Shown: one piece after another, positions 1 through 64,000 of the stretch
Position numbering within the stretch: the first letter of the stretch is position 1
Layout: every line of letters begins with the position of its first letter
Virus record (IMG/VR): IMGVR_UViG_3300032163_000012
Coordinates: 726 to 64,725 of that record
Reading direction: 5' to 3' (one strand)
Length of the DNA: 64,000 bases
Origin: a virus
Taxonomy: Duplodnaviria > Caudoviricetes
The notes under the pieces: model-generated
Seen by the model: only the letters and a program-made list of their open reading frames with translations
Told to the model about the DNA's origin: nothing
Database searches by the model: none
Made by a program: the position numbers and the translations under genes

Positions 1-335
1 GCCCTCATGTCAGCAGAAGGAGCGATGGTGCCGTAGACGAAATCAGCCACGTACTCGACGCCGCCCGGCAACATGAATCTCACCTGGCGCGCGAGGAAGT
101 CAATCTCGCCGGCCTTGAGTAGGAGCCCAAGCTCGCGGTAGCGCTTCGCCTCGCGCTTGGAATCGTGCTTCACGCCGTCGACAACGGTTTTCACGTTACC
201 GAACTTGGCCCGCCTCTTGGCGCTCCTGTCGAGCGCGGCCTTTGCACCAGGCCCCGCGATGTCGCGCAGCGTCGTGCGCCCGAACTTGGCCTGGTGCTTC
301 TTGTAGGCCGCCTCGTCCATGATGCGAGTGGCCAT
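1..335 (-). CDS. DUF1064-family putative endonuclease (3' end runs off the window)
   Basis: Manual translation from ATG 335 gives KFGNVKTVVDGVKHDSKREAKRYREL...QVRFML...YVADFVY; TAATG overlap with upstream gene. Confidence 0.8.
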   Translation of the reverse strand, partial: MATRIMDEAAYKKHQAKFGRTTLRDIAGPGAKAALDRSAKRRAKFGNVKTVVDGVKHDSKREAKRYRELGLLLKAGEIDFLARQVRFMLPGGVEYVADFVYGTIAPSADMR

Positions 336-700
336 TAGGCTTTCGCTGCGCGAAGTTTCTCGCGCTCCTTGTTGTGGTATTCAAGGAACTCGTGCAAGCC
401 TCCCAAAGTCATGTTCTCTGACTGCGTTATTTCGCCACCGGGAGACATGACCCAGTGTTCACCTTCTGGGTCGTTTAGGTCGAGCGTAATGGGGGCAGCC
501 CAACAACCTTGATGCGAGTGAGGGCGCCCTTTCTCGTCGTTGTCTGTCCATGTGGTATGCGTTATTCTGAACGCGCAGATTGGGCTTTTGATGACGTCGT
601 CACCAGAATATGGTCCTTCAGGATCCTCTGGGTCAACCAGCTCCACTATGTACCATCCGGCCGGCGCCGGCACCATCGTATGCGATATCGTTTCTCTCAC
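335..700 (-). CDS. hypothetical protein
   Basis: 3' part of ORF 335..931; GTG 700 overlaps the stop of the upstream HTH gene. Confidence 0.6.
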   Translation of the reverse strand: MRETISHTMVPAPAGWYIVELVDPEDPEGPYSGDDVIKSPICAFRITHTTWTDNDEKGRPHSHQGCWAAPITLDLNDPEGEHWVMSPGGEITQSENMTLGGLHEFLEYHNKEREKLRAAKA

Positions 701-870
701 GCCTTCGCTCCGTTGCGCAGCTTCGCCGGGCGCTTGGCCTTGTCTGGGATCATCCAGACCTTCCCAAACTTTTTGGCGCCTTTGATGCGCGGCGGCGTGG
801 TCGATGCCCATTGGCGAACACGCTGTTCGGACACGCGCCAGTTGGTTGCTGCCTGTTGAACTGTTATCAT
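697..870 (-). CDS. small excisionase-like/HTH_17 DNA-binding protein
   Basis: MITVQQAATNWRVSEQRVRQWA...GAKKFGKVWMIP, typical MerR-superfamily winged HTH pattern. Confidence 0.75.
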   Translation of the reverse strand: MITVQQAATNWRVSEQRVRQWASTTPPRIKGAKKFGKVWMIPDKAKRPAKLRNGAKA

Positions 871-889
871 CGTTAGCCCAAAATAATTG

Positions 890-918
890 TTGACATTGGT
901 CTTGCGCTTCCGCATTAT
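890..918 (+). promoter_or_regulatory. sigma70 promoter, rightward
   Basis: TTGACA(890-895)-17 bp-CATTAT(913-918). Confidence 0.65.
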
Positions 919-944
919 AGCGACATAGCAATACACGCTGTCAA
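914..944 (-). promoter_or_regulatory. sigma70 promoter, leftward, 19-bp spacer
   Basis: minus strand TTGACA(944-939)-19 bp-TATAAT(919-914). Confidence 0.6.
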
Positions 945-967
945 GCGTTTTTTGAGGGTTCCCGCAC

Positions 968-1327
968 ATGGCACAGAACAATGATGGCGATCTCGTCGGT
1001 GGCACCTTTGACCCAAAAACGCTGCCCGGCCTGGGCGCAGAGCGCACCACAGAGGAAGTCGTGGCGGACATCATCGCCAAGGATCCGGCTGCTCACGGCG
1101 TCGCGCTCGAGGAGCGCAATCGGAGAGCCAGGGCGCAGGCGCTTGATCTGTCCAACCTAACCGCCGACGATGCGCTGATTGTGTCCCTTGGCGGCGACCC
1201 TGAAGAAACGATGGGCGGCAATCGCCCGCGGTGGACGGTCGACGGCGACATCATCAAGGACCACGAAACAGGACAAGAGTGGGGCGTGATTGACGTGAGG
1301 GCGCGCGGCCAGGGCACGCAGCCATGA
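968..1327 (+). CDS. hypothetical protein
   Basis: first ORF after promoter; GAGG upstream; coupled to next gene. Confidence 0.65.
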   Translation: MAQNNDGDLVGGTFDPKTLPGLGAERTTEEVVADIIAKDPAAHGVALEERNRRARAQALDLSNLTADDALIVSLGGDPEETMGGNRPRWTVDGDIIKDHETGQEWGVIDVRARGQGTQP

Positions 1328-1530
1328 GCCTGCGCGAGCGCATTGCCAGGCGCCTGTTCGTCCTGGCGTCAAAAATTGGCGGCCAGGCCGAAGTCGAGCG
1401 CAGCGTGGAGCACGTGCGCACGATCCCGGGCGCCTCCCAGGTTGAGCAAGCGGCCGTGCGCCAGCGGGAACTGCTGGACATCGTAGAGAAAGCCAAAGAC
1501 GAAGGGATGTTTGGACATGAGCCTTTCTAG
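1324..1530 (+). CDS. hypothetical protein
   Basis: ATGA overlap, codon bias. Confidence 0.6.
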   Translation: MSLRERIARRLFVLASKIGGQAEVERSVEHVRTIPGASQVEQAAVRQRELLDIVEKAKDEGMFGHEPF

Positions 1531-1843
1531 GCGCGGGTTCCTGCGTGGCATGGCCGGTATCCTCGCGGCCGGTTTCGCGCCCGCCGTGATCGGCAGCGGC
1601 GTGCTCATGCCGGTGCGGAAGATCATCACGTCGACCAACCCACTGTTCGGCGGAGATCGTGGATTCTACGATGGGTTGCAGTGGGATGCTGATCAACTCG
1701 ATGCGTTGCGCCCGTACCCACAAACGATCACGCTAAACCAGATCAGAGATTGCAAGCGCATCCTGGAAAAGAAGCGCCTGCGGCCAGTCAGAATTAACGG
1801 CGAGGAATTTTACGTTGTGATTGATGGGCGGTTTAGCTCATAA
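1517..1843 (+). CDS. twin-arginine-motif protein with capsid-like segments
   Basis: MSLSRRGFLRGMAGILAAG N-terminus; NPLF and KKRLRPVRINGEEFY segments resemble the major capsid protein. Confidence 0.65.
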   Translation: MSLSRRGFLRGMAGILAAGFAPAVIGSGVLMPVRKIITSTNPLFGGDRGFYDGLQWDADQLDALRPYPQTITLNQIRDCKRILEKKRLRPVRINGEEFYVVIDGRFSS

Positions 1844-1844
1844 A

Positions 1845-2645
1845 ATGGCGATCGTAATTCGCCCGTCGTCGCTGCCTGGCTGGTCCGATTGCCAGTTAAG
1901 GACCGCCGCGCGCACGGCGCCGCAAATGTTCCTCGATCTCGGCTACGAGCTTCGCCAGTTGCCGCAGCGAGCAGGGCCGGCTATTGGCACAGCTACGCAT
2001 GCGGCTGTTGCTTTTACCATGCAATGCAAAATAGACACTGGCGAAAGCGCGAACCAGACCGAAACGGAACAGGCAGGGCTTGAGGCGCTCAGCAAGTCGA
2101 TAGAGCATGGAGTTGAATGGGATGGCGTATCGCCAAATTTCAACACGGCGCAGAAGCAGGTACTGCGCCACTACCGCGTGTTCCGGCTACACCTTGAGGA
2201 TGATCTTCGCCCACGAACGGTCGAGCGGAGGATCGAGAAACTGACGAAGCGCGGGAACACGCTCTCCGGCCAGCCAGACGTTACTGACGATGGTGTAATG
2301 GACCTGAAAACTGGCGTCGCCAAGCGCGTGAACGGCCAACAATATGGGGCGTATGCCCTATTGCTGCGCGCCGATGGCGATCCTGTCAGCCACATCACCG
2401 AGGACTACATCAAGCGCGTGGCGATCGACAAAGAACAGCCGCTGCCTGAGCAGATTCGTTACGACGTGGCGCTGTCAGAGCGCATTGCTGGGGCGACGAT
2501 CCTGGACATGGAGCGCAAGTTCGAGGAGTTTGAGCGTGATGGCGACACCATGATTTTCAGCGCAAACACGGGCTCGATGCTTTGCAGCGACCGCTGGTGC
2601 CTCGCGTTCAAGACTTCCGCTTGCCCAATGAGCGTGAACAAGTGA
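1845..2645 (+). CDS. PD-(D/E)XK (RecB/Cas4-like) exonuclease
   Basis: IRPSSL...C, GTATH, LSGQPD...DLKTG, QYGAY and C-terminal C..WC....C cluster. Confidence 0.8.
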   Translation: MAIVIRPSSLPGWSDCQLRTAARTAPQMFLDLGYELRQLPQRAGPAIGTATHAAVAFTMQCKIDTGESANQTETEQAGLEALSKSIEHGVEWDGVSPNFNTAQKQVLRHYRVFRLHLEDDLRPRTVERRIEKLTKRGNTLSGQPDVTDDGVMDLKTGVAKRVNGQQYGAYALLLRADGDPVSHITEDYIKRVAIDKEQPLPEQIRYDVALSERIAGATILDMERKFEEFERDGDTMIFSANTGSMLCSDRWCLAFKTSACPMSVNK

Positions 2646-3157
2646 TTATCCAGCTTACCCAAGGTTTCGTCGCGCACGTCGATGCAGATGATTACGACGC
2701 GCTGATGCACTTTTCCTGGTTCGCTACCCCGCGCAGAAAAAAATGGTACGCGCAAGCATGGGTGTTCGGTCAGCACGTTTATATGCACCGCTTCCTTATG
2801 GGTGAACCAACAGGAATTGAGATCGATCACAGAGACAACGACGGCCTCAACAATAGGCGCGGAAACATACGTCATTCGACTCGAACGCATCAAAACGCTA
2901 ACCGAATGAAGTTCCGGGGTAGATCGCGCTTCAAGGGCGTGTACCCTATGCGGTCAGGTAAATGGGCCACGCAGTCGGCGAAAGCTGGTAAGTATATCTA
3001 CATTGCATGCCATGAATCGGAGCAGGACGCGGCCCGTTGTTATAACGCGCTCGCGCGGTATCTGTTCGGTGAGCATGCGCTTTTCAACGACGTGACTCCG
3101 CGCTTCCCGGTTCGCTCGTTGGCCTTGCGCTATATAAATCGATGGGAAAAAAGATAA
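2642..3157 (+). CDS. HNH endonuclease with AP2 domain
   Basis: YMHRFLM...IDHRDNDGLNNRRGNIR, SRFKGV, AARCYN...FGEHALFN. Confidence 0.85.
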   Translation: MIIQLTQGFVAHVDADDYDALMHFSWFATPRRKKWYAQAWVFGQHVYMHRFLMGEPTGIEIDHRDNDGLNNRRGNIRHSTRTHQNANRMKFRGRSRFKGVYPMRSGKWATQSAKAGKYIYIACHESEQDAARCYNALARYLFGEHALFNDVTPRFPVRSLALRYINRWEKR

Positions 3158-3339
3158 TGGAATACATCCACCTTGTTGGCGCCGAGCAGGTTCAATCTGC
3201 CGGCGTGAGCATGCGCGGCGCTGCCGCCGACATGCAGCAGGCCGCTACGACCATCGATTCAGCGTTACAGCGGCACCAGCAATTCCTGGACGACTGGCTG
3301 CAGAGGCTGGCGCAGACCCTATCGGAGTATCGGCCATGA
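3157..3339 (+). CDS. hypothetical protein
   Basis: coupled ORF. Confidence 0.55.
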   Translation: MEYIHLVGAEQVQSAGVSMRGAAADMQQAATTIDSALQRHQQFLDDWLQRLAQTLSEYRP

Positions 3340-3683
3340 GCGAGGCCGAACTACTCAAGACGCTGGGCGAAACGAAGAAGGAAATGCAGTCGTCGCTGGC
3401 GAGCCTGATGGCGCTCCACGGAGCCCAGAAGGTGATGTTTGCGATGTCGCTGGTGAACGCGCCGAAGTTTATCTCGATGGCGAAAGAGGGCGGCATGTCC
3501 GATGAGTTGTCGTACATGCTCACTCAGCAGTTGCAGTTGATGCTGACCCAGTGGGGCCTGGCGGCCAAGTTTGACCATGAGGAAATGTACAAGCTGGCGA
3601 ATGGCATCCAGTCTCAAATGGCGTTGGTGGAGAACGATTTACAAGAGGCCGTGAACAGCGGCAATAACCCGAAGGAGAATTAG
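3336..3683 (+). CDS. hypothetical protein
   Basis: ATGA overlap, GGAG RBS. Confidence 0.65.
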   Translation: MSEAELLKTLGETKKEMQSSLASLMALHGAQKVMFAMSLVNAPKFISMAKEGGMSDELSYMLTQQLQLMLTQWGLAAKFDHEEMYKLANGIQSQMALVENDLQEAVNSGNNPKEN

Positions 3684-4787
3684 ATGGCGAACGAACAGAG
3701 AGAAACACGCTTGAAGGATCCTATGCAGGAAGTGCTGGACCCGCTCCAGTTCCACCAGGGCGGCGCAGATCTGGGTGCTGTCGTTCCGGCCGGGCAGTCC
3801 GGCATGGCGCGCGCCGGGAGCTTTATGACCGGCATGCAGGGCGACATCATCACGGCGCAGCGCGTCGGCGTGCCGCGCAACATGAGCCGGATCCTGGCCA
3901 ACATGAAGGCGCTGGCCACGGCCGCGGGCAAGGAGTACGTCTACGGCTGGGAAGTCAACGACCGGAAGAATAACCGGAAGGTGTGGATCGAGGGGCCGAC
4001 GATCACCCTCGCCAACGACCTCGCGCGCGAGTACATGAACTGCCAGGTGGATTGCCGCGTCATGGACGAGGGCAAGCATTGGGTGTTCTACGCGCGCTTC
4101 GTGGACCTGGAAACCGGATTCACGATGGTCCGGGCCTACCAGCAGCGCAAAGGCCAGGACACCGGCATGAAGGACGACCAGCGCAGCCTGGACATGGTGT
4201 TCCAGATCGGCCAGTCGAAGGCGATCCGCAATGTGGTTGTCAATGCGCTGCGCTCGCTTGTCAATTACGCCGTCGACGCGGCCAAGGGCTCGCTGCTGGA
4301 CAAGGTAGGCAAGAACCCGGAGGGCGCGCGCACGTGGATCAGGCAACAACTCAAGGACCTGGGCGTGGACATCAAGCGCGTCGAAGCGCTGTACGGCCGC
4401 ACGTCGGAACACTGGACGACGCCGGACATGGCGCGGATCTACACCGAATTGCAATCGATTACCGACGGCATGATGAATGCCGAGGACGTGTATCCGGTAC
4501 CGCAGAAGGAAGAAGCGGCCCGGAAGCGCGAGGACTCCAACCCGCTCGCCGGCAATCAAGGCCAAGGTGTGGGAACCGCTGGAAATGGTGCGTCGGCGGG
4601 CGGTGCGGAGGCTCCACCGATTGGCCAGCCGACCGGAACCGAGGGCTCCGAGCCAGCAGGCAAGCCGCCAGGTGACATGATGGATGACGCCGACGCTGCC
4701 CTGGGCGGAGGGACTAAAGCCGAGGCGCCTCCGGCGAAGAAAGTCGCGGGCAAGAAAAAAGCGAACCTGTTCGGCGGTGACGCATAG
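3684..4787 (+). CDS. putative single-strand annealing/recombination protein
   Basis: AAGGAG RBS; EGPTITLANDLARE...FVDLETG...SKAIRNVV core with disordered tail; function inferred from position between exonuclease and ATPase. Confidence 0.5.
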   Translation: MANEQRETRLKDPMQEVLDPLQFHQGGADLGAVVPAGQSGMARAGSFMTGMQGDIITAQRVGVPRNMSRILANMKALATAAGKEYVYGWEVNDRKNNRKVWIEGPTITLANDLAREYMNCQVDCRVMDEGKHWVFYARFVDLETGFTMVRAYQQRKGQDTGMKDDQRSLDMVFQIGQSKAIRNVVVNALRSLVNYAVDAAKGSLLDKVGKNPEGARTWIRQQLKDLGVDIKRVEALYGRTSEHWTTPDMARIYTELQSITDGMMNAEDVYPVPQKEEAARKREDSNPLAGNQGQGVGTAGNGASAGGAEAPPIGQPTGTEGSEPAGKPPGDMMDDADAALGGGTKAEAPPAKKVAGKKKANLFGGDA

Positions 4788-4789
4788 CC

Positions 4790-5269
4790 ATGGCAAGGCC
4801 GGCCCGCCCTTTGCGGGAACGCTTTTTTGAGAAGTTCCAGATTGGCGCTCCAGACGAGTGCTGGGAATGGACTCGCGCCAACAACAAAGGGTACGGCTCT
4901 ATTTGGGACAACGACAAGAACCGGATGGAGGAGGCGCATCGGGTGTCCTGGGAGATTCATCGCGGCCCGGTACCGGAAGGGGTGTGCGTGCTGCATAACT
5001 GCGACAACCCTCCATGCGTGAACCCGAACCACCTGTTTCTTGGAACGAAGTCCGACAACTCGAAGGATATGTATTCCAAGGGAAGGCACAACGTCGCGTA
5101 CCTCAAGGGCGAGCAACACCCAATGAGCAAATTGACCACCGCAGATGTGCTTGCACTCAGGGCTAGGCGCGAGGCTGGGGCGTCAAAACACGAATTAGCA
5201 GCCGAGTTTTTAATCACGCCCGATACGGCGTGGGAGATTTATACCCGCAGAACATGGAGACACGTATGA
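4790..5269 (+). CDS. HNH endonuclease
   Basis: CWEW...GYG...AHRVSWE...VLHNCDNPPCVNPNHLFLGT. Confidence 0.9.
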   Translation: MARPARPLRERFFEKFQIGAPDECWEWTRANNKGYGSIWDNDKNRMEEAHRVSWEIHRGPVPEGVCVLHNCDNPPCVNPNHLFLGTKSDNSKDMYSKGRHNVAYLKGEQHPMSKLTTADVLALRARREAGASKHELAAEFLITPDTAWEIYTRRTWRHV

Positions 5270-6960
5270 AAATTGTTGGGAAGGTAAGAGGATTCAGGGG
5301 GTGCGAGAAGGCCGATATTGAAATCGACAGGATCAGCCTCGTTTCTGGGCTCAATGGCGCCGGTAAATCGAGCCTGCTGCAGGCACTTGCTGCCGCCGCA
5401 TGCTCACAGCCGATACCGTTCTTTGTGTCGAATCGTCCGGATAAACCAGCCCTCACCAAGACGGACGGAAAGCTGTTGCTCAGGGGCGGCATGGAGAAAG
5501 GTTATGCCACCATCGCGGTTGATGGGCAGGTGGTGTCCGAGGCCGCATGGCCTGGGCTTACTTCCTCAGGCAACGGGAAACTGCAATGCAGCTTGGTGGC
5601 GGCCGGTCTGATAAATCCGCTCGAAATGATCGAAGCCGACCGGCAACGCTTCTTTGCCGGGCTGCTGAACGCCGACCCGACCATGGACGACCTCCGGGAA
5701 GCGCTCAAGGAGGCGATCCCGGCGCTCGCCGACCCGGATTACGTCGACGCCCTGGAGAAGGTCATTACCATGGCCCAGACGAACGGCTGGGACGTGGCGC
5801 ACAAGCACTTCAAGGAACACGGCGCCCGCCGCAAGGGCGAGTGGGAAGGGAAGGCCGGAGAGTCGTTCGGCTCGAAGAAGGCGGCAGACTGGAAGCCGCA
5901 GGGGTGGCGCGCCGACCTGGAGGAGAAAACCCTCGAGGAGTTGGGCACGGCGTGCACCGAGGCGCAGGCGGCCTTGGAGAAGGCGCTCGCCGACGTCGCA
6001 ACCGATGCCGCGGACCTGAAACACCTGTCCGAACTGTCCAGCGGCGAGGCCGTAGCCTGGAATGCGCTGAAACAGGCGGAAACGGCCCTGGAGGAGGCGC
6101 GCGCCGATTTGAAGGCCAAGGAGAACCAGAGGCAGGCGATCGTGATCCCCACCGCCATACCGTGCCCCCACTGCGGCGGTTTGGTCGATGTTGTCGGCGG
6201 CGGGCGCTCTTTCGTGCTCAAACAGTCGATGGCGAACGGGAAGGAGATCGAAACGGCCAAGAAAGCCTTCGAGGCGTCCACGGTGATGGTGCAGACGGCG
6301 CAAGCGGCCGCGGCGACGGCCCTGGATGTCTACAACGGCGCCAAGGGCGTGTACGAAGCGCACAAGGGCGCAGACGGCCGCCTGACCGAGGCCAGGAAGC
6401 GCAAAGGGACCACAGAATCGGTGGACACCGCCCGTGACTACCTCGCCGGGCTCACGCGCGACAAGGACCTGATCGAGCGGCGCCAAGCATGCGAAACGCT
6501 TGCCGCCCAGATTGGGGCAAACCAGAAGCTGGTCGATATCCTGTCGCCCGAGGGCCTGCGCCGGCAGAAGTTGCAAAAGGCGCTCAAGGTGTCGAACGGG
6601 CAGCTCGCCGCGCTCTCAAGCGATGCAGGCTACGGCACCGTGACGATCGACGACGACCTGGAAATCCTATACGGCGGGCGGCGCTACTTCCTCCTGTCCC
6701 AGTCCGAGCAGTACCGGGTGCGCGCGGTGATCCAGATCTACGTGGCGATGCACGACAAGTCGCCGCTGGTGATCTTCGATAGCGCCGACGTGCTCGACCA
6801 GGACGGAAGGAATGGCCTGTTCGCGCTCATGCAGGAAGTCGATGGCATCAGCTTCCTGGTGGGCATGACGGTGCTCTCCAAGAAGAACGTGCCGGATCTG
6901 GCCAAGGCTGGGCTCGGCGCGAGCTATTGGGTGGCCGACGGCACGGCGGCGCCGCTGTGA
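5266..6960 (+). CDS. Rad50/SbcC/SMC-like ABC ATPase
   Basis: Walker A GLNGAGKS, coiled coils with central CPHC hook, LSQSEQ signature, IFDSAD Walker B. Confidence 0.8.
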   Translation: MKIVGKVRGFRGCEKADIEIDRISLVSGLNGAGKSSLLQALAAAACSQPIPFFVSNRPDKPALTKTDGKLLLRGGMEKGYATIAVDGQVVSEAAWPGLTSSGNGKLQCSLVAAGLINPLEMIEADRQRFFAGLLNADPTMDDLREALKEAIPALADPDYVDALEKVITMAQTNGWDVAHKHFKEHGARRKGEWEGKAGESFGSKKAADWKPQGWRADLEEKTLEELGTACTEAQAALEKALADVATDAADLKHLSELSSGEAVAWNALKQAETALEEARADLKAKENQRQAIVIPTAIPCPHCGGLVDVVGGGRSFVLKQSMANGKEIETAKKAFEASTVMVQTAQAAAATALDVYNGAKGVYEAHKGADGRLTEARKRKGTTESVDTARDYLAGLTRDKDLIERRQACETLAAQIGANQKLVDILSPEGLRRQKLQKALKVSNGQLAALSSDAGYGTVTIDDDLEILYGGRRYFLLSQSEQYRVRAVIQIYVAMHDKSPLVIFDSADVLDQDGRNGLFALMQEVDGISFLVGMTVLSKKNVPDLAKAGLGASYWVADGTAAPL

Positions 6961-7223
6961 GCTACGCATACCTGGATGTTCGGCCGCGAATCTTCACCGA
7001 ATCAGGCCAAGTGATGTTTATTCACATCAGGGACACAGCGAAGAAACTGCTTGCTTCCGCTGGGGCATTCCGCTTGCAGGAAGTAATGCAAGGCTGTTCC
7101 GGTGACACTTGGACGATGCTGGCGTGCGTCGATCGAATGGTGGAGTTGAAAGAGATAGTCGAAGTGACTTTACCAGGAACCGTAGCCGGTCAGCATCGCG
7201 TTTTCATAGCATCGTGGTTATGA
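6957..7223 (+). CDS. hypothetical protein
   Basis: GTGA overlap. Confidence 0.6.
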   Translation: MSYAYLDVRPRIFTESGQVMFIHIRDTAKKLLASAGAFRLQEVMQGCSGDTWTMLACVDRMVELKEIVEVTLPGTVAGQHRVFIASWL

Positions 7224-7336
7224 AATCCACCATGCAACGCCAGGCAGACGAACTGCGCAAGCTGCGGATCGGCTGCTGGGTGTTGCTTTTCATCCTGGCC
7301 GCGATGTCGGCCAAGTATTGGGGGCTGGTTCCGTGA
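7220..7336 (+). CDS. small membrane protein
   Basis: ATGA overlap; hydrophobic IGCWVLLFILAAM. Confidence 0.5.
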   Translation: MKSTMQRQADELRKLRIGCWVLLFILAAMSAKYWGLVP

Positions 7337-7545
7337 ACTACCACGCCCTGGTGCGCCGCATCCGTGCGTGCGAAGGTGAGGCCGCGGCGCAGCTTCTGCT
7401 GGAGCATGCTATTCACGACCTCGTAGACGCGCTACATCCGTTCGCCATTGAATTCGAGATAGCGGACGCCGCCGGCGAGTTGCAGCACTGGCCGCCGAAC
7501 GAAGTGAAGAACTGCGAGGCCGCCTGGAGGGCATTGAGGAAATGA
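7333..7545 (+). CDS. hypothetical protein
   Basis: GTGA overlap. Confidence 0.55.
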   Translation: MNYHALVRRIRACEGEAAAQLLLEHAIHDLVDALHPFAIEFEIADAAGELQHWPPNEVKNCEAAWRALRK

Positions 7546-7639
7546 TTCGGCGCGAACCGTTGAACTGGATATGGCTGGCCGGGTGCGCGTGCGTGGCGTT
7601 CACGTTCGCCTACCTGGCGCTGGCCTGACTGGAGGAAGA

Positions 7640-7921
7640 ATGGCAAACAGAGAACAGCGGCGCAGCCCGCTAGTCACGAACATGCTGCGCAAGATCGGCA
7701 TCGAGGAGGATGCGATCGAGGCAGCCTGGCCGCAGGTGCTGACGGCCTGCACCACGGTCCTGCAGAAGGCGCGCATGCAGGGCGTCGTCAACAACGGGCA
7801 CCTGATGGCGTTCGGTGGGTCGCTGATCGTGGATACGCTGTCACATGCGCCCGAGGCGGATCGCGCGCGCATGTTCGACGACTACGTGGCCGACCTGCGC
7901 AAGGAGATTGTTCCGGAATGA
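7640..7921 (+). CDS. hypothetical protein
   Basis: GGAGG RBS before ATG 7640. Confidence 0.65.
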   Translation: MANREQRRSPLVTNMLRKIGIEEDAIEAAWPQVLTACTTVLQKARMQGVVNNGHLMAFGGSLIVDTLSHAPEADRARMFDDYVADLRKEIVPE

Positions 7922-8565
7922 AAGAGTATCGGGTCAAGGTCTCCGTTCGGAACAACCTGCTGCTGTCAGCGATCGAGGCCGCCGGCTATGCGGAATACGG
8001 TGGGCTGGCTCGCTTTTGCAGAGAGAACGACATGGAGCCTAACGATTTGAGCGGGCTGATTTCAATGCGGCATCGCCCAATCAATCAGCACGGTGAATTT
8101 ATCCCTGCAGCGAAAACGATTATGGAGGCACTCGGCGCGTGCCCATCCGACCTGTGGGCCGACGAACAACTGATGATGAAATTGAAGCGCAACACCGGAG
8201 AAACGACGATGGACTTCGGCGCTGTGCAGGCGATGCTCGAACAGCACACTGAGGCTATGTCGCTTCCAAGCCCGGAGGATGTGTATGAGGCAAACGAGGA
8301 AACGAGATTGGTGAAGCAAGTGCTTCTTGGGAAGCACATCCCCACAGACGCTAGATCCGCATATAAGTTATCCACAAAAGAAATTGCCGTTTTAAGCATG
8401 CACCATGGGATCTCTGGAAATGATCCAAAAACTCTAGCGGAAATCGGGGCCGAGTTTGGCGTTACTCAAGAGCGGGTTAGACAAATAGAAGGGAGAGCCC
8501 TAAGAAAACTCCGCCATCCTTCAAACGCCGACGTGCTTAAAAAAGCCATGGTTGTTCCAGAATGA
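7918..8565 (+). CDS. HTH plus sigma-70 region 4 transcription regulator
   Basis: C-terminal KTLAEIGAEFGVTQERVRQIEGRALRKLRHPS closely matches RpoD region 4.2. Confidence 0.8.
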   Translation: MKEYRVKVSVRNNLLLSAIEAAGYAEYGGLARFCRENDMEPNDLSGLISMRHRPINQHGEFIPAAKTIMEALGACPSDLWADEQLMMKLKRNTGETTMDFGAVQAMLEQHTEAMSLPSPEDVYEANEETRLVKQVLLGKHIPTDARSAYKLSTKEIAVLSMHHGISGNDPKTLAEIGAEFGVTQERVRQIEGRALRKLRHPSNADVLKKAMVVPE

Positions 8566-8960
8566 CGGCCGTCATGCGCGCCTCGCCGCTGTTCGGTGAG
8601 CCCAAGCCATTCCTGACAGACATCTACCGCAAGCGCATGGTGCTGATGATGATCTGCACGCACTCAGACTGGTTCAGGAGCGACGACCTGGATTGGGTGA
8701 CGCGCAACTACCACGTGTGGGAGGCGTTCGAGCACGAGGCCAACAAGGTATGGGATCGAGGCCGGCGCCACTACAGCGCCCGCACGATCGGAGAGTACCT
8801 GCGCCACGAAAGCACGCTGCGCGAGGACGAGAACGAACACGGCTGGAAGATCAACGATCACGCCTGGCCGTCGCTAGCGCGCCTGTACGTGCTGATGTAC
8901 CCGGAGCGGTTCTGCTTCTTCGAGCGGAGGCCGGGAACGTCCGGGGTGCGCGCGCTGTGA
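8562..8960 (+). CDS. phage hypothetical protein
   Basis: ATGA overlap; NYHVWEAFE...HYSARTIGEYLRH...WKIND. Confidence 0.65.
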   Translation: MTAVMRASPLFGEPKPFLTDIYRKRMVLMMICTHSDWFRSDDLDWVTRNYHVWEAFEHEANKVWDRGRRHYSARTIGEYLRHESTLREDENEHGWKINDHAWPSLARLYVLMYPERFCFFERRPGTSGVRAL

Positions 8961-8963
8961 CTA

Positions 8964-8992
8964 TTGACGAAATTCCGACATCGGCGTACCGT
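8964..8992 (+). promoter_or_regulatory. sigma70 promoter for replication genes
   Basis: TTGACG-17 bp-TACCGT. Confidence 0.55.
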
Positions 8993-9162
8993 TGACCTGT
9001 CCGGGTGGTGCCTGGGCGCTCACGCAAGGAATCAAATTGAACCGTAGCAACAAGCAGTCCATCGGAGCGACAGCCGCACAGGCGAGTCGTGTTTTCTTGC
9101 GCGCGCCAGACCTGGGCAGGGTTCACCGCCTGCCAGCGGCTGTCCCTCGGATGGATTGAACT

Positions 9163-10074
9163 ATGAACTATTACCGTCGATATATGGCCGATTATTTGTC
9201 GAAAACAGGCTCACTTTCTATTCTGGAACACGGCGCGTACAACCTCATGTTGGATGCGTACTATTCGAGCGAAAAACCGCTCCCAGCAGACTACAAATTG
9301 CTCTATCGCTTATGCCGGGCAATGTCAGCTTCTGAAAGGGCCGCCGTCAAGAGTGTAGCGGACGCTTACTTTCCTGTAGGCCAAGATGGGATGCGGCATA
9401 ACGAGCGGGCAGACAAGGAACTGGCTGTAGCAAAATCAACCATAGAAAAGCAGAGAATATCAGGGGTTGAGGCAGCCAATAAGCGATGGGGTAATGAAAG
9501 AAAACTCAATGAGTCAACCCATAGGTCAACCCATAGGTCAATAGATGGGTCTGAGATACAACCGTCAACCACCAACCATCAGCCGTTAACCGTCAACCAC
9601 CAACCTCCAGCCTCTAACCACCAACCAAGTCAACCCCTTGTCGCTGCCGCTTCCGCGGCATCGACCGCGCGGCAGGGCGGGGGGAATGGGTCAATAAAAC
9701 CAGAAGCGCCAACAAGCAAGACCTGGGCTGCCTACACGGAAGCCTATCAACACCGGCACGGCGTTGAGCCGGTGCGCAACCGGCAGATGAACAGCATGAT
9801 GAAGCAGTTCGTCGAGCGCATAGGTGTCGAGGAATCACCTGGGGTAGCCGCGTTCTACGTTGTGAGCAACAGGGGGCTCTACGTGTCGGCCAAGCACCCG
9901 GTCAACCTTTTGCTGCGCGATGCCGAGAGCCTTAGAACCGAATGGGCCACCGGAAACCAAGGAACTGAAACCCAGGCACGAAGCACCGACAAAACTGCGG
10001 CTATCGGCAACGTGTTCGGAAAACTAATCGCAGAAACTGAAGCGAAGGGTAAAAAACATGGCGACCCATTCTAA
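9163..10074 (+). CDS. DUF1376/YdaU-family replication initiator
   Basis: MNYYRRYMADYLSKTGSLSILEHGAYNLMLDAYY...HNERADKEL; internal iteron-like repeats. Confidence 0.85.
   Translation: MNYYRRYMADYLSKTGSLSILEHGAYNLMLDAYYSSEKPLPADYKLLYRLCRAMSASERAAVKSVADAYFPVGQDGMRHNERADKELAVAKSTIEKQRISGVEAANKRWGNERKLNESTHRSTHRSIDGSEIQPSTTNHQPLTVNHQPPASNHQPSQPLVAAASAASTARQGGGNGSIKPEAPTSKTWAAYTEAYQHRHGVEPVRNRQMNSMMKQFVERIGVEESPGVAAFYVVSNRGLYVSAKHPVNLLLRDAESLRTEWATGNQGTETQARSTDKTAAIGNVFGKLIAETEAKGKKHGDPF
9511..9636 (+). repeat. iteron-like repeats (probable replication origin)
   Basis: GTCAACCCATAG x2 plus partial copy; AACCACCAACC x3 at 21-24 bp spacing, inside the initiator gene. Confidence 0.55.
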
Positions 10075-10654
10075 ACGAGTGCTACAGGCGATCGCGGTAA
10101 CATGCGAGCTGACTGGAACGCAACTATCAGAAGCGGCGGCGCGCGTATTCGCCGATGACCTGGCGAAGTATCCAGAGGAGCAGGTGCTTGGATCGCTCTC
10201 GCGCTGCCGGCGGGAAGTTAGGTCGAAGCTAACCCTTGCAGACGTCATCGGGCGCCTGGATGATGGGAGGCCAACACCGGAACAGGCATGGGCGATGATT
10301 CCGCGTGACGAGGGCGTGACCGTGGTGATGACGGAGGATATGGCACAGGCGTGGGGTATTGCTCGACCTTTGCTCGATGAGGGAGATCAAGTGGCCGCGC
10401 GCATGGCCTTCCTTGAGTCGTATCGTTCGATTGTGATGCAGGCGCGCGATGCTGGCGTGAAACCGAAGTGGTTCCCTAGCATTGGGCATGACAAGAACGG
10501 CAGGGAAGCGCCGCTCTTGGATGCTGTGCGCAAAGGGCTACTCAAGTCTGATCAGGTGGTTGGCCTGTTGCCCCACAGGGAAGATCCGACCAACGAAGTG
10601 TTGCAGCTAGTCGAGCATCTTGCGAAGCAGATTACTGTCACAGCGCAGGACTGA
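10058..10654 (+). CDS. putative helicase loader (lambda P/G39P-like position)
   Basis: follows initiator; LTLADVI...RPTPEQAWA...AARMAFLESY. Confidence 0.6.
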   Translation: MATHSKRVLQAIAVTCELTGTQLSEAAARVFADDLAKYPEEQVLGSLSRCRREVRSKLTLADVIGRLDDGRPTPEQAWAMIPRDEGVTVVMTEDMAQAWGIARPLLDEGDQVAARMAFLESYRSIVMQARDAGVKPKWFPSIGHDKNGREAPLLDAVRKGLLKSDQVVGLLPHREDPTNEVLQLVEHLAKQITVTAQD

Positions 10655-10856
10655 CCGCGCGCACTATCGCCTGCGCGCAGGCAACCAACAGCAGCAGAGC
10701 GACGACGATCGCCACCCACTTGTCGGTACGTTGCCACCACCGAAAGCGGTCCGGCTTGATCGACCCCTCCAGCACCCATCCGATTGGGAGCCTGCGCAAG
10801 CAGGGTTTGTCGAAGCACGGTCCGTCGTACTTCGATCCTATCTCTACCTTGCTCAC
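10638..10856 (-). CDS. hypothetical membrane protein
   Basis: C-terminal hydrophobic helix; last gene of leftward operon. Confidence 0.5.
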   Translation of the reverse strand: MSKVEIGSKYDGPCFDKPCLRRLPIGWVLEGSIKPDRFRWWQRTDKWVAIVVALLLLVACAQAIVRAVSPAL

Positions 10857-11068
10857 CGCTCGCTCCGGTACTGGTCCTCGTTGATCTGTTCTGCCTTCGC
10901 CTTGCCATCAGGCTTCTTCCTACGCTCGTTGGCGGCATCGTCGGCGCGCGCGGACAGGAAGCGGTCCTTGTCCCAAACTTGATGCTCCTGGACGTGTACC
11001 TTGCCGTCGTTGTCGGTGTAGCGCATCCAGATCGTGCGCGGCGGGTCCATGTGTTCGAGTTTGCTCAT
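10853..11068 (-). CDS. hypothetical protein
   Basis: AAGGAG RBS, coupled. Confidence 0.65.
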   Translation of the reverse strand: MSKLEHMDPPRTIWMRYTDNDGKVHVQEHQVWDKDRFLSARADDAANERRKKPDGKAKAEQINEDQYRSER

Positions 11069-11373
11069 ATTGGCTCCTTGGTTTTCGCAATCTCAGCGCG
11101 CGCCTTTTCGAGGAACGCGCGCGCCATGCGGGTGTTGTGAGAATAAAACAGCGACCATGCGACGGTGCGCTCGACCAGATTGCCGGCCTTCGTGCCGCCG
11201 TTCGCCATCAGGCGCACGGATGCGTCCGACAGGCCATCGCAGGCGTTGAAGGAATCGACGATGCGTTGCACCAGCGCCACGTCCGTTTGCGCGTCCACCG
11301 GCTCGATGCGGCCAAGCTCGCGCTCGATGCCGATCGCCGGGCCTTCCTCCCTGGTTAGTTTGATGAGCTTCAC
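11065..11373 (-). CDS. hypothetical protein
   Basis: GTG 11373 overlaps stop of lipoprotein gene. Confidence 0.55.
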   Translation of the reverse strand: MKLIKLTREEGPAIGIERELGRIEPVDAQTDVALVQRIVDSFNACDGLSDASVRLMANGGTKAGNLVERTVAWSLFYSHNTRMARAFLEKARAEIAKTKEPI

Positions 11374-11741
11374 TGGAGAACCGAATAACCGCGATTGTGC
11401 AGGCAGCGGCGGATTACGCTGCGCTGATCGCGCTCGCCGGCCGCAGCACCGGAAGCGGCGCCGGCCACAGCACCGACGGCCGCGTTCGAATTGCGGCTGT
11501 AGCCAGATCCAGCAGCAGCAGCCAGCGCAGCACCGAACAGCGCGCCGATGACGGCGCCGGCAGCCGCGCGATCGGCCGCACCCGACACCTGGGCAGCGTA
11601 AGCCTGGCACTCGCGCAGATCGCCCTCATACCGGTTGTAATCAACGCCCTTCGAGTCGATCAGCGGGCGATACCCTGCGCCGGTGTTGGCACAAGCGGAC
11701 AACATTGACACGACACACAGAACAGCTACAGCTTTTTTCAT
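11370..11741 (-). CDS. glycine-zipper lipoprotein
   Basis: lipobox MLSAC; GAVIGALFGAALAAAAG...GAVAGAASG; RRCLHNRGY. Confidence 0.8.
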   Translation of the reverse strand: MKKAVAVLCVVSMLSACANTGAGYRPLIDSKGVDYNRYEGDLRECQAYAAQVSGAADRAAAGAVIGALFGAALAAAAGSGYSRNSNAAVGAVAGAASGAAAGERDQRSVIRRCLHNRGYSVLQ

Positions 11742-11938
11742 GGTGTTTCTCCTTGGTTAATTACCTTCTTCATCGTCATGCCGATACCGCGCCAGTATTC
11801 CTCCTCGTGGGTCATGTACTCGTCAGGAAGAACCAGGGAGGCGCAGAAGTAAAGGGATCCGTCGTTGCGAAACACGGCGTGCGTCGCATCCGGCGCGCCA
11901 TCGAGCGCTGCCAGTTCTGCCCTCGTGATCTTGTCCAT
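11738..11938 (-). CDS. hypothetical protein
   Basis: GGAGG RBS, coupled. Confidence 0.55.
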   Translation of the reverse strand: MDKITRAELAALDGAPDATHAVFRNDGSLYFCASLVLPDEYMTHEEEYWRGIGMTMKKVINQGETP

Positions 11939-12071
11939 CAGTAGCCTCCCAGGATCAGCTTGATCGCCGCCAGAACGGACAGGGTGACCACGGCGACGAA
12001 GCACCATGCCGCCATGGCCACACTCTCCTGCTTGCTGCGCGAGTTGTAGTAGTCGTCCTCGTCCTGGGTGC

Positions 12072-12635
12072 TCATGATTTTCCCTTGGCTTTGCGCTTCG
12101 CTTCCACCTGCGCGTTCCAGTTGCGTTGCTCTGGCGATAATGCAGGAAGCGTGTCACGCTGCACGGCGCCCTTAGCGTGCACCATCTGGCGCGCGCGCTT
12201 CGAGCCTGCCGGTATTCTGTGCACGCCCTTGGTCATGATACTTTCCTCTCGCGTAGCACGGTGATTGCAGCAAAGCGTAGGGTCCTCGGGTATGCTGGCA
12301 TCAGGTAGTGCTTGACCTCGGCGAGCGCGTGCCTGCGCAGCATCTGGCACAGGCTCTCGAACTTGCGGCGCCGGCCGCTCTTGAACTTGTTCACGGCTTA
12401 CCCCCCCATGGGTTGTTGTCAAGCGTTTTTCAACCACAATAGATTGTGGGTGGACGTACCGGACACCACGACAGGTAGTGAATTGGCGCAAAGCGCCATC
12501 CTCGACAAAATACCCGTGGTAGTCTCGGTCTATATAGCCTTTCTTCGCCTTCGGCTTCGATGCGGCATTGGCAAGGGGGTTAGCTCTCACCCCCTTGACC
12601 CTCTCTCTCAATCTGTTGCTGCTGGAACCTTTCAT
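12072..12635 (-). CDS. hypothetical protein (boundaries uncertain; may be several small genes)
   Basis: coupled to upstream ORF; internal ATG 12236 and an alternative-frame ORF 12233..12394. Confidence 0.4.
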   Translation of the reverse strand: MKGSSSNRLRERVKGVRANPLANAASKPKAKKGYIDRDYHGYFVEDGALRQFTTCRGVRYVHPQSIVVEKRLTTTHGGVSREQVQERPAPQVREPVPDAAQARARRGQALPDASIPEDPTLCCNHRATREESIMTKGVHRIPAGSKRARQMVHAKGAVQRDTLPALSPEQRNWNAQVEAKRKAKGKS

Positions 12636-12922
12636 GGTTGCACCACCAGAACCGACACCTGGCCTACCTCGTCACGGTTCAACGCTTCCGCGCCATCGAT
12701 ATCGTTGTCCATCGCGTATTCGATCGCGCGATAAATCGCCATCGATAGCTGTTCCCTCTGCAGCGTTCCCATGCCAACGCAATGAGGATCTACCTGCACC
12801 ACGAACTCAAGCGTAGTCTGCTCGTTTAACCTCCGAACAGCGGCGCGCTTGGCGCGCTCGCGCTTCTGGAAGGCTTTGACCTCGGCGAGTGGGTGCGGCG
12901 CCCCCTGTCTGATATCGCTCAT
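12632..12922 (-). CDS. hypothetical protein
   Basis: ATGA overlaps on both sides. Confidence 0.6.
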   Translation of the reverse strand: MSDIRQGAPHPLAEVKAFQKRERAKRAAVRRLNEQTTLEFVVQVDPHCVGMGTLQREQLSMAIYRAIEYAMDNDIDGAEALNRDEVGQVSVLVVQP

Positions 12923-13617
12923 GATTTCACCTGTGCAGGTTTCACCACCATCAACGCGAGCGCGATGGCCGCACGGTACTGCATCGCGTGCTCGTTGTCG
13001 CCGTGCGTTTTCTGGATGGCTTCATTAAGCTGATATTCCGTTCCGGAGAAACAGCCGGTCGTGAAGCGAATGCCAAGTTTCACGTCGGCGTGCACGGTGA
13101 GTTGCGCGTTGCGCGATCCGATTGGGCCAATAAAGAAAAAATCCGCATCGCCGAACACCAGCGCATTGCCGTACACCCACGCATCGCCGGACACCCGCGC
13201 ATTGCCGTACACCCACGCATCGCCGGACACCCACGCATCGCCGGACACCCGCGCATTGCCGAACACCAGCGCATCGCCGAACACCAGCGCATCGCCGAAC
13301 ACCCGCGCATTGCCGGACACCTGCGCATCGCCGGACACCCGCGCATTGCCGGACACCCACGCATCGCCGGACACCCACGCATCGCCGAACACCTGCGCAT
13401 CGCCGAACACCAGCGCATCGCCGGACACCTGCGCATCGCCGAACACCCACGCATCGCCGGACACCAGCGCATCTGGAGAGAAATTTTCTTCCCCCTTGAT
13501 CCACCCACCAATTTCTCCTTTGGTGACGACGCCGAATGACAGCGTGGCGCGGATTTGCTTGAGGGTTGTCCCTAAATGAACTTTTACCTCTCCGGTGAAC
13601 TCGTATTTTCGTTTCAT
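12919..13617 (-). CDS. hexapeptide-repeat (left-handed beta-helix-like) phage protein
   Basis: AAGGAG RBS; GEIGGWI, about 18 V[SFY]G[DN]Ax repeats, GPIGSR, TGCFSG. Confidence 0.85.
   Translation of the reverse strand: MKRKYEFTGEVKVHLGTTLKQIRATLSFGVVTKGEIGGWIKGEENFSPDALVSGDAWVFGDAQVSGDALVFGDAQVFGDAWVSGDAWVSGNARVSGDAQVSGNARVFGDALVFGDALVFGNARVSGDAWVSGDAWVYGNARVSGDAWVYGNALVFGDADFFFIGPIGSRNAQLTVHADVKLGIRFTTGCFSGTEYQLNEAIQKTHGDNEHAMQYRAAIALALMVVKPAQVKS
13143..13472 (-). repeat. 18-bp coding tandem repeat
   Basis: about 18 units of CCGGACACCCACGCATCG-like sequence. Confidence 0.9.
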
Positions 13618-13686
13618 GCTACGCTCCTTGTCGGGTTGTTGGCATCGTTGCCCATCTGGGCGCGCGTGAGCACGCCCAGGTAGCCA

Positions 13687-14142
13687 TTACGCCGGGATGG
13701 GGCGAACCGTGCCGTAATCCATCGCCCTGCTGTATGCGGCTTTCTCGTCCGCCTCTTTCAGTTCAGCGTCGCGCTTAGCGTTCAGCGCCTTGGCCGCGTC
13801 CTTTGCCTCGTAGAATGCGCGCGCCTCGGCGAGGATGGCGCTCGATTGCTGGTCGATGACTGCGGTATGCAGTTCGCGCACGGATTTCTCCGTGCAGCGC
13901 GCGCCGTTGAGCTGCGCAGCCCGCTTGTGGAAGTCGCCTCCGATGAAGAAGGAAATCATGCCGCCCGCCTCGATGTGGCAGGAGGCGAACGTGCCCAGGC
14001 CGCCCGAGAACTTGTAGGTGGTGATATCTAGGACGCGCGTACCGGGCCTGCCCATCGTATCGAGCGCATCGCCCAGGGGGAAGGCGGTGCAGGCGCGATG
14101 CCCGCCCTTGCCTTTGGTGTAGGTGGTGTTGCCTGTGTCCAT
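13687..14142 (-). CDS. hypothetical early protein
   Basis: AAAGGAG RBS before ATG 14142. Confidence 0.7.
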   Translation of the reverse strand: MDTGNTTYTKGKGGHRACTAFPLGDALDTMGRPGTRVLDITTYKFSGGLGTFASCHIEAGGMISFFIGGDFHKRAAQLNGARCTEKSVRELHTAVIDQQSSAILAEARAFYEAKDAAKALNAKRDAELKEADEKAAYSRAMDYGTVRPIPA

Positions 14143-14220
14143 GGTGTTGCTCCTTTCGGTGTGGGTTGTGGCGGGATGCCCGTATGCCCTCGTCGCCAAG
14201 GGCATACAGTCTGCTCGCTA

Positions 14221-14553
14221 CTAGGTCAGTTTGGAGAAATCGGCCGCGCAGTCTCTTGCGAGCACAGCCTGCGCGTGGCACGCGATGGCCCATGACGGCG
14301 CCTTTGTTGATGCCAAACCGGATTCAGTGCTGCGCAGAAGGGCGAAAAGCGCAGCCTCCAAATCGGCGATGCGCGCGTTGTTGATGGGAATGCCTGCCTC
14401 CTCGGCGCGCAAGCGGCAGAAGGCGACAAGCGCCTCGGCGTCGATCAGGGCGTCCACCACATCGCGCTCGGCAGCCGTGGCGATCATGCGTTGCAGGGTG
14501 AAGGATGCCGCGCCATCCTGGGCGATCTTCGCGGCGAATTCGTGACTGGTCAT
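14221..14553 (-). CDS. hypothetical early protein
   Basis: GGAG RBS, ATGA overlap. Confidence 0.65.
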   Translation of the reverse strand: MTSHEFAAKIAQDGAASFTLQRMIATAAERDVVDALIDAEALVAFCRLRAEEAGIPINNARIADLEAALFALLRSTESGLASTKAPSWAIACHAQAVLARDCAADFSKLT

Positions 14554-14909
14554 TGTCTGCACTCCGGGGAACAGTAGCGGGTTGAGGGATTGTTCGGGTT
14601 GACGCGCAGGAAATCGAGCGGCGATCCGCAGCCCTTGCACTCGTAGCGGATAGCGCCACGGCGCGCAGCGTTGCGCACCTTGGTGTAGAGGCGCCGCTCG
14701 CCGCAGTCGCGCATGGTGCGATCGTGCCTGTTGATGCGCTCCTGGCAGCCTCGGCCGATGTCGCGCAGCACGGCTTGGGCGGATTCTGCCCACCAGGTCC
14801 ATCCGCGTACCGGCTCGGCCGGAGGCAGGGTCTTGAGTAGCTTCCATGCGCGCACGTAGGCATCTGCGCCTACGCGCTTCCCGTTCGGGAGGGTGATTGC
14901 GAGTTTCAT
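14550..14909 (-). CDS. hypothetical protein with C-terminal zinc finger
   Basis: AGGAG RBS; CKGC...CSPEC. Confidence 0.7.
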   Translation of the reverse strand: MKLAITLPNGKRVGADAYVRAWKLLKTLPPAEPVRGWTWWAESAQAVLRDIGRGCQERINRHDRTMRDCGERRLYTKVRNAARRGAIRYECKGCGSPLDFLRVNPNNPSTRYCSPECRQ

Positions 14910-14981
14910 GGTGAAACGCTCCTATTGGTGGTTGCGGGGTGAATCAGCGGGCGCGCTGCGACGCGCCTGAGTTTCGTCCTG

Positions 14982-15158
14982 CTAGGCTTCTTCGATGATG
15001 ATGGTGTCGCCGGGCGCAAGGTCGATGCGGTCCAGCATTTCGTCCAGCTTTTCCTTGACCGGGTACACGCCGCGCTCGTCGTCCTTTACCGGATCGGTTT
15101 CTGCGTACTGCGTGTCCAGCGGTCCACCTGCGTTTCTCAGGATGATTCTGACTCTCAT
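14982..15158 (-). CDS. 58-aa hypothetical early protein
   Basis: AAGGAG RBS; MRVRIILRNAGGPLD...LAPGDTIIIEEA (below ORF-track cutoff). Confidence 0.65.
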   Translation of the reverse strand: MRVRIILRNAGGPLDTQYAETDPVKDDERGVYPVKEKLDEMLDRIDLAPGDTIIIEEA

Positions 15159-15233
15159 GGTGCGCTCCTTGGTATCGGGAACAGTCCCGCCCTTGCGCCC
15201 CTCCGTCTGCGAGGCGCAAGCGTGGGTATGCTC

Positions 15234-15377
15234 TTAGTCGATCCAGCCGATGCGCACGCACAAGGCGCGGAAGTGATCGTAACGCCGCGCCCAATACTTG
15301 CGCGCCGTCGGTGTGGTCACGCTGTTCTCCAGTCGGATGCAGCGATACAGAAGGTCGGTTGCGATTGTCTTGGTCAT
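15234..15377 (-). CDS. 47-aa hypothetical early protein
   Basis: AGGAG RBS; MTKTIATDLLYRCIRLEN...IGWID. Confidence 0.6.
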   Translation of the reverse strand: MTKTIATDLLYRCIRLENSVTTPTARKYWARRYDHFRALCVRIGWID

Positions 15378-15484
15378 GGTTGGCTCCTGTGTGGTTATCG
15401 GGTGTGGGATACCGCTCGTCGGATGCCGTCGTGCTTGCAGTGTGCCTAGCGTCGTGGCTCGTTCGATTGGTATCCCGTACTGTT

Positions 15485-15513
15485 ACTCTAGCGCAAGCGC
15501 AATACATTGTCAA
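15485..15513 (-). promoter_or_regulatory. sigma70 early promoter, leftward
   Basis: TTGACA(15513-15508)-17 bp-TAGAGT(15490-15485). Confidence 0.7.
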
Positions 15514-15567
15514 GTCCATCCGACAAGCGTATGCTGCTGGCCATCAACAGGCGGGGTTGGGGGCGGT

Positions 15568-15825
15568 ATGGTTTTGGAACTCAACGCGAAGCGACAAGGC
15601 AAGAGCGCGGCAGCGGCAGATCTGCTCGAACACGCGCTAGACCGTGGCCGCCGCGTACTGGTCTGCAAGCGCAGCGGCAACCTGCTCTACCGGCGCCATG
15701 GCCACCTGACCAGCATCACGCCGATGCGCGAGGAACCTCTCGACCTGTGGCAGGACGAGTGCGCCACCTTCGAGCGTTACTTCGAACCCACGGACGACGA
15801 TCCCCCGCCGCTGCGCGCCGCTTGA
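15568..15825 (+). CDS. hypothetical protein
   Basis: ATG after G-rich motif; RQGKS P-loop-like stretch. Confidence 0.5.
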   Translation: MVLELNAKRQGKSAAAADLLEHALDRGRRVLVCKRSGNLLYRRHGHLTSITPMREEPLDLWQDECATFERYFEPTDDDPPPLRAA

Positions 15826-16247
15826 ATCCCTGGCTTGCTCACGTGGTCGAACTGGCGCGCGGGCTCACCGTCAGCCGCGCCACGTCCCCGAAAGCGTACA
15901 AGGCCATCATCGCCCGCCAGCTTGAGGCAGACGGCTGGTACGTGCGCGCCCGCTTCCTCGTCCCCTCCCGTGGTTGCGACGACCACTACAGAGGCGCCCT
16001 CGACCTCGTCTGCTGGCCGCCCCCCTTCCCCGATCCCCGCGGCCCCGAGCATGCCCCGAATCCCCATATTTCCAATCGTCCTCCACCTATCCTCATCGAC
16101 CTGGACAAGTGCAGCGTCGGCCGAAAGACCAGGGCAAAACTCGCATCCTTCGCCTACCCATGCTCCGGACGTGTCGTAATACTGACACAAGCGGACGATT
16201 CGCCCCCCTGTCAGGGTATTGACACCATCGTCTGCTTGGGTGCCTAA
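15822..16247 (+). CDS. hypothetical protein, possible restriction-endonuclease-like fold
   Basis: TTGA overlap; RGALDLVC...ILIDLD. Confidence 0.4.
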   Translation: MNPWLAHVVELARGLTVSRATSPKAYKAIIARQLEADGWYVRARFLVPSRGCDDHYRGALDLVCWPPPFPDPRGPEHAPNPHISNRPPPILIDLDKCSVGRKTRAKLASFAYPCSGRVVILTQADDSPPCQGIDTIVCLGA

Positions 16248-16315
16248 TCCGCATTACCAAGCCCAGGTCAATATCGGGCGGGGTTGGGGGCGGGCATTTT
16301 GAGAATGCCTCAACT

Positions 16316-17224
16316 ATGACCAGCACGCAGCTTACCGATCAGGCCACCATGCAAGCAGACTCCGCACCTGCACTGCAAGACGACATCGACGACGAATCGT
16401 TCAGCAACCAGCAAGTCGCCTATCGATCGTCCTTGCCATTCATCACGCCCGCCATGCACGCCTTTGCCGCGCATTGGGCGCTAAATCGTAATCAGATCAA
16501 GGCTTACCAGCACGCCTACCCAGGGTCAAGCGCAAACGCTGCAAAGACAGAGGCGCGCCGCCTTTTCGCCGATCCTCGCGTCCAAGCCGAAATTCGCCGT
16601 GTTGTCGAATCGTGGTCGGAGAAATCAGGCATCACGATTGCCCAACTGGAACATGAACTTACGCGCCTCGGCCGCTCCGACGTGCGCAATCTGTTTGACG
16701 AGCAGGGAAACGTGCGCCCGCCCCACGAATGGGACGCGGATACGGCCGCCGCCGTGGCCAGTTACGTGGAGGAGGAGCACTGGGAAGGGCGCGGCGAGGA
16801 TCGCATGCTGGTCAAGACGCGCAAGGTGCGCATGGCCGAGAAACATGGCCCGCTGCGCACGCTCCTGGAGGCCAAGGGCGCGTTCGAAAAGCAGAAAGCC
16901 CCTCCGGGTGCTGCCGCGATCTTCAACATCAACCTGGGTGGCGTGCCGTTGCAGCTTGGCGCGCCGGTGATCGATGGCAGGACCATCACGATGGATGCCA
17001 CGTCGCGCCGGTTGCTGCCGGCCAAGGCCAAAAAGTCGCCCGTTCGCCGGGGCCAAGGTAGCCACGAGGCGGAAAACGCCCCAAATCGCGTCCTGGCGCA
17101 TCCTAGCGTGGTGTCGAAATCTCGACAGAAGCCACGTAAAGCGCCGCCAAAGCCTGTTGCGCGCGCTATATCGACGCCCGAAGCGCCGCCGCCATCGCCG
17201 GTTTCCAAGCCTGACCTGTTCTGA
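16316..17224 (+). CDS. terS: terminase small subunit
   Basis: NQIKAYQHAYP...AKTEARRLFADPRVQAEI, SDVRNLFDEQGNVRPPHEWDADTAAAV. Confidence 0.8.
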   Translation: MTSTQLTDQATMQADSAPALQDDIDDESFSNQQVAYRSSLPFITPAMHAFAAHWALNRNQIKAYQHAYPGSSANAAKTEARRLFADPRVQAEIRRVVESWSEKSGITIAQLEHELTRLGRSDVRNLFDEQGNVRPPHEWDADTAAAVASYVEEEHWEGRGEDRMLVKTRKVRMAEKHGPLRTLLEAKGAFEKQKAPPGAAAIFNINLGGVPLQLGAPVIDGRTITMDATSRRLLPAKAKKSPVRRGQGSHEAENAPNRVLAHPSVVSKSRQKPRKAPPKPVARAISTPEAPPPSPVSKPDLF

Positions 17225-17491
17225 ACCGTCCAATGGGCGTCCATATCCCTACCAGCACGGCGCCGTCGCTCCTTCGGTGTCGGGTTCGGCCGGGATGCAG
17301 CGTGTCGATGCGGGTCGATGGCGTTGCCGCCCACCTTCCATGCCGAGCGGGGTGCGGCCATCAGGATCTGCGCGCCGCGTGCGCGTGCCATGCGCACGGC
17401 ACGGGGGCTGCGCGCGGACCGGCATCGCGTCGCGGCGGGTCCCATGGAGGACAGCGTGTAGAGAGCGGGTTCTCTCTCTCCCCTTTCACTG

Positions 17492-17507
17492 GGTTCCACG
17501 TGGAACA
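17492..17507. promoter_or_regulatory. parS: chromosomal-type parS site
   Basis: GGTTCCACGTGGAACA, intergenic; 15/16 match to TGTTCCACGTGGAACA. Confidence 0.7.
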
Positions 17508-17586
17508 TTTGACGAAACCCCAACAGGTGGAGCAGAGTTCGGCTGGCAGTGTCTAAAATTTTTTAAAATTAACTGGAGAAAAAATC

Positions 17587-17874
17587 ATGAGTTACAGCTT
17601 CAACGCACGTGGCGCGAACAAGTCGGCGCTGATGGATGCCGTGAAAGAGGAAATGAGAATGGTGGTGTCGCAGCAGCCGTCGCACAAGCAGGATCGTGAC
17701 GTCGTGCTCGGTGCTGCGGAATCGCTGGCCGATTTGCTTATGCCGGATGCGAGCAAGGACATGTTCACGCAGATGAACGGGTCGCTCTCGACCAATGGCG
17801 AGGGCCACGTGACGTATGCGAGCGTCAGCATCACCGTGGACCTGGTCGAAAAGCTGCCGCCAAAAGCTGCGTAG
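17587..17874 (+). CDS. hypothetical protein
   Basis: GGAG RBS after AT-rich tract. Confidence 0.7.
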   Translation: MSYSFNARGANKSALMDAVKEEMRMVVSQQPSHKQDRDVVLGAAESLADLLMPDASKDMFTQMNGSLSTNGEGHVTYASVSITVDLVEKLPPKAA

Positions 17875-18350
17875 GTGCGCAACGCGAAGGAAAAGCCGGA
17901 GCCGAGGCCGATCACGGCGCAGGTGCCGGATTATTGCGCGCCGTTCGGTGTTGACCAGCGCGGGAAAGAGCACCAGCAGCAGTTCGGAGCGCGTGAAATG
18001 GTGTCGGATGGCGAGCGGACGCAGGCGCCAGGGTGCTATCGCAGGCTTCCGACGTGCGCGGACTGACACCTGTGGATAAGTCAAAAATTGGCGCGGAACC
18101 CCACGGAGGTACGCATGGTGAGGAATTGGCGGGGGCACTGCCGCCAGTGGTGGCGGGCGAGGCGGCCGCGGGCGCATTACCGGCTGCAGATGCGCCGGCT
18201 GCGCTCGAAGCGGACGTGCCCGGGGGTGCTGGCGGGCTTGACGCGGGGCGGGAAGTAGGTCTATCCTTGAATCGAGGGGCGCCACAAGCTGAGGGAGTTG
18301 GCACCGAGCCCAATGGCCGGGTTTCCGAGGCGGCGCCCATCACGAACAGT

Positions 18351-18426
18351 CGCGGGGTAGAGCAGTTGGCAGCTCGCCTGGCTCATAACCAGGAGGTCGC
18401 TGGTTCAAGTCCAGCCCTCGCAACCA
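18351..18426 (+). tRNA. tRNA-Met(CAT), initiator type
   Basis: 76-nt cloverleaf, C1:A72 mismatch, A11-U24 pair, loop CTCATAA, encoded CCA. Confidence 0.95.
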
Positions 18427-18595
18427 CGGATACACCAAGCGCGCGGCAACTGCAGCACCCAGGGGCGGCGGAAGCGGGGCCAGACACCGCGCGATCCGCC
18501 GACCCCTCCCTCGATCTTCCTCCCTGGCCATGGCCGTGCTCACCGCGAGCAGCGCCGGCGCCTTCCGGCCTATTTCCGCACCAGAGATTCGGCTG

Positions 18596-18859
18596 ATGAC
18601 TGCCTCGATTTCCTCGCTACCAATCTGGAAGAAGGACAGCACCCCGGCTGAGTGGCTGCAGGAGATCGCCACCATTGCGATGGAGCACCCGGAGCGCTTC
18701 GCACGCATCGTTGTCGTGTGCGAGGAAGAAAACAAGGAAGGGTTCCCGTACAAGACGCGCTTCTGGTCGCGTAATCACAAGACGAACACCGATATCATCG
18801 GCTCGCTGCAAGTGTGCGCGCTCGAGGTATTCGAATACATGAAGGGGCGCCGCGAATGA
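18596..18859 (+). CDS. hypothetical protein
   Basis: ATGA-coupled to terL. Confidence 0.6.
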   Translation: MTASISSLPIWKKDSTPAEWLQEIATIAMEHPERFARIVVVCEEENKEGFPYKTRFWSRNHKTNTDIIGSLQVCALEVFEYMKGRRE

Positions 18860-20454
18860 GCGCCGTCCTCGATCGCTTCGGCACTGCTACCGGCCCGTAC
18901 ATCGGGGATTACAACGCCGAGCCCACCTGCGCCAAGTTTCACCTGTCCGATGCCTTCATTCGCGGGATTCGCGGGCCGATGGGCTCCGGGAAGTCCGTCG
19001 CCTGCGTCATGGAAATGGTGATCCGCGCGCACCAGCAGGCCCCTGATCGCCACGGCAAGCGCCGCACCCGCTGGGGGGCGATTCGCAACACCTACGGCGA
19101 GCTCAAAACCACGACGATGAAAACCTTCTCGGCGTGGGTACCGGAGTCGATCGCGCCGATCAACCGCGGCGAGCCGATGACCGCGCGCATGGTCCTGCGC
19201 CTACCAGATCGCACCACCGTCGACATGGAAGTGGTGTTCATTTCCTGCGACAAGCCGGCCGACGTCGGCAAATTGAAGTCACTCGACCTGACCGGCCTGT
19301 GGCTGAACGAAGCATCCGAGCTGGATAACGCCATTCTGGACATGGGAACTGGCCGCGTCGGGCGTTATCCGGAGAAGAAGGACGCGCCGTTCACCTGGGC
19401 GGGCGTCATCATGGACACGAACTCCATGGACGACGACCACTGGTGGTATGGCCTCGCCGAGGGCGCGGACGATCCTGACGAACAGATGCGCATCGACGAG
19501 TTGAAGAAGAACCTGCGCGAACAGCTTGCCCGCCTGGGCATGGACCGCAACCTGATGGCCTTTTTCGAGCAGCCGCCTGCGCTCCTCGAGGCGCAGGGAT
19601 CCTACGTCCCGAACCCTGCCGCCGAGAACGTGAACGGCCAGCCCATGGGGCACGCCTACTGGCTGCTGCTGGTCGCCGGCAAGGCGAAGGAATGGGTCGA
19701 TATCTATGTCATGAACAAGTACGGCAAGGTCATCGACGGCCTCGCCTGCTACAACGCCGAGTACGACGACCTGATTCACGGCGCAAAGCGGCAACTGAAA
19801 CCCATAGACGGAAAAGTGATCCGCATTGGATTGGACTTTGGCCTCTCGCCGGCCGCCATCCCGGGCCAGTGTTCCGCCACCGGGCGCCTGCTTGTGCTCG
19901 GCGAGTGCGTCCCGCCGGAGCGCTCGATCGGCATGACGCGCTTTGCCAACGACATGCTCAAGCAGTACCTGCTCGAGCGTTTCGGGCGGGCAGACGGGAA
20001 CGGGGATCCGTGGAAGTACATCGTTGTCGGCGACCCGGCAGGCGATAAGCGTAGCGAGAACGACGAGGTAAAGGGATTTCAGATCGTGCGCGATGCTGGA
20101 TTCGATATCGAGGAGGCGCCTACCAACAATTTCAGCGCGCGCCGCGACGCCGTTGCCTGGTTTCTAAACAAGACGAACGGTTTTGCGATGGACCAATCGT
20201 GCATCATGCTCCGCAAGGGATTCCGTGGCGGATACCACTACCGCCGCGTCCAAATGAGCGGCCCCGCAAGGTACTCGCAAGAAGCCCACTCAAATAAATA
20301 CACACATCCCCATGACGGACTGCAGTATTTAGCGTTACCATACGTGGCAATCGAGGTTCCGGCCTACGGAATGAAGGCGATACCGAAGTGGGCACAGAAA
20401 ATGAACTCTGGTGCGAAAGCGAACAAGCCCTGGGCAAAACGGGCAGGGCGATAG
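18856..20454 (+). CDS. terL: terminase large subunit
   Basis: Walker A GPMGSGKS, Walker B LWLNE, MDTN, GLDFG, GDPAG, HPHDGLQY. Confidence 0.95.
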   Translation: MSAVLDRFGTATGPYIGDYNAEPTCAKFHLSDAFIRGIRGPMGSGKSVACVMEMVIRAHQQAPDRHGKRRTRWGAIRNTYGELKTTTMKTFSAWVPESIAPINRGEPMTARMVLRLPDRTTVDMEVVFISCDKPADVGKLKSLDLTGLWLNEASELDNAILDMGTGRVGRYPEKKDAPFTWAGVIMDTNSMDDDHWWYGLAEGADDPDEQMRIDELKKNLREQLARLGMDRNLMAFFEQPPALLEAQGSYVPNPAAENVNGQPMGHAYWLLLVAGKAKEWVDIYVMNKYGKVIDGLACYNAEYDDLIHGAKRQLKPIDGKVIRIGLDFGLSPAAIPGQCSATGRLLVLGECVPPERSIGMTRFANDMLKQYLLERFGRADGNGDPWKYIVVGDPAGDKRSENDEVKGFQIVRDAGFDIEEAPTNNFSARRDAVAWFLNKTNGFAMDQSCIMLRKGFRGGYHYRRVQMSGPARYSQEAHSNKYTHPHDGLQYLALPYVAIEVPAYGMKAIPKWAQKMNSGAKANKPWAKRAGR

Positions 20455-20458
20455 CATC

Positions 20459-20704
20459 GTGAAAATCTTCGAACTCTCGATTGGCCAGGAAGATTACGCC
20501 AACATTCACGTGGCCAGGCTTACCATTCTCGACGTGTCGATCGCTATAGGCCACGGTCGCCGCTTCTGGTTCGTGTTCGAGTTCGACATCAACTGGGGCC
20601 ACGGTTTCTGTTTCTGTCGCGCTACATGGCCGAAGCGCATCCAGGGTGAAGCATTTCTCACCATGCTGGTGCGGCGCTTTGCGCCAGGCTGGATCCAATC
20701 GTGA
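20459..20704 (+). CDS. hypothetical protein
   Basis: fills terL-portal gap, GTGA-coupled to portal. Confidence 0.45.
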   Translation: MKIFELSIGQEDYANIHVARLTILDVSIAIGHGRRFWFVFEFDINWGHGFCFCRATWPKRIQGEAFLTMLVRRFAPGWIQS

Positions 20705-22839
20705 ACGCGCCGGCCAACTTCTTCCTCCCGAACCGCTACTCGTCGATCGAGCCCGGGCAGCAGATCGCTGGCGCCGACCCCTACGCCGATATCCGCAACC
20801 CCACCATGATGATGCCTGGCTGCCACAACCAGGATCTGATGCTCCTGATGATGGAGCGCTACCTCCGGGCCGACGCCGCCATGTCCTCGTGGGCCGAAGT
20901 CGCCAAGCGCTGCATCGATTTCTCCGAAGGTAAAATGTGGACCGCCGAGGAGCTGCAGAAGGCGGACGACGACGACCGTCCGCACCTGAACCTCAACAAA
21001 CTCGCCCCACTGATCCGCCTTGTCGTCGGCTACCACCGGCAGAACCGCATCGACAACCGTTTCCTGCCAACCGATGACTCGGCGAGCACGGAGGCGACGG
21101 CCGCGATCCTCACTAAGATCGTGAAACAGATCTCGATCAACAACAAGGAGCCCTATGTCGACACGGAAGTATTCCTCGACGGCATCCTTGGCGGCCGCGG
21201 CTACTACGACTGGCGCCTCGACTTCGAGAAAAACGACTTCGGCGAAACCAAAGGCGTCGCCAAGGACCCGTTCACGATCCGCCCGGACCCGGATGCGGAC
21301 ACCTACGATCCCAAGCTGTGGGGCTACGTGTTCGAGGGCCGCTGGTGGAACTTGGACGAGATCGAATTCACGTTCGGCAAGCGCGTGTCGCAACTGGTGT
21401 CGCCGCTGGTGGTTTCCGGCGGCTATCGCGGTGGTGTTCCTTCTGATATTCTGGATTTCGGTGAAGAACACACCCCGTGGCGCACTTTCGGGGGCCAGCA
21501 GTTCGGATCGTTTGCCTCTGGTTTCGGCTCCATCGAATCCTATATCTCATCTTCGGTGGATCCTTACCGGAAAAACATCCGGGTAGTCGATTGCCAGCAC
21601 TACCTGCGCGTGATGCAGCGCTGCATCGTGAACCTGGAGACAGGCGACCGCGAACCGATCCCGGAAATGTTCACCCGGCCGCAGATCGAGAAGATGATGC
21701 AGTGGGCGCTGATCGAGCACGTGTCGAAGGGCAATCCGTCCGGCACCTTCCCGATGCGCGTGGAGTGGCGCCCGATGAAGCGCGTGCGCTGGACCACCAT
21801 GATCGGCGATATCGTCGTCTACGACCAGTGGAGCCCATACGAGAGCTTCACCATCATTCCGTACTTCCCGTATTTCCGCCGCGGCAAGACGCGCGGCATG
21901 GTGGAGGACCTGATCGATCCGGCGCGCGAAGTGAACCTGCGGCGCTCGAGCCAGATCGACATCCTGACGCGCATCGCGCACTCCGGCTGGACCTGGGAGA
22001 AGAATTCCCTCGACGAGGAGGAGAAGATCAAGATCGAGGAGCACGGCGGCGCGGCCGGCCTCAACATCGAGTACAAGGGCCAGAGTCCGCCCGAGCGGAT
22101 CCAGCCCGGACAGATGCCCACCGGCATCGAGCGGCTTGAACAAGCCGCCACCCTCGACCTGAAAGAGATCGCCGGCATCAACGATTCGGCGCTTGGCCAG
22201 GTGGACCGCGTGCAGTCCGGACGCGCGATCGAGGCGCGCCAGAAGCAGTCCGTGCTCGGCCTCGAAATGTACATGGACAACATGAAGCGCACGAAGGACC
22301 TGTGCGGCGAGAAAAAGCTCGAAATCATCCAGAACCACTACACCGAACCGCGGATATTCAAGATCCAGGGCGATGGTGGCCTCTGGAACACGATCGGCAT
22401 CAACTCGCGCCAGGCCACCGGCGACATCCTGAACAACGTCACCGCCGGGCGCTACTCCCTGGCGATCGACGAAACCCCGCTTTCGGCCACCTTCATGGCA
22501 AGCCAGTTCGAGGAACTGACCAACATGATTCAGCTTGGCGTGGTGCAGTTGCCGATGGTGCAGGACATCGCCATCGACCTCTCCACCCTGCCGCAGAAGG
22601 AACTCATCAAGCAGCGCATGAACGCCTACCTGCGTGCGCAGGGGTTCATCACCGCGGACGAGCTGGTTGCCGCGCAGGCGGCCGGCGCCATGGTCAACCC
22701 GGCGCAGATCCAGCCACCCGGGCCTCCGCCAGGTGCGGGCAGCGCGCAAGGAAAACCCAACGCACCGCCGGAAGGTGGTAGCGTAGCACCAACAGCAGCA
22801 CCAGCTTTACCCGCACCAGCAGCAGCCATGGGAGCTTAG
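20701..22839 (+). CDS. portal protein, P22-like
   Basis: RPHLNLNKL, GMVEDLIDPAREVNLRRS, SGRAIEARQKQ; follows terL. Confidence 0.9.
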   Translation: MNAPANFFLPNRYSSIEPGQQIAGADPYADIRNPTMMMPGCHNQDLMLLMMERYLRADAAMSSWAEVAKRCIDFSEGKMWTAEELQKADDDDRPHLNLNKLAPLIRLVVGYHRQNRIDNRFLPTDDSASTEATAAILTKIVKQISINNKEPYVDTEVFLDGILGGRGYYDWRLDFEKNDFGETKGVAKDPFTIRPDPDADTYDPKLWGYVFEGRWWNLDEIEFTFGKRVSQLVSPLVVSGGYRGGVPSDILDFGEEHTPWRTFGGQQFGSFASGFGSIESYISSSVDPYRKNIRVVDCQHYLRVMQRCIVNLETGDREPIPEMFTRPQIEKMMQWALIEHVSKGNPSGTFPMRVEWRPMKRVRWTTMIGDIVVYDQWSPYESFTIIPYFPYFRRGKTRGMVEDLIDPAREVNLRRSSQIDILTRIAHSGWTWEKNSLDEEEKIKIEEHGGAAGLNIEYKGQSPPERIQPGQMPTGIERLEQAATLDLKEIAGINDSALGQVDRVQSGRAIEARQKQSVLGLEMYMDNMKRTKDLCGEKKLEIIQNHYTEPRIFKIQGDGGLWNTIGINSRQATGDILNNVTAGRYSLAIDETPLSATFMASQFEELTNMIQLGVVQLPMVQDIAIDLSTLPQKELIKQRMNAYLRAQGFITADELVAAQAAGAMVNPAQIQPPGPPPGAGSAQGKPNAPPEGGSVAPTAAPALPAPAAAMGA

Positions 22840-22874
22840 GAAGTTCACGATTCATCACGTAAAAGGAAATTATC

Positions 22875-25199
22875 ATGGGACTCAGACTAAACGGATTGCA
22901 AAAAGCAAGCGCAGCCGTACTGAAAACGCTGATGGCGCCGCAGGTAGGACGAGAGGATATCTGCGACGCAATCGGTTATCTCGAAGGCAGCGGCACGCCG
23001 GTTGCCGCAGTTGTTCCGGATTTCGTCGGCCAGTGGTACGCCGACATCGCCAATCCGCTCTCCGTCATTTGGTATCGGTCGCACGGGCGCGCCGCGAATA
23101 CCGACTGGACCGGGATGGGTGACTTCGGAACCGGCACCGTGTTCGATGGTGTAGCGGCCGGAACCGTTACCGCCAGCAAGGCGCTCGTCGTCGACGCCAA
23201 CAAGGACCTCACGAACCTGCGCCAGTTGAACGTGCTCGGCACGGGTGAAGTGGCGACGAACCAGGCACTGGGCTCCACGGCGCTCGACGCGAACACCACC
23301 GGCGCGCGCAACGTCGCCATCGGCATCGGCGCCCTGTCGGCGAACACCGTCGGCGTGGACAATACCGGCGTGGGCAAGGATGCCTTGCTCCTGAATACAA
23401 CCGGAACCGGAAATACGGCCGTTGGCTCGCTCGCCGCCGATGCCGTGTCCACTGGAACCAACAACACCGCGGGTGGCTTCAACGCGCTCGGTGCCGAAAC
23501 CACTGGCGTCAACAACGTCGCCATCGGAAAGGGCGCGCTGCTGGTGCAAGTCGGGGCTACCGGCAATACTGCTGTCGGTACCACGGCCGGCGACGCGATC
23601 ACTACCGGTTCAAATAACGTGGCGGTCGGTCTGGATGCGCTGGGCGGAACGACCACCGGAGCCAACAACGTCGCAGTCGGGAAGGATGCTCTCAAAGCGA
23701 ACACGGTAGCGACCGGCAACACGGCGGTCGGAACAACCTCTGCCGATGCCGTGACGACCGGCGTGAACAACACGGCCGTTGGCCTCGATTCCCTCGGGGC
23801 GGAAACGACCGGAACCAACAACGTCGCCGTTGGCAAAGACGCCCTCCTCGTGCAAAACGGAGCCATCGGCAACGTCGCGGTGGGTACGAGCGCCATGGAT
23901 GCCAATACGACCGGCGCAAACAACGTGGCCGTCGGTCTGGATGCGCTCGGAGGGAACACGACTGGCGCAAGCAACACCGGCGTCGGCGCCAATGCACTCA
24001 AGGCCAACACCACCGGCACTAACAACACCGCGGTCGGCAAGGACGCCGGCCTTTCCGTGACGGTGGCGACCGGCGTTACCGTTGTCGGTACGGCGGCTGG
24101 CGATGCGATCACCACCGGCATCGACAATACCGCTGTCGGTCTGGACGCGCTCGGAGCGGAAACGACCGGAACCAACAACGTCGCCATTGGCAAGGGTGCC
24201 CTCTTGGTGCAAAACGGCGCCATCGGGAATACCGCCGTCGGTAAAACTGCTGGCGACGCGATCACCACCGGCGCCAACAATACGCTGATGGGTCTGGATG
24301 CCGGGGGTGCGCTTACTACCGGAGCAAGCAACACTGCTGTTGGTAAAGATGCGCTCCTGATCGCTACAACCGCTACTGGTGACACGATCATCGGTGCCGC
24401 CGCAGGCGATGCCCTGACAACCGGGTCGAATAACACCGCGGTAGGACTCAGCGCCTTGAGTGCGGACACGACTGGGGCAAGCAACGTCGCCGTCGGTAAG
24501 GATGCGATGCTCATTGCCACCGGCAGCACCAACTGCGTGGCCGTGGGAGCAACCGCCCTGGATGCCATGACGACCACCGGGGCGAACAACACCGCTGTCG
24601 GTTTCGATTCTCTTGGTCTCAATACCACCGGAGTTTCCAACACAGCGGTAGGCTCTGGCGCTGGCAACACGCTGACGACCGGAACCGGAAACGTCTGCAT
24701 CGGCAAGGCTGCAGTGACCAGCGCGGCGGGATCGGTTAACCAAATCGCAATCGGCAATACCGCAACCGGGCTCGCGGATTCGGCAGTCGTCATCGGCGTA
24801 TCTGCGACGCAGATTCGGTGCGACTTCGGCACGGATGCCGTGTGGGACCAAGCCTCCGACATTCGCAAGAAGAACGTCATCGGTCCGTCCACTCTGGGGC
24901 TGAGCTTCATCGATCAACTCGAGCCGTTCGAGTTCACCTGGAAGCCGGTCAACGAGTGGCCGGTGGAGTGGGGCGTCGACCCGAATACGGAACATATCGA
25001 CAGCACCACGAAATGCCAGGGGATGTCCGCGCAGGCCGTCAAAGCCGCGCTCGATGCCTGCGGCGTGACCGTGTTCGATGGTTGGTCGCAGGATCCGAAC
25101 GGCATGCAGCGCCTGGGGCCGTCGGCGTTCGTCTACCCGCTTATCAACGCGGTGAAGGAACTCTCCGCCAGGTGCAAGAAACTGGAGGGGGCCGCCTAG
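22875..25199 (+). CDS. fibre protein with beta-roll repeats and C-terminal S74-type intramolecular chaperone
   Basis: many 14-residue N(T/V)AVGxxALxxxTTG repeats; ASDIRKKN...GLSFIDQLEP...AQAV...LINAVKELS. Confidence 0.8.
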   Translation: MGLRLNGLQKASAAVLKTLMAPQVGREDICDAIGYLEGSGTPVAAVVPDFVGQWYADIANPLSVIWYRSHGRAANTDWTGMGDFGTGTVFDGVAAGTVTASKALVVDANKDLTNLRQLNVLGTGEVATNQALGSTALDANTTGARNVAIGIGALSANTVGVDNTGVGKDALLLNTTGTGNTAVGSLAADAVSTGTNNTAGGFNALGAETTGVNNVAIGKGALLVQVGATGNTAVGTTAGDAITTGSNNVAVGLDALGGTTTGANNVAVGKDALKANTVATGNTAVGTTSADAVTTGVNNTAVGLDSLGAETTGTNNVAVGKDALLVQNGAIGNVAVGTSAMDANTTGANNVAVGLDALGGNTTGASNTGVGANALKANTTGTNNTAVGKDAGLSVTVATGVTVVGTAAGDAITTGIDNTAVGLDALGAETTGTNNVAIGKGALLVQNGAIGNTAVGKTAGDAITTGANNTLMGLDAGGALTTGASNTAVGKDALLIATTATGDTIIGAAAGDALTTGSNNTAVGLSALSADTTGASNVAVGKDAMLIATGSTNCVAVGATALDAMTTTGANNTAVGFDSLGLNTTGVSNTAVGSGAGNTLTTGTGNVCIGKAAVTSAAGSVNQIAIGNTATGLADSAVVIGVSATQIRCDFGTDAVWDQASDIRKKNVIGPSTLGLSFIDQLEPFEFTWKPVNEWPVEWGVDPNTEHIDSTTKCQGMSAQAVKAALDACGVTVFDGWSQDPNGMQRLGPSAFVYPLINAVKELSARCKKLEGAA

Positions 25200-25201
25200 C
25201 C

Positions 25202-25831
25202 ATGGAATCTGCAATCCGCAAGTTTCATCCCGGGCCCGCAACCCGGATTGCATCCGACCTGCTGCGCCTGAATCTTGGCTGCGGAAGGAGTGCTATGCCT
25301 GGCTGGATCAACGTCGATCAGGTCGCTCTGCCCGGCGTTGATCTAACGGCGGACCTCTCGGCCTTACGCGAGAATCGCCTGCCATTCGACGAGAACAGCG
25401 TCGACCAATTCATGATGTCGCACGTCATCGAGCACATCACGGACACGCTCTCGCTCATGCAGGAGCTTCACCGCATCGCCAAGCCGGACGCGACGATTAC
25501 GATTCGCTGCCCTTACGGCTCGAGCGACGATGCCTGGGAGGACCCCACGCACGTCCGCGCCTATTTCATCCAAAGCTTTGGCTATTTCTCCCAGCCCTAC
25601 TACTGGCGCGCTGACTACGGATACCGTGGCGACTGGCAGCCTGAAACACTGGAACTTATCGTAAGCAAGGAATACGAAGGCGCCGATGCTCACGCCGTCC
25701 TGCAGCGCGTGTACCGCGAGCGGAACGTCGTCACGGAAATGATAGCGACGCTGCGCGCAGTGAAGCCTATCCGCGAGTGCAGACGCGATCTGCAGGTGCT
25801 GCCGAAAATCACGTTCATGGCAATATCATGA
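25202..25831 (+). CDS. class I SAM-dependent methyltransferase
   Basis: LNLGCG...GWINVD...LPFDENSVD...SHVIEHI...EDPTH. Confidence 0.85.
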   Translation: MESAIRKFHPGPATRIASDLLRLNLGCGRSAMPGWINVDQVALPGVDLTADLSALRENRLPFDENSVDQFMMSHVIEHITDTLSLMQELHRIAKPDATITIRCPYGSSDDAWEDPTHVRAYFIQSFGYFSQPYYWRADYGYRGDWQPETLELIVSKEYEGADAHAVLQRVYRERNVVTEMIATLRAVKPIRECRRDLQVLPKITFMAIS

Positions 25832-26490
25832 GAAAAGTGCTGATCGGAACACCCTGCCACGACGGCCGCACCGAAGTCTGGTACAACAATTCGCTGCGCC
25901 TGACCGAGCGCGCCGCGGCGGCAAATAACATCGAAACCACGCCGGTCTACATGGCCTACGACTCCCTGGTGCAGCGCGCGCGCAACGATCTGGTTGCGCT
26001 GGCTCTGGAAGGTGGATTCGATGATCTGTTTTTCATCGATGCCGACATGCGCTGGGAACCGGAGTGGGCGCTTTCGATCATGTCGCACGACGTCGACGTG
26101 GTCGGCGCGGCCTACCGCAAGAAAACGGACGACAAGGAAATTTACACCGTCAAGGCGTCGCAGCCGATTCCGGTGGACATGAAATCCGGGCTCTGGATCG
26201 TGCAAGGCATCGGCACCGGGTTCCTGCGCCTATCGAGGCGCGCACTATACGCGCTGTGGGACTCCTCCGAGGAATACCGCAACGAGGGCAAGACGTGCCG
26301 CTGGATCTTCGATGTATGCCCAGTCAATGGCGATCTGATGGGCGAGGACATGATCGCGTGCGAAAAGTTGAGCCGGCTAGGCTTTCCAATCATGCTCGAT
26401 TCGTCCTTTACCCCTACTCACATCGGCGTGAAACAGTACGTCGGCGACTTCGCGCGCTACGTTGAAACTCTAAACAAGGCGGCAGCATGA
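25828..26490 (+). CDS. GT-A fold glycosyltransferase
   Basis: VLIGTP, SLVQRARN, FFIDAD (DxD), GTGFL, GED, HIG. Confidence 0.8.
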   Translation: MRKVLIGTPCHDGRTEVWYNNSLRLTERAAAANNIETTPVYMAYDSLVQRARNDLVALALEGGFDDLFFIDADMRWEPEWALSIMSHDVDVVGAAYRKKTDDKEIYTVKASQPIPVDMKSGLWIVQGIGTGFLRLSRRALYALWDSSEEYRNEGKTCRWIFDVCPVNGDLMGEDMIACEKLSRLGFPIMLDSSFTPTHIGVKQYVGDFARYVETLNKAAA

Positions 26491-26624
26491 GCAAGCGCAG
26501 CGACATGGAGAAGAAGCGCTTCGAGGCCGCGGTGCAGGAGCAACTGCGCCTGCGCTCGATATTCAGGATCAAGCCGTCGGTGCTGGCGGTACGCCAGGCG
26601 CTGCGGCAACTGGGAAGGAGTTAG
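26487..26624 (+). CDS. 45-aa hypothetical protein
   Basis: ATGA overlap; carries the RBS of the next gene. Confidence 0.45.
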   Translation: MSKRSDMEKKRFEAAVQEQLRLRSIFRIKPSVLAVRQALRQLGRS

Positions 26625-26627
26625 ACC

Positions 26628-26936
26628 ATGGCAAAACTTTATGTCGCCGAATACTCAGGGATGGCCAAAGCTTGGGCCGAGCCGGCCCCAATCGCGGCGC
26701 CCCAGGAGCCGTGCATCACCGACCAGACCCCGGTGGTGATCGGCGCCGGATCGCTACAGTCTGCCGCGTTCAGCGGCGCGACGCGCGTTATCCGCGTGCA
26801 CACTGACGCCATCTGCTCTATTGCAATCGGCGCCAATCCAACGGCTACCGCCGACAACAAGCGCATGCCGGCCGGGGCGACCGAGTATTTTGGGGTAACT
26901 CCCGGGCACAAGATCGCGGTCATCACCAACACTTGA
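26628..26936 (+). CDS. putative virion protein
   Basis: AAGGAG RBS; beta-rich, ANPTAT...EYFGV. Confidence 0.6.
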   Translation: MAKLYVAEYSGMAKAWAEPAPIAAPQEPCITDQTPVVIGAGSLQSAAFSGATRVIRVHTDAICSIAIGANPTATADNKRMPAGATEYFGVTPGHKIAVITNT

Positions 26937-26946
26937 GGAGAACGAC

Positions 26947-27528
26947 ATGCTCGGACCAGTTAGCATCGGAACCCAACAGGATATCGACACTGCGTTACGG
27001 CTGGCTAAACTGGTTTCCGATCCAGACACAGCCGCCGCGCGCTTGGCTGAATTGAAGGCTGCTGCAGAGCAGGCAAACGCACTGATCGAAACGGCTAACG
27101 CCAGGGACAAGGAATCATCCCAGCGTGAGGCGAAGATCGGACAACTGATCGATTCTGCCAATGCGCTGGATGTAGAGTCAAAGAAGAAGTCGGAACAGGC
27201 GGAGCGCGAAGGCCGGCGCCTAATGCAGCGCATTGAACAGGATCGCAATGCTCTTAAGGCGGAGCGCGAGCGATTCGAATATGCGAGTGCCGCGACGCAA
27301 CGCAGGCTCTCCGACCTGGAAGCCTCGATTCAACCATCGCTCGACAGCTTGAAAAAACAGCAGGCCGATGCCAAGAGGGCCTTTGAGGAGCGCGACGCAG
27401 CGCTCGTGAAGGCTGAATCAGGTCTGGCCGCCCGCGAGAAAGAGCTTGCAGACGCCATTGCGAAGGCCACCGCCACTCGAAACGAGTACGAGAGCAAGAT
27501 CGATGCTCTCAGAAAAACCATAGCCTAG
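26947..27528 (+). CDS. coiled-coil protein
   Basis: GAGGAG RBS; heptad-rich. Confidence 0.7.
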   Translation: MLGPVSIGTQQDIDTALRLAKLVSDPDTAAARLAELKAAAEQANALIETANARDKESSQREAKIGQLIDSANALDVESKKKSEQAEREGRRLMQRIEQDRNALKAERERFEYASAATQRRLSDLEASIQPSLDSLKKQQADAKRAFEERDAALVKAESGLAAREKELADAIAKATATRNEYESKIDALRKTIA

Positions 27529-27551
27529 CGCCACAGGCATAAGGAGCAATC

Positions 27552-28028
27552 ATGGCTGTATTCGTAAGGTTCAACCAGTTCGTCGCTGACCTGTGCAACG
27601 GTGGGAACCTCAACCTGTCGTCGGATGCCCTGAAATTGGGTCTTACCGGCACCACACCGGTCAATACCGATACCGACGTCAATACCTCATTGTCCCCGGA
27701 TCAGTTAGTCGGGTCTGCCGCTGTGGAGATTGCGGCCGGCAACGGGTACACCGAGGGTGGCGCTGCAGTCACAGTAACTACGGCGTCACAGGCGGCTGGT
27801 ACGTACACCCTTGCCGCTAATCAGGTGGTGTTTACGGGAGGGCCGGCGGCCATGACGGCGTTCCGCTACCTCTACCTGTACGACAACACGGCCGGGGCGG
27901 CAGCTACCAGACCTGTAATTGGGTGGTGGGACTACGCTTCGTCGCTGACATTGAACAACGGCGACACGCTTACCGTCAAGTTTAACAACGCGAACCCCGG
28001 AACCATCCTCACAATCACGTCGCCATAA
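27552..28028 (+). CDS. putative virion structural protein
   Basis: AAGGAG RBS; GNGYTEGG...FRYLYLY...IGWWDY...LNNGDTLTV. Confidence 0.65.
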   Translation: MAVFVRFNQFVADLCNGGNLNLSSDALKLGLTGTTPVNTDTDVNTSLSPDQLVGSAAVEIAAGNGYTEGGAAVTVTTASQAAGTYTLAANQVVFTGGPAAMTAFRYLYLYDNTAGAAATRPVIGWWDYASSLTLNNGDTLTVKFNNANPGTILTITSP

Positions 28029-28036
28029 GGACAAAC

Positions 28037-28216
28037 ATGAACGATATGACCTATGGGCAGAAAAAGCAGTGTTGCCAGGATCAACGCAACCTCGAGATTG
28101 TCACCAAAGCTGGCGATATCACGATCGAGCGTTGCAAGGTGTGTGGGTGCAGGCACCACACCATGATTGCAGATCCGATCGAGATCGGGGTCAAGGGCGC
28201 GGCGTTGGGGGCCTGA
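28037..28216 (+). CDS. 59-aa Cys-rich protein
   Basis: AAGGA RBS; CC...CKVCGCRH. Confidence 0.55.
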   Translation: MNDMTYGQKKQCCQDQRNLEIVTKAGDITIERCKVCGCRHHTMIADPIEIGVKGAALGA

Positions 28217-28407
28217 TGTCTCGCGGCGCACATCCAATCCAGGATGCTCCGCCAGGGTTCACCGACGCCGAGCGTATCCACCTTCTCGAAGTTCACCTAG
28301 CCATGCTTTGGGATGAAGTGTGGTGGCATCAACTCCCGCTTTGGCGGCGCTGGTTCTATTGGTTGCAGGGTTTCCGCAGTCCCATCACTAAGTTCTACAA
28401 CGACTGA
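28216..28407 (+). CDS. small Trp-rich hypothetical protein
   Basis: TGATG coupling on both sides. Confidence 0.55.
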   Translation: MSRGAHPIQDAPPGFTDAERIHLLEVHLAMLWDEVWWHQLPLWRRWFYWLQGFRSPITKFYND

Positions 28408-29660
28408 TGGCCGCCAAGACCTGGTATCTCACCAACGCCAGCGTCTCGAACGGCTCGGACCTGTCCGACACAGATCCTGGCGCCGAGGCGTTCCGCTCGC
28501 CCGTCACCGGCTGGATCGTCAGCACCGGCTCGACGAATAGGAGCGAATGGTTCAACGACGTAGAGCGGGCTGCATCTACCTTCACGGGCACGACGGTTCC
28601 GGACGGAACACTCGACACGACCAACGGCGACTTCTGGACCTCTCCCACCGTACTGACCGGGAACTTCGCCAGTGCGAACTGGACCATATCCCTTTGCGTA
28701 AGGGCCAATACGGGCGGGGATACGCACGCAGGCAAGGCGTATGCGCGTATTTTTAGAGGAGCGAATCAAAGCGGCGCAAGCGCAGTAGAGGTCACAGGTG
28801 CCGCCACGGCCGGTACCGGAGTAACAAACCTTCTTACTTCAGCTACCCAGGACTCGACGATTACGGTCAATCCTGGCGCATTCAGCGTGTCCGCCGAATA
28901 TATCTTCATCCAACTCGCGTGGGAACGCACTGCCGCGGCTGGCATGACGACCTACGATGTCAACGCTCGTATCGGAAACACAAGCGGCCACGGAAGTAGG
29001 GTAGTCACTTCGGATTTCGCGGCGACAGTAGCTAACACGCTCGACGCAGCGGCCGGCGCGTTTGCCATAGCCGGAAACGCGACTACCAGCAACAAGGCGA
29101 TGAATTTAAACGCAGCGGCCGGCGCGTTTGCAATTGCTGGAAACGACGCGGCACTAAGCGCAGGTAAGACACTTAATGCCGAAGCTGGAAGTTTCGCAAT
29201 AGTTGGAACCGCCACCACCAACACCAAAGACGTTGTCTTAAACGCAGCAGCCGGCGCGTTTTCAATCGATGGGATCGCAGCCGATTTGACAGCCGGAACT
29301 AGCGGCACCCCTTACGCTCTCAATGCCGAGCCAGGGGCCTTCGCTATCAGCGGAACCGCTGCGGCGACCATTTCAGACAGGATTATGGTTGCCTCACCTG
29401 GCGCGTTCTCCATAGCTGGCGCTAACACGACCAATGTGAAAGCGTTGAATCTTGACGCCGGTCCCGGTGCGTTCGCAATCAATGGCTTTGCCACCGATCT
29501 CACCTACGCGCCGTTTGGAAGTGCGGCCTATACGCTGAATGCTGAGCCAGGAGCATTTGCTATTATTGGGGATGACGTTGGCATGGGCGTAGTCATCAAC
29601 CAGTTGCTTTCTGCGCAAAGACTACTCTTGACGAACTGCGGCAAATTTATGGGGCAATGA
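28407..29660 (+). CDS. putative fibre/decoration protein with repeats
   Basis: globular N-domain then 8 repeats of LxAxxGxFxIxG type. Confidence 0.65.
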   Translation: MAAKTWYLTNASVSNGSDLSDTDPGAEAFRSPVTGWIVSTGSTNRSEWFNDVERAASTFTGTTVPDGTLDTTNGDFWTSPTVLTGNFASANWTISLCVRANTGGDTHAGKAYARIFRGANQSGASAVEVTGAATAGTGVTNLLTSATQDSTITVNPGAFSVSAEYIFIQLAWERTAAAGMTTYDVNARIGNTSGHGSRVVTSDFAATVANTLDAAAGAFAIAGNATTSNKAMNLNAAAGAFAIAGNDAALSAGKTLNAEAGSFAIVGTATTNTKDVVLNAAAGAFSIDGIAADLTAGTSGTPYALNAEPGAFAISGTAAATISDRIMVASPGAFSIAGANTTNVKALNLDAGPGAFAINGFATDLTYAPFGSAAYTLNAEPGAFAIIGDDVGMGVVINQLLSAQRLLLTNCGKFMGQ

Positions 29661-30250
29661 TGAGCGACCAAACAATGCGCGACGACGATGCCTTGGCCGG
29701 CGAGGGCGGACAGCCGTCGACAATCATCCTGTCGGATGCCGTCGACCACGTGCATCAGATGCCGGAGCAGTGGCTTCGCGCTCGAGTGCGCGGCTGGCTC
29801 GAGCGCATCGAATCGCCGGATCTGGCTTTTTGGGTTGGAACATACACCGCCGACGGCCGCTGGATCTTCTGCAGCTCGAACGCTGACACCTGGGCGCCAA
29901 AGCCGTACCGGCAAGAATACGCCATGAACGTGTGCCGATACATCAACAAGCAGTGCTCGATGGGCGGCGCCTGGCTGGTTGGCTGGATCCGCGGCGGGCG
30001 CGAGTTTTACCTGCTCTACAAGGATGCCGACGGCGACCTGCAGATCCCGATCGAGTGCGACAAACCGTTCATCGTTTTGCAGAAATATACCGTGTTCGAC
30101 TGGGAAAACCATTGCCAAGCCGCATTAGGTGTATATTCCGAGCATAAGAGGGCGCTCGAAATGTCGAATTCTCAACAGGTGAAGGTGGCGCAGGGCGAGC
30201 GGACGAGTCCGCAGCATCTGGATTCCGTGCCGCGGGTGAATATACTGTGA
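29657..30250 (+). CDS. hypothetical protein
   Basis: ATGA overlap, codon bias. Confidence 0.65.
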   Translation: MMSDQTMRDDDALAGEGGQPSTIILSDAVDHVHQMPEQWLRARVRGWLERIESPDLAFWVGTYTADGRWIFCSSNADTWAPKPYRQEYAMNVCRYINKQCSMGGAWLVGWIRGGREFYLLYKDADGDLQIPIECDKPFIVLQKYTVFDWENHCQAALGVYSEHKRALEMSNSQQVKVAQGERTSPQHLDSVPRVNIL

Positions 30251-30392
30251 CGACATTTCGACATAACGATTTCGTGTTACCCCGTGGCCGGGGGCAATCG
30301 GGCCAATTGCGCGCCGGGGCGTCATCCCCAGCAAGGCGTCGCCGGCCATCGGGCGTGTCGGGTGGATCCACCCTGTAAATAAAGGACAAGTC

Positions 30393-31541
30393 ATGGACCA
30401 GAACGCAGATACCACCAACACCGATACACCTGCCAAGGCTGCAATCGCGCAAGCCGCGGCCGAAGGTACTCCTCCTGGGGCAGCCGCTCCGGCAGAGTCG
30501 AGCGCAGCGGGGGCGGCCAAGACGGCGCCCGACAATCCGTTTGCGGCCGAGGACGCCGAACTGGCAGCGCTCGAGGCTCAGGCCAAGGCCGAACCGAAGC
30601 AAGGGGGCAAGGAACCGGAGAAGGGTGCTGTTGCTGCAGATGAACCGGGTGCGGGGAAAGAGTCAGGCACCGAGGCGGCCACTACGGCTACAGCGGCAGC
30701 AGGACATAACGCCTCCACAGCGGCCATCGTGGCACTGCGAAAAGCGAATTCGGAGTTGAAGGGCGCCTTGCTTGTCAAGGAAGGCGAAAATCGTGTGCTC
30801 AAGACGCTGGTTGACCCCGGGAAGTTCGCCGATGAGGCGGGCGGTACCCAGGCAGCGGCGGCGGAGATCGCGCCCGAGGAACAGGAATTGCAGGCTCTGG
30901 CAGCCGAGCGCGTCAGGATCGCCGAGGAAGTCGACGGCGGCCGGATGACGATGCGCGAGTATGCCGAAAAGACGAACGAGATCCAGGCGCGCGAGCGCAC
31001 GCTGGCTGCACTGCAGACGGAGCAGATCATCGCTGCGAACGCCCAGCCGGCCAACGATCTTGGTTTGCAGGAGCATGTGACCACCCTGGTCCAGAGATAT
31101 CCGATTCTCAATTCGTTGACAGCGGCCCAACTCAAGCCGTTCGAACAGATCGCTTACGAGCAAGCCACCATGGAGGGGAAACCCATTCAGGCCGGCCCGC
31201 TCGGAACCAAGGATTTGCGAGAGCGTATGGGTGCCTTGGCCACCAGAGTCTACGGTCAACCGGCGGCAGAAGGTGCGGCAACAGGCGGGACAGGTGTGGC
31301 GACTGGTTCAACGGTATCGGGGCAGCCAACGGCTGCGGAGCGCGAGGCGAAACTCACGCTTGCGGGGAATCACCCTCCGAATATCGGCGCTACAGGCTCC
31401 GGGGCTACCGGCGGCGAGCCATCAGAGGCTCAGGCAACAGCGGCCCTTGCTCAAGGCGAGGACGCGGCCATCCGTTGGTTAGAGTCAAACCCTGGTTTTG
31501 TCCAGAAGCAGATGGGGAAATCCGTCCGCTTGACACGCTGA
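30393..31541 (+). CDS. putative scaffolding protein
   Basis: acidic, Ala-rich, helical; directly upstream of capsid gene. Confidence 0.7.
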   Translation: MDQNADTTNTDTPAKAAIAQAAAEGTPPGAAAPAESSAAGAAKTAPDNPFAAEDAELAALEAQAKAEPKQGGKEPEKGAVAADEPGAGKESGTEAATTATAAAGHNASTAAIVALRKANSELKGALLVKEGENRVLKTLVDPGKFADEAGGTQAAAAEIAPEEQELQALAAERVRIAEEVDGGRMTMREYAEKTNEIQARERTLAALQTEQIIAANAQPANDLGLQEHVTTLVQRYPILNSLTAAQLKPFEQIAYEQATMEGKPIQAGPLGTKDLRERMGALATRVYGQPAAEGAATGGTGVATGSTVSGQPTAAEREAKLTLAGNHPPNIGATGSGATGGEPSEAQATAALAQGEDAAIRWLESNPGFVQKQMGKSVRLTR

Positions 31542-31558
31542 AAAAAAGGAACCAAGTC

Positions 31559-32677
31559 ATGGCACTTACCGACTTCGGCTCACTGACGGACATTCAGAAG
31601 AAGATCTACTCGCTCCACGTTTCCAAGCAGGGGCGCGACGACAACTTTTGGATGTCGAACGGGTTCATGGGTAATTCCACCGATGACACGTCAAAGCCGA
31701 TTCAGAAAATAACCGAACTCACCAAGACGGAAAAGGGAACCCAGGCGGTCATGCCGCTGATCGGGGACATTTCCGGCGGTGTGGTCGGCGACAACCTGCT
31801 CGAAGGAAACGAGCAACCCATCCTGGCGGACGCCCAGACCATCCAGATCGACCAGCTACGCAATGGCTGCCGGTCCAAGGGTCGGATGTCCGAACAGGCA
31901 ACAGTGATTCGCTTCCGGGTGCAGGCGCGCGATGTGCTCGCATTCTGGCTGGCGGACCTGATCGACGAACTGCTGTTCCTGGTGGCCGCTGGCCGCGCCT
32001 TCACGTTGAATACCGACGGGTCGACGCGCTCAACCAGCCAGATCCCATCGCTCGCCTTCGCTGGCGACGTGGCGGCAGCCTCGACGAACCGGATCATGTA
32101 CGCCGGTTCGGCAACATCGGAAAATACGATTACCACGGCTGACACCTGCACCTGGGATCTGGTGACCCAGGCGAAGGCGTTTGCCAAGCGTAAGCGCATC
32201 CGTCCGATCCGCGCAGGCGGCAAGTCCTACTACATCCTGGTGCTCTCGACCGAGCAGTGCCGCGATCTGGAAAAGACTTCCGACTACAAGGCGATTCAGG
32301 CGCAAGCCATGCCGCGCGGGATGGACAATCCGCTGTTCAACAACGCGAAGAAGGTCATCAACGAAGTCGTGATCTACGACCACCAGAAGGTGTTCAACAC
32401 CCTCGGTCTTGGTTCCGGCTCGCGTTGGGGCGCTGCTTCAACCGTCCACGGCGCTCAGGCTTTCCTGATGGGCGCGCAGGCAATGGGCTACGCAGCCCTG
32501 GACGACGGTACCCCGGGCATGGACGAGTCGGACAACACCGACTACGGCAACCGCCCCGCCCTGGGGATTCATCGCATCATCGGCATGCTCAAGCCACAGT
32601 ACAAGTCGAAATACGACGCCAACGCCCGCGAGGACTATGGCATCGTTTCGATCAAAACTGCAGCCGCGGCAAACTAG
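31559..32677 (+). CDS. major capsid protein, N4-gp56/DUF4043 type
   Basis: ITELTK...GDNLLEGNE...IDQLRN, RIRPIR..G..YY, DNPLF, FLMGAQA, DYGN, DYG. Confidence 0.9.
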   Translation: MALTDFGSLTDIQKKIYSLHVSKQGRDDNFWMSNGFMGNSTDDTSKPIQKITELTKTEKGTQAVMPLIGDISGGVVGDNLLEGNEQPILADAQTIQIDQLRNGCRSKGRMSEQATVIRFRVQARDVLAFWLADLIDELLFLVAAGRAFTLNTDGSTRSTSQIPSLAFAGDVAAASTNRIMYAGSATSENTITTADTCTWDLVTQAKAFAKRKRIRPIRAGGKSYYILVLSTEQCRDLEKTSDYKAIQAQAMPRGMDNPLFNNAKKVINEVVIYDHQKVFNTLGLGSGSRWGAASTVHGAQAFLMGAQAMGYAALDDGTPGMDESDNTDYGNRPALGIHRIIGMLKPQYKSKYDANAREDYGIVSIKTAAAAN

Positions 32678-32692
32678 GAGAAGGAGAAGATC

Positions 32693-33397
32693 ATGCAAAA
32701 ATTCAAAATCCAACTCCAGGATCGTCCGATCGGAGCGTTTGCCGGACCAGCCATCATCGGTGCCGGCGGCAAGTGCCTCGTTACCGCTGCAGGCTCCCAG
32801 GCGAAAGCCACCCTGTACGACAAAGCTGGTGCTGTATTGGCCAATCCCGTTTCCTTCACCAGGGGCGGCGCGGAATTCTACACGGCCAACACGGTAGCTG
32901 CGGTGGACCTTTTCATCATCACCGGCGAAGGCTATGCCACGCAACTGTGGAGCGTCGGTCCTGACGAAATCAATGAAGTCCCGATAAACAGGGACAGCCG
33001 GAGCGGTGTGATTGTGTTTCCGTTCAGCATTGCGGATCAGATCGCGGACGCTACCGAGGTTGACACCGGGCTCGATCTTGTCGTCGGGATGGTCTTGCAG
33101 CCATTCCCCTACTTCAAGGTCGTTACGGTCGACGCAACCGAAACGATCGACGTCGGTACGGGAGAGGTTCACCCGGTCGATGGTGGCGACGCGAACGGGT
33201 TTATCACCTTGGGCGTGCTCGATACCGCAGGGCTTGTCGGTGATACCGGCAGCGCTCTTTTGAACGCGGTCGAGTACATTGCCCCGGCGTACAGTTTGAC
33301 CTGGACGTTGACGACAGGCGCCGACACGGCAACGGGATATGTGTTCCTGCCGTACCGGCTGCTGAACACCGGCTCGCCGATCATCACCCAGTCGTAA
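32693..33397 (+). CDS. putative capsid decoration/minor structural protein
   Basis: strong RBS; lies between MCP and terminator. Confidence 0.55.
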   Translation: MQKFKIQLQDRPIGAFAGPAIIGAGGKCLVTAAGSQAKATLYDKAGAVLANPVSFTRGGAEFYTANTVAAVDLFIITGEGYATQLWSVGPDEINEVPINRDSRSGVIVFPFSIADQIADATEVDTGLDLVVGMVLQPFPYFKVVTVDATETIDVGTGEVHPVDGGDANGFITLGVLDTAGLVGDTGSALLNAVEYIAPAYSLTWTLTTGADTATGYVFLPYRLLNTGSPIITQS

Positions 33398-33419
33398 GGG
33401 CGAAAAGCGGGCACTTGAC

Positions 33420-33452
33420 ACGGGAACCCGGGCAACCTGGTTCCCGTTTTTT
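33420..33452 (+). terminator. Rho-independent terminator
   Basis: ACGGGAACCCGG-GCAA-CCTGGTTCCCGT followed by T-tract. Confidence 0.8.
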
Positions 33453-33475
33453 CAACCGTGAAGTGAAGGAGCACC

Positions 33476-34051
33476 ATGAACACCGAAACCCAAGCTGCAG
33501 AAAGCGCAACCAAGGCCAAGGCCGGCACCTACACGGTGTTCGACCTGAATCAACGCGGGGATCTGCCGCGCCGGCACGACGTCATCGTGCGCATGTACAA
33601 GGACGGATCTGAACCGGAAACCATTCCCTATCTTCTTTTCAGCAACAAAGGCTGTACCATGCCGATGGAGCACGCATACGTGTTTCTGTCGGATCCCGCA
33701 TTCAAGGTAGTCGGTCCAACTGGAATCCGTATACCGTGGATCCAAAAAATGGACCTGTCCAAGCCGCTCAAGGCGCTGGCCGTCGACGAGGTAGTGGTCA
33801 AGTACCAGTACCTGGCGCGCGACTACCTGTTCAAGCTGGTCAAGATGCTGCCCGGCTCCGAGGACGTGAAGCAGAATGCCACGTCAGACGAACTGGCCGC
33901 GCACATGGTCAAGTGGCGCCAGAGCCTGGTCGGCATGACCGACGGCGAGCGGCACCTGGCTGAAATGATGGGCCAAGGCGAACTGGGCGGCGGCATGGAT
34001 GCCAAGATGCTCGATTCCATGTTCCCTGGCAGCGATCGCAAAGTCGCGTAG
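33476..34051 (+). CDS. hypothetical protein
   Basis: AAGGAG RBS. Confidence 0.7.
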   Translation: MNTETQAAESATKAKAGTYTVFDLNQRGDLPRRHDVIVRMYKDGSEPETIPYLLFSNKGCTMPMEHAYVFLSDPAFKVVGPTGIRIPWIQKMDLSKPLKALAVDEVVVKYQYLARDYLFKLVKMLPGSEDVKQNATSDELAAHMVKWRQSLVGMTDGERHLAEMMGQGELGGGMDAKMLDSMFPGSDRKVA

Positions 34052-34060
34052 GAGTACATC

Positions 34061-34633
34061 GTGGAGAAGCGTTTTGAGAGCGTCATAGACCTGAAAGGGA
34101 ACGCCGTAGAAGGCGCAACCGTGCGGGTGCAGGCTTACCCTGCCGGAACGCTTTCCACGATCTATTCAGACAGCCTGGGCGTGACGGCAATACCGAACCC
34201 GCTCACGACGGACGAGAACGGCGCCTTCGAGTATTACGCCGCGGACGGCCACTACTCCTGGGTCATCACCACGAACATCGACACCAAGACGATCAACGAT
34301 ATCGTGCACGGATCCGGCGGCGGGGATGCTGAGTCGTTCTTCGTGGCGACCGGCACAGGCGATGCCATGATTATTGCCGCGTTTCCGACTGGGTTTGCCC
34401 TGGCCGACGGCGACGAGATCCGCGTGCGCGCGGTGGGCGAGAACACCATCACGGCGCCAACGATCAGCCTGCCGGTCATCGGCGTGCTCACGATCTACAA
34501 GAACGGCGGCGGTGCACTGAACGAGCAGCAGGGCGGGCAGGCCGGAACTGGCGACATCCACGGCGCCGGGCACGAAATCACGCTGCGCTATCGCGCGAGC
34601 CCTGAGCGCATGGAACTTATCGGGGTGATCTGA
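34061..34633 (+). CDS. short tail-associated protein with fibre anchor domain
   Basis: TLSTIYSD...PNPLTTDENGAFEYYAADGHY. Confidence 0.65.
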   Translation: MEKRFESVIDLKGNAVEGATVRVQAYPAGTLSTIYSDSLGVTAIPNPLTTDENGAFEYYAADGHYSWVITTNIDTKTINDIVHGSGGGDAESFFVATGTGDAMIIAAFPTGFALADGDEIRVRAVGENTITAPTISLPVIGVLTIYKNGGGALNEQQGGQAGTGDIHGAGHEITLRYRASPERMELIGVI

Positions 34634-35412
34634 TGGCTATCCCAGTCGATTCCAGCCAGAACGCCGCTACACCGCTCCCTGTATGGATGCTGTCAGCGGT
34701 CGAGGTTGGCGAGCGCGCGCTGCGCAAGGTGGGCGCTTTCTCTATCAACGACGAAGCGGCAGATCCGGACGAGCTTGACGAAACGCTGCGTTGGCTGGAC
34801 ATGATCGTGGCCGAGGTCACCGGCACGCGGCGCTGCTACTGGCTCTCGCCGGCAACAGTTACGTTCGACTGGCCGGCGGCCGAGGCGAGCGTGGTCCTGG
34901 CCGACCAGATGGGGGCGGACTATCCGCCTACCGGCATCCTGTTTCCGGTGCGCGCGTGGCGCGTCGATGTCACTACCGGGCTGCGCCAGGCTGAGATCGA
35001 GCTTTGTAGGCGCAAGAAGTACGAGGCGAAGTCGAACCTAGCAACGGCAGGCTCCCCGGAGATCCTGTTCATCGATCGTCTGGTGCAGGAGCAACGCGCC
35101 TACGTGTGGCCGGTTCCGAGTACCGCTGACGTGTGGCAGATCGCGCTCGAGTTCCAGACCTACTCGCGCTCCGTTCTTGGCGAGCAAGGCGGAGAGCAGT
35201 CGGGTGATGTTCCGCACGGATTCGACCAAACCTGGCAGCTTTGGATGGTGACGCGCCTTGCCGCCGAGATTGGCGATGGCCCGGTGAAGCGCCTGGATGC
35301 GTCCACTATCAGGGATTGGCGCACCCTGGCCGACGGGTATCTCTCCGCGCTTCTTTACCATAATCGTGAAAAGAACAATCGGCCGTTTCAAACGCGCCGG
35401 TACGGGGGTTGA
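34633..35412 (+). CDS. head-tail adaptor (tail tubular A/P22 gp4-like)
   Basis: ALRKVG...LRWLDMI...GSP...YVWPVP...RLAAEI; position. Confidence 0.65.
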   Translation: MAIPVDSSQNAATPLPVWMLSAVEVGERALRKVGAFSINDEAADPDELDETLRWLDMIVAEVTGTRRCYWLSPATVTFDWPAAEASVVLADQMGADYPPTGILFPVRAWRVDVTTGLRQAEIELCRRKKYEAKSNLATAGSPEILFIDRLVQEQRAYVWPVPSTADVWQIALEFQTYSRSVLGEQGGEQSGDVPHGFDQTWQLWMVTRLAAEIGDGPVKRLDASTIRDWRTLADGYLSALLYHNREKNNRPFQTRRYGG

Positions 35413-35414
35413 CC

Positions 35415-37475
35415 ATGCCTGTGCGCACGCCGATCAGGGATTTTGAACTAGCAAATCCACTCTACAAAAACGCTGTTGTCGCCTTTTTCACGGTAGCAAG
35501 CGGAGTCAAAACATCAACTCTTGCCAACCTGTATTCAGGACCATCTGCCGTAGCGCAACTACCAAACCCCCAAAAGCTGAATAGCCAGGGCCAATTCAAG
35601 CAGGCCGTCTACATCCAGGACCAGGTGATAGGGTCGGTTACCGGGATCTCGGTGCCGGGGCATGACACCGCAATTCACTCTCCATCGCCAATTTTCCGGG
35701 TAGAGCAAAGCACAGGGGAATTCCAGTATTCCTACGACGGCGGGCTAACCTATAGCGACTCCGGCGATTCCATCTTTTTCAACCGCGGGAACTGGGCCAC
35801 TGGTAGCGCGTATCGCCGCAACGACATGGTAGCTGTGTCCGGCACCACTTACATCTGCCTCGTAGCGCACATGTCCGGGGTGTTTGCAACAGACTTGGCC
35901 GCAGATAAATGGCAGCCATTTGGCATCCAAGAGGATAACCTGCTTATCCCCGCCTTTCGCTTTGGCATTGTTGCCGACGGAACCGACCAGACTACCGAGC
36001 TGATTGCTGCGCTCGCTAGTGGGGAGAATATCGTACTGCCACGCGGCATCATCGGGATCGACGGCGATGCAGCGATCACGTTCCCCTATGCGCAGCAAGG
36101 GCAAAAGCTAATCGGCGCAGGCACGACGGACGTAGCAAACTATCCGGCGCGTGGAACCGTGTTAAAGCGGCTGACCGGCACCGGGCCGATGCTCACGGTT
36201 GCTACCTATACCGAGGGCATCGAGATCGCTGGGTTTTGTTTCGATCAGAACGGACTCGGTGGCGAAGCCATCAAGACCGGGATGCACAGTAGCTACCTTC
36301 ACGATCTCGTAGTCCACAATCAGGCGGTGACCTATGGCGTCTTAGGTACGGGCATGAACCTGTCCACGGCGGAACGCATCCGGTTCACCGGGACGTGCTA
36401 CGGCGGGTGGAAGTTTGACGACACAGCGGGCGTAGGCTACGGGGCACTCAACAGCGAGTTCAATAAGATTGTCATGGGGCAAGCCACCGCTGCGCTCTCC
36501 GCCTACGGGCTGAGTATAGAGAAATCTACCACGCTGACGTTCAACGATTACCTCATCCAGGGAGGAAAGGGTGTCTCACTCTCTAACGGAATTGAGTGCA
36601 TCACGTTCAACCAAATGCGCGCGGAACTGGACGGACAATTCGAACTGCTTGTTGCTGACGGTACGGTAGGCGGCATCGTCAGACTTTCTCTCAACGATGC
36701 CCGGGTAACGCAGACTGGGACGAGCGCGGGCGCGAAAGCCTTCCTTGACCTGAAAACGGTCAGAGGATTCAAGATGAACGGGTTCCGCGCCGCCGATGAA
36801 GTATCTGCCGCCGGGCGACCCTATGTGAAGATGGACGGCCTAACCGGCGCGAGTTTCCGCGACATCACCCTAACCAACAGTTCCGGCAACGCGCACAAGT
36901 TCCTCTCCTGCTCAGGCACGCGCTCCGATCAGACCGTTATGGAAAACGCTGACGTTACCAGCGGCACCGTGACATGCGACATGAAAACGAGCGGCCTGGA
37001 CTATCGCAACACGAACATTCCGATTACGTTCAACGCGGCGAGCCAGTTGACGATGGTGCGCCAAAGCTCCGGGACGGTTGACACGACCAACAACTCCAAT
37101 GGGATCATCCTTGAGGGCCAGATCGGGCCCGTTACGGATGCAAGTTTCTCTGCCTCACGTGTTGGATTCGCTGGTGTCGTGTCGGCAATGCCGACAAAGA
37201 TCGCGTCTACTGCCGCGCTCCCGCTTACGCACCTGTCTACAGACCCAACCGGAAACGAATACACCATTACCGGGGTTGCGGCCATCACTTCGATCACTGC
37301 TGCCACTAGCATCCCGGGGCGCTTTGTGACGCTGCACTTTGAGGACATCCTGACCTTCACCGATGGGAACAACCTGATTCTCGCCGGGAACTTCGTCACA
37401 TCTGCCGGCGATACGATCACGCTGTCGTGCAACGAGGCCGGAAAGTGGGAAGAAAAAAGCCGCAGCGCGAACTAG
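35415..37475 (+). CDS. tailspike with anchor, CBM-like motif and beta-helix
   Basis: RGNWATGSAYRRNDMV...YICLVAHMSG...W; FGIVADGTDQT start of pectate-lyase-like helix. Confidence 0.75.
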   Translation: MPVRTPIRDFELANPLYKNAVVAFFTVASGVKTSTLANLYSGPSAVAQLPNPQKLNSQGQFKQAVYIQDQVIGSVTGISVPGHDTAIHSPSPIFRVEQSTGEFQYSYDGGLTYSDSGDSIFFNRGNWATGSAYRRNDMVAVSGTTYICLVAHMSGVFATDLAADKWQPFGIQEDNLLIPAFRFGIVADGTDQTTELIAALASGENIVLPRGIIGIDGDAAITFPYAQQGQKLIGAGTTDVANYPARGTVLKRLTGTGPMLTVATYTEGIEIAGFCFDQNGLGGEAIKTGMHSSYLHDLVVHNQAVTYGVLGTGMNLSTAERIRFTGTCYGGWKFDDTAGVGYGALNSEFNKIVMGQATAALSAYGLSIEKSTTLTFNDYLIQGGKGVSLSNGIECITFNQMRAELDGQFELLVADGTVGGIVRLSLNDARVTQTGTSAGAKAFLDLKTVRGFKMNGFRAADEVSAAGRPYVKMDGLTGASFRDITLTNSSGNAHKFLSCSGTRSDQTVMENADVTSGTVTCDMKTSGLDYRNTNIPITFNAASQLTMVRQSSGTVDTTNNSNGIILEGQIGPVTDASFSASRVGFAGVVSAMPTKIASTAALPLTHLSTDPTGNEYTITGVAAITSITAATSIPGRFVTLHFEDILTFTDGNNLILAGNFVTSAGDTITLSCNEAGKWEEKSRSAN

Positions 37476-37490
37476 AAAGAGGCTAAGACC

Positions 37491-39377
37491 ATGGGTATCA
37501 GGATCGAATATTTCGACATTTGGCAGGCTGGATATGGGGGGGCGTCCGTAGCGATTTACTTGGCTGGGACCAGCACTCTGGCAAGCGTGTATTCTGACGA
37601 AGCCTTGACCGTTGGCGCTGCAAATCCGCAGGTGCTGCAAAGCATGTCGCAGAGCGGGCGGAACTTCGGTAAATTCGCTAACCCAGTATATGTTGGCGTC
37701 GCCTACGAACTTTCCATCGACGGATCAGATCACACTGGCGTTATAGCCGTTCCATTGACGACCTTGGCCGGCGCTGACGCCAGCGGCGCTCAAGTAACGG
37801 CGGCCGGTGGGGCGGTCCCTCATTACCTATACGACATTGTGGCGCGCAACGTCGATGTTGTGGATAAAGGAGTATTCCTGTCCACTTCTACTCCAGGAGC
37901 GAGCGCGTCGACCAACAATACGACCCTCGCCGCGGCGATCGGCGCTGCTGCCGCCATGGGTGGCGGCATAGTGCGCGTGCCTCCAGGCGTGTTCGCCTTC
38001 ACTTCCATGTCGATCCCGGCGCGAACCCTTGTGAAGGGCGGTGGGCGCGACGTGACTACACTGCAGAGCCAACTGGCGGATAAGGTCGTCACCTACTCAG
38101 GTGATGCAGCCGGGCTCTCCGATATCACGATCGATGGCGTAATTCTTGGAGCCAACTCGATCGGCGTTTTTTCAAAGGCCAAGAACGAAACCAGGTTTAA
38201 CGATGTCTGCCTCAAGCGATTTGAGACAAACCTATCCGTGCAAGGCGCGCACCGTTCAGACTGGAAAGACCTTTACCTTGATAACGCTATAATCGGCGCC
38301 CTTCTAAAGGGTGACATCGCTTCATCGTCCGGGAACGATGGGGATGAGTTCAAGTTCAACGAATGGTCTGGTGGCCGAGTCACCAACTGCACTTCTATCG
38401 GAGTGTGGCTTGGATACGTAGATCAAAAGTGCTGGCATAACAGCATCAACGATGTAGGGTTCGAGCGTAATACTGGCGTCGCAATGAAGATCACCGGCGC
38501 CAGGTGGACCGACATGGACGGGTCATGGTGGAATCAAAACATCAACGATATCTCCATCAGTGATGGGGCTGACACAACCCTTATTGCTGACAACACCGTA
38601 ATTGGTTTCCACGTTTCAGACTTCACGACGTCAGGCGCATTAAACTTCGACGGCACATGCCAAGACGTGGTATTTGAGCGTGGTGAGTTCGCTTCTGGCG
38701 CGCTTACCCTGACTTCGATCAAAAACACGATCATCGCAAAGGATTGTACCGAGTCGGGTACGTTCTCGATCGCTGGAAACTCAGCAAGCCACTGGATGCG
38801 TGTGCGCACCAGCCTTGGAGATTGGCCGAATTCAACTGGTGTCACCACCGACGCCACTGCCACCGAAGCATGGGCCTATTCTCTCGCTCCAGGGGAGCGC
38901 GTTTTCCTGGAGGCCAAGGTTGTGGCCAACGGTAGGAATGTGGTCGACTACGCGGTGTATCACATTGCGCAAGGCGCCCATCGTCCTGGATCGACGCTTG
39001 CCTTCGACAATCAGACCGTAAATTTCACAGCAGGATCTATTGTCACAGGTTCATTATCAGGGGCAACGGCGAGAATTACAGCCATTGCAGATGCCGGGGC
39101 TACGGGCACTTTGACTTTGCGCGACATCATTGGAGAGTTTGTCAATGATGAAACTCTCATTGACGAAACTGGAGGGACAGCGCTTGCAAATGGCGTCATG
39201 GCACACCAGAACGCAGCGCTTCTCGGGGCCATAACTTCCGTGTCTGCTGCCGTTGAATCGGATGCAGCGTGGGCGTGCATTTTCACGGTGACAGCAGATC
39301 AGGTATGTGTCACTGTTACTGGCGCCGCTGCAAAAACGATCGAATGGTCGCCCGCTGTACAAATCACATCAGGGTGA
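37491..39377 (+). CDS. second tailspike (beta-helix)
   Basis: anchor TLASVYSD...ANPQ; NTTLAAAI...GGGIVRVPPG...LVKGGG. Confidence 0.75.
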   Translation: MGIRIEYFDIWQAGYGGASVAIYLAGTSTLASVYSDEALTVGAANPQVLQSMSQSGRNFGKFANPVYVGVAYELSIDGSDHTGVIAVPLTTLAGADASGAQVTAAGGAVPHYLYDIVARNVDVVDKGVFLSTSTPGASASTNNTTLAAAIGAAAAMGGGIVRVPPGVFAFTSMSIPARTLVKGGGRDVTTLQSQLADKVVTYSGDAAGLSDITIDGVILGANSIGVFSKAKNETRFNDVCLKRFETNLSVQGAHRSDWKDLYLDNAIIGALLKGDIASSSGNDGDEFKFNEWSGGRVTNCTSIGVWLGYVDQKCWHNSINDVGFERNTGVAMKITGARWTDMDGSWWNQNINDISISDGADTTLIADNTVIGFHVSDFTTSGALNFDGTCQDVVFERGEFASGALTLTSIKNTIIAKDCTESGTFSIAGNSASHWMRVRTSLGDWPNSTGVTTDATATEAWAYSLAPGERVFLEAKVVANGRNVVDYAVYHIAQGAHRPGSTLAFDNQTVNFTAGSIVTGSLSGATARITAIADAGATGTLTLRDIIGEFVNDETLIDETGGTALANGVMAHQNAALLGAITSVSAAVESDAAWACIFTVTADQVCVTVTGAAAKTIEWSPAVQITSG

Positions 39378-39381
39378 GGCC

Positions 39382-40794
39382 ATGGCCGGGCAATGGACTC
39401 CAATTGATCTTTCGGCCAAGCTCTTTCAGAACATCGAGGAAGCCGTTTTACGGAAATCTGCTTCTGCCTTGGAGAATTGTTTCATCAATGAGGCTGGAGG
39501 GCATTCTCGCTTCCCAGGACTAAAACCATTCGTTACCCTGCCAGGCGCTGCGCCGACCTACCTACATGCGTGGAAGGCGCCGATCGGCGATCTCGTCGCC
39601 GTATCAAACTCCAGGGTCTACCGGGTAAATCAAGAGGGCGCAATTTCAGACGTTACAGGAGTCCCCGTATCTGGTGGGGCGCGCGTCATCTTCGACGAAA
39701 CGGATAACGAGCTTGTCATGGCAGCCGGAGCGGAGATCATTCGCCTTGCCAAGGAAAAGACTGAAATCCTTTCAGCCGACGCGCCACTTTCGACCCACGT
39801 AGGCTACATCGACGGATACCTAGTGGCCGTCGAAGTCCACAGCGGCAGATTCCAGCACTCCACCGCTAACGCATTCAGGACGTGGGATCCTCTTGACACC
39901 TTCTCTGCCGACGGGAAGCCGGACGAGATCAATGGGCTTCTGGTGTCGCCATACCGCGAATTGCTTCTTACCGGCGTCGAGTCCGTTGAGCAATTCGAGC
40001 GCCTTCCTTCCGGGACTACCCCATTTTTCCGGCGCTGGTCTGTGGGTGAGGGTGTGCTGGCTCCGTACACGTTGGTTGCGGTAGATCAGGGCAATTTCGC
40101 CATCAACAGCAAATATGAATTCGTTCGATTTACCGGCCAGGTGTCGGAAGCGATCGGCGACGATATCGGGTACACCTTCGAGAAGGTGACAGACTGGACA
40201 GGGGCCTGGGCGACGCCAATACAGATCAAGGGGCAAAAATTCATTCTTCTGCAAATCCCGGAAGCGACCAATGCCTACGGCACCAAGGGCATCACCTGCC
40301 TTTACGATTACCGGCAAAAGAAATGGTACAACCTGTACGGCTGGTCGGGCGGGGTTCCGGCCAAGTGGCCAGGTTGTTCCTATGAGGAAATCTGGGGCCG
40401 GCGCTTCGTTGGTGGCAACGGAAGGATCTACGAGCTTGACACCGAAGTTTATGCAAACGACGGCCAGGTGCAGCGTGTGCTTGGGCGGACGGCGCCGATG
40501 GATCAGTGGGGGCCTACCTTTGTCGATAACGTGCGCATGCGGGTGAAGCGCGGCGTTGGAATCTCAAGTGACGACGGAATTGAACCGCCGAAGATCGGCT
40601 TTCGGTGCGTGCGCGATGGCCAACGCAAAACCAAATGGAAGTTCAAAAGCCTTGGGCGCCCAGGCGACGATTACAACACCATTCAGTTCGGGGCGATGGG
40701 GCATGCCTTGAGCACGTGGCAGTTCGAGTGGATGGTAACTGATGCCGTCAGCGTCGAGATTGTCAAACTTGAGGCGGAATTGAGGAAGGGATAA
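39382..40794 (+). CDS. tail nozzle/DNA stabilisation protein (P22 gp10-like)
   Basis: RFPGL, VGYIDGYL, SADGKPD, YDYRQKKW; 470 aa, beta-rich. Confidence 0.8.
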   Translation: MAGQWTPIDLSAKLFQNIEEAVLRKSASALENCFINEAGGHSRFPGLKPFVTLPGAAPTYLHAWKAPIGDLVAVSNSRVYRVNQEGAISDVTGVPVSGGARVIFDETDNELVMAAGAEIIRLAKEKTEILSADAPLSTHVGYIDGYLVAVEVHSGRFQHSTANAFRTWDPLDTFSADGKPDEINGLLVSPYRELLLTGVESVEQFERLPSGTTPFFRRWSVGEGVLAPYTLVAVDQGNFAINSKYEFVRFTGQVSEAIGDDIGYTFEKVTDWTGAWATPIQIKGQKFILLQIPEATNAYGTKGITCLYDYRQKKWYNLYGWSGGVPAKWPGCSYEEIWGRRFVGGNGRIYELDTEVYANDGQVQRVLGRTAPMDQWGPTFVDNVRMRVKRGVGISSDDGIEPPKIGFRCVRDGQRKTKWKFKSLGRPGDDYNTIQFGAMGHALSTWQFEWMVTDAVSVEIVKLEAELRKG

Positions 40795-42326
40795 TGACAA
40801 CATCGCTTGTCAACATCATCGAGCCTCCGCCTCGCCTGACCGGCGATGCGCAGCACGACACCGTTGCTGTGATTCAATGGCTCGCGTCGTTCTATTCCAA
40901 GGGCGTGCTTTCGGGCGGGTTGCTGCAAAACCAGAATCTTCTGGCATCACTCCCGCCAGTGCTTCAATCCATCGTTGCCCTGCAGGCGGCGGCCGACAAA
41001 CTAATGTACTTCACTGGGGCGGAAACTCTTGACCTTACCAGTTTGACGACTTTTGCTCGTACCTTGCTCGATGACGCGGACGCGGCTGCGGCAAGGTCAA
41101 CTCTTGGCGCCGGCACCGTCACCGCGGTAACTGGCACAGCGCCAATCGTTTCCTCTGGTGGTGATGCCCCGGCTATATCGATCTCAGATTTCGTAGGAAG
41201 CGGCGTAACTCACGCTCGCGGAGCCGTTCCTGATCCTGGCGCTGCTGCCGGAACAACCAAATTCCTGCGAGAGGATGCCACGTTTGCTGTGCCTGTTGGA
41301 GCTGGTGATGTAGTTGGTCCGGCTGGCGCTACCTCGGGGAACGTGGTGTTGTTCAATGGGGCGACTGGAAAGATAATAAAAGACGGCGGGACCTTGGGCT
41401 CTGCGGCATTCACAGCATCAGGCTCATACGATGTCGCTGGCGCGGCTGCTGCCGTAACGCCTACGACGCTTGGCCTGGTGATTGGGACACACGTCCAAGC
41501 CTACGACGCCGACCTTGTTACCTGGTCAGGCATCACGCCTGGGGCAAATGTCGGTACCGCTCTTGCTGTTGCGGTAGGTACCGACGGCGCATTTGTAGTG
41601 AAGGGTGGCGCTCTTGGAACACCGTCAGGCGGGACTCTGACAAACTGTTCAGGTTTGCCGGCCGCAGGAGTTGCAGGAACAGCGTTGGTTGCAGCGGCTA
41701 TCGGAGTCACGGTTCAGGCATATGACGCAGATCTAACTACGTGGGCGGGGATTACTCCAGGCGCGAACGTAGGCACGTTCCTTGCGACACCGTCGAGCGC
41801 GAACCTTCGCGCAGCGTTGACTGATGAAACCGGAACAGGCGGTGCTGTGTTTGCAGATGCGCCGCAGTTCACTACTGGTATTGGCATTGGCGCAACCGCT
41901 GCCGGCGCTGGAGGAATTGCATTCCCAGCTACTGCCGTGGCGGTGGCTGACGCCAATACGCTGGATGACTACGAGGAGGGGACGTGGACCCCCGCGGATA
42001 ATAGCGGGGCGTCACTCGCATTTACATCAGTTTCTGGTTCGTATACTAAGATTGGGAGGCTGGTGATTGCCTCCTTTCAATTCACGTATCCCTCTACTGC
42101 TGATGCAACCGCTTGCTCAATTAACGGATTGCCTTTTGCGATGGCTACCGGGCCGCAGGAGGGTGGATATTTGTCATTCAACCCGCTGACGATAGCCGCT
42201 ACAATTATTGGCGGAGGCGCATCGTCAACGTCATTTAGGTTTTATGGAACTAATTCCGGCAACCGGACGAATGCACAATGTTCGTTGCTAACGTTCCAGG
42301 GAACAATGATTTACCGTACAAATTAA
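40794..42326 (+). CDS. tail fibre
   Basis: FARTLLDDADAAAARSTLG, VQAYDADL x2, LRAALTDETGTG, ANTLDDYEEGTWTP, YTKIGRLV. Confidence 0.8.
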   Translation: MTTSLVNIIEPPPRLTGDAQHDTVAVIQWLASFYSKGVLSGGLLQNQNLLASLPPVLQSIVALQAAADKLMYFTGAETLDLTSLTTFARTLLDDADAAAARSTLGAGTVTAVTGTAPIVSSGGDAPAISISDFVGSGVTHARGAVPDPGAAAGTTKFLREDATFAVPVGAGDVVGPAGATSGNVVLFNGATGKIIKDGGTLGSAAFTASGSYDVAGAAAAVTPTTLGLVIGTHVQAYDADLVTWSGITPGANVGTALAVAVGTDGAFVVKGGALGTPSGGTLTNCSGLPAAGVAGTALVAAAIGVTVQAYDADLTTWAGITPGANVGTFLATPSSANLRAALTDETGTGGAVFADAPQFTTGIGIGATAAGAGGIAFPATAVAVADANTLDDYEEGTWTPADNSGASLAFTSVSGSYTKIGRLVIASFQFTYPSTADATACSINGLPFAMATGPQEGGYLSFNPLTIAATIIGGGASSTSFRFYGTNSGNRTNAQCSLLTFQGTMIYRTN

Positions 42327-42343
42327 AGTAGAGCGAGGACACC

Positions 42344-43774
42344 ATGGCCGAGGACAAATTCAACTCCAACACGCGCAGCCCGCGCTTTTCGACGACAAAG
42401 GCGCTTGGATTCAAGGGCGGAGGAATCAATGCGCAGACAGGGAACCTGCAACAGCCGACGTACCTGCAGACTGCTGGCATCAACACTGCGCCGCAGAAGC
42501 CAACGGAGCCAGCGGCAAAGGCAGCGGAACGCGACATCAATCCGGCGATCTCACAATTCAGCGCACAGAAACCTGCCGGTCTTGCTTCAACGCTGGCTAC
42601 TGGTGCAGGCACCGCTGTAGCTGGCGAGGCGATGAAACAGGGTGTCAGCAAAGCAGGCACCGCGATCGGCAGCGCGATCAGCAATTACATGACGCCGAAG
42701 GGCTACCTGCCTAGCGGCGGCTACTCGAGCGAAACCATGAGGCAGAGCTTCGCTGGTCCGGACAACATGAGCATGGACCCGTCGCTTGCCGGTGAGCGAA
42801 ACGCCGTGATGGAGCTTGGCGGCCGTCCTTCTGTACCTAGCTTCCTGCAGCCGCAGGATACAAGCACTGCCGCCGATTCATGGGACTTCGGCGCCAGCGG
42901 TGGGCTGGATTATGGCGTTGGTGCCGGGGACGCCGCATCTACGGCCGCCGACTCGTGGGACTTCGCTTCTGGCGCAGGCGATGTCGGATCATCGGTGGGC
43001 GACGCGGCGAGTGGCAGCATCCCTTGGGTAGGGCCTCTCATTCGTGCGTCGCAAGGTGATTATGGCGGAGCGGCAGGATCTGCTATTGGCGGCGCTATCG
43101 GAACAGCGGTATTTCCTGGAGTAGGCACGGCGATCGGGAGCGCAATCGGCGGCGCACTCGGTGGGGGCTGCTTCATCACCGAGGCCGTCATGTCCTCCGG
43201 TGGCGCTGACAACGGCATGGAACTCGAGGCGCTTCGCGGATTCCGCGACAACATTCTGGCAGCAACGCCACAGGGCCAGGCGATGATCGCCGAGTACGAG
43301 GCCATCGCTCCGGTGGTCGTCGAGGCGGTGAGCGCGCGGCCGGATGGCGTGCAGATATTTCAGCAGATCAAGGGCCAGTTTATCGATCCGGCCGTGGCTG
43401 CTGTCAACGCCGGCAACTTCCAGGAAGCGCTGCAGATCTACGCCAACATGATCGGCTTTGTCACGCCGTTCGCGGCCGAGGCGGCCGAGGCGGGCATGGG
43501 CGGGGAGGACCCCGACGCCATGAACCAGATGGGCGACCACGCTGCGATGGTGGGCAACAGCCCGGAACTGGCAGCCGAGGCGATGCCGGATGGCCAGGAG
43601 TGGCTGCCGCCGGAAGATGACGACATGATGGCTGGCGGCGGTATGATGCCCACAGGCGCGCCGATGGCGCCACAACAAGGTGGTGGAATGATCCCCAGAC
43701 CGGGCATGCAGATGCCCCAGATGGCGGGCCCACCGCAACCGCCCATCGGGCAGACGTTCGCACGGAGGTACTGA
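42344..43774 (+). CDS. putative ejection protein with glycine zipper and CFI-box-like domain
   Basis: GSAIGGAIGTAVFPGVGTAIG then GGCFITEAV...ELEALRGFRDNIL...G...IAEYEAIAP. Confidence 0.65.
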   Translation: MAEDKFNSNTRSPRFSTTKALGFKGGGINAQTGNLQQPTYLQTAGINTAPQKPTEPAAKAAERDINPAISQFSAQKPAGLASTLATGAGTAVAGEAMKQGVSKAGTAIGSAISNYMTPKGYLPSGGYSSETMRQSFAGPDNMSMDPSLAGERNAVMELGGRPSVPSFLQPQDTSTAADSWDFGASGGLDYGVGAGDAASTAADSWDFASGAGDVGSSVGDAASGSIPWVGPLIRASQGDYGGAAGSAIGGAIGTAVFPGVGTAIGSAIGGALGGGCFITEAVMSSGGADNGMELEALRGFRDNILAATPQGQAMIAEYEAIAPVVVEAVSARPDGVQIFQQIKGQFIDPAVAAVNAGNFQEALQIYANMIGFVTPFAAEAAEAGMGGEDPDAMNQMGDHAAMVGNSPELAAEAMPDGQEWLPPEDDDMMAGGGMMPTGAPMAPQQGGGMIPRPGMQMPQMAGPPQPPIGQTFARRY

Positions 43775-43775
43775 C

Positions 43776-44456
43776 ATGGCATCCTTCGACGGCTGGGACT
43801 GGGGAAAAATAGCGGGCGGGGTAGCGCAGAGTATCGTGCCGGCCGTCGCCACCTACTACGGCGCGAACAAGGTAGCTGACGCCAATCAGCAGGCGGCAAA
43901 CCTTGCAGCAGCGAACGCAGCCGCGAACCGCGGCGTGGTCACTGCGGCGAACGACAAGGCGATCAGCTTCCTGCAACCGCAGATCGACGCAGCCGCGCCG
44001 GCGCAGGACTACCTGCGCACCGTTATGGCGCAAAACCCATACCAGCTTAACCCGCAGCAGGAGATCGACCTTGCCGACAGGCGCCGGGCCGCTGTGACAG
44101 CGACGCCGACCGGACTGCGCGAATCAGGGCGCTACCTGACGGCCTCAATCAACGACGTGCAGAACCGCGGACGAGCCGGGATGATCGCGCAGAACACGGC
44201 GCGCACCGACGCAGCGGCGAACACGCTGGCTGCTCGCGGCGCGGGCGCATCGACCGGCGCAGCCAATCTTGCCTCGAACACCGGCACGCAGATGGTGGGC
44301 GTGAACAACGCCGGCACGGACGCCGCCGGCAACGCGATCACGGCGACGGCCGACTCGAACAACGCCTCCCTACAGAACATCGGTAGCTTCTTCGCCAATG
44401 CGATGAAAGGACGCTACGGGAGCGATCAGACGTACAAACTGGTGCCAAACAATTAA
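43776..44456 (+). CDS. putative ejection protein
   Basis: Ala/Asn/Gln-rich; position after tail genes. Confidence 0.6.
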   Translation: MASFDGWDWGKIAGGVAQSIVPAVATYYGANKVADANQQAANLAAANAAANRGVVTAANDKAISFLQPQIDAAAPAQDYLRTVMAQNPYQLNPQQEIDLADRRRAAVTATPTGLRESGRYLTASINDVQNRGRAGMIAQNTARTDAAANTLAARGAGASTGAANLASNTGTQMVGVNNAGTDAAGNAITATADSNNASLQNIGSFFANAMKGRYGSDQTYKLVPNN

Positions 44457-44468
44457 AGGACGGACAAA

Positions 44469-45854
44469 ATGGCCATCAACTTCGCAAGCGCCCGCCCGGG
44501 CATTGACCTGTTCAACGCCAATGTGGCGCGCGACGACGCGCAGCGCAGGCAGGAGGAGCACGACTTCATGCTCCGCAGGCAGTACGAGCAGGCGCAGGGC
44601 GCGGACAAGGGCATGCGCAACGCAATCGCGGCCTACTATGCCCAGAAACAACCAGCGGCCGTGGCTCCGGTACCGACGACCGCTTTCCATCCGACGCCTG
44701 CCATGGTGCCAAATCCCGCCGCCACGACGCCGGTGGTGTCGCCGGACCAGTCGATGAACCCTGCCGACAACCCGGACTACGGTGGGCCGACCAGCTCCGC
44801 GCCGATGCCGAACGCCGTCCCGCGCGCCGGTGTCGACGTGCCCGCGACCGTTGCCGCGCCTCCCATGCCTGCCGCCGCAGCGGCGCCAGCGGCAGCGCAG
44901 CCAGCGCCAGGAGCGCGCCAGGGCGGCGGCTTCGGCACGATGATGGGTGAACTGGCGAAGCAACCCGGTACCGGCGCATCGATGATGTCCCTGTTCGGCA
45001 CAGACCTTGCGAGCCAGCGCTCCGCTGGTGTCGAACGAGCAAAGCTACACCAAGAGGGACTAAAACTATTCATGGATGCGTCGAAAAACGACGATGTTGC
45101 GTCGATGCGCGCCATTGCTGCGAAATACGACTTCGGTATTCCGCCAGAGGTTCTGAACAATCGTGCCGTGATGGCTAAAATCGCTTCCATGGCCAAGGTG
45201 GCGAAAACGATCGGGATCACGGATGACGAGCGTGCCCTTGGATTCGCCAAGGGATACATGCACGCAGAAGCGGCTGGCGCAGACCCAAACACTTCGTTTC
45301 AGGCCGCAATCGCCGAAGCTCAAAAGACGCAACCAACCTTCAAAGCGGTGCACTGGGATCAGACACCCGAGGGCGAGGTAACTGGGTTCGACGCGCAGGG
45401 AAACGCAAAAGCTACAGGAGTGAAAGGGAAACAGCAGAAATGGCAGGTTTTCGGTCCTGGTGGCGCCGGCGAAAGACCAACCGCGACGGTCCAGAACCGC
45501 GACGACATGGCGAAGCGCCTGAAAGTCGCATACCCGGGCCTGGACGATGGCGTTGTGCAGCGCCTAGTGGTCAACCCGCGCGCCCAGATTACCGCACAGG
45601 ACATTATGCGCACCGAGGCGAGCATGCGCAAGCTCACCAACATGGGTCGCCCGCTCTACAAGACTGACGCCGAGGCGCACACCGCAGCCGTGGCGGCCGT
45701 TCGCGCCGCGCAGCGCGATGCTGGCGTGCTTGTCGGTGGGGAGGGCGCGCCTGGTGCTACAGCGCCTGGCCCTGCGGACAGCGGACCAGCCGGGCGCGTG
45801 CCGCCGCCGGTGCGCATGCGCTTTGACTCGAGTGGAAATGAGATCTCGCAATGA
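44469..45854 (+). CDS. putative ejection protein
   Basis: helical, Pro/Ala-rich; coupled to giant gene. Confidence 0.6.
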   Translation: MAINFASARPGIDLFNANVARDDAQRRQEEHDFMLRRQYEQAQGADKGMRNAIAAYYAQKQPAAVAPVPTTAFHPTPAMVPNPAATTPVVSPDQSMNPADNPDYGGPTSSAPMPNAVPRAGVDVPATVAAPPMPAAAAAPAAAQPAPGARQGGGFGTMMGELAKQPGTGASMMSLFGTDLASQRSAGVERAKLHQEGLKLFMDASKNDDVASMRAIAAKYDFGIPPEVLNNRAVMAKIASMAKVAKTIGITDDERALGFAKGYMHAEAAGADPNTSFQAAIAEAQKTQPTFKAVHWDQTPEGEVTGFDAQGNAKATGVKGKQQKWQVFGPGGAGERPTATVQNRDDMAKRLKVAYPGLDDGVVQRLVVNPRAQITAQDIMRTEASMRKLTNMGRPLYKTDAEAHTAAVAAVRAAQRDAGVLVGGEGAPGATAPGPADSGPAGRVPPPVRMRFDSSGNEISQ

Positions 45855-48800
45855 GCGTAGAGGCCGAGCTTAGCGACGGCACAATCCTCGAGTTCCCGGA
45901 CGGGACTGCGCCTGACGTCGTCCGCCGGACCGTAAAGCGCCAGCTTGGGCTGGCCGGGCCGGTCAAGCCAGCACCTGCGCCAGCACCGACAGCGGAGGAA
46001 TTGGCGGCCAGCAAGCCGGCGCGTAGCACTCTCACGCGCGGCGGGCAGCCTGTAATCCAGCCAGCCACCATGCCTGTCATCACTGAGCCTACCGGGTCAG
46101 TCATGGACTCGTTTGTGGCTAGGCCGCAGGAGCAGCTAGCGAACATAGCCCAGTCACTGCCACAAACGGAGATCGGAAATGAAACGACGCAACGCGAAGC
46201 GGTTAAAACCAATGACGGACAAATTGCGCTTGGCACTCAGGCGAGCGGCCCAAGGGTGGAAATTCCACGACGAAGGCGCGAAGCCACACCAGCCGAGTCT
46301 GTTGACGCCGCGGTAAAGCTGGCCGCCGACGTCGAGCGCGTGCGCAGCGCAAAGTATCTGACGCAGCCGACGATCGAGGAGGCGGCGCAGAGCAGCCTGA
46401 CGCGGCCGTTGACCGAAGCGGAGAAGCCGCGCGCGAGCTTGCGCTCACTGCCTGGCGACATCGCCACGGCCGCACGGCAAACGCCGAACGCTATCGCTGC
46501 CGGGGTTTCGTCCTTCCTGCAGGGCGGGGCACCGGAGGATGTATTCGGCTCTCCGGACTGGAAGAACGAGGCGATCAAGGAAGCGCGCTACAACGCGGAG
46601 CAGTCGTCCAAGAGCAAGGATTCGCAGGATAAGTACGTCGATTTCCTGGGGATCAAACTCAACCGGAACGATGTGCGCACGGCGCCACAAAATCTGGCAT
46701 TTTCCGTCGTTTCGATGGGCGCCTCCGTGCTCGCCGGGCTCGGCGGGTCTGTCGTTGGCGCGCTCGCCGGGCCAGTCGGATCGCGCGTTGTCGGAGCGGC
46801 CGCTGCTGGCGGCGCCGGCGGAGCAGCAGCCTACCGCATGGACACCAACAACTTCATGCGCGATTTGCGCCAGTACATGGACAAGGCTGCGCAGGGCCAG
46901 CTAGGGCGACCGTTGACGGACAAGGAGTTCATCGATGTCGCCACGGCGCCGTCGATGCACGACGCGGCGAAGCAGATTGGACTTGCCATACGGTCGAGCA
47001 AGAGCGGCCAGGCGCTGGCGCAGGAGCACGGACTGCACGAGGCCGGATGGGAGGCGATCGGCAACATGATTATGCTGGGCGCTGGCAAGTACATCATCAA
47101 AGAGGCGCTGAAAGGCGGGATCCTGAAACCGGCGCTCGGAGCCGTTGTAGGAACGGCCGGCGAAGTCGGAACGGAAATGCCCACCCAGATGGGCCAGCAC
47201 AACGTCGAAGTCGCCGCAGGCATGTCGCGCGAGGCGCCGCGGTCCTGGACAAGCGCATCCGACTGGTGGAAATCGTTCGAGGAAGTGGCCGGGCCAACCA
47301 TCCTGACCACCTTGGCAATGGGCGGCATGGCTGGCGGCGGCGCGGTGGCTGCGCGCGGCGTGCAGCGCATGGACGAGCGCCTGCGCCCAGGGGCGGCGAT
47401 CGGGCGCGCGCTCGAGGCCGATATCGCCGACCGCGGGATGCCGCCCGGAGCGGCAGACGCCGCAGCGCGCGCCTCCCTGAGCCTCCAGCCTGGCACGCCG
47501 GGCGACTTGTCCGCGGCGATGGCGCATCCGGGCACCTTGCAGGAATACATCGCCGAGCGCGACGCAAAGGCAGCAGAGGCCGCAGCCGTAGCTGCCGCAG
47601 CGCAGCCGCCCGTAGCGCCAGCGCCCGCCAGCGCGCCGGTAGCAGAGGCCCAGCCGCCGGCCGGAGCGCCTGTAGAGGCTCCTGCGGCACCGGCAGGAAC
47701 CCAGGCCGATGGCGAGCTGGGCACGTTTACGTGGATTGACGGGGAAGTGTCGCGCGGGACGTCTGAAGAAGGCGGAACCATACTCAAGCTCGGAGATCAG
47801 CGGATTCCAGTTACTCCGGAAGATGGGACGTGGGGGCCGGCGCCGGAGGGCGAGAACACGCCAGCGAAGCCGGTGAAGGTGGAAACGGCGCAGCACGTCG
47901 ACTTGGCCAGCCAGGGCATAGCCGCCGCGCCCACCGACGCGCAGAAGAAGGCTGGGACCTACCAGAAAGGCCACATCGACCTGCAGGGCCTGAAAATCAG
48001 CCTGGAGAACGCGAGGGGCAGCGAGCGCACCGGCATTGACGCCGACGGAGAGCGTTGGAGCACCGTCATGCCTGCCGCGTATGGATACATAAAACGCACA
48101 GAGGGCGCCGACGGCGATCAGGTCGACGTCTACGTGGGCGATGTCCCGGAAAGCCAGCAGGTGTGGATCGTTGACCAGATCGACCCTGCCACCGGAAAGT
48201 TCGATGAGCACAAGGTCATGCTCGGGTTCACGACCAAGGCGCACGCCGTTGCCACGTATCACACCGCCTTCAACGACAACAGCGGGCCGTCGCGCGTTGG
48301 TTCAGTAACCGGGATGTCGGTGCAGCAGTTCAAGGACGATTTCCTGAAAGGCCACGACCTAACCAAGCCGTTCGGGTATTTTGAAAAACGGCCAGCAGCA
48401 CCACAACCGAAGGAGGCACCAAATGCCCAAACAGTACGAAGCGATGCGGGACAAGTTCGCCAAGGGGGCGCCGAAGGACAGCCCGGCCTACAACCAGGCG
48501 CAGAGCAAGGCGGCGGCAATCTACAACAGCCGTCACCAAGCGGCACCAATGTCGGCCGCCCACCCGGAGGGGGCGCCGAAACAGTCACCGCGCAGCGGCC
48601 TGTCAACGAAGCTGGGCCGCCCGGCACCGGCGGGGATGCCAGCAATCAGCCAGTTTCACAGCCGCAAATAGGGAGAAACAGGTTCCAGCTCGATCGACAA
48701 CTCACAGCCTTGCGCCTCGACCACAAGAAGCTAGTGCAAGGTTTGCCGGTCGCCGAAGATATGGCGATGAACGACCGCGGTGCGAGCTTGACCCGGCTGC

Positions 48801-51800
48801 AGGCTAAGATCGACACGAACCAAGCGACGCAGAAAGAAATTCTCAGTGAGATAGCTGCGCTTGAGCCAGCCGAAGCAACAGCGCCAGAGGCAAAACCTAC
48901 CAAGGCCGCGCTGATCCCGACGCGCACGCCTAGCGGAGGTATCGAGTACGTCGTCCAGCCGCTGCGCGAGGGTGCTGCGCCGGAAACAAAGATCGTGCCC
49001 GATGAAGCGCCGGCCTTCGGCGAATCGAACAAGGTATTCACCAAGGACGCCGCGGACAAGGCGCGCGAGCTGCTGCGCAAGAAACTCGGCCAGGTGAGCA
49101 TGGGGCTCGACCCGGAGATCGCGCAGGCCGGCATCCAGCTTGCTGGGTATTACATCGAGGGCGGCGCGCGATCGTTCGCCTCCTACTCGGCCAAGATGCT
49201 CGCCGACCTTGGCGACATGGCCAAGCCGTACCTGAAATCGTGGTATGCCGCCGTGTTCTATCACCCAGGCATGAACACCGAAGGGATGGAGGAGCCTGGC
49301 AGCATCAAGGAAGCCGCGGCGCCGGCAGCGAACGTCTACAACGTGGGCGACAAGGTTATCTACCGGCCGATGGTTGGGCCGTCGCCGATGCACGCCACCA
49401 TCACGCGCATGACGCGCGACAACGACGGCACTGAGCGCATTGAACTGAGCACCGGCCACCGCGGCATCGAGGCGGCGAGCGACAGGCTTACCCGCGACGT
49501 TGCGGCGCCGGCTGAAACGAAATCGCCAATCGGTGAGACATTCCCGCTGAAATCTGAAACGAACGCGCCAATCGGTGAGACATTCCCGCTGAAATCTGAA
49601 ACGAACGCGCCAATCGGTGAGACATTCCCGCTGAAATCTGAAACGAACGCGCCTGCGGCTGAAATGATCGCCCCCACCGGTTCTACCAATGTACCAATGC
49701 AAAGTACAACGCCAGCGCCAGCCGGTGGCATGACGGTCGAGAAGCGCCAGCACACCAAGACCGGCGCCGACATCTGGGTGGTGAAGGGTGGCGCGCGCGT
49801 AAGCCGCAGCGACTACCTGACCATGAACGCCCGCGCGAAGCGCCTGGGCGGAGGCTGGTCGAACTACACCAAGGGGTTCAATTTCCACAGCGAGGCCAAG
49901 GCCAACGAGTTCGCCGGCATCAAGCCTACGGAGCAATCTGCTGCGCCTGAAATGTCAGAGTACGAAAGCCGTGCTGCTTGGGGTGATGCAGAAACCGGAC
50001 AGCCATTCACCGCGATCGCTTACCGAGCGCGCAATGGAATTGAAGAAATTCCAAAAGAGCAACGCGGCTTTTGGGCTGAGACTGAAGACGGGACTGCTGG
50101 ATACGGATACGGAAAATCAGGCATCACGTCAGTGTTTAAGGATACCGTCAGCGTATCGAACCCGCTGGTGGTCGATGACCAGATGGACGCAATCATTGAA
50201 TTGTTTGGAAAGGACAGCAAAGAGCGTGAGGGCTATTTTGATGCCAAGGACAAGGGCGATGATGCAGATCGGTATGCAGACAAAGTTTTAGCTCCGGCAG
50301 CGCGCGCCGCAGGCTACGACGCGATCATCTACCGGCAAGACACAAATCTTTACGGCGCACCGACTAGATCAATTCACGTTCTTGGACAGGAGACACAAAA
50401 TGCCAAACCCGACTCCGCAGCCATGCGCCTTGCCGAGCGCATCAAGACCGAGGTAATCGTCGGCCAAGATAAGATCAACAACGTCGATTTGATGCGCATG
50501 GCGCGCGAGGAATTCGGCGAGTCATTCAGCCCGAAGGAGGCATACGATGCCGTCGAGGCCGGGATGAACCTGTATCTCCGGGAAACGCCGTCACTCAGCG
50601 ATCCGACCAGAGCAGCAACCGCGCAGCAGGCGCGCATCGTGGTGGCGAAGCTGCGCACGGCGACCGACTTCCTGCCAACGCAGAACGTGCGCGACAAGGA
50701 ACAGGAGGAATACCAGCAATTCAGCACTCCGCCGGCCATCGCCTGGCTCGTGAACTGGGTGGCGCAGGTGCGGCGCGGAGAGACTGCGCTGGAACCGTCC
50801 GGCGGACTTGGCGGACTCGCCGTGTTTGCCGAGGGCGCCGGCGCAAAGGTCGTCATCAACGAACTGTCCGCGCGCCGCGGCGCAGTGCTGAGAGATTTGT
50901 TCCCGGATGCGCGCATCTTCACCGAGGACGCCAGCCAACTGAACAACGTGCTTCCGGACGACGTGAAGCCGACCGTGGTCATCATGAACCCGCCATTCTC
51001 GGCTACGGCCGGCAGGATCGAGGGTCGGCGCTCGAACAAGGAAGGGCTCGCGCACGTCGACCAGGCGCTGAAACGGCTGGAACCGGGCGGGCGTCTCGTC
51101 CTCTTGATGGGCGAGGGCATGGCGCTGGACCTACCTGGGCAGCGTGAATGGTGGGATAAGACGCGCGCGGAGTACAACGTCCGCGCAAATATCGGCATCG
51201 AAGGCAGCGCCTACATGAAATATGGCACGACTTTCGGTGTCCAACTCATTGTCATCGACAAGACCGGGCCAACAACGGCCGAGCCTGTGGTGGCAAAAGA
51301 TGCGGTGCTGGGCGACGTGCCGGCACTGCTGGAGGATCTCCGTGATAGACCTGAAAGCGGTACAACGAGTGAACAACCACCCGCTCAACCGGGCAGCGGG
51401 GAAGTGGCTGCCGGCGCGGTTACGCAACAAGGATCAAATCAACCTGCTGGCGTTGGCGCAGTGGGGGCTGGAGAACGGCCTGGAAATCAAGCCACCAAGC
51501 CCGGAGCAGCCGACACTGGACGAAGTGGAACAGAAACTCCAGATGTTGGCGCGCGGCCAGCCGTTGCAGGCGCTGCAGTTCATCCAGGAAGTGGACGGGG
51601 AGAAAGTGCTGGAACCGTCAGATCTGGAAAGCCAACCGGACCGGAAGGAAGCGGCGAGCTTGCTGCTTCAGACTCTGTACAGCAACATGGTGGCGAGTCG
51701 GGCCTGACAGTCACATCAACCACTGCGGCTAAGAACGAAAGCGATCTCAGCGATTCAGTCTACGAGAACTACACGCCGAAGCGGTTGAAGATCGAGGGAG

Positions 51801-54800
51801 CCAAGCCGCACCCTGGCAAGCTCGTCGAGTCAGCCGCCATGTCAGCGGTAGACCCGCCTGCGCCGACCTACACGCCGAACCTGCCGCGCGAGGTCATCAC
51901 CAAAGGCATGCTGTCGATCGCGCAACTCGAGGCGGTGGTGTACGCCGGGCAGGCGCACTCCCAGATGCTTCCCGGCACAGAAGGCAAGCAGCAACGCCGT
52001 GGGTTCTTCATCGGGGACGGGACCGGCGTCGGAAAGGGCCGCGAGATCGGCGGCATCATCCTGGACAACATGCGCCAAGGCAGGAAGAAGGCTGTATGGA
52101 TCTCGGAGAAGCAGGGCCTGCACCTGGACGCGCAACGTGACTTCGAAGGTGTCGGCGGAAACCCGGCCACAATTTTCAGGCAGGGGGCCACATCGGCGAA
52201 GAATGCCATCACTGCCAAATCAGGCATTTTGTTCAGTACCTACTCGATGCTGCGCAGCGGAGAGAAGAAGCAGGCGACCGACAAACAGGAAAAGGGAAAG
52301 TCGCGCATCGATCAGTTGGTTGATTGGCTTGGGGAGGGCTTCGACGGTGTGCTGGTGTTCGATGAGGCGCACAACATGGCGAATGCCGTGCAGCAGCGTG
52401 GCGCGCGCGGCGTTAAGGCTCCGTCAAAAATGGCGATCGCGGCTCTCAACCTGCAAGCGCGTCTGCCACAGGCGCGCGTGGTGTACGTGTCCGCCACCGG
52501 CGCGACCGAAGTGCAGAACCTTGCCTACGCGGCACGCCTTGGCCTGTGGGGCGAGGGCACTCCATTCGCCGGGCGGGACGAATTCCTGAACCAGATCGAC
52601 GCAGGCGGCGTGGCGGTGATGGAACTAGTTGCCCAGAACATGAAGGCGCTTGGCGTCTATATGTCGCGTTCTCTGTCATACGACGGCGTGAGTTACGACA
52701 GGCTGGAGCACAAACTTGAGCCAATTCAGCGCGAACTGTACAACAAGCTCGCTGATACGTGGCAACTGGTCCTGAGAAGGGTAAACCAGGCGCTAGGCGA
52801 CACCGGGCAGGATAAAAGCGGAAACGCCAAAGGGGCGGCGATGTCGCGCTTTTGGGGCGCACACCAGCGCTTTTTCAACCAGATCATCACGGCAATCCAG
52901 ATGCCGACAATCATCGCCAACGCCAAGGCAGCGATCGAGGCTGGCGATGCCGTTGTCATGCAACTGGTCAACACCAACGAGGCCGAGCAGGAGCGCCAGG
53001 CGGCGCGCGCGGAGATCGAGGGTGAGGAACTGGAAGAACTTGAGTTCGGGCCGATGGATAGCCTGATCGAGTTCGTCACCGCCGGCTTCCCGGTGCAGCA
53101 GTACGTGGAAGCGGACGACGGCAATGGCAACGTCATTTCAGTGCCGGCCACAGACGCGGCCGGAAATCCGGTCATCAACAGGGATGCTGTGGCGTCGCGC
53201 GATGCGCTGATCGCTGAATTGCAATCCATGAAGCGCACGAGCGCGATCCCGGGCAACCCGATCGATCTGGTCATTGAGGAGTTCGGGCCGGAGGCGGTGG
53301 CGGAGATCACAGGGCGCAAGCGCCGTTTCGTCCGTATCAAGGGCGAATCCGGCGAGTACGTCATGACCGAGCAGAAGCGCGGGGCCGCCGCGGCACAGAA
53401 CGACGCCAAGGCTTTCATGGAGGACAAGAAGCGCGTCCTGATCTTCTCGGACGCTGGCGGTACTGGCTTTTCGTTCCAGTCTGACCTTGGCACCAAGAAC
53501 CAGCGTTTGCGCCACCACTACCTCGTTCAGCCCGGCTGGCGCGCTGACAAGGCCGTTCAGGGGCTCGGGCGCACTCATCGAACCAACGAGGCGAACCAGC
53601 CGAAATACCTGCTTCCAACCACCGATTTGAAGGCGCAGAAGCGGTTTATCTCGTCCGTCGCTCGCCGACTTGACCAGCTCGGGGCGCTCACGAAGGGGCA
53701 ACGCCAAACCGGCTCTCAGGGCCTGTTTTCGGCGAAGGACAATCTGGAGTCGCAGTATTCTACGGCCGCCGTTACGACGCTATTCGAGGACATGCACGGT
53801 GGGCGCACACCGCTGGACTTTACTGATGTCACCGCCCAAATGGGGCTCGACATGATCGACCCGCGCACCGGGGCGCTTTCCAGGGACAAAATCCCTACCG
53901 TGCCGCGTTTCCTGAACCGCCTACTATCGATGCGCATGGAAACCCAGGATCAGGTGTTCGAGGAGTTCATCCGGCGCATGGAGGAAGCGGTAGAAAACGC
54001 CATTGCCGCCGGGCACTACAACGACGGCATGGAAACCGTGCGCGCGCAGAAGGTGGCGATCACGCGCGTCGAGGTTGTGCACACCGACGAGCGCAGCGGG
54101 GCGGAAACAAAATACTACGACCTCGAGCTGACGCACCCAAATATCATCAACAAGTTCGACGCGGTACAGGACAAGATCGCAGCCGAGGAGGAATCCGCGC
54201 CTCCGGGCGTGACGCGGGACCACTTCTTCTACCGCAACGAGAAATCGGGCAAGGTATTCGCCATCATCGAGCGCGGGCAGCGCGTAAATGCGCAGGGGCA
54301 TCCGTTCACCAGAGGCAGCCGATGGGGTGTCACCGGACTGCCGCGCTACGTCGACAACGTAGAAGGCGTAAAGAGCGGCTCAACCGGGTACGGCGAGCGC
54401 GAGATCACCTACACGAAACTGACCGAGGCTCAGGCACAGGAAGCGTGGAAAAAGGAACTGGCGAAGGCGCCGCCGACCTACACCGACCACTTACACATGA
54501 TCGCAGGGGCCATCCTGCCAGTGTGGAACCGGATCACCGGGGACAATGCGCGCGTGGTGCGCACGCAGACCGAGGACGGAACCAGATTGATTGGGCGCGT
54601 CGTTCCGATTGGTCAGTTGAAGGACACGCTGCGCAATCTTGGTGTCGGCTCGACCGTTGCAAAACTGCCAGCCGCAGATATTTTCAAGCGCGTAATGGCT
54701 GGCGAGCGCGGCCTGCTTGCCGATGGCAGTACGCTCGTGACCGTGAACCTTCTTGGATCAAAGAGGGTGGAATTGAAGGCTCCGCACGGCATGACGTCCG

Positions 54801-57800
54801 CCAAGTCGCGCCAGTTGACAGAGCAGGGAGCGCAGATCGAGCGGCACCAGTGGACTGAGCGCGCGTTTATTCCGAACGGCGACGTTCTGGAGCGCATCCT
54901 GGAAACGACGCCGATCGTGGAGCTTGGCGCGGAAGGCGGAGAGAAGTACAGCCTCGGCACCGGCGAGCGCCCGGCCGCCAACGTGGCCTCCGAGGTCCGC
55001 CGCATCGCCGAGGAAATGTTCCCGAAGGCGAATCTGGCGATGGTCGATCGCTTGTTCGGCGAAGGCCCGGCCGTGGTGCGCTCCGGGGCGCCCAGCGAGG
55101 CGCGCATCGAGGCAGCCGGCAAGTACAACACCGGGCGCCAGTTGATGACCGTGGCGATGAACTACGAGGACCCGACCAAGACGATCCGGCACGAGGGCGT
55201 GCACGCGCTCTACGACATGGGCATGTTCAAGGAAGCCGAGTGGACCATCCTGCAGCGCGAGTCGACCAATCGCTGGATGAAGGAGCACAACGTACCAGAC
55301 AACGAGGAAGGGATAGCCAAGGCATTCCAGTTCTACCGCGCCGGCGGCAAGTTCGCTGGGCCGGTGGGGCGCGCGTTTGACCGCATCAGGGATTTCCTAC
55401 AGCGGATTGGAAACGCCCTACGCGGCCTGGGCTACCAGAACGTGGACGACATTTTCAAGCGCATCGAATCAGGCGAGGTCGGCGCCGCGGTGCGCCCCGG
55501 CAGCATGGCCGACTTGGCCAGCATGACGCTTGAGAGCTACGCCAAGATGCCGCTGTCGTACCGCATGGCCGTGCGCGACGACCTGAATGCGGTGCTGGAG
55601 AAGTTCTCTGCTGCTGGCGGGGTGGCCCAAAAAAGCGCTGCAGCGATGTTCAATCAAGAACAGATCGACGCCGCGAGCCAAACAAAATGGAAAAGCAGGG
55701 AGAAGCTAGTTGACATGCCAATAGCCGATTTTCTTCGGCTGGCAGCGCAAGGGGAAAGCGAGTTCAAGCGCAAGCGTGTCCAAGAGGTTCTAGACCGCGG
55801 GGATAAGTTCAGTGATTTGCCGTACCTGTTGGTGAAAACAGAAGGTGGCAACGTGGTTGTAATGGGGCAGGGGGAGTCGCATGAAGGGCGGCACCGGGCT
55901 AGAGCGCTACAGAAACTCGGGTACACCACTATACCTGTAGTGATAAAAGGCGACATTCGGTGGTCTGAGCAAACCGATTCGAAGCTGTTCGATTATAAAG
56001 CTCAGTGGCCCAATAAACTTGTTGGCCAGAGTGGTGAAAGTGTGCCGTTTCCAGTAATGCGTGAGGATGCGGCTGCAAATTATTCTAAACATCCAGACGT
56101 TCGCTATAGCCTGGGCAGCGATCTGCCTGACAACATCGCCGTGATCCAGAAGCAGACGGGTAATGACGTGTTGCCAACCACCCGTTTCGCGGCGAACCCG
56201 CGCAATGCGTTTTTCGGCGAGCCTGTCCTGCGTGAATTGCAGAAGTTCGCCACTCACATTGAAACCCAGATAGCGCGCACCGCCAAGAGCTTTTCTGACG
56301 AATATCACGGCATCAGAAAAAAACTGAACAAGAGCGAGCGAGACACGCTGGATGATGTCCTTTGGGTAGGCGAGGCGGACGAGGTTGAATTCACCGAGCA
56401 ACAACTGCGCGAGGACATCGGCTGGACTGATCCAAAGCTCATCAAGGCGTACAAGGATTTCCGCTCTCTGGTGGAGAAGATGGGGCGCTTCGTCGATATG
56501 CACCGCCGGTCGATGAAGTTCGAGTACACGGAGAGAAAGAAAAAGGTGCTTGTCCGTATGGCCAATCTGAGGGTGATGGATGTGGCCGAGTTCCGCAGCC
56601 TCTATGGCCGGCGCCTGCGCCTGCGCGGCAAGGTGCGCGACGGAGACGTAGACCCAGCCACCCTTGCGGCACTGGACGCCATCGAGGAACAGATGCAAAT
56701 CATCCGTGAGGAAACGGACGAGTACCAGGATCTGGTGAAAGAAATCGACCGCATTGATGGCATCCTGGCCGAAACGTCGATCCGCACCAAGGTTGGCTAC
56801 ATGCCGCACAAGTTTTTCGGCACCTGGGCCACCTATCGCTTGGTCGAGGAGCCGGTTCTGGACAAAGAGGGCAAGCCGACGATGGACCCGGGCACCGGCG
56901 AGCCGGTCACTGAGACGGTGCACAAGCTCGTTGCTGGCGAGCACGGGTTCTACCCGAACCAGAAAGCGGCAGTCACGGCGGCCGAGCGCGCCTCGGCGCT
57001 GGCTCCAGACGACCAGTTTGAAGTGCGCGCGGTGCAATTCAAATTCCCGAATGCGGCAGCCACCACCCTGACAGATGCCTCGTTCTGGACATTCCTCGGG
57101 AAGTTTAGCGCGGCAACCAGCCTGCACGGGCAGGATCTGCGCGACGCGACAGAGGGCATCGCCCGCCGCCGCTTCCGCCGCCGCATTGCCGGGTTCACCC
57201 AAAAGCGCACCGGCGTCGAGGGGTTCAGCAAGGCCATGGACAGGGTGATGCTCTCCCACATCGGCGAGGTCACCCGGTACGTGTTCCTGGACAAGTTCAA
57301 GTACCGCGCCATCAGCGACATGGAAAAGCTCAAGATGTCGCCGTTCCAGTCGCAAGACACGAAGCACCCAACGCTATCGAAGATGGTTGAGGCATACATT
57401 CGTGACATGAACGGCCAGAAGCAGCCGATGGAGAAGTCGGTAGACGAGTCGCTTGACTGGATCGCATCCAGGCCGTGGGCGAAGGCTGCCTTTGTCGGGC
57501 TGCCGGCGTCCGCCGCGGGCGCCTCGCTCATGTTCGGCATCTCCACCAATCCGCTGGTCGCCGCGGCCGTGTCCGGCTACGTCGGATGGCGCCTGTACTC
57601 GTCGATCTCGCGCGATACTGAGTTCAAATCAAGGGCGCTTACCCAGGATCTACTTGGCGACATGGCGCACGCGAAGCTGGGAGCGTTCTTCAACCTCGCG
57701 TCCGGCATCGTCAATTTGACCCAGACGCCAATCAATACCCTGCCGGTGCTGGGTCCGAAGTACACCATGATTGGGATGCAGAAATTGGCCGGCGCGCTCT

Positions 57801-59161
57801 GGTCTAGAATCAATAGTCGCGGCGGCGTGATTCGCGTGAACAGCGATTACCGTCTGCTGGAGCGCTCTGACACGCTCTCGAACGACACATACAGCGAAGC
57901 CAGCCTACTCTACTTGGCGCAGCATCGGCTTGCGCGCTGGTCCCTTGCCTTCTTCCGTACCACGGAGGCGTTTAACCGGGCGGTGACGTTCCTCGGTGCA
58001 TACCACCGGGCTAAGGACAAAGGCAAACTGCACGGCCCGGCGTTCGCCGAAGCCGAAGCCACGATGAAGTTCACGCAACACCCATACGGCAATGCGGACA
58101 ACGCCGAGATCCTGCGCAACGTCTACCTGCGGGTGCCGTTCCAGTTCAAGAAGTACATGGCGCAGCAGATCGCCTACGAGTTCGAGCTTGGCCGAAAATT
58201 CACCACAGGGAAATCAATCCATGATTCTCAAGTCGAAATACCGCGCGAAGCCCTATTGTGGAATCTCATGTCGGTATTCCTCGTCGCTGGCACGCTTGGG
58301 CTTCCGTTCATTGCGCTACTCGCCTCTATCATCAAGGGCGTCAGCGATTGGGATCCTCTCGATTGGATCAAGAGAAAAGCGCTTGAGGCACAGGCTTTGG
58401 GCAAGCTGGCAGCCGGCGCGGCCACTGTTGTCGCTCGCGGGCTCCCTGCTTGGGCTATTGGCGAGGACATGTCCGCCCGCGCCGGCATGGGCGAGCAGTT
58501 CACGCCGCAGCAGGCTACCGACCTACTCGGGCCGTGGTGGAGCACTATGGACAAAGCCCGCCAGCTCGGGGAGCTACAAGCCGGATTCGTTGACCAACTA
58601 GCGAACGTGAGTCCTGGCGCCGGCAAGCCGCTGAAGGCGATAGAGGCGATGGCGAACGGCATGCCGATCGCCATGTCCGTTACCGATACCAAGAGGTTCT
58701 ACGAGGCATTCGCCGACAACAAGATCGACTGGGTGAGCCCGTGGAAGAACCGGACGGACTTTGATGAGAACCAACTCTCAAAGGCCGATGTGGCGCGCAT
58801 GGCGTTCGGTTCCACTCCGACCAATGTTGCTATGGCACGCAGCGAGGTACAGGGGCTGGCCAAGGAAACCGCCTTGGAAAAGAAGAAAACACAGCTTTAC
58901 CTGAACAAGATTATCTCGGCGAACCGCGACTACGGGAGCGACGAGAAGAAGGACAAAGACGGGAAAACTAAACTGGATTATGCTCTCGACAAGATTGCGA
59001 ACGACGCTGAAAAGGCTGGCGTTTCTCTGTCTGAGCCAACGATCAAGAAAGCGCTCGCTGACGCACAGACGCCGCGGCTGCAGCGTGCTATCAAGGGGGC
59101 GCCAAACAAAATGCGCGGAGAGGCATCGTCGCGTTCTGAGTCGTTGCTGCAACAACAATAA
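45851..59161 (+). CDS. giant DarB-like polyvalent virion protein (4436 aa)
   Basis: InPase-like (YGYIKRTEGADGDQVDVY), N6-MTase (LEPSGG, NPPF), strawberry-notch SF2 helicase (GDGTGVGKGR, DEAH, SAT, QGLGRTHR), HEGVH metallopeptidase, EGRHR ParB-like module. Confidence 0.9.
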   Translation: MSVEAELSDGTILEFPDGTAPDVVRRTVKRQLGLAGPVKPAPAPAPTAEELAASKPARSTLTRGGQPVIQPATMPVITEPTGSVMDSFVARPQEQLANIAQSLPQTEIGNETTQREAVKTNDGQIALGTQASGPRVEIPRRRREATPAESVDAAVKLAADVERVRSAKYLTQPTIEEAAQSSLTRPLTEAEKPRASLRSLPGDIATAARQTPNAIAAGVSSFLQGGAPEDVFGSPDWKNEAIKEARYNAEQSSKSKDSQDKYVDFLGIKLNRNDVRTAPQNLAFSVVSMGASVLAGLGGSVVGALAGPVGSRVVGAAAAGGAGGAAAYRMDTNNFMRDLRQYMDKAAQGQLGRPLTDKEFIDVATAPSMHDAAKQIGLAIRSSKSGQALAQEHGLHEAGWEAIGNMIMLGAGKYIIKEALKGGILKPALGAVVGTAGEVGTEMPTQMGQHNVEVAAGMSREAPRSWTSASDWWKSFEEVAGPTILTTLAMGGMAGGGAVAARGVQRMDERLRPGAAIGRALEADIADRGMPPGAADAAARASLSLQPGTPGDLSAAMAHPGTLQEYIAERDAKAAEAAAVAAAAQPPVAPAPASAPVAEAQPPAGAPVEAPAAPAGTQADGELGTFTWIDGEVSRGTSEEGGTILKLGDQRIPVTPEDGTWGPAPEGENTPAKPVKVETAQHVDLASQGIAAAPTDAQKKAGTYQKGHIDLQGLKISLENARGSERTGIDADGERWSTVMPAAYGYIKRTEGADGDQVDVYVGDVPESQQVWIVDQIDPATGKFDEHKVMLGFTTKAHAVATYHTAFNDNSGPSRVGSVTGMSVQQFKDDFLKGHDLTKPFGYFEKRPAAPQPKEAPNAQTVRSDAGQVRQGGAEGQPGLQPGAEQGGGNLQQPSPSGTNVGRPPGGGAETVTAQRPVNEAGPPGTGGDASNQPVSQPQIGRNRFQLDRQLTALRLDHKKLVQGLPVAEDMAMNDRGASLTRLQAKIDTNQATQKEILSEIAALEPAEATAPEAKPTKAALIPTRTPSGGIEYVVQPLREGAAPETKIVPDEAPAFGESNKVFTKDAADKARELLRKKLGQVSMGLDPEIAQAGIQLAGYYIEGGARSFASYSAKMLADLGDMAKPYLKSWYAAVFYHPGMNTEGMEEPGSIKEAAAPAANVYNVGDKVIYRPMVGPSPMHATITRMTRDNDGTERIELSTGHRGIEAASDRLTRDVAAPAETKSPIGETFPLKSETNAPIGETFPLKSETNAPIGETFPLKSETNAPAAEMIAPTGSTNVPMQSTTPAPAGGMTVEKRQHTKTGADIWVVKGGARVSRSDYLTMNARAKRLGGGWSNYTKGFNFHSEAKANEFAGIKPTEQSAAPEMSEYESRAAWGDAETGQPFTAIAYRARNGIEEIPKEQRGFWAETEDGTAGYGYGKSGITSVFKDTVSVSNPLVVDDQMDAIIELFGKDSKEREGYFDAKDKGDDADRYADKVLAPAARAAGYDAIIYRQDTNLYGAPTRSIHVLGQETQNAKPDSAAMRLAERIKTEVIVGQDKINNVDLMRMAREEFGESFSPKEAYDAVEAGMNLYLRETPSLSDPTRAATAQQARIVVAKLRTATDFLPTQNVRDKEQEEYQQFSTPPAIAWLVNWVAQVRRGETALEPSGGLGGLAVFAEGAGAKVVINELSARRGAVLRDLFPDARIFTEDASQLNNVLPDDVKPTVVIMNPPFSATAGRIEGRRSNKEGLAHVDQALKRLEPGGRLVLLMGEGMALDLPGQREWWDKTRAEYNVRANIGIEGSAYMKYGTTFGVQLIVIDKTGPTTAEPVVAKDAVLGDVPALLEDLRDRPESGTTSEQPPAQPGSGEVAAGAVTQQGSNQPAGVGAVGAGERPGNQATKPGAADTGRSGTETPDVGARPAVAGAAVHPGSGRGESAGTVRSGKPTGPEGSGELAASDSVQQHGGESGLTVTSTTAAKNESDLSDSVYENYTPKRLKIEGAKPHPGKLVESAAMSAVDPPAPTYTPNLPREVITKGMLSIAQLEAVVYAGQAHSQMLPGTEGKQQRRGFFIGDGTGVGKGREIGGIILDNMRQGRKKAVWISEKQGLHLDAQRDFEGVGGNPATIFRQGATSAKNAITAKSGILFSTYSMLRSGEKKQATDKQEKGKSRIDQLVDWLGEGFDGVLVFDEAHNMANAVQQRGARGVKAPSKMAIAALNLQARLPQARVVYVSATGATEVQNLAYAARLGLWGEGTPFAGRDEFLNQIDAGGVAVMELVAQNMKALGVYMSRSLSYDGVSYDRLEHKLEPIQRELYNKLADTWQLVLRRVNQALGDTGQDKSGNAKGAAMSRFWGAHQRFFNQIITAIQMPTIIANAKAAIEAGDAVVMQLVNTNEAEQERQAARAEIEGEELEELEFGPMDSLIEFVTAGFPVQQYVEADDGNGNVISVPATDAAGNPVINRDAVASRDALIAELQSMKRTSAIPGNPIDLVIEEFGPEAVAEITGRKRRFVRIKGESGEYVMTEQKRGAAAAQNDAKAFMEDKKRVLIFSDAGGTGFSFQSDLGTKNQRLRHHYLVQPGWRADKAVQGLGRTHRTNEANQPKYLLPTTDLKAQKRFISSVARRLDQLGALTKGQRQTGSQGLFSAKDNLESQYSTAAVTTLFEDMHGGRTPLDFTDVTAQMGLDMIDPRTGALSRDKIPTVPRFLNRLLSMRMETQDQVFEEFIRRMEEAVENAIAAGHYNDGMETVRAQKVAITRVEVVHTDERSGAETKYYDLELTHPNIINKFDAVQDKIAAEEESAPPGVTRDHFFYRNEKSGKVFAIIERGQRVNAQGHPFTRGSRWGVTGLPRYVDNVEGVKSGSTGYGEREITYTKLTEAQAQEAWKKELAKAPPTYTDHLHMIAGAILPVWNRITGDNARVVRTQTEDGTRLIGRVVPIGQLKDTLRNLGVGSTVAKLPAADIFKRVMAGERGLLADGSTLVTVNLLGSKRVELKAPHGMTSAKSRQLTEQGAQIERHQWTERAFIPNGDVLERILETTPIVELGAEGGEKYSLGTGERPAANVASEVRRIAEEMFPKANLAMVDRLFGEGPAVVRSGAPSEARIEAAGKYNTGRQLMTVAMNYEDPTKTIRHEGVHALYDMGMFKEAEWTILQRESTNRWMKEHNVPDNEEGIAKAFQFYRAGGKFAGPVGRAFDRIRDFLQRIGNALRGLGYQNVDDIFKRIESGEVGAAVRPGSMADLASMTLESYAKMPLSYRMAVRDDLNAVLEKFSAAGGVAQKSAAAMFNQEQIDAASQTKWKSREKLVDMPIADFLRLAAQGESEFKRKRVQEVLDRGDKFSDLPYLLVKTEGGNVVVMGQGESHEGRHRARALQKLGYTTIPVVIKGDIRWSEQTDSKLFDYKAQWPNKLVGQSGESVPFPVMREDAAANYSKHPDVRYSLGSDLPDNIAVIQKQTGNDVLPTTRFAANPRNAFFGEPVLRELQKFATHIETQIARTAKSFSDEYHGIRKKLNKSERDTLDDVLWVGEADEVEFTEQQLREDIGWTDPKLIKAYKDFRSLVEKMGRFVDMHRRSMKFEYTERKKKVLVRMANLRVMDVAEFRSLYGRRLRLRGKVRDGDVDPATLAALDAIEEQMQIIREETDEYQDLVKEIDRIDGILAETSIRTKVGYMPHKFFGTWATYRLVEEPVLDKEGKPTMDPGTGEPVTETVHKLVAGEHGFYPNQKAAVTAAERASALAPDDQFEVRAVQFKFPNAAATTLTDASFWTFLGKFSAATSLHGQDLRDATEGIARRRFRRRIAGFTQKRTGVEGFSKAMDRVMLSHIGEVTRYVFLDKFKYRAISDMEKLKMSPFQSQDTKHPTLSKMVEAYIRDMNGQKQPMEKSVDESLDWIASRPWAKAAFVGLPASAAGASLMFGISTNPLVAAAVSGYVGWRLYSSISRDTEFKSRALTQDLLGDMAHAKLGAFFNLASGIVNLTQTPINTLPVLGPKYTMIGMQKLAGALWSRINSRGGVIRVNSDYRLLERSDTLSNDTYSEASLLYLAQHRLARWSLAFFRTTEAFNRAVTFLGAYHRAKDKGKLHGPAFAEAEATMKFTQHPYGNADNAEILRNVYLRVPFQFKKYMAQQIAYEFELGRKFTTGKSIHDSQVEIPREALLWNLMSVFLVAGTLGLPFIALLASIIKGVSDWDPLDWIKRKALEAQALGKLAAGAATVVARGLPAWAIGEDMSARAGMGEQFTPQQATDLLGPWWSTMDKARQLGELQAGFVDQLANVSPGAGKPLKAIEAMANGMPIAMSVTDTKRFYEAFADNKIDWVSPWKNRTDFDENQLSKADVARMAFGSTPTNVAMARSEVQGLAKETALEKKKTQLYLNKIISANRDYGSDEKKDKDGKTKLDYALDKIANDAEKAGVSLSEPTIKKALADAQTPRLQRAIKGAPNKMRGEASSRSESLLQQQ
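48423..48671 (+). CDS. candidate nested gene 1 (82 aa, +1 frame inside giant gene)
   Basis: AAGGAGG RBS 6 nt before ATG; G/C-ending codons shift to this frame. Confidence 0.6.
   Translation: MPKQYEAMRDKFAKGAPKDSPAYNQAQSKAAAIYNSRHQAAPMSAAHPEGAPKQSPRSGLSTKLGRPAPAGMPAISQFHSRK
49524..49653 (+). repeat. 42-bp tandem repeat x3 in giant gene
   Basis: CGCCAATCGGTGAGACATTCCCGCTGAAATCTGAAACGAACG, three exact copies. Confidence 0.95.
51342..51707 (+). CDS. candidate nested gene 2 (121 aa, +1 frame inside giant gene)
   Basis: GGAGG RBS 6 nt before GTG; amphipathic helical product; codon bias in this frame. Confidence 0.6.
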   Translation: MIDLKAVQRVNNHPLNRAAGKWLPARLRNKDQINLLALAQWGLENGLEIKPPSPEQPTLDEVEQKLQMLARGQPLQALQFIQEVDGEKVLEPSDLESQPDRKEAASLLLQTLYSNMVASRA

Positions 59162-59179
59162 ACAAAATGGGGATACGTC

Positions 59180-59452
59180 ATGTCTAACATCATTAGTTGC
59201 GAGCCGAACCAAGAAAACTGCCCTTACCTGGAGAAATCAGCCGAGATTGCGGTGAAAAGGGTATTCGCAATTCTCGGCGTTAACATTGATGTCCCGAAGG
59301 ATGTCGAGGAATTCCGGGAAAATCTGCGATTCGGAGCAACACTACGCCGCGCAGCAGACAGGGGTTTGTTCGCATTCATTACCGTGCTCGTTGGTGCGAT
59401 CGCGGTAGCGCTTTGGGCCGGGATTGTGTCAAAGATTACCGGGCACTCGTAG
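59180..59452 (+). CDS. single-TM membrane protein (holin/antiholin candidate)
   Basis: C-terminal GLFAFITVLVGAIAVALWAGIV; start of lysis cassette. Confidence 0.55.
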   Translation: MSNIISCEPNQENCPYLEKSAEIAVKRVFAILGVNIDVPKDVEEFRENLRFGATLRRAADRGLFAFITVLVGAIAVALWAGIVSKITGHS

Positions 59453-59461
59453 GAGATAGCC

Positions 59462-59797
59462 ATGAACGATCGTCGCCAGCCGTTTCAAGTTGACGAGGCG
59501 AAGTTTTCAACCCAGAAGGGGGTGACGTACATCCTCCTGTTTATCTTCGCGTCTGTCACGGCAAACGTACTCTCCGGGCAGGACCAGGCCGAGCGGTCCA
59601 CAATTCTGCAGACGGTAATCAACCTGACGTTGCTCGCCGTCGGCTACTGGCTGGGATCGAGCAAGGCGGCCACCGACACCAATGCGGCGATGGGCAGGAT
59701 CGCGCAAGGCTCCGCGCCGGCCGCCGCAGCAGCCGTGGCAGCGGCCACCGGGATGCCAACCCCTCCGGCGCCACCGGACGAGGAACCAAAACCGTGA
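59462..59797 (+). CDS. holin candidate (2 TM)
   Basis: two hydrophobic segments ending VGYWLGSS; coupled to endolysin. Confidence 0.65.
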   Translation: MNDRRQPFQVDEAKFSTQKGVTYILLFIFASVTANVLSGQDQAERSTILQTVINLTLLAVGYWLGSSKAATDTNAAMGRIAQGSAPAAAAAVAAATGMPTPPAPPDEEPKP

Positions 59798-60249
59798 GGA
59801 TCTCAGACCACTTCACGCTGGAGGAGCTTTCCGTCACCGAGCACCGTGACCTGATCGACGACAACCTGGCTTGGGCGCAGAAGCATATCGACAACCTGGA
59901 TCGCCTGGTCGTGATCGCGCTGGAGCCCGTGCGCGCGCTATTGGGTGTTCCAATGCACGTAAATTCCGGCGTGCGCTGCCCGGAACTGAACAAGATCGTG
60001 GGCGGATCGCCAACGTCGGCGCACCCGGAGGGGCGCGCGTGCGACTTCACTGCTGCCGGATACGGGCCGCCCTTGGAGATCTGCCGGGTGATCTACTCGT
60101 CCGGTATCCGGTTCGACCAACTCATCTGGGAGGGGCGGTGGGTGCACATCGGGATCGCCAGGGCCGCCGAGGCGCCGCGGTTCCAGGTGCTCACGGCGCA
60201 TTTCAGGAAAGGCCAGCCGACCACCTACACGCCAGGCTTGCCGCCTTGA
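59794..60249 (+). CDS. endolysin, peptidase M15A family
   Basis: HFTLEEL, SGVRCPELNKIVGGSPTSAHPEGRACD, WVHIG. Confidence 0.9.
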   Translation: MRISDHFTLEELSVTEHRDLIDDNLAWAQKHIDNLDRLVVIALEPVRALLGVPMHVNSGVRCPELNKIVGGSPTSAHPEGRACDFTAAGYGPPLEICRVIYSSGIRFDQLIWEGRWVHIGIARAAEAPRFQVLTAHFRKGQPTTYTPGLPP

Positions 60250-60314
60250 GGGTAAAGGCGTAAGCTAATTTCAGCCGGAGACGGCCTTAACCCCAACCAC
60301 CAAGGAGAACGCAT

Positions 60315-60686
60315 GTGAACAGATTTCGATTATGGATCGCGCTACTCGCTCTGACCGTTCTGACCGGATTCGGCTGCGCTACAACGCCGCAGTCCGCGCA
60401 GCAGTCAGTCTACTCGGCGAAGTCGAACTACGCCGTTGCCCTGGCCGTCGCCGTGGCCTACAAGAAACTGCCGGTGTGCGCGCCGGCCGCTCCGCCTTTA
60501 TGCTCCAAACCCGACATCGTAGCTACTTTGCAGAAGGTGGACACGGCATCGAGCGCGTTGCTCAATGCGGCCGAGAACACTGTGCGAACGCAGGGGGCCG
60601 GGGCTAACGCGCAGACGGCGATCAAGGCGGCAGAGCAAGCGGTGTCTGCCTTCGCAACCATTACCGCTGCTTTAGCGGTCAAGTGA
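60315..60686 (+). CDS. lipoprotein (spanin-like candidate)
   Basis: signal peptide ending TGFGC; helical; follows endolysin. Confidence 0.6.
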   Translation: MNRFRLWIALLALTVLTGFGCATTPQSAQQSVYSAKSNYAVALAVAVAYKKLPVCAPAAPPLCSKPDIVATLQKVDTASSALLNAAENTVRTQGAGANAQTAIKAAEQAVSAFATITAALAVK

Positions 60687-60901
60687 CGGAGGCTGACATG
60701 CAAGCGCTTCTCTACGCAACGCAACTCCTGGGCATGCTGCCCTCGCTCCTGGCCGCGGGCAAGAACGTGGCCGACCTGGTTCAGTCCGGCAATGCAGCCC
60801 TCAAGGCCATGGCCGACGAGAACCGGGATCCGACGCCGGCCGAGTGGGACGCCCTCAACGCCAAGATCAAGGCGCTGCAGGACGAGCTTCACGCTCCCTG
60901 A
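60683..60901 (+). CDS. hypothetical partner of the lipoprotein
   Basis: GTGA overlap; RDPTPAEWDAL. Confidence 0.6.
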   Translation: MTEADMQALLYATQLLGMLPSLLAAGKNVADLVQSGNAALKAMADENRDPTPAEWDALNAKIKALQDELHAP

Positions 60902-60918
60902 TCGATCGGCACCAAAGG

Positions 60919-60944
60919 AAAGGGCGCTTGATGCGCCCTTTTTT
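60919..60944. terminator. terminator between convergent operons, probably bidirectional
   Basis: AAAGGGCGC-TTGAT-GCGCCCTTT plus T-tract. Confidence 0.85.
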
Positions 60945-61260
60945 ATTTGCCGTTGATAACCAGCTTCAATGGCGGACCGTGAATTACCGTGTCGCGCTCC
61001 CGCTTGATCCTGGTCAGGTGGCCGCGGACGGCGCGGTAAGATCGCTCCAGCCGATCGTAGGCTGCAGACTTCTCCTCGTGCCAGCGTTTGTACCGTTCCT
61101 TTTCCTCAATCAGCGCGGTGTGGCTCTTGGCCATCGCCTCAGTTGCGTCGGCGATGCGCAGCGTGGCTCCGAGCGTAATCTGCTCGATCGACAAAGCATC
61201 GGAACTGGACGTGCCCCAGTTCGACCGGCTTTCCTTCGCGTAGCTGCGGTGCTCGCCCAT
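60943..61260 (-). CDS. hypothetical protein
   Basis: last gene of leftward operon. Confidence 0.65.
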   Translation of the reverse strand: MGEHRSYAKESRSNWGTSSSDALSIEQITLGATLRIADATEAMAKSHTALIEEKERYKRWHEEKSAAYDRLERSYRAVRGHLTRIKRERDTVIHGPPLKLVINGK

Positions 61261-61261
61261 G

Positions 61262-61672
61262 TCAGAACGGGATATCGTCTTTCGGCATCTTCTCGATCAG
61301 GCCGCGCAGCGATACGGCTGTAATCACGCCCTCGCCGTCGGTGCGCACGAACCTGAATGCGTGGTCAGCGTATTCAATGCGCCAGCCAGCGAATAGCTTG
61401 AGTGATCCTTCGAGCGCGAACAGCTTCTCCTGGTCGGCGATCGCCTCGTCCTGCGATTGCTTCATCGCGCGCCACGTGTCCATGTCGTCGGCGCATATCG
61501 ACGCTTCCATGATATTCTCGGCTTCGTGCCCAGCGGCATGCGCATGCTCTACCCAGTAGCGCACCACATGCACGCCGATCGGATCCTTGGCGCGCAGCAC
61601 GAAGAAAGGCTCGTCCGGCGCGATCTTCTCCATGCAATCGAATTGCCCAGCGTTTTGCTTCGTTCCCATCAT
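61262..61672 (-). CDS. phage hypothetical protein with DDIPF tail
   Basis: AAGGAG RBS; PDEPFFVLRAKDP; ends DDIPF. Confidence 0.7.
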   Translation of the reverse strand: MMGTKQNAGQFDCMEKIAPDEPFFVLRAKDPIGVHVVRYWVEHAHAAGHEAENIMEASICADDMDTWRAMKQSQDEAIADQEKLFALEGSLKLFAGWRIEYADHAFRFVRTDGEGVITAVSLRGLIEKMPKDDIPF

Positions 61673-61986
61673 GCTCTCCTTGTTGCCCAGTATTTGTACG
61701 AGCGCCGCTTGCCCTCGCGCTGCACGTGTTTGTATTCCAGCAGATCCAGAAGGGAGTGCGCGGCGCGCATCCGTTCCGCTGGTGTGATGTGGCACAGCTT
61801 CACGATGCCGCGCCAGTCGATCTTGTCGCCATGCTTAACCAGCGCGTTGTAGATTCGCTCCGGCATGGCGCCGGCCTTGCGCGGGTGGTAGCGCGGCAGC
61901 TTCGTGTCAAGCTCGTTTTCAAGCTGCATCCTCAGCCCGCCGATGACCTGGGCGAGATTGGTTCCAACCTCCACCCACATGGTCAC
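61669..61986 (-). CDS. hypothetical protein, possibly winged helix
   Basis: coupled ORF. Confidence 0.55.
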   Translation of the reverse strand: MTMWVEVGTNLAQVIGGLRMQLENELDTKLPRYHPRKAGAMPERIYNALVKHGDKIDWRGIVKLCHITPAERMRAAHSLLDLLEYKHVQREGKRRSYKYWATRRA

Positions 61987-62240
61987 TCGGCCTCGTTGAT
62001 GTATTTCCCGTCGTACAACTTGACGATGCGCTGCTGGAAGAACTTGCCGGCGCTGACTGCTTCCCTCATTGCTTGGTACAGGTCGGCGGGGAAATTCGCA
62101 TACGAGTACAATTTTTTGCCGTGCACAAATCTGATGTACAGCGCTTTTGTTTCCTCGCTGTAGCCGTAGCTCTGGATTACCTTAGAGTCTGGGCACAGCG
62201 TCATTGCGGGGTATTGTGATGCTGCCTTTCCGTTTTCCAT
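61983..62240 (-). CDS. KTSC-domain protein
   Basis: SKVIQSYGY...LYIRF..G..YSY..FP...Y......SAGKFF. Confidence 0.85.
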   Translation of the reverse strand: MENGKAASQYPAMTLCPDSKVIQSYGYSEETKALYIRFVHGKKLYSYANFPADLYQAMREAVSAGKFFQQRIVKLYDGKYINEAE

Positions 62241-62857
62241 TATTCTCTCCAAGTTCGTTCAGTGGCGGCGCACTGAGCAGCGCTTTGCGACACGCCGCGC
62301 ATGCGCGCCCAAGCAGTTATATTGCCGCCTAAAGCGCGCACCGCTCGCGCCTCGCGCGCCAATTCAATACTCATAACTACGCGGCGCGTATTGCGACCCT
62401 GCTCCGTATCCGTTCCCCAAATGCAATTGCCTTTCGAGTAGCCGAGGTCGTTGTTCTTGCGCTCGATGGTCAGTCCGGGCGGACATGAACCCATGTCGCG
62501 GTAGAATGCCTGGAACGAATCGCGCCACTCGTCACAGACGGTGATTCCGCGTCCACCATAATGCTTGAAACGTGGGTTGTTCTTGTTATAGCAGCGAGCT
62601 TTCATTCCGCACCAGACTGCATATTCATCGCTGTCACGCATGCCGTGAGTTTGCAATCGAGTGAGATTGCTCTCCACTCGCAGACACCCGCATGATCTTG
62701 TAACACCCCTCCGTACAGAGGAGCCAAGAGCCTCCAATTTATTTCCGCAGTCGCACCCAAATATCCATCTGGCTTGTTTGCGCGAGTCTATGCCAGAGAT
62801 CCGAACGCCTATCAGGCGCCCGAATCTTTTCCCCTCCATGTCGACGCGCTGAGACAT
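62240..62857 (-). CDS. HNH-type homing endonuclease
   Basis: GKRFGRL, CDCGN, SCGC, YGGRGITVCDEW, TIERKNNDLGYSKGNCIW. Confidence 0.85.
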   Translation of the reverse strand: MSQRVDMEGKRFGRLIGVRISGIDSRKQARWIFGCDCGNKLEALGSSVRRGVTRSCGCLRVESNLTRLQTHGMRDSDEYAVWCGMKARCYNKNNPRFKHYGGRGITVCDEWRDSFQAFYRDMGSCPPGLTIERKNNDLGYSKGNCIWGTDTEQGRNTRRVVMSIELAREARAVRALGGNITAWARMRGVSQSAAQCAATERTWRE

Positions 62858-63700
62858 TTATTCAGGCGTGCCCCACAAGATTTTGGTGTTCGCCGTGGTT
62901 TCTATTTCGTCCAACAGCGCCGCGAATGCTGTCTCTATGGTCTTGTTTGGCCGAACTAGATCATAGTGAATCTTGAGCGATCCATTGTTCAGGCGATAAC
63001 GGAAACGCGCTTCGACGATGTATTTCGGCGCATCACGTCCTTTGAACACCGGCACACTAATCTCGAAGCGCTCTGGTATGGTCAGCGTTTCACCAGTAGC
63101 CATTGTGGACGTTCCCTCCACACTGTTCGAGTATTCGAGCACGATGTCACCATCGTTCAGGCGTACTTTCTTGCCAAATACCTGCCCTTGGCGGATTCTC
63201 ATATTCAGGGCCACGTCCATGAATTTCGCCGGCTCTGGCGCTACGATGTCGAATAGGTTTTCTTCTAGCCAGGCGGCAAACACGTCGTTACCGTCGAACT
63301 GTTTCCCGCTCTTACCGGCCCATGTGTTCCACTCGTCGGAGTGCGTGAGCGCGTAGAGGGCGCGGTGATCGCGCCAGTCCGGATGCTCGCGGTAATGCTC
63401 GTTCAGCACCGCAAGGAACTGCGCCGGGACCATGGACCCGTAGATATACGACCCGGGCTGATCGCCCTGGCGCTTCCAGTATTCGAGGAAGCTGGCCGTA
63501 TCCGACAACTTGACTGTGCCGGCGCGACGCAGCGGGAAGGCCGGACGCTCCAGGTACTCTAGGCTGGACCCTTCCGGCACCACGGCGTAGGCGCGGCCGT
63601 GCGGTTCCGGGTTTTTCTTCGGATCCGCGATTGCGGCTCCGGCGTGCAGCGCGGTGTAGACGATGTTGCTGCCTACCTCGCCATAATCGATGTCTGCCAT
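62858..63700 (-). CDS. DUF2303 (YfdQ-like) protein
   Basis: SDEWNTW, FAAWLEEN..DI, IPERFEISVPVF, ARFRYR. Confidence 0.85.
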   Translation of the reverse strand: MADIDYGEVGSNIVYTALHAGAAIADPKKNPEPHGRAYAVVPEGSSLEYLERPAFPLRRAGTVKLSDTASFLEYWKRQGDQPGSYIYGSMVPAQFLAVLNEHYREHPDWRDHRALYALTHSDEWNTWAGKSGKQFDGNDVFAAWLEENLFDIVAPEPAKFMDVALNMRIRQGQVFGKKVRLNDGDIVLEYSNSVEGTSTMATGETLTIPERFEISVPVFKGRDAPKYIVEARFRYRLNNGSLKIHYDLVRPNKTIETAFAALLDEIETTANTKILWGTPE

Positions 63701-63702
63701 TT

Positions 63703-64000
63703 CTATTTGCTCCCTTCTGCGGTAGCGCCGGCAACGGAAAGGCTGATTTCCTGCTGGCGGGTGAGATTGCGGGTAGCGTTGCCGTCCTGGTCAACGAAAA
63801 AGATCGTTGCTGGCGGCGCGGCCTTCGGCAGCTTCGTGCTGACCTCTGCCTGCATGATGATGGGCGGTTCCACCAGCTTATGCTGGCCTTCGCCCAGCGT
63901 CCCGACGGTGATTTTCAGGTTCACGGTTGCGGGTTTGCCGTGCTCCCGGACTGCGGCGATAGCGTCGTGAAACGCTTGCGCCAGTTGTTCGAGGGCGTTG
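63703..64000 (-). CDS. small partner gene upstream of DUF2303 (5' end outside window)
   Basis: open frame from the edge: DAIAAVREHGKPATVNLKITV...KLPK...TIFFVDQDGNATR. Confidence 0.75.
   Translation of the reverse strand, partial: NALEQLAQAFHDAIAAVREHGKPATVNLKITVGTLGEGQHKLVEPPIIMQAEVSTKLPKAAPPATIFFVDQDGNATRNLTRQQEISLSVAGATAEGSK

Follow-up and report, generated by a model that had tools for sequence, protein, structure and literature searches.

P0001, the 108-aa product of a small ORF in the window (the whole 64,000-nt stretch of Caudoviricetes phage DNA analyzed here), is a real, selected product of an optional early gene and belongs to a very large family. It consists of a Tat-type export leader and a mosaic tail, whose three short pieces resemble, at the sequence level, the capsid NPLF strand, the N-terminus of the portal protein, and a helix and strand of the capsid A-domain. 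The probability of this description as a whole (leader family, mosaic virion-like tail, and accessory insert) is estimated at about 85%. The features are collected in Table 1.

Table 1. Coordinates of the target gene, its parts, its neighbors, and the corresponding virion genes in the window.
Feature	Position	Strand	Evidence or remark
Sigma-70-like promoter match, TTGACA-17-CATTAT, 10/12	890..918	+	Consensus match only, not evidence of function
Upstream early gene, 68 aa, conserved in relatives	1324..1530	+	Stop codon (1528-1530) overlaps the target-gene start
Target gene, product P0001 (108 aa; leader and mosaic tail)	1517..1843	+	ORF; ATG at 1517, TAA at 1841-1843
Leader, residues 1-35: SRRGFL n-region, Gly/Ala-rich h-region, conserved GSGVLMPVRK end	1517..1621	+	Tat models, host signals, synonymous divergence, conservation
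Tail piece 1, residues 39-56, STNPLFGGDRGFYDGLQW, resembling the NPLF strand motif of N4-type (Phage_capsid_3) capsids	1631..1684	+	Link for P0001 made through relatives
Tail piece 2, residues 49-78, GFYDGLQWDADQLDALRPYPQTITLNQIRD, resembling the P22-type portal N-terminal motif	1661..1750	+	Weak match for P0001 itself
Tail piece 3, residues 70-102, copy-like match to the MCP A-domain helix and strand	1724..1822	+	BLASTP, shuffles, tblastn, hhalign
Recombination breakpoint in the tail	1757..1758	.	DNA ~93% identical to L044 up to the breakpoint, unrelated beyond it
Downstream early gene, PD-(D/E)XK-like (weak evidence), conserved in relatives	1845..2645	+	PADLOC DruK PD-(D/E)XK model, E 0.0015
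Portal gene	20701..22839	+	phrog_156, E 2.9e-91; N-terminal stretch ~20920-21063 is the counterpart of tail piece 2
Capsid protein (MCP) gene	31475..32677	+	Pfam Phage_capsid_3, E 1.6e-37; phrog_334, E 3e-73

The target gene, for which TTG at 1511 is an alternative start, is tightly packed in a rightward early operon preceded by the promoter match. Start and stop codons overlap, and the downstream gene begins 1 nt past the target-gene stop. In comparison with close relatives, the gene is a ~330-bp insertion separating two conserved early genes; homologues of the upstream gene (77 aa in G006 and 117 aa in G007) directly adjoin the nuclease-like gene. The target gene was found in none of the five close relatives, while the same query recovered the family gene in all five positive records. 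The family gene was present as a single copy per genome in 5/5 records checked. Because it is absent from all five close relatives, the gene is not needed to build the capsid of this phage, which weakens the assembly-regulator role considered in the original prediction. Its optional, accessory status fits a role in conflict better than one in core assembly. A Logan contig from the probable source sample (run X1) covers positions 1300-2300 with no differences, and other runs contain parts of the stretch. Neither megablast with positions 1-6000 of the window nor tblastn with P0001 and P0047 returned a match among 50,697 phage records; in the latter, the low-complexity filter may hide the leader.

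The leader is of the Tat type, in agreement with the original prediction. Residues 4-10 (S-R-R-G-F-L-R) correspond to the twin-arginine consensus (S/T)-R-R-x-F-L-K, and RR is the majority state among 148 family members. Both the SRRGFL N-terminus and the hydrophobic stretch noticed earlier are present, the maximum Kyte-Doolittle 19-residue mean being 1.89. The n and h regions are almost identical to those of genuine host Tat signals. Long host ORFs from Rhodocyclales and Burkholderiales carry the signal AGILAAGVAPAV followed by HAQ, a form seen, among the matches listed, in 12 of 13 ORFs in one search and 8 of 15 in another. These host look-alike signals end with V-H-A-Q, whereas the leader continues after APA with (A/V)(I/V)GSG(V/I)LMPVRK. 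The P0001 leader scores below the curated cut-offs of both Pfam TAT_signal (13.9 vs. 22.7 bits, E 0.053) and TIGR01409 of NCBIfam (13.7 vs. 16.7 bits, E 0.063). The TIGR01409 cut-off is passed by 20 of the 122 members scanned; the Pfam Tat model gives sub-threshold matches in 27 of 121 members, and none passes. Residues 1-40 had no match among proteins of 190-2000 aa, weak evidence that the leader is found on small proteins only. The ESM Atlas neighbors, which serve as a lead only, are viral hypothetical proteins, small Tat-signal subunits, and a Rieske Tat-signal domain at 0.83.

Twelve leader positions are at least 94% conserved among the 148 members. Summed over the 36 pairs of nine leader genes, there are 341 synonymous and 215 non-synonymous codon differences, and the comparison of the window with L002 gives 13 and 1, respectively. 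Since synonymous differences exceed non-synonymous ones, the leader is conserved as a peptide and not as DNA; on these counts, the idea that a DNA site is conserved instead was rejected. On reading the leader sequence, no A-x-A signal-peptidase site is seen after the h-region. The leader is therefore probably an uncleaved anchor, and it is plausible that P0001 is tethered in the membrane through it. Tat signal peptides (PF10518, TIGR01409, and PF10399), among which the Rieske Fe-S protein provides an example of an uncleaved anchor, share with the leader the RRxFL motif, a Gly/Ala-rich, moderately hydrophobic h-region, and Pro and basic residues past the h-region, in addition to the near-identity to host signals. 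The leader differs from them in the lack of A-x-A and in being far more conserved than usual, including the GSG(V/I)LMPVRK stretch.

The MCP-like segment of the tail aligns with the phage's own MCP without gaps. BLASTP between residues 70-102 of P0001 and residues 224-256 of MCP (32144-32242 in the window) gave 10/33 identical and 21/33 positive residues, with E 4e-6 in this single comparison. The ungapped score of 69 was reached by none of 5000 composition-preserving shuffles (mean 26.6, sd 3.85, max 59), and Gumbel extrapolation gives 4e-7. When P0001 was searched by tblastn against the window translated in all six frames, its best non-self match was the MCP segment (E 2e-4), followed by a match at 0.43. 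Alignment of the tail with a profile of eight clade MCPs by hhalign yielded a probability of 89.1% and E 2.3e-6. The ungapped alignment proposed originally is thus confirmed, its score standing above all the shuffles, and the MCP gene is indeed located 30 kb from the target ORF. The expectation of a general capsid-profile match was not borne out: P0001 matched phrog_334 with E 0.27, across 33 residues only, and had no Pfam or NCBIfam capsid match. When the tail was searched exhaustively by phmmer in 1.84 billion representatives, no MCP came up at E<=1e-3. The second match of this search, P0024 (571 aa), is attributed to chance, as the score was inflated by five repeats. The only match of the tail among PDB sequences was RuBisCO at E 1.1, likewise chance.

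Tail piece 3 scores 56-70 against 13 clade MCPs and 69 against its own. On these scores, the match is to an MCP segment conserved clade-wide, not to the phage's own MCP copy specifically. Of the 13 MCP residues invariant in the clade within the matched stretch, six are retained in P0001; the MCP-invariant residues of the tail are K80, K86, R87, P90, G95, and Y99. At the nucleotide level, the tail segment and the MCP segment agree at only 44/99 positions, yet the protein similarity has been retained. The alignments indicate that tail piece 3 is locally homologous to the conserved MCP segment and is a fragment-like copy, not a full-length HK97-fold member of Phage_capsid_3/N4-gp56 (PF13252, TIGR04387). 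Secondary structures of tail piece 3 and the MCP region agree in models of low confidence for both; AlphaFold2 (AF2) gave pLDDT 37.8 for P0001 as a single sequence, which is uninformative, and a poor 36.7 for MCP with eight close sequences. An origin by a diversity-generating retroelement was rejected: such an element would leave a near-identical DNA repeat differing at template adenines, but the tail and MCP segments agree at just 44 of 99 bases, and every base type is affected by the differences. No reverse-transcriptase family was found among the 66 window ORFs scanned. The resemblance of the tail to virion proteins is at the protein level only.

The echo of DNPLF upstream in the tail, also part of the original prediction, is not significant alone against the phage's own MCP (four residues, score 23), but it is backed by relatives. 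Against the MCP of G004, the motif of P0001 scores 41 with 7/16 identical residues. The family member of G004 matches its own MCP at this motif with E 8.5e-4 to 2e-3, and the motif of another member, P0042, matches positions 252-275 of Pfam Phage_capsid_3 with E 0.011. In MCP, DNPLF starts at 32324 and follows the helix-strand segment, while in the tail the NPLF motif precedes the MCP-like segment; thus, the order is swapped, as had been stated. For the portal-like piece, a leave-one-out motif HMM detected P0001 with E 5e-8, and the phage's own portal was the next best of 1166 other ORFs, with E 0.08. P0104 and P0004, which have this motif in common with P0001, match positions 16-60 of P22_portal (PF16510) with E 1e-5 and 3.1e-4, respectively; P0001 itself has no direct portal-profile match. 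The same residues also match the N-terminus of a P22-type terminase of another phage with E 0.003.

The MCP-like end is exchanged separately, as a module of its own. The one close homologue, P0003/L044, does not have the MCP-like C-terminal 28 aa, which runs counter to the conservation looked for in the original prediction, so the module may be dispensable. The tail shared between the window and L044 shows nine synonymous and three non-synonymous codon changes, which indicates purifying selection on the tail within the subfamily. Family membership, the portal-like piece, the exchange of the MCP-like module, and the clade-wide nature of its target segment were overlooked in the first reading.

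The family of P0001 includes at least 537 profile matches, whose annotations go no further than "hypothetical" or [quoted passage not shown]. The hosts are probably Betaproteobacteria. Literature searches over titles and abstract openings found no description of such leader-plus-variable-tail genes. Viral contigs scanned with a back-translated pattern of the leader yielded only five loci, two of them new. The tails are hypervariable: 86 tail types are observed among 148 members, 71 of the 86 tail clusters are singletons, and very short members (L062, L074, and L080) have tails of 4 to 24 aa. With 151 members, PHROGs gave nine matches at E<=0.01, five to major head protein, two to portal, and two to unknown-function families, and none to other annotated categories. 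In Pfam, the non-Tat matches of 121 members at E<=0.011 are P22_portal (twice), Major_capside, and Phage_capsid_3. In NCBIfam, capsid_maj_N4 (TIGR04387) is matched by P0007 (1.8e-5) and P0018 (4.7e-4), and capsid_maj_Podo is matched at 7.6e-3. Judged from these profiles, the annotated matches of the tails at E<=0.01 name only capsid or portal proteins. None of 29 locus-derived members matched a structural PHROG (E<=0.05), and the tail classes recognized by eye (L049/L050, L054, L061, and others: coat N-arm, terminase nuclease, "GDxFTIxG", and "LMDN") are unconfirmed.

Eight phage records were also searched whole and blind to annotation, taking the best non-self match at E<0.01. In three of the eight, this match was an own virion gene: MCP in the window, MCP in G004 (phrog_334, 2.3e-96), and a 2207-aa virion structural protein in G002 (phrog_19691, 7.3e-30). 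Four records (G001, G003, G011, and G012) were negative and one (G005) was borderline at 0.025-0.047. A 504-aa ORF of G005, taken by eye for a tail fiber, has no PHROG match. Own-locus tests within 10 kb on either side of nine loci gave nothing under E 0.07, the structural genes lying mostly beyond these flanks.

As a tentative mechanism, P0001 may be directed to the envelope and mimic virion surfaces there, thereby intercepting related phages as they arrive. The leader would bring the tail to the Tat translocon and would probably serve as an N-terminal anchor kept in the inner membrane, leaving the tail exposed to the periplasm. There, the tail would present copies of virion-protein surfaces early in infection and could bind a partner that normally docks on those surfaces. 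The favored partner would be protein or DNA that a related superinfecting phage ejects into the envelope, and binding would block or sense the second infection, as T4 Sp, Imm, and RI do. These T4 proteins are small early envelope proteins acting on superinfecting phage. They are ~80-100 aa long, carry a signal or a weakly hydrophobic anchor at the N-terminus while the remainder is in the periplasm, act on components of the same kind of phage, and are dispensable in the laboratory; RI is an antiholin. P0001 is similar to them in its small size, early position, and N-terminal signal or anchor, and a shared function is a conjecture. The T4 proteins differ from P0001 in that they are unrelated in sequence, depend on Sec or SAR instead of Tat, contain no virion pieces, and are not hypervariable.

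Capsid, portal, and terminase proteins are known not to enter the periplasm during infection. For this reason, an envelope partner for capsid or portal mimics is itself a conjecture. Counted against the mimic mechanism are the P0001 leader being below both Tat cut-offs and most tails being without a recognizable source, as well as the negative own-genome tests in half of the records and the lack of the MCP-like module in L044.

The main rival of the envelope mimic is a decoy for host immune sensors, which appears rather unlikely. The early tail would copy pieces of capsid, portal, and perhaps terminase and bind abortive-infection sensors without firing them, and the leader would tether the complex or export it by Tat hitch-hiking. 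Avs, CapRel, and Lit are triggered by virion-protein classes such as capsid and portal, and the sources suggested for the tails (capsid, portal, and, by one weak match, terminase) are known trigger classes. The gene is also early and accessory, with lineage-matched tails. However, the most conserved part of the protein is the export leader, a poor fit to a cytoplasmic target, and a faithful mimic of a trigger ought to fire the sensor. Avs-type sensors recognize whole folds, not 30-aa pieces, and none of seven family members matched a defense model of PADLOC-DB at E<=0.1. A precedent for such a decoy has been published as a hypothesis. In the part of Deeg et al. (2018, eLife, PMC5871332) considered here, Bodo saltans virus encodes fragments of essential genes fused to ankyrin repeats, proposed as decoys for host defense. 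The likeness to the P0001 family is in the combination of a conserved module with fragments of own essential genes in an expanded, variable family. That account concerns a eukaryotic giant virus with a binding-domain module and catalytic-domain fragments, and the decoy role is hypothetical there as well (PMC5871332).

It is doubtful that the virion likeness is a matter of history and not of function. According to this explanation, tails on a portable export leader were born by in-frame capture or shuffling of scraps of own genes and then took on unrelated envelope functions, or the leader alone is active. The many tail types, most without a recognizable source, the breakpoint inside the tail, and the members with very short tails are consistent with it. 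At several loci, the gene is a few kb upstream of the terminase genes; therefore, nearby late genes would be handy donors. Detection bias would also contribute, as profile libraries are better at recognizing pieces of capsid and portal proteins than pieces of genes with poor conservation. On the other hand, the annotation-blind searches reached MCP in two genomes, where it represents an estimated ~2% of coding capacity each, and in this phage the MCP gene is distant from the target gene. The similarity persists at ~44% nucleotide identity and on clade-invariant MCP residues, and the tails are under purifying selection within subfamilies. A dominant-negative poison of assembly is quite improbable. 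Here, the copy of the A-domain interface helix and strand, with that of the portal N-terminus, would cap the capsomers or portals that a related, co-infecting phage is building in the cytoplasm. In the part of the encapsulin literature considered here, the two main A-domain helices form subunit interfaces of the HK97-fold pentamer (PMC8346489), and tail piece 3 corresponds to a helix and strand of that region, with agreeing secondary structure in the low-confidence models. Because the matched segment is conserved clade-wide, relatives would be hit; but this segment is also present in the phage's own MCP, which would be poisoned too, and the export leader would take the protein away from the assembly site. 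That the resemblance is due to chance, or that the gene is not real, is largely refuted and very improbable. The absence of a general capsid-profile match for P0001 and the selection of the pair by eye among many possible pairs are in its favor. Against it, the match is significant after whole-window correction, exceeds every shuffle, and is recovered by hhalign; the ORF is closely packed in its operon, hundreds of homologues share a selected leader, and the tail is itself under selection.

A widespread self-mimicry system in phages of Gram-negative bacteria is unlikely. A portable Tat leader with exchangeable "epitopes" from own capsid, portal, fiber, and perhaps terminase would be made before the late proteins and would capture host sensors or rival-phage proteins, the leader tethering or expelling the partner. 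If this were true, bacterial viruses would have their own equivalent of viral decoy substrates, and the Tat pathway would for the first time be seen to serve for disposal in phage-host conflict. Should the tails be mimics at all, they would represent a new and very common use by phages of copies of their own virion proteins against hosts or other phages, and a natural catalogue of virion surfaces important in conflicts. If the likeness is only historical, gene birth is visible here, with an export module repeatedly gaining in-frame scraps of resident genes that are kept by selection.

In organization, the family is comparable to other modular systems. The T4 internal-protein locus has a conserved capsid-targeting sequence, and polymorphic toxins and leader-peptide systems have exchangeable C-terminal modules. 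They share with the family an N-terminal trafficking module, swapped C-terminal modules, and breakpoints between the two. The trafficking route is different, and the family tails are not toxins or known effectors.

Stand-alone proteins from the HK97-fold A-domain are represented by the Family 4 "A-domain encapsulins" (PF08967/DUF1884, PDB 2PK8). In the part of Andreas and Giessen (2021, PMC8346489) considered here, they are ~100 aa long and comprise a whole A-domain with two helices and a four-stranded sheet, and they are cytoplasmic proteins encoded in enzyme operons of thermophiles. PF08967 had no match in P0001 (E<=10) or in 121 relatives (E<=0.05), and the P0001 tail is a 72-aa mosaic. Compared with these encapsulins, P0001 contains no more than one helix with one or two strands, the swapped order, a portal-like piece, and an export leader.

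Residues 70-102 of P0001, the 108-aa product of the target gene, align without gaps to residues 224-256 of the major capsid protein (MCP) of the same phage, with 10 of 33 residues identical and 21 of 33 positive (E 4e-6 for the single pair). The ungapped score of 69 was reached by none of 5000 tail shuffles (mean 26.6, sd 3.85, maximum 59), and the Gumbel tail for this score is 4e-7. When all six frames of the window were searched, the MCP segment was the top non-self match (E 2e-4; the next was 0.43). The alignment of the original prediction is thus borne out, pairwise, across the window and under shuffling. The capsid profile match proposed with it was found within the clade (tail versus eight aligned clade MCPs in hhalign, 89% probability, E 2.3e-6), but not with general capsid profiles, none of which matched P0001 significantly (E 0.27 for phrog_334, and no capsid match in Pfam or NCBIfam). 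Among 1.84 billion representatives, an exhaustive phmmer search with the tail found no MCP (E<=1e-3). The clade as a whole conserves this segment: against 13 clade MCPs the tail scores 56-70, and 69 against the own MCP. The likeness is therefore to the MCP of the clade and not specifically to the own copy. At the DNA level, only 44 of 99 bases agree and no adenine-specific pattern is seen, so that the two segments are neither a recent copy nor a DGR pair.

Three pieces were distinguished in the tail. The NPLF echo in piece 1 is limited to four residues against the own MCP. It is supported by the MCP of another virus record, G004 (score 41, 7 of 16 residues identical), and by homology to a stretch of family member P0042 that matches Phage_capsid_3 positions 252-275. 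Pieces 1 and 3 stand in reversed order relative to the MCP, as had been predicted. For piece 2, a leave-one-out HMM built from eight other sharers found P0001 at 5e-8. Among the other 1166 ORFs of the window, its best match was the own portal, at E 0.08 only, in the N-terminal region covered by Pfam P22_portal positions 16-60. For piece 3, the low-confidence models of P0001 (hairpin 49-56, helix 73-86, hairpin 91-98) and of the MCP (helix 199-211, strands 217-229 and 265-274) agree in secondary structure. A solved relative of the MCP is 26de_S (E 2.9e-88). A passage in Andreas and Giessen (2021, PMC8346489) places the A-domain's main helices at the subunit interfaces of the capsomer; by this passage and general knowledge of the fold, the MCP counterpart of piece 3 would be A-domain elements of the HK97 fold.

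L044, the locus encoding P0003, matches the window at ~93% DNA identity through the leader and as far as position 1757, after which the two are unrelated; the L044 ORF terminates two codons past the breakpoint. This break indicates that the MCP-like last 28 aa are a separately exchanged module, and they may be dispensable. A check on whether homologues keep both capsid-like segments had been proposed; P0003 lacks the MCP-like end. Between the window and L044, the shared tail has 9 synonymous and 3 non-synonymous codon differences, and the leader has 5 and 6. The probable source sample, which is not an independent sample, yielded a separate, independent assembly that covers 1300-2300 at depth 23 with zero differences; therefore, the junction did not arise by misassembly of the record.

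Tails were also searched against their own genomes regardless of annotation, with eight records searched whole. The best non-self match was the own MCP in the window (E 1.6e-4 to 2e-4) and in G004 (E 8.5e-4 to 2e-3; the MCP matches phrog_334 at 2.3e-96). It was a 2207-aa virion structural protein (phrog_19691, 7.3e-30) in G002 (E 3.6e-3) and a 504-aa ORF of no known family in G005 (E 0.025 to 0.047). No match was obtained in G001, G003, G011, and G012, whose records are 55, 92, 43, and 61% complete. Of twenty control searches of tails against foreign genomes, two gave E 0.003 and 0.010, and in the rest E was 0.063 or higher. The match at 0.003 pairs P0001 residues 59-100 with G004 8893-9009 (minus strand), the N-terminus and Walker-A region of a P22-type large terminase, whose ORF matches PDB 4dkw 'Large terminase protein' (1.8e-45). 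This match overlaps both the portal-like piece and the MCP-like piece, so it is ambiguous where the middle piece came from.

A single-sequence search with P0001 returned 22 proteins, which have only the first ~35 residues in common and unrelated C-termini. Their profile found at least 537 proteins at E<=1e-3 (8000 candidates scored, 43-266 aa), and additional members were taken from viral, genome, and metagenome contigs. Tails have a median of 72 aa and fall into 86 BLASTP clusters, 71 of them singletons. In three independent profile libraries, named tails are capsid or portal only. In PHROGs, a scan of 151 members gave nine matches at E<=0.01: five major head proteins (P0007, P0018, P0061, P0062, and P0081), two portals (P0104 and P0092), and two families of unknown function, with zero in other annotated categories. 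Non-Tat matches at E<=0.011 in a Pfam scan of 121 members were P22_portal (P0104, 1e-5; P0004, 3.1e-4), Major_capside (P0061, 4.3e-4), and Phage_capsid_3 (P0042, 0.011, on the NPLF motif). NCBIfam gave N4-gp56 capsid (P0007, 1.8e-5; P0018, 4.7e-4) and podovirus capsid (P0081, 7.6e-3). All these matches are short and under the family cut-offs, and none of the proteins is a member of the family it matches; they are fragments. Tails that could be named form a minority; several motif classes assigned by eye are unsupported, since none of 29 locus-derived members matched a structural PHROG. By eye, the tail at L049 66-458 and L050 10001-10402 has two capsid-like motifs, GELGVIEGMRFITS followed by RLIMVVHPEESEAW, in swapped order as in P0001; it has no PHROGs match at E<=0.05.

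The Tat-type N-terminus was recognized correctly in the original prediction: behind SRRGFL comes a stretch rich in Gly and Ala, with a hydropathy maximum of 1.89 over 19 residues, and 20 of 122 members pass the TIGR01409 cut-off. The P0001 leader itself is below both curated cut-offs (the Tat models of Pfam and TIGR01409). In the leader, twelve positions reach 94% conservation or more among 148 distinct members, (A)(G)ILA(A)G(F/V)APA(A/V)(I/V)GSG(V/I)LMPV(R/K), and 73% have a Pro 7 residues beyond the conserved LMP proline; this conservation is partly due to the way members were found. Nine leader genes (36 pairs) show 341 synonymous versus 215 non-synonymous codon differences, and the window and L002 show 13 versus 1. 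The codon counts show that the leader, of the Tat type, is selected and conserved as a peptide rather than as DNA. A genome scan with the leader found mostly long host ORFs from Rhodocyclales and Burkholderiales, 364-437 aa in length (host genome and metagenome loci L029-L043 and L083-L101). By eye, these ORFs resemble TRAP-type solute-binding proteins. Their N-termini read RRxF...AG(M/I/L)AGILAAGVAPAVHAQ in 12 of 13 and 8 of 15 cases among the matches listed in two sets. From these near-identical N-termini, the phage leader matches a genuine host Tat signal through the h-region, and such ORFs are a possible source of it. Where the host has a V-H-A-Q cleavage box, the phage leader has a conserved IGSGVLMPVRK, which makes an uncleaved signal anchor plausible.

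By the start/stop overlap, the single base between its TAA and the start codon of the following gene (ATG at 1845), and the promoter match, the target gene is the third gene of a compact early operon that reads rightward. A search for relatives of the MCP gave twelve, at 65-85% identity. The leader gene is absent from all five of their records searched (two complete with terminal repeats), with a query that detects the family gene in 5/5 positive records. In two relatives, G006 and G007, the upstream gene's homologue directly adjoins that of the PD-(D/E)XK-like gene downstream (PADLOC model, E 0.0015). Therefore, the target gene is a ~330-bp insert or was lost from the relatives; it is an optional gene. 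Five relatives have no DNA that corresponds to window positions 1745-1850. The family gene is single-copy in 5/5 viral records checked and at other loci lies in the replication/recombination region. It directly follows a Holliday-junction resolvase gene in three of nine loci (L004, L006, and L028), lies one gene further in L003, and precedes Q-like, ParB-methylase, or terminase genes. No neighbour is constant.

Features of the window, of the P0001 tail, and of locus L009
Feature	Position	Strand	Remarks
Upstream gene, 68 aa	1324-1530	+	stop overlaps ATG of target gene
Target gene (P0001, 108 aa)	1517-1843	+	ORF; ATG start, TAA at 1841-1843
Sigma-70-like promoter match	890-918		consensus match only
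HNH endonuclease gene	2582-3157	+	phrog_99
HNH endonuclease gene	4790-5269	+	phrog_1872
HNH endonuclease gene	62240-62857	-	phrog_374
215-aa ORF	7918-8565	+	C-terminus matches a family of RNA polymerase sigma factors (phrog_351, 5.2e-15)
tRNA-Met (CAT) gene	18351-18426	+	just upstream of large terminase gene
Portal gene	20701-22839		phrog_156
N4-type capsid protein (MCP) gene	31475-32677		phrog_334 / Phage_capsid_3
4436-aa single ORF	45851-59161	+	DarB-like antirestriction family, phrog_10089, 2e-73
Tail piece 1	residues 39-56		STNPLFGGDRGFYDGLQW; NPLF motif
Tail piece 2	residues 49-78		common to P0004, P0008, P0025, P0104, others
Tail piece 3	residues 70-102		MCP helix plus strand
L009 major head protein, full-length	L009 9968-11158	+	phrog_264, 3.2e-75; profile match from residue 62

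By these comparisons, the tail is selected and modular, and at the protein level it resembles conserved segments of virion proteins of the resident phage type. No other part of the protein is as conserved as the leader, from which we infer that envelope location matters for function. Of the 13 MCP residues that are invariant in the clade over this stretch, the tail keeps 6, with DNA identity close to random; for this reason, it probably acts through its resemblance to virion proteins. P0001 would then be an envelope-tethered mimic, whose tail captures components of a related phage during superinfection; we give this reading a probability of about 0.3. This reading is modelled on T4 Sp, Imm, and RI.

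That the tail is a historical scrap with an unrelated function is possible, if doubtful, against the retained clade-invariant residues. P0001 is unlikely to serve as a decoy for host sensors that detect capsid, portal, or terminase; the published parallel is a decoy hypothesis for fusion proteins of Bodo saltans virus (PMC5871332). A dominant-negative assembly poison is quite improbable, and chance resemblance has hardly any probability in view of the shuffles.

Source databases name the family only 'hypothetical', 'Uncharacterized protein', or 'twin-arginine translocation signal domain-containing protein [Ramlibacter sp.]', and no description of such leader and variable-tail genes was found in titles and abstracts. 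No protein of 190-2000 aa with the family leader was found, which is weak evidence. Near-tailless members at L062 1794-1895 (tail of 4 aa), L074 143-304, and L080 942-1103 (24 aa each) are either decaying copies or a hint of a leader-alone function. The L009 major head protein has an N-terminal extension with a leader-like stretch (LAAILAAGVAPAVVGG) without twin arginine, and its true start codon is uncertain.

The window comprises bases 726-64725 of the 64,725-bp virus record and also encodes a large terminase and an endolysin. Its gene layout is reminiscent of that of Bcep22-like podophages. Two of the three HNH endonuclease genes lie <3.5 kb from the target gene. The 4436-aa protein, presumably a packaged and ejected giant protein, contains lysozyme-like and methyltransferase-like stretches. 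The tRNA-Met gene falls within a minus-strand ORF (18340-18753) without a family match.

Follow-up and report, generated by a model that had tools for sequence, protein, structure and literature searches.

Putative small genes nested in the linkers of a giant DarB-like phage protein

Introduction

In phage lambda, the small gene Rz1 is embedded entirely in Rz, read from the same strand in the +1 frame and equipped with a ribosome-binding site and start of its own; it encodes a lipoprotein that binds the Rz product. The two small open reading frames (ORFs) described here, n1 and n3, are located in a 64,000-nucleotide stretch of viral DNA (the window), and like Rz1 they lie wholly within a larger gene, on the same strand and in the +1 frame, each with its own Shine-Dalgarno (SD) sequence and start. 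Unlike Rz1, neither carries a lipobox or signal, the host segment is of low complexity, a linker that looks like a derived by-product, and several unrelated nested families recur in one class of giant proteins. The helper proteins of P1 DarB are encoded by separate genes. The initial annotation compared the nested ORFs with the immunity genes of polymorphic toxins, a likeness that for n3 extends to inheritance with one particular module junction. Those immunity genes, however, lie downstream of the toxin gene, whereas n1 and n3 are nested in another frame, and the neighbours of n1 are not constant.

Overprinted genes of small viruses, such as phiX174 B, K and E (reviews PMC8227390 and PMC6195259), are stretches that code in two frames, with one product odd or disordered and atypical in codon usage. 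The n1 and n3 stretches likewise appear to code in two frames, with one compositionally odd product. The textbook direction for the phiX174 type is the birth of a new small gene inside an old large one; the codon usage, foldability and free-standing homologues found here point the opposite way, the small gene looking older and the linker looking overprinted. With the polyvalent proteins of Iyer et al. (2017, PMC5512222) and with P1 DarB, the giant protein of the window shares the union of InPase, methyltransferase and strawberry-notch helicase in one polypeptide. A term search of the main text of PMC5512222 gave 0 occurrences of “overlapping”, “linker”, “frameshift” and “low-complexity”, and nested genes are absent from the family description. 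Full-text literature searches, at the level of listings and abstracts, turned up no account of genes nested in those for polyvalent or DarB-like proteins.

Results

The Giant ORF and Its Linkers

The giant protein matched the DarB-like phrog_10089 as well as methyltransferase PHROGs, and several conflict-related enzymatic domains were found in this single polypeptide (Table 1). Genes for terminase, a P22-like portal, tailspike and head closure lie upstream, and from its place behind the portal, tail and head-closure genes the protein may be a virion component that is injected together with the DNA. An SD sequence with a start codon had been reported in the +1 frame at 48423, 50400 and 51342, two of these opening into ORFs of 82 and 121 aa that cross G/P/A/S/Q-rich linkers and end at the return of folded sequence, and this observation was confirmed. 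The main frame across n1 is a G/P/Q/A-rich linker; n1 starts 31 nt past the last motif of the InPase flank, FGYFEKR (48371-48391), and its end at 48671 coincides with the beginning of GRNRFQLD. The main frame across n3 is a G/A/P/S-rich linker leading from the methyltransferase to the helicase; the start of n3 falls within LLEDLRDR (51326-51349), the motif at the methyltransferase end, and the ORF closes 41 nt 5' of the conserved helicase start SDSVYENYTPKRL at 51749.

Table 1. Coordinates of the giant ORF, its domains and the +1-frame sites in the window.
Feature	Position	Strand	Evidence or remark
Giant ORF, 4436 aa, polyvalent DarB-like protein	45851..59161	+	ORF and domain matches
InPase domain (aa 696-829), directly 5' of linker 1	47936..48337	+	PF18823, E 2e-47
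Shine-Dalgarno GGAGG of n1	48412..48416	+	6-nt spacer to ATG
Putative nested gene n1, +1 frame, 82 aa, ATG start	48423..48671	+	SD and start, codon bias, relatives
SD-like GGAGA with ATG, 18-codon ORF, chance site	50400..50456	+	ORF length, homologue comparison
N6-adenine-type DNA methyltransferase domain	50528..51340	+	PHROG matches, NPPF motif at 50981-50998
Shine-Dalgarno GGAGGA of n3, inside main-frame motif LLEDLRDR	51331..51336	+	5-nt spacer to GTG
Putative nested gene n3, +1 frame, 121 aa, GTG start	51342..51707	+	SD and start, codon bias, junction homologues
Strawberry-notch-type helicase	51806..54034	+	AAA_34 aa 1986-2299, Helicase_C_4 aa 2469-2728

Codon Bias and Chance Expectation in the Window

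The GC1/2/3 values of the whole giant gene were 0.64/0.47/0.74, compared with main-frame values of 0.79/0.68/0.35 in 51401-51700 and 0.79/0.59/0.55 in 48401-48700. Both segments showed the normal coding pattern when read in the +1 frame, in agreement with the codon-bias shift that had been noted over the linkers. By itself, the window was suggestive without reaching significance. The two open runs rank only 4th and 8th by length among the runs of the +1 frame, longer +1 and +2 runs exist within its folded domains, and the n3 span was stop-free in 14.7% of codon shuffles. SD-like sites with a start in the +1 frame numbered 9, against 4.0 ± 2.0 in shuffles, and seven other sites of this kind are evidently due to chance. 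ORF length alone is within the chance range; the significance of the nested ORFs comes from the comparison of related loci.

The argument that the linkers are shadow frames was found to be only modest in strength. In ordinary genes of the phage, the -1 frame contained 2.0 stops per 100 codons versus 3.4 in the +1 frame, and raw shadow (-1) composition was 19% R, whereas the real linkers contained about 5% R and 21% G. The linkers are low in C, W, F, Y and M and differ strongly from a raw shadow in composition, from which it follows that the linker is under selection as a translated sequence. The 50400 site was rejected as a gene, with only 18 codons and with +1 peptides of homologues at this position that are R/P/S-rich junk over a conserved main-frame domain.

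Conservation of n3 at the Methyltransferase-Helicase Junction

The n3 ORF was detected by HMM in 26 of 30 methyltransferase-helicase junction loci (22 viral and eight from metagenome-assembled genomes, MAGs). The seven MAG matches, none of which was used in model building, were all nested in open stretches of at least 1297 codons. A +1 ORF of 108-160 aa was present in 15 of 18 non-redundant viral loci as well as in the window, and in all 16 of these n3 copies an SD-like site was located at the same position, 5-12 nt 5' of the start, which is ATG in 15 and GTG in the window. The main frame was open and in frame with both flanks, with 0 stops, in 23/23 junction loci, despite A/T-rich third positions. 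The codon-shuffle probability of lacking a +1 stop was 0-0.15 per locus, and the summed log10 value of -40.6 overstates independence because the loci are related. In the linker of L024, an AT-rich locus, three stops were counted in the +1 frame versus 24 in the +2 frame.

When the frames were aligned separately, the median z values were 5.1 (+1), 0.7 (main) and 0.4 (+2), and the +1 frame scored higher than the main frame in 111/120 pairs. The pN/pS contrast (0.74 vs 1.22) agrees with selection on n3, with pairs near saturation (pS 0.65) and a lean towards n3 because the alignments were guided by the n3 peptide. Eight relatives with 71-98% identity have a length of 121-122 aa and a common end (8/8), and seven begin alike, with V/MI(D/V)..K, while lineages in which the frame, SD and start are intact share only 13-30% n3 identity. 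The separate frame alignments indicate purifying selection on the +1 protein of n3 beyond main-frame constraint.

The remaining 4/30 junction loci lacked a detectable n3, suggesting that it is dispensable in some lineages. Main-frame GC3 is low in the linkers carrying n3; in L018 and L020, which lack it, the linker is short (264 nt), with a GC3 of 0.94 and no SD or ATG, and in L120 a long +1 run is kept that the HMM did not recognise.

Searches with the n3 profile recovered 974 database cluster representatives at E<=1e-3 (352 at <=1e-10), mostly of 108-150 aa and matched over the full length. Among 8000 candidates, no longer fused form reached E<=1e-6, a result that carries little weight. The expectation that gene callers would miss such genes was only partly borne out, since called copies are already public, all unnamed or “hypothetical”; P0077 and P0078, for example, are identical to the nested ORFs of L012 and L009. 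The locus of P0179 was not found among viral contigs. Tblastn of the n1 and n3 peptides against 50,697 GenBank phage records gave no match, and the junction region gave only distant methyltransferase matches (25-31% identity, 12 records), so that no close cultured relative is present in that phage collection. No RNA run was listed as containing the region; contigs of four runs showed related sequences, with 442 differences in all.

The n1 Family and a Third Nested Family

The n1 protein is strongly basic; residues 3-37 make up a helical hairpin, and the tail is basic or disordered. It belongs to a family of small basic proteins with 73 database relatives, 55-87% identical across the first ~45 residues. 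In 7/11 other phage contigs it was nested in the +1 frame of ORFs of at least 1970 codons. The copies of L125 and L127 are free-standing. Those of L112 and L128 are separated from nesting by a single main-frame stop, which splits the flanks at the n1 site and leaves n1 end-overlapping only. Free-standing n1 keeps the N-terminus MPKQYEAM, and an SD-like sequence with ATG or GTG also precedes the n1 copies of other loci. Substitutions by the codon position of n1 itself were 110/92/178, a third-position excess, and n1 identity exceeded main-frame identity in 15/15 pairs. These values likewise indicate purifying selection on the +1 protein of n1 beyond main-frame constraint.

The main-frame domains flanking n1 vary between loci. 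No n1 match was found in 80 InPase-bearing loci, and the region 3' of InPase is not homologous between InPase-bearing phages. The suggestion that such genes travel with each cassette therefore held for n3, which is junction-tied, and did not hold for n1, with its variable flanks and free-standing copies. The neighbours of the free-standing copies matched neither Pfam nor PHROG families and did not resemble window genes.

An unrelated family of 64 aa was found nested in the +1 frame of 28 distinct other giant ORFs, and its substitutions by codon position (4119/4181/6103) also show a third-position excess.

Fold and Function Searches

For n3, an acidic all-alpha protein, AlphaFold2 on 16 sequences gave a pLDDT of 92.3 and a pTM of 0.85. 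Foldseek searches against PDB and BFVD found nothing at E<=0.001; the wide structure search in VIA gave a best Z of 4.0 (0/48,161 chains at Z>=5), the PDB sequence search a best E of 0.038, and the ESM Atlas search nothing usable. No Pfam or PHROGs family was matched by the window n3 or by 10 relatives. A sub-threshold match of one relative to DnaG_DnaB_bind (E 0.008) was set aside as chance. Co-folding of the methyltransferase domain and the helicase N-domain with n3, run without controls, scored 0.00 and speaks neither for nor against binding.

The window n1 matched 0 families in Pfam and PHROGs, and likeness searches on its function (PDB sequence search, Pfam on the 42-member family and ESM Atlas) gave leads only. 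DUF7218 was matched by 5/42 family members (best E 0.002), below the Pfam gathering threshold, and DUF6496 is only the nearest named ESM Atlas cluster (0.77).

Discussion

From comparative sequence evidence, n1 and n3 are very probably two real protein-coding genes nested in the +1 frame inside a giant DarB-like gene of a podovirus-type phage. Each would most likely be translated alone, from its internal SD and start on the giant-gene mRNA. Selection over both stretches would act mainly on the +1 protein, and the main frame would need only to stay open and hydrophilic, resulting in flexible G/P/A/Q-rich linkers with abnormal codon usage. The initial annotation had regarded the linkers as by-products of hidden genes; this agrees with the conserved ORFs, SD sequences with starts and +1 peptides at 48423 and 51342, and with the confident fold, and it fails at 50400. 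As for the origin, the small genes may once have lain between two neighbours of the same frame, or across them, and may have been engulfed on loss of the separating stop while still being expressed; engulfment, as opposed to de novo overprinting, is suggested by codon usage and free-standing copies rather than by a rooted tree.

Chance open frames could be expected, given that GC-rich DNA yields long alternative ORFs and that G/P/A-rich linkers themselves raise GC1 and GC2, and the length ranks, the shuffle frequency of the window n3 and the seven chance sites fit such a reading. The comparative data already contradict it, leaving it a negligible probability: the ORF, SD and start are kept in 26/30 junction loci, AT-rich ones included (L024), conservation is seen in the +1 peptide but not in that of the main frame, and the database relatives of both families, the confident n3 fold and the free-standing n1 would not be expected by chance. 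It is also very improbable that n1 and n3 are relics, that is, engulfed genes no longer expressed, whose decaying frames still shape codon usage. The loss of n3 in four junction loci and the unrecognised run of L120 could be read in this way, but the frame, SD and start are intact at 13-30% n3 identity, the start, stop and length are kept among the closer relatives, and third-position excesses were found in n1 and in the 64-aa family.

SD-like sequences are able to stimulate frameshifting, as in prfB and dnaX. By analogy, the internal SD sequences might serve as stimulators of programmed frameshifting, giving truncated giant proteins that end in an n1 or n3 domain, and one database protein, P0217, has n3 in frame with the helicase N-terminus. 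Nevertheless, the tail of P0217 looks out of frame, and the protein thus probably carries indel errors. A +1 stop lies one codon 5' of the conserved ATG in L002 and L009, and within a few codons in others, which leaves no room for a shift site; together with the constant position of the n3 start codon (16/16) and the unchanged N-terminus of free-standing n1, this makes frameshifting highly unlikely, if marginally less so than relics. The giant ORF might also not be one protein, the main frame over the nested genes being untranslated spacer and the flanks being made separately, as the main-frame stop in L112 and L128 and the abnormal main-frame codon usage over n1 and n3 would allow. Against this stand the stop-free main frame, in frame with its flanks in all 23 junction loci, and the depletion of C, W, F, Y and M, which implies a translated linker; a divided protein is accordingly given as little probability as relics.

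As to function, where the initial annotation had suggested inhibitors or chaperones of the neighbouring enzymatic domains, n3, which is inherited together with the methyltransferase-to-helicase junction and represents a large unnamed family, might conceivably assist the methyltransferase-helicase module as a partner protein, whereas n1 might perhaps be a small nucleic-acid-binding or virion-associated protein. More generally, though somewhat doubtfully, linkers of giant polyvalent phage proteins may be -1-frame shadows of small genes swallowed by stop-loss fusion.

Overlapping genes of phages are already known; in the present case, two unrelated conserved small-protein families, and elsewhere a third, coincide exactly with linkers in giant proteins of several enzymes, and these linkers carry the signature of a secondary reading. 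Nested genes would explain the odd composition and codon usage of polyvalent-protein linkers, and fusion across a small gene that is retained is suggested as a route by which polyvalent proteins grow. The n3 family (974 clusters) combines a confident, unmatched fold with a tie to the DarB-like methyltransferase-helicase module. Pipelines that forbid nested genes omit such proteins from phage proteomes, and the “disorder” of a linker may be mistaken for a trait that evolved in the large protein. If the general reading is true, swallowed genes still expressed from internal ribosome-binding sites would supply the injected giant protein with hidden accessory proteins, for example chaperones for packaging, nucleic-acid binders or inhibitors that are retained until injection. 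Phage counter-defence modules would then have an unannotated and widespread component of at least three families unrelated to each other, one of them comprising almost a thousand clusters at 50% identity.

The giant gene and its internal start sites

The source IMG/VR record (64.7 kb, G+C ~0.60) is rated complete, and the window covers nearly all of it. The giant ORF follows the terminase, portal, tailspike and head-closure genes, and from this gene position we infer that its product is injected. The InPase, methyltransferase and helicase domains, together with a match to the DarB-like PHROG, place the giant protein among the polyvalent proteins as defined in PMC5512222. A 14-residue unit (PIGETFPLKSETNA) occurs within it in three exact tandem copies, and the two genes adjoining the giant ORF (226 and 461 aa) gave no Pfam or PHROG matches.

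The three Shine-Dalgarno (SD) and start codon pairs that the initial annotation had placed in the +1 frame of the giant ORF were all found to be present, opening ORFs of 82, 18 and 121 aa. The two long ones, n1 and n3, fill two low-complexity linkers almost exactly. The move of G/C-ending codon bias to the +1 frame was also correctly described and is strong: the giant gene has overall GC1/2/3 values of 0.64/0.47/0.74, and at 51401−51700 the main frame gives 0.79/0.68/0.35 and the +1 reading a normal coding pattern, with the same shift present, in weaker form, at 48401−48700. From the window alone, the nested-ORF signal was not significant. Alternative-frame open runs longer than these exist within folded domains of the giant ORF, and the n3 span stays open in 14.7% of codon shuffles. 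SD-like sites followed by ATG or GTG number nine in the +1 frame (4.0 ± 2.0 expected from shuffles), one in frame 0 and none in +2, and seven of the nine open junk. The site at 50400 was taken as one of these chance occurrences and rejected as a gene, its ORF having only 18 codons; at this position in homologues, the +1 peptides are R/P/S-rich junk above a conserved main-frame domain. The reading of hidden genes in the linkers was supported for 48423 and 51342, and abandoned for 50400, with the immunity- or chaperone-like role proposed in the initial annotation kept as a hypothesis. Separately, a candidate basic +1 ORF of 45 aa with a mild GC3 shift (0.58/0.49/0.71) was observed within the region encoding the N-terminal part of the giant protein.

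Features of the window and of related loci (L-numbers)
Feature	Location	Details
Large terminase, P22-like portal, tailspike, head-closure protein	window, ahead of giant ORF	
Genes adjoining giant ORF	43776-45854	
Giant ORF	45851-59161 (+)	4436 aa
InPase domain	giant protein aa 696-829	
DNA methyltransferase	giant protein ~aa 1560-1830	NPPF motif
Strawberry-notch helicase	giant protein aa 1986-2299 and 2469-2728	AAA_34 and Helicase_C_4
Candidate +1 ORF	46179-46316	after GGAGA-type site
n1	48423-48671	ATG; GGAGG, 6-nt gap
Tandem 14-residue units	49526-49651	
Middle start	50400	ATG; GGAGA, spacer
n3	51342-51707	GTG; GGAGGA, 5-nt gap
n1-like gene straddling two ORFs	L112:3724-4449; L128:2212-6174	
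Third nested family	L034-L105, e.g. L034:2549-2740	~460 nt upstream of InPase domain; SD-like site and ATG
Candidate +1 clusters	L066:5273-5668; L107:7535-7867	
Candidate +1 clusters	L097/L098:2588-2755 and 6257-6685	
Candidate +1 clusters	L058, L061, L072, L073 near 4700-5500	
Extra main-frame segment in junction linker	L021:6604-7197; L022:6619-7485	

Conservation of n3 in related loci

Searching with the methyltransferase−helicase region recovered 24 viral loci at 43−53% identity, 22 of them with the junction between the two domains where n3 sits, and 10 MAG loci, 8 with the junction. The linker main frame was stop-free and stayed in frame in 23/23 sequences (the 22 viral loci and the window), with linker GC3 well under that of the flanks (e.g., 0.40 vs 0.83 in L019); stops were few in the +1 frame (1−10) and usually many in +2 (up to 24). 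A +1 ORF of 108−160 aa was found in 15 of the 17 non-redundant viral loci, as well as in the window. It begins with ATG (GTG in the window) at a constant position, 5−12 nt past a GGAG-type site, and both SD and start are encoded inside the main-frame motif LLEG(V/I)RN(D/E)R. The peptides share just 13−30% identity, with the common motifs N..PLN..A...L....PDP..LY.LQL..WGL and, C-terminally, P..AA..LL..L.

The probability of lacking a +1 stop by chance ranged from 0 to 0.15 per locus in codon shuffles, and the summed log10 value of −40.6 overstates the independence of the loci, even though their peptides have diverged this far. When aligned frame by frame against shuffles, the +1 peptides gave a median z of 5.1, compared with 0.7 for the main frame and 0.4 for +2, and the +1 peptide outscored the main-frame peptide of the same DNA in 111 of 120 pairs. 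Nei-Gojobori pN/pS values for 23 pairs (0.74 for the n3 reading and 1.22 for the main frame) carry little weight, the pairs being saturated and the alignment n3-guided. Local HMM searches found n3 in 26 of 30 junction loci, including seven MAG copies outside the HMM-building set, each lying within a run of 1297 to 2696 uninterrupted codons. A natural control without n3 is provided by L018 and L020, in which a short linker of 264 nt has normal bias (GC3 0.94) and neither SD nor ATG. L120 was ambiguous, and L021 carries a different linker. An extra folded-looking main-frame segment resembling window aa ~1050−1150 (…YLKS.Y…) was observed in the junction linker of L022, besides n3, and of L021, in place of n3.

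The n3 protein family

AlphaFold2, given a 16-row alignment, predicted seven helices for n3 (pLDDT 92.3, pTM 0.85). Foldseek gave no matches in PDB or BFVD at E ≤ 0.001, and an all-against-representatives structure search reached a best Z of only 4.0, a low value even among helical proteins. The n3 profile matched 974 of 1.84 billion representative proteins at E ≤ 1e-3 (352 at ≤ 1e-10), nearly all of 108−150 aa and aligned end to end. Some called database copies are the nested ORFs of the loci studied here (P0077 is that of L012 and P0078 that of L009). Eight relatives at 71−98% identity have 121−122 aa and keep the C-terminus in 8/8 and the N-terminus in 7/8 cases, P0235 being the one with a different start. 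The family is mostly acidic (median net charge −7), and the relatives examined had no Pfam or PHROG family and no name beyond 'hypothetical'. Other arrangements of the domain include a tandem pair in P0109, a C-terminal position in the 364-aa P0179 and a place after an N-terminal extension of 60−70 aa in P0135 and P0141. In P0217, n3 and the helicase N-terminus share one reading frame; this entry probably carries indels, since its tail looks out-of-frame.

The n1 gene, nested and free-standing

Database relatives of n1 numbered 73 (45−128 aa; median net charge +10), with 55−87% identity over MPKQYEAMRDKFAKGA..DSPAYN.AQSKAAAIYNS, a stretch that leads into a basic tail. AlphaFold2 predicted a helical hairpin at residues 3−37 (pLDDT ~88), with disorder in the tail. 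In L106−L111 and L126, giant ORFs of at least 1970 codons hold the gene nested in +1, with SD-like sites ahead, and in L125 and L127 it is free-standing. In L112 and L128, an n1-like gene straddles two same-frame ORFs with a single stop within or adjoining n1, and these loci look one mutation short of fusion into a giant ORF that encloses the small gene. The main-frame domains flanking n1 vary by locus, InPase lying upstream only in the window, L106, L108 and L110; neighbours of the free-standing copies (including the L127 and L128 loci) gave no Pfam or PHROG match. Differences among six nested copies number 110, 92 and 178 at n1 codon positions 1, 2 and 3, respectively, and so are rarest at the main-frame third position, and n1 identity exceeded main-frame identity in 15/15 pairs. 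This pattern indicates that the main-frame text GQPGLQPGAEQGGGNLQQ is the shadow of n1 DSPAYNQAQSKAAAIYNS.

Further nested families

A scan of 100 giant ORFs in related loci for GC3 moving to an alternative frame re-found n1 and n3 and yielded a third, unrelated +1 family of 64 aa (MSQLPQYLQSAV...; 28 distinct sequences), across which the main frame is a G/P/A-rich linker. Its substitutions by own codon position (4119/4181/6103) show a third-position excess, and nested identity (0.73 vs 0.61 for the main frame) was higher in 367 of 378 pairs. All convincing nested cases lie in +1. Smaller candidate clusters of +1 ORFs with shifted bias and protein-like sequence were also observed.

Proposed mechanism, origin and role

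As judged by sequence comparison, two frames are maintained on the same DNA: the +1 frame holds sequence constraint, normal codon bias and a conserved SD and start, and for n3 also a confident predicted fold, and the main frame stays stop-free, in register and hydrophilic. Each small protein would be made through internal initiation on the giant-gene mRNA; frameshifting into +1 is disfavoured because several loci have a stop one codon ahead of the ATG. The small genes may be the older readings, engulfed when same-frame neighbours fused via stop loss, an origin under which L112 and L128 would stand a single stop short of fusion and L125 and L127 would show the gene still free. Relative to ordinary genes of the phage, the −1 frame is Gly-rich and has fewer stops than the +1 frame (2.0 vs 3.4 per 100 codons), which may partly explain the +1 rule. 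The actual linkers are additionally depleted in R, C, W, F, Y and M, indicating that shaping has acted on them as well.

Lambda Rz/Rz1 and the overprinted genes of small viruses have an architecture that works like the nesting of n1 and n3. Unlike these, the giant-ORF cases differ in the apparent direction of overprinting, n1 and n3 are located in polyvalent-protein linkers, and several nested families recur. No description of nested genes in polyvalent proteins was found in the literature searched, nor by term in the main text of PMC5512222. The tie of n3 to the methyltransferase−helicase junction suggests, as a guess, that it is an accessory to this DarB-like module, and the charge of n1 similarly suggests a protein that may bind nucleic acid.

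Follow-up and report, generated by a model that had tools for sequence, protein, structure and literature searches.

The giant polyvalent proteins described by Iyer, Burroughs, Anand, de Souza, and Aravind in 2017 (PMC5512222) occur in phages and conjugative plasmids, carry a phage-type InPase domain, and fuse an NPPF adenine methyltransferase to a strawberry-notch-like ATPase. Section 14 of that paper, from which we take both the name of the NPPF motif and the adenine-methyltransferase assignment, defines the DarB-like dyad as an adenine methyltransferase with NPP(Y/F) and a C-terminally fused SWI2/SNF2-type ATPase. The words 'overlapping', 'frameshift', and 'linker' occur zero times in its text, supplementary files apart, and literature searches turned up no relevant report of an overlap in genes for polyvalent proteins or strawberry-notch methylases.

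Rz1 of phage lambda, a short lipoprotein rich in proline, binds Rz and has a role in lysis. In two-component spanins of the Rz/Rz1 type, the larger gene completely contains a small +1-frame gene that has the same strand and its own start, and the family is embedded or separated depending on the phage (PMC6139136). In the classical case of viral overprinting, the newcomer is a novel protein that arises within an older gene. Viral overprinting pairs (reviewed in PMC8227390) can combine one ordered and one disordered partner in a same-strand overlap. The overprinting literature takes the frame of genome-typical composition as the older one (PMC8227390; PMC3744397; bioRxiv 10.1101/229690), a codon-usage method for overlapping frames being given in PMC3744397.

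The locus analyzed here lies in a phage stretch of 64,000 nt, hereafter the window (a name also used for its own copy of the nested gene at 51342-51707), which comes from a 64,725-base virus record; a DNA search of phage records returned no match. Its relevant features are as follows:

45851..59161, plus strand: host gene, the phage polyvalent protein ORF (main frame), 4,436 codons.
50336..51340, plus strand: C-terminal part of the N6-adenine methyltransferase (main frame), with NPPF at about 50987-50998; the domain ends ...ALLEDLR.
51331..51335, plus strand: Shine-Dalgarno-like GGAGG, 6 nt 5' of the nested GTG; the main frame encodes Leu-Glu-Asp there.
51341..51745, plus strand: linker between methyltransferase and helicase (main frame), rich in Gly, Ala, Pro, Ser, and Thr, predicted disordered, with a GC3 of 0.36 over the overlap.
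51342..51707, plus strand: nested gene in the +1 frame, with a GTG start, 121 codons, and a TGA stop; the product is acidic and all-alpha, with 7 predicted helices.
51806..52747, plus strand: strawberry-notch NTPase AAA_34 (main frame), residues 1986-2299, Pfam E 1.7e-117.
59794-60249: endolysin, just downstream of the giant gene.

The host protein also carries InPase (PF18823) at aa 696-829 (Pfam, E 2e-47) and Helicase_C_4 at aa 2469-2728 (Pfam, E 2.8e-81), and N218, P219, P220, and F221 are invariant in methyltransferase alignment A3. In its domains and giant size, the enclosing gene fits the polyvalent-protein class with a DarB-like methylase-helicase dyad. Unlike the class as described in the text of PMC5512222, it holds a second reading frame within an inter-domain linker.

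The nested ORF lies entirely inside the 45851-59161 ORF, on the same strand and in the +1 frame. Read from the letters, its GTG is at 51342-51344 and its TGA at 51705-51707, and the spacer ATCTCC (51336-51341) separates the GGAGG from the GTG. Its translation is VIDLKAVQRVNNHPLNRAAGKWL...SLLLQTLYSNMVASRA*, 121 residues. The first-pass annotation of this DNA had quoted the GGAGG-ATCTCC-GTG signal together with the peptide, and both are present as claimed; the stop that it placed just before the helicase is there as well, with the TGA ending at 51707 and AAA_34 beginning at 51806 (Pfam). Starting instead from the ATG at 51222 would give 161 codons. This longer version was set aside, as its first 40 codons reread the conserved end of the methyltransferase out of frame, and the family aligns only from 51342 onward. 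No promoter-like or terminator-like sites were seen in 50900-51900.

The two frames encode very different peptides. Residues L/I/V/M/F/W/Y make up 31% of the nested peptide vs. 9% of the main-frame linker, 77% of which is G/A/P/S/T/Q/E. AlphaFold2 gave the nested protein a mean pLDDT of 94.9 and a pTM of 0.88, with 111 of 121 residues at 90 or above, whereas the linker reached 52.6 and 0.11 without secondary structure, in a control made uneven by alignments of 41 rows for the nested protein and 6 for the linker. The annotation's view that the nested frame is the more protein-like of the two therefore stands, and the nested product is predicted to be folded rather than disordered.

When the 121-aa peptide was searched against 1.84 billion representatives with phmmer, 54 matches were found at E<=1e-3, eight of them at E<=1e-10; all 54 are 87-188 aa long, nearly all align end to end, and none is a long protein with the nested peptide in frame. 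By this homology, the nested product belongs to an unnamed family. Over 41 family members, Pfam returned single-member chance matches alone (best E 0.013), and PHROGs, NCBIfam, and PADLOC returned no match. The nested model gave no usable match in Foldseek (best E 0.53 in the PDB and 0.39 in BFVD) or in VIA-align over 48,161 chains (best Z 3.9), nor did the nested protein in the ESM Atlas. The family is acidic, with a median pI of 4.73 and 36 of the 41 members below 5.5; acidity is the sole property shared with ArdA/Ocr-type DNA mimics, Acr, and similar proteins, to which the family has no library or fold match.

Searches with one sequence at a time recovered little. With the single peptide, tblastn gave no match at E<=1e-3 in the plasmid and phage collections, where a family profile search of plasmids found two plasmid copies that it had missed; scans of viral contigs found nothing with the single peptide, with relative P0005, or with the L005 copy, and with the L009 copy only itself. 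Family loci were located with a 9-row subset of the 41-row alignment. In the genome survey, the family profile matched 3 of 401 genomes at the order level, 1 of 401 at the class level, and 2 of 401 at the phylum level, counts that include the centre genome every time and, at the order level, one antisense-like junk frame (G394); with counts so low, the family is rare in the genomes searched.

At nine independent loci (the window, L010, L003, L005, L007, L009, L001, L020, and L024), which come from phage contigs, bacterial genomes, and two conjugative plasmids, a homologue lies at +1 of a methyltransferase-helicase ORF with no stop between NPPF and the Walker A motif. The first-pass annotation had proposed looking for conservation in just such methyltransferase-strawberry-notch fusions, and the family is conserved there, although the flanking domains of the nine loci are just 40-86% identical. 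An ATG or GTG stands at the aligned nested start in all nine, one codon later in L009, and a GGAG-like purine run precedes it in each, the weakest being that of L020 (AGAAGG). From the alignment, the nested gene's own start and ribosome-binding site appear to be conserved among the overlapped relatives. The Shine-Dalgarno-like GGAG is not specific evidence, because it also encodes Leu-Glu in the main frame and is present in L021, a relative without the nested gene.

Five further loci (L004, L012, L013, L014, and L018) carry free-standing copies with no methyltransferase or helicase around them. Four of these have an intact ORF with an ATG at the aligned start; the exception, L013, has AGG there, and its ORF opens from an upstream ATG to give 174 aa. 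The neighbors of the five free-standing copies have no shared theme that we could find, and free-standing copies occur in genomes where neither a strawberry-notch helicase nor a host-type gene was found. A tree of 59 members leaves 24 of 56 inner branches unresolved and intersperses embedded and free-standing copies with 3 changes, a number equally low in 79 of 500 shuffles; nested-protein identity correlates weakly and not significantly with that of the host domains (Spearman 0.26 and 0.31, p 0.12 and 0.07). The direction of origin therefore cannot be read from the tree or from these identities.

Substitutions were compared frame by frame in the closest overlapped pair, the window and L010, which align over 363 nt with no indel at 67% nucleotide identity. 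Differences fall at 33, 30, and 56 of 121 nested codon positions 1, 2, and 3, respectively (chi-square p 5e-4), making the nested third position the most variable; dN/dS is 0.30/1.08 = 0.28 in the nested frame and 0.455/0.355 = 1.28 in the main frame, and there is a 1.6-1.7 fold enrichment of changes that replace the main-frame residue but leave the nested one as it was. The flanking domains show the normal pattern, with the main-frame third position most variable (0.40 and 0.51 vs. 0.11-0.14). The free-standing copies L004 and L012-L014 have a dN/dS of 0.28-0.44 among themselves. The nested frame is thus under purifying selection, a clear two-frame contrast being given by this one close overlapped pair, as distant pairs are saturated. 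Aligned separately, the main and nested frames of the distant pairs have identities of 0.46 vs. 0.345 (window-L009), 0.40 vs. 0.32 (window-L003), and 0.33 vs. 0.31 (window-L005); the low-complexity main frame is as identical as the nested frame in such pairs, or more so.

Base composition marks the same interval. At all six loci tested, main-frame GC3 is 0.36-0.48 in the overlap vs. 0.68-0.78 gene-wide (0.36 vs. 0.74 in the window), and GC1/2/3 is 0.69/0.36/0.77 in the nested frame and 0.64/0.47/0.74 in the giant gene. An Azospirillum plasmid linker without the nested gene has a normal GC3 of 0.86-0.88, and another G/A/P-rich stretch of the same giant gene (47351-47650) has 0.81. Of 25 alternative-frame open stretches of at least 85 codons in the giant gene, two have a coding-like GC pattern, and the nested ORF is one of them.

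Frame openness alone is weak evidence for a gene: a G+C-rich Gly/Ala/Pro linker could lack +1 stops by chance, and when main-frame codons were resampled, the +1 frame stayed open in 12-87% of trials per locus. Gene callers could then have seeded the databases with shadow ORFs, and the ten database relatives that we looked up are indeed unnamed or 'hypothetical' singletons on short metagenome contigs. A chance frame would not, however, be expected to have five copies outside giant genes, four of them intact from the aligned ATG and with the low dN/dS given above, nor a confidently predicted fold, nor its own third position as the most variable one in the window-L010 pair, nor a main-frame GC3 collapse confined to loci where the nested family is present. 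Homology, fold, and substitution pattern of the nested ORF lie far beyond chance, and we consider this explanation next to negligible. The frame might instead be a relic, a former in-frame domain or separate gene that became linker after a frame change, so that the nested frame is no longer translated and its signature is history; its genome-typical composition is what an ancestral frame would show, and the degraded locus L006 retains an intact nested ORF. Yet the arrangement and start codon are retained in nine loci despite the divergence of their flanking domains, and the supposed linker has accepted no indel over 363 nt while a third of its nucleotides changed. The dN/dS contrast between overlapped copies further implies that selection continued after the overlap arose, unlike in a relic, which we hold to be a very improbable account.

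Ribosomes might also shift to +1 near the methyltransferase end, yielding a truncated methyltransferase with the nested domain as its C-terminal tail; such a product could replace or accompany the free 121-aa protein. In relative P0024 (183 aa), the family sequence continues a methyltransferase end (KYGTTF...VIDKNGPTTG) in one frame, and the Shine-Dalgarno-like element just upstream of the junction recalls the prfB +1 frameshift site. Such a junction occurs, however, in only one of the 26 match sequences read (of 54 matches) and could reflect an indel in the assembly or a gene that is broken; by eye, neither CTC CGT GAT AGA nor 51320-51350 shows a slippery or hungry-codon motif. The first aligned codon is ATG or GTG in all nine overlapped loci, and it is there that free-standing copies begin as well. 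We rate this route as improbable, and the nested protein probably starts by independent initiation rather than by frameshifting.

With a predicted fold, conservation, 54 relatives, and the same +1 position in nine genes, the nested-gene reading of the first-pass annotation is supported: 51342-51707 is very probably a genuine same-strand overlapping gene, and the giant mRNA would be read in two frames there. The main frame would supply a disordered Gly/Ala/Pro-rich spacer that has only to stay open and flexible, keeping the methyltransferase and the strawberry-notch helicase on one polypeptide, while ribosomes initiating independently at GGAGG-N6-GTG would make from the +1 frame an acidic seven-helix protein of 121 residues, with its end 40 nt short of the conserved helicase block. 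Purifying selection on the nested frame would set the sequence of the overlap, and because it does, the main frame would be left with the 'wrong' codon usage seen there. As to origin, we infer that a small gene of a mobile element was already there and was engulfed; its G+C-rich third positions would have become the first positions of a stop-poor, flexible frame rich in Gly, Ala, Pro, and Arg.

Our best guess at the function, and a tentative one, is a putative host-directed anti-defense or takeover factor co-made with the DarB-like dyad for anti-restriction. We consider a dedicated subunit of the dyad less likely, because free-standing copies occur in genomes where no strawberry-notch helicase was found. 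The co-fold that the first-pass annotation had suggested, run on the nested protein, the end of the methyltransferase, and the N-terminal part of the helicase (alignments A3, A4, and A1 as inputs), scored 0.30 vs. a mark of 0.32, a result that favors neither binding nor its absence.

Measured against Rz/Rz1 (PMC6139136), the arrangement is alike in its geometry and in the coexistence of embedded and free-standing copies of the nested family, and it differs in that the nested protein is predicted to be a structured partner. It is further unlike Rz/Rz1 in that the enclosing frame is the one predicted to be disordered, that the host protein is of an anti-restriction type and 4,436 residues long, and that free-standing copies occur in genomes where the host-type gene was not found. 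The pairing of one ordered and one disordered product recalls viral overprinting (PMC8227390). Unlike in the classical case, the likely newcomer here would be a multidomain-protein spacer lying over an older small gene that also circulates independently. The usual picture of overprinting would then be reversed, with the enclosed frame ordered and selected and the enclosing frame a disordered by-product, and the nested gene would explain the local collapse of codon usage inside the giant gene.

The window holds two such cases, at 48423-48671 and 51342-51707, and the nested-gene-in-linker arrangement may therefore be general. That the 'linkers' of giant polyvalent proteins in phages and conjugative elements often did not evolve as spacers but are still-functional small genes, swallowed when neighboring ORFs fused one base out of register, is a possibility to which we give slightly less than even weight. 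If it is true, giant ORFs would grow by taking in genes without losing them, and one mRNA would yield a multidomain protein together with hidden small proteins, probably anti-defense factors. The family at 51342-51707 is spread over phages, integrated elements, and conjugative plasmids, and, conserved and confidently predicted to fold as it is, it is invisible in public records because annotation pipelines forbid long same-strand overlaps; an annotated Methylotuvimicrobium plasmid, whose gene table is known to be incomplete, lists the giant gene alone at the nested site. Two embedded families in one gene suggest a testable rule for polyvalent-protein growth and make linkers a place to seek novel small effectors carried alongside anti-restriction machinery. 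The stretch at 48423-48671 is a second linker of the same giant gene with another small-protein family in its +1 frame; of 53 viral loci with that family, 18 have it embedded and 35 have it free-standing.

The ORF in the +1 frame between the methyltransferase and the helicase of the giant gene is an overlapping gene on the same strand that had not been annotated before; its product belongs to a new small-protein family, and its frame is very probably a selected protein-coding one. The GGAGG, six-base spacing and GTG at 51342 reported in the first-pass annotation are present as described, in the +1 frame of the spacer:

51331-51335, plus strand: GGAGG, 6 bases before the GTG of the nested ORF
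51342-51707, plus strand: nested ORF in the +1 frame of the main-frame spacer; GTG start, 121 codons, TGA at 51705-51707
45851-59161, plus strand: giant ORF, 4,436 codons, from translation
aa 696-829 of the giant ORF, plus strand: InPase, a polyvalent-protein-type inorganic pyrophosphatase (Pfam)
about 50987-50998, plus strand: adenine-methyltransferase NPPF motif (translation, alignment)
aa 1986-2299 of the giant ORF, plus strand: strawberry-notch NTPase AAA_34 (Pfam, E 1.7e-117)
aa 2469-2728 of the giant ORF, plus strand: Helicase_C_4, C-terminal domain of the strawberry-notch NTPase (Pfam)
59794-60249, downstream of the giant ORF: endolysin

The window is most of the 64,725-base virus record, and in architecture the giant gene corresponds to the DarB-like methylase-SWI2/SNF2 dyad that the main text of Iyer et al. 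2017 (PMC5512222) presents among the "polyvalent proteins". The main-frame spacer between methyltransferase and helicase is 77% G/A/P/S/T/Q/E. Elsewhere, at 49300-49500 (main frame aa ~1150-1215), the giant protein carries a near-perfect triple tandem repeat, PIGETFPLKSETNA x3.

Openness of the +1 frame is not beyond chance: when the linker's main-frame codons were redrawn from the gene's own usage, it remained free of stops in 22% of the window's trials, and five relatives gave 12-87%. Composition is unusual. The nested frame has an ordinary coding pattern (GC1/2/3 0.69/0.36/0.77), shared by only two of 25 alternative-frame stretches open for at least 85 codons within the giant gene, the nested ORF being one of the two. 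Over 51342-51707 the main frame reads 0.78/0.69/0.36, whereas the gene as a whole has 0.64/0.47/0.74; main-frame GC1 is high here because the peptide is Gly/Ala/Pro-rich, but the low GC3 is not a consequence of that richness. Another G/A/P-rich stretch of the gene (47351-47650) has a GC3 of 0.81, and 0.86-0.88 was measured in the linker of an Azospirillum plasmid relative that lacks the nested ORF.

Searched exhaustively with phmmer against 1.84 billion representative proteins, the 121-aa peptide matched 54 at E<=1e-3, of which 8 reach E<=1e-10; the best is 121 aa long (51% identity, E 6e-29). All are 87-188 aa, nearly all align end to end, and none lies in frame within a long protein. The family alignment (41 rows) displays hydrophobic periodicity and conserved P14, N16, A19, L23, L38, W41 and A104, and the family is acidic (median pI 4.73; below 5.5 in 36 of 41 members). 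From this alignment AlphaFold2 predicts seven helices with mean pLDDT 94.9 and pTM 0.88, whereas the main-frame linker, from a shallower 6-row alignment, reaches 52.6 and 0.11 without secondary structure, in line with the earlier suggestion that the nested product is the more protein-like of the two. Pfam, PHROGs, NCBIfam and PADLOC gave no named match for any of the 41 members, Foldseek against PDB and BFVD no matching fold, VIA-align over 48,161 chains no match (best Z 3.9), and the ESM Atlas no named family or fold.

Conservation in methyltransferase-strawberry-notch genes had been proposed as a check; at nine independent loci the family lies in the +1 frame relative to an ORF that stays open from NPPF to the helicase Walker A motif (L numbers denote loci with relatives of the nested family or of the giant gene):

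Window: this virus record
L010 (=L011): metagenome contig
L003, L007 (=L008), L009: viral contigs
L005: Rugamonas genome
L024: a further genome
L001, 6642-6995: conjugative plasmid pTHIMO01 of Thioflavicoccus mobilis; 117 aa, profile E 8e-13
L020, 2136-2480: conjugative plasmid MEALZ_p of Methylotuvimicrobium alcaliphilum 20Z; 114 aa, profile E 1.6e-5

The two plasmid copies form a shorter, more divergent branch; in the incomplete MEALZ_p gene table the sole entry at the site is the giant gene, WP_014133156.1. Five further copies (L004, L012, L013, L014, L018) are free-standing, without methyltransferase or helicase nearby, and their neighbours include P4-type primase (DUF3987), Eco57I-type methylases, a non-specific endonuclease, DUF5681 and an XRE regulator. 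The possibly incomplete genomes of L004 and L006 yielded no strawberry-notch NTPase, and that of L018, possibly incomplete too, gave only a marginal match; at L006 the host gene is degraded and the nested ORF still intact. The family is rare: a profile search matched 3/401 genomes sampled from the order, 1/401 from the class and 2/401 from the phylum, counts that include the centre genome at each level and one spurious match. It is absent from the giant-gene relatives L002, L021 and L022. At 3600-4500 of L002, an IMG/VR contig, there is instead a longer in-frame linker of about 300 residues, ordinary-looking and not of low complexity, with GC3 (0.44-0.56) below its flanks; judged by sequence, it seems to fill the same junction in another way.

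The contrast in selection between the two frames comes from the only close overlapped pair, the window and L010, whose alignment of 363 bases contains 119 differences and no indel. Of these differences, 33/30/56 lie at nested codon positions 1/2/3 (chi-square p 5e-4), and thus main-frame codons vary least at their third base and most at their first; the flanking methyltransferase (0.13/0.11/0.40) and helicase (0.14/0.11/0.51) follow the normal main-frame pattern. The nested frame has dN 0.30, dS 1.08 and dN/dS 0.28, the main frame 0.455, 0.355 and 1.28; free-standing pairs (L004, L012-L014) give dN/dS 0.28-0.44. Changes that replace a main-frame residue while leaving the nested protein unaltered are over-represented by a factor of 1.6-1.7. 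Distant overlapped pairs have saturated positions, and there the low-complexity main frame aligns equally well or better (in window-L009, for instance, main frame 0.46, nested 0.345).

The giant frame would have to be read through the overlap, since all nine loci keep it open and in register; from this, and from conservation of the nested frame as protein, we conclude that 51342-51707 probably represents true dual coding. The nested product likely arises by independent initiation at GGAGG-N6-GTG, because the start codon is conserved at its aligned column (ATG/GTG in 9/9 overlapped loci, one codon later in L009), free-standing copies start at the same residue (ATG in 4/5; L013 has AGG there and opens at an upstream ATG), and no promoter or terminator intervenes, 50900-51900 being free of sites resembling either. 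A GGAG-like run precedes the aligned start in all nine loci; it is permissive rather than diagnostic, as it is encoded by a main-frame Leu-Glu also found in one relative without the nested gene. The main alternative, a +1 frameshift product, draws on P0024, a 183-aa database protein in which the methyltransferase C terminus continues in frame into the nested family, but no shift-prone motif was seen by eye in 51320-51350. P0024 could stem from a frameshifted or broken host gene or an assembly indel, or hint at a trans-frame product.

The usual codon-usage argument, by which genome-typical composition marks the older frame (as put in PMC3744397), would make the nested frame, with its typical composition and ordered fold, the older one. 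The simplest history would be engulfment of a small mobile-element gene when its neighbours fused; the family tree and identity correlations give no direction of origin. The protein is small and acidic, occurs in mobile elements and accompanies an anti-restriction dyad; on these grounds we tentatively favour a host-directed anti-defence role over a dedicated dyad subunit, a proposal that is itself rather doubtful and held with low confidence.

The nearest architecture is lambda Rz/Rz1, where Rz1 is embedded within Rz in its +1 frame, among spanin pairs that PMC6139136 describes as embedded, overlapped or separated. The roles are reversed here, with the embedded protein predicted to be ordered and the enclosing frame disordered, and the host is a polyvalent anti-restriction-type protein. 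Overlaps, frameshifts and linkers go unmentioned in the main text of PMC5512222, and a literature search for overlapping genes in polyvalent-protein or strawberry-notch genes found nothing relevant; the nested gene adds a new variant to the embedded-gene theme.

The linker preceding this one in the giant gene holds another embedded family, which raises the possibility that embedding in polyvalent-gene linkers is a general rule:

48423-48671 (stop-to-stop 48363-48668), plus strand: second +1-frame ORF, 82 aa, MPKQYEAMRDKFAKGAPKDSPAYNQAQSKAAAIYNSRH..., in the low-complexity linker after InPase

Its GC1/2/3 is 0.61/0.54/0.78, with a main-frame GC3 of 0.54. Pfam and PHROG gave no match, and 72 small-protein relatives at E<=1e-3 were found among 73 candidates (best 73% identity, E 1.6e-28). 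Relatives lie inside an open frame of at least 300 aa in 18 of 53 viral loci and are not embedded in 35, a count with a few ambiguous cases (133-196-aa spanning frames) and one truncated copy. In 17 of the 18 embedded loci the giant frame is one base behind the small ORF, as in the window.
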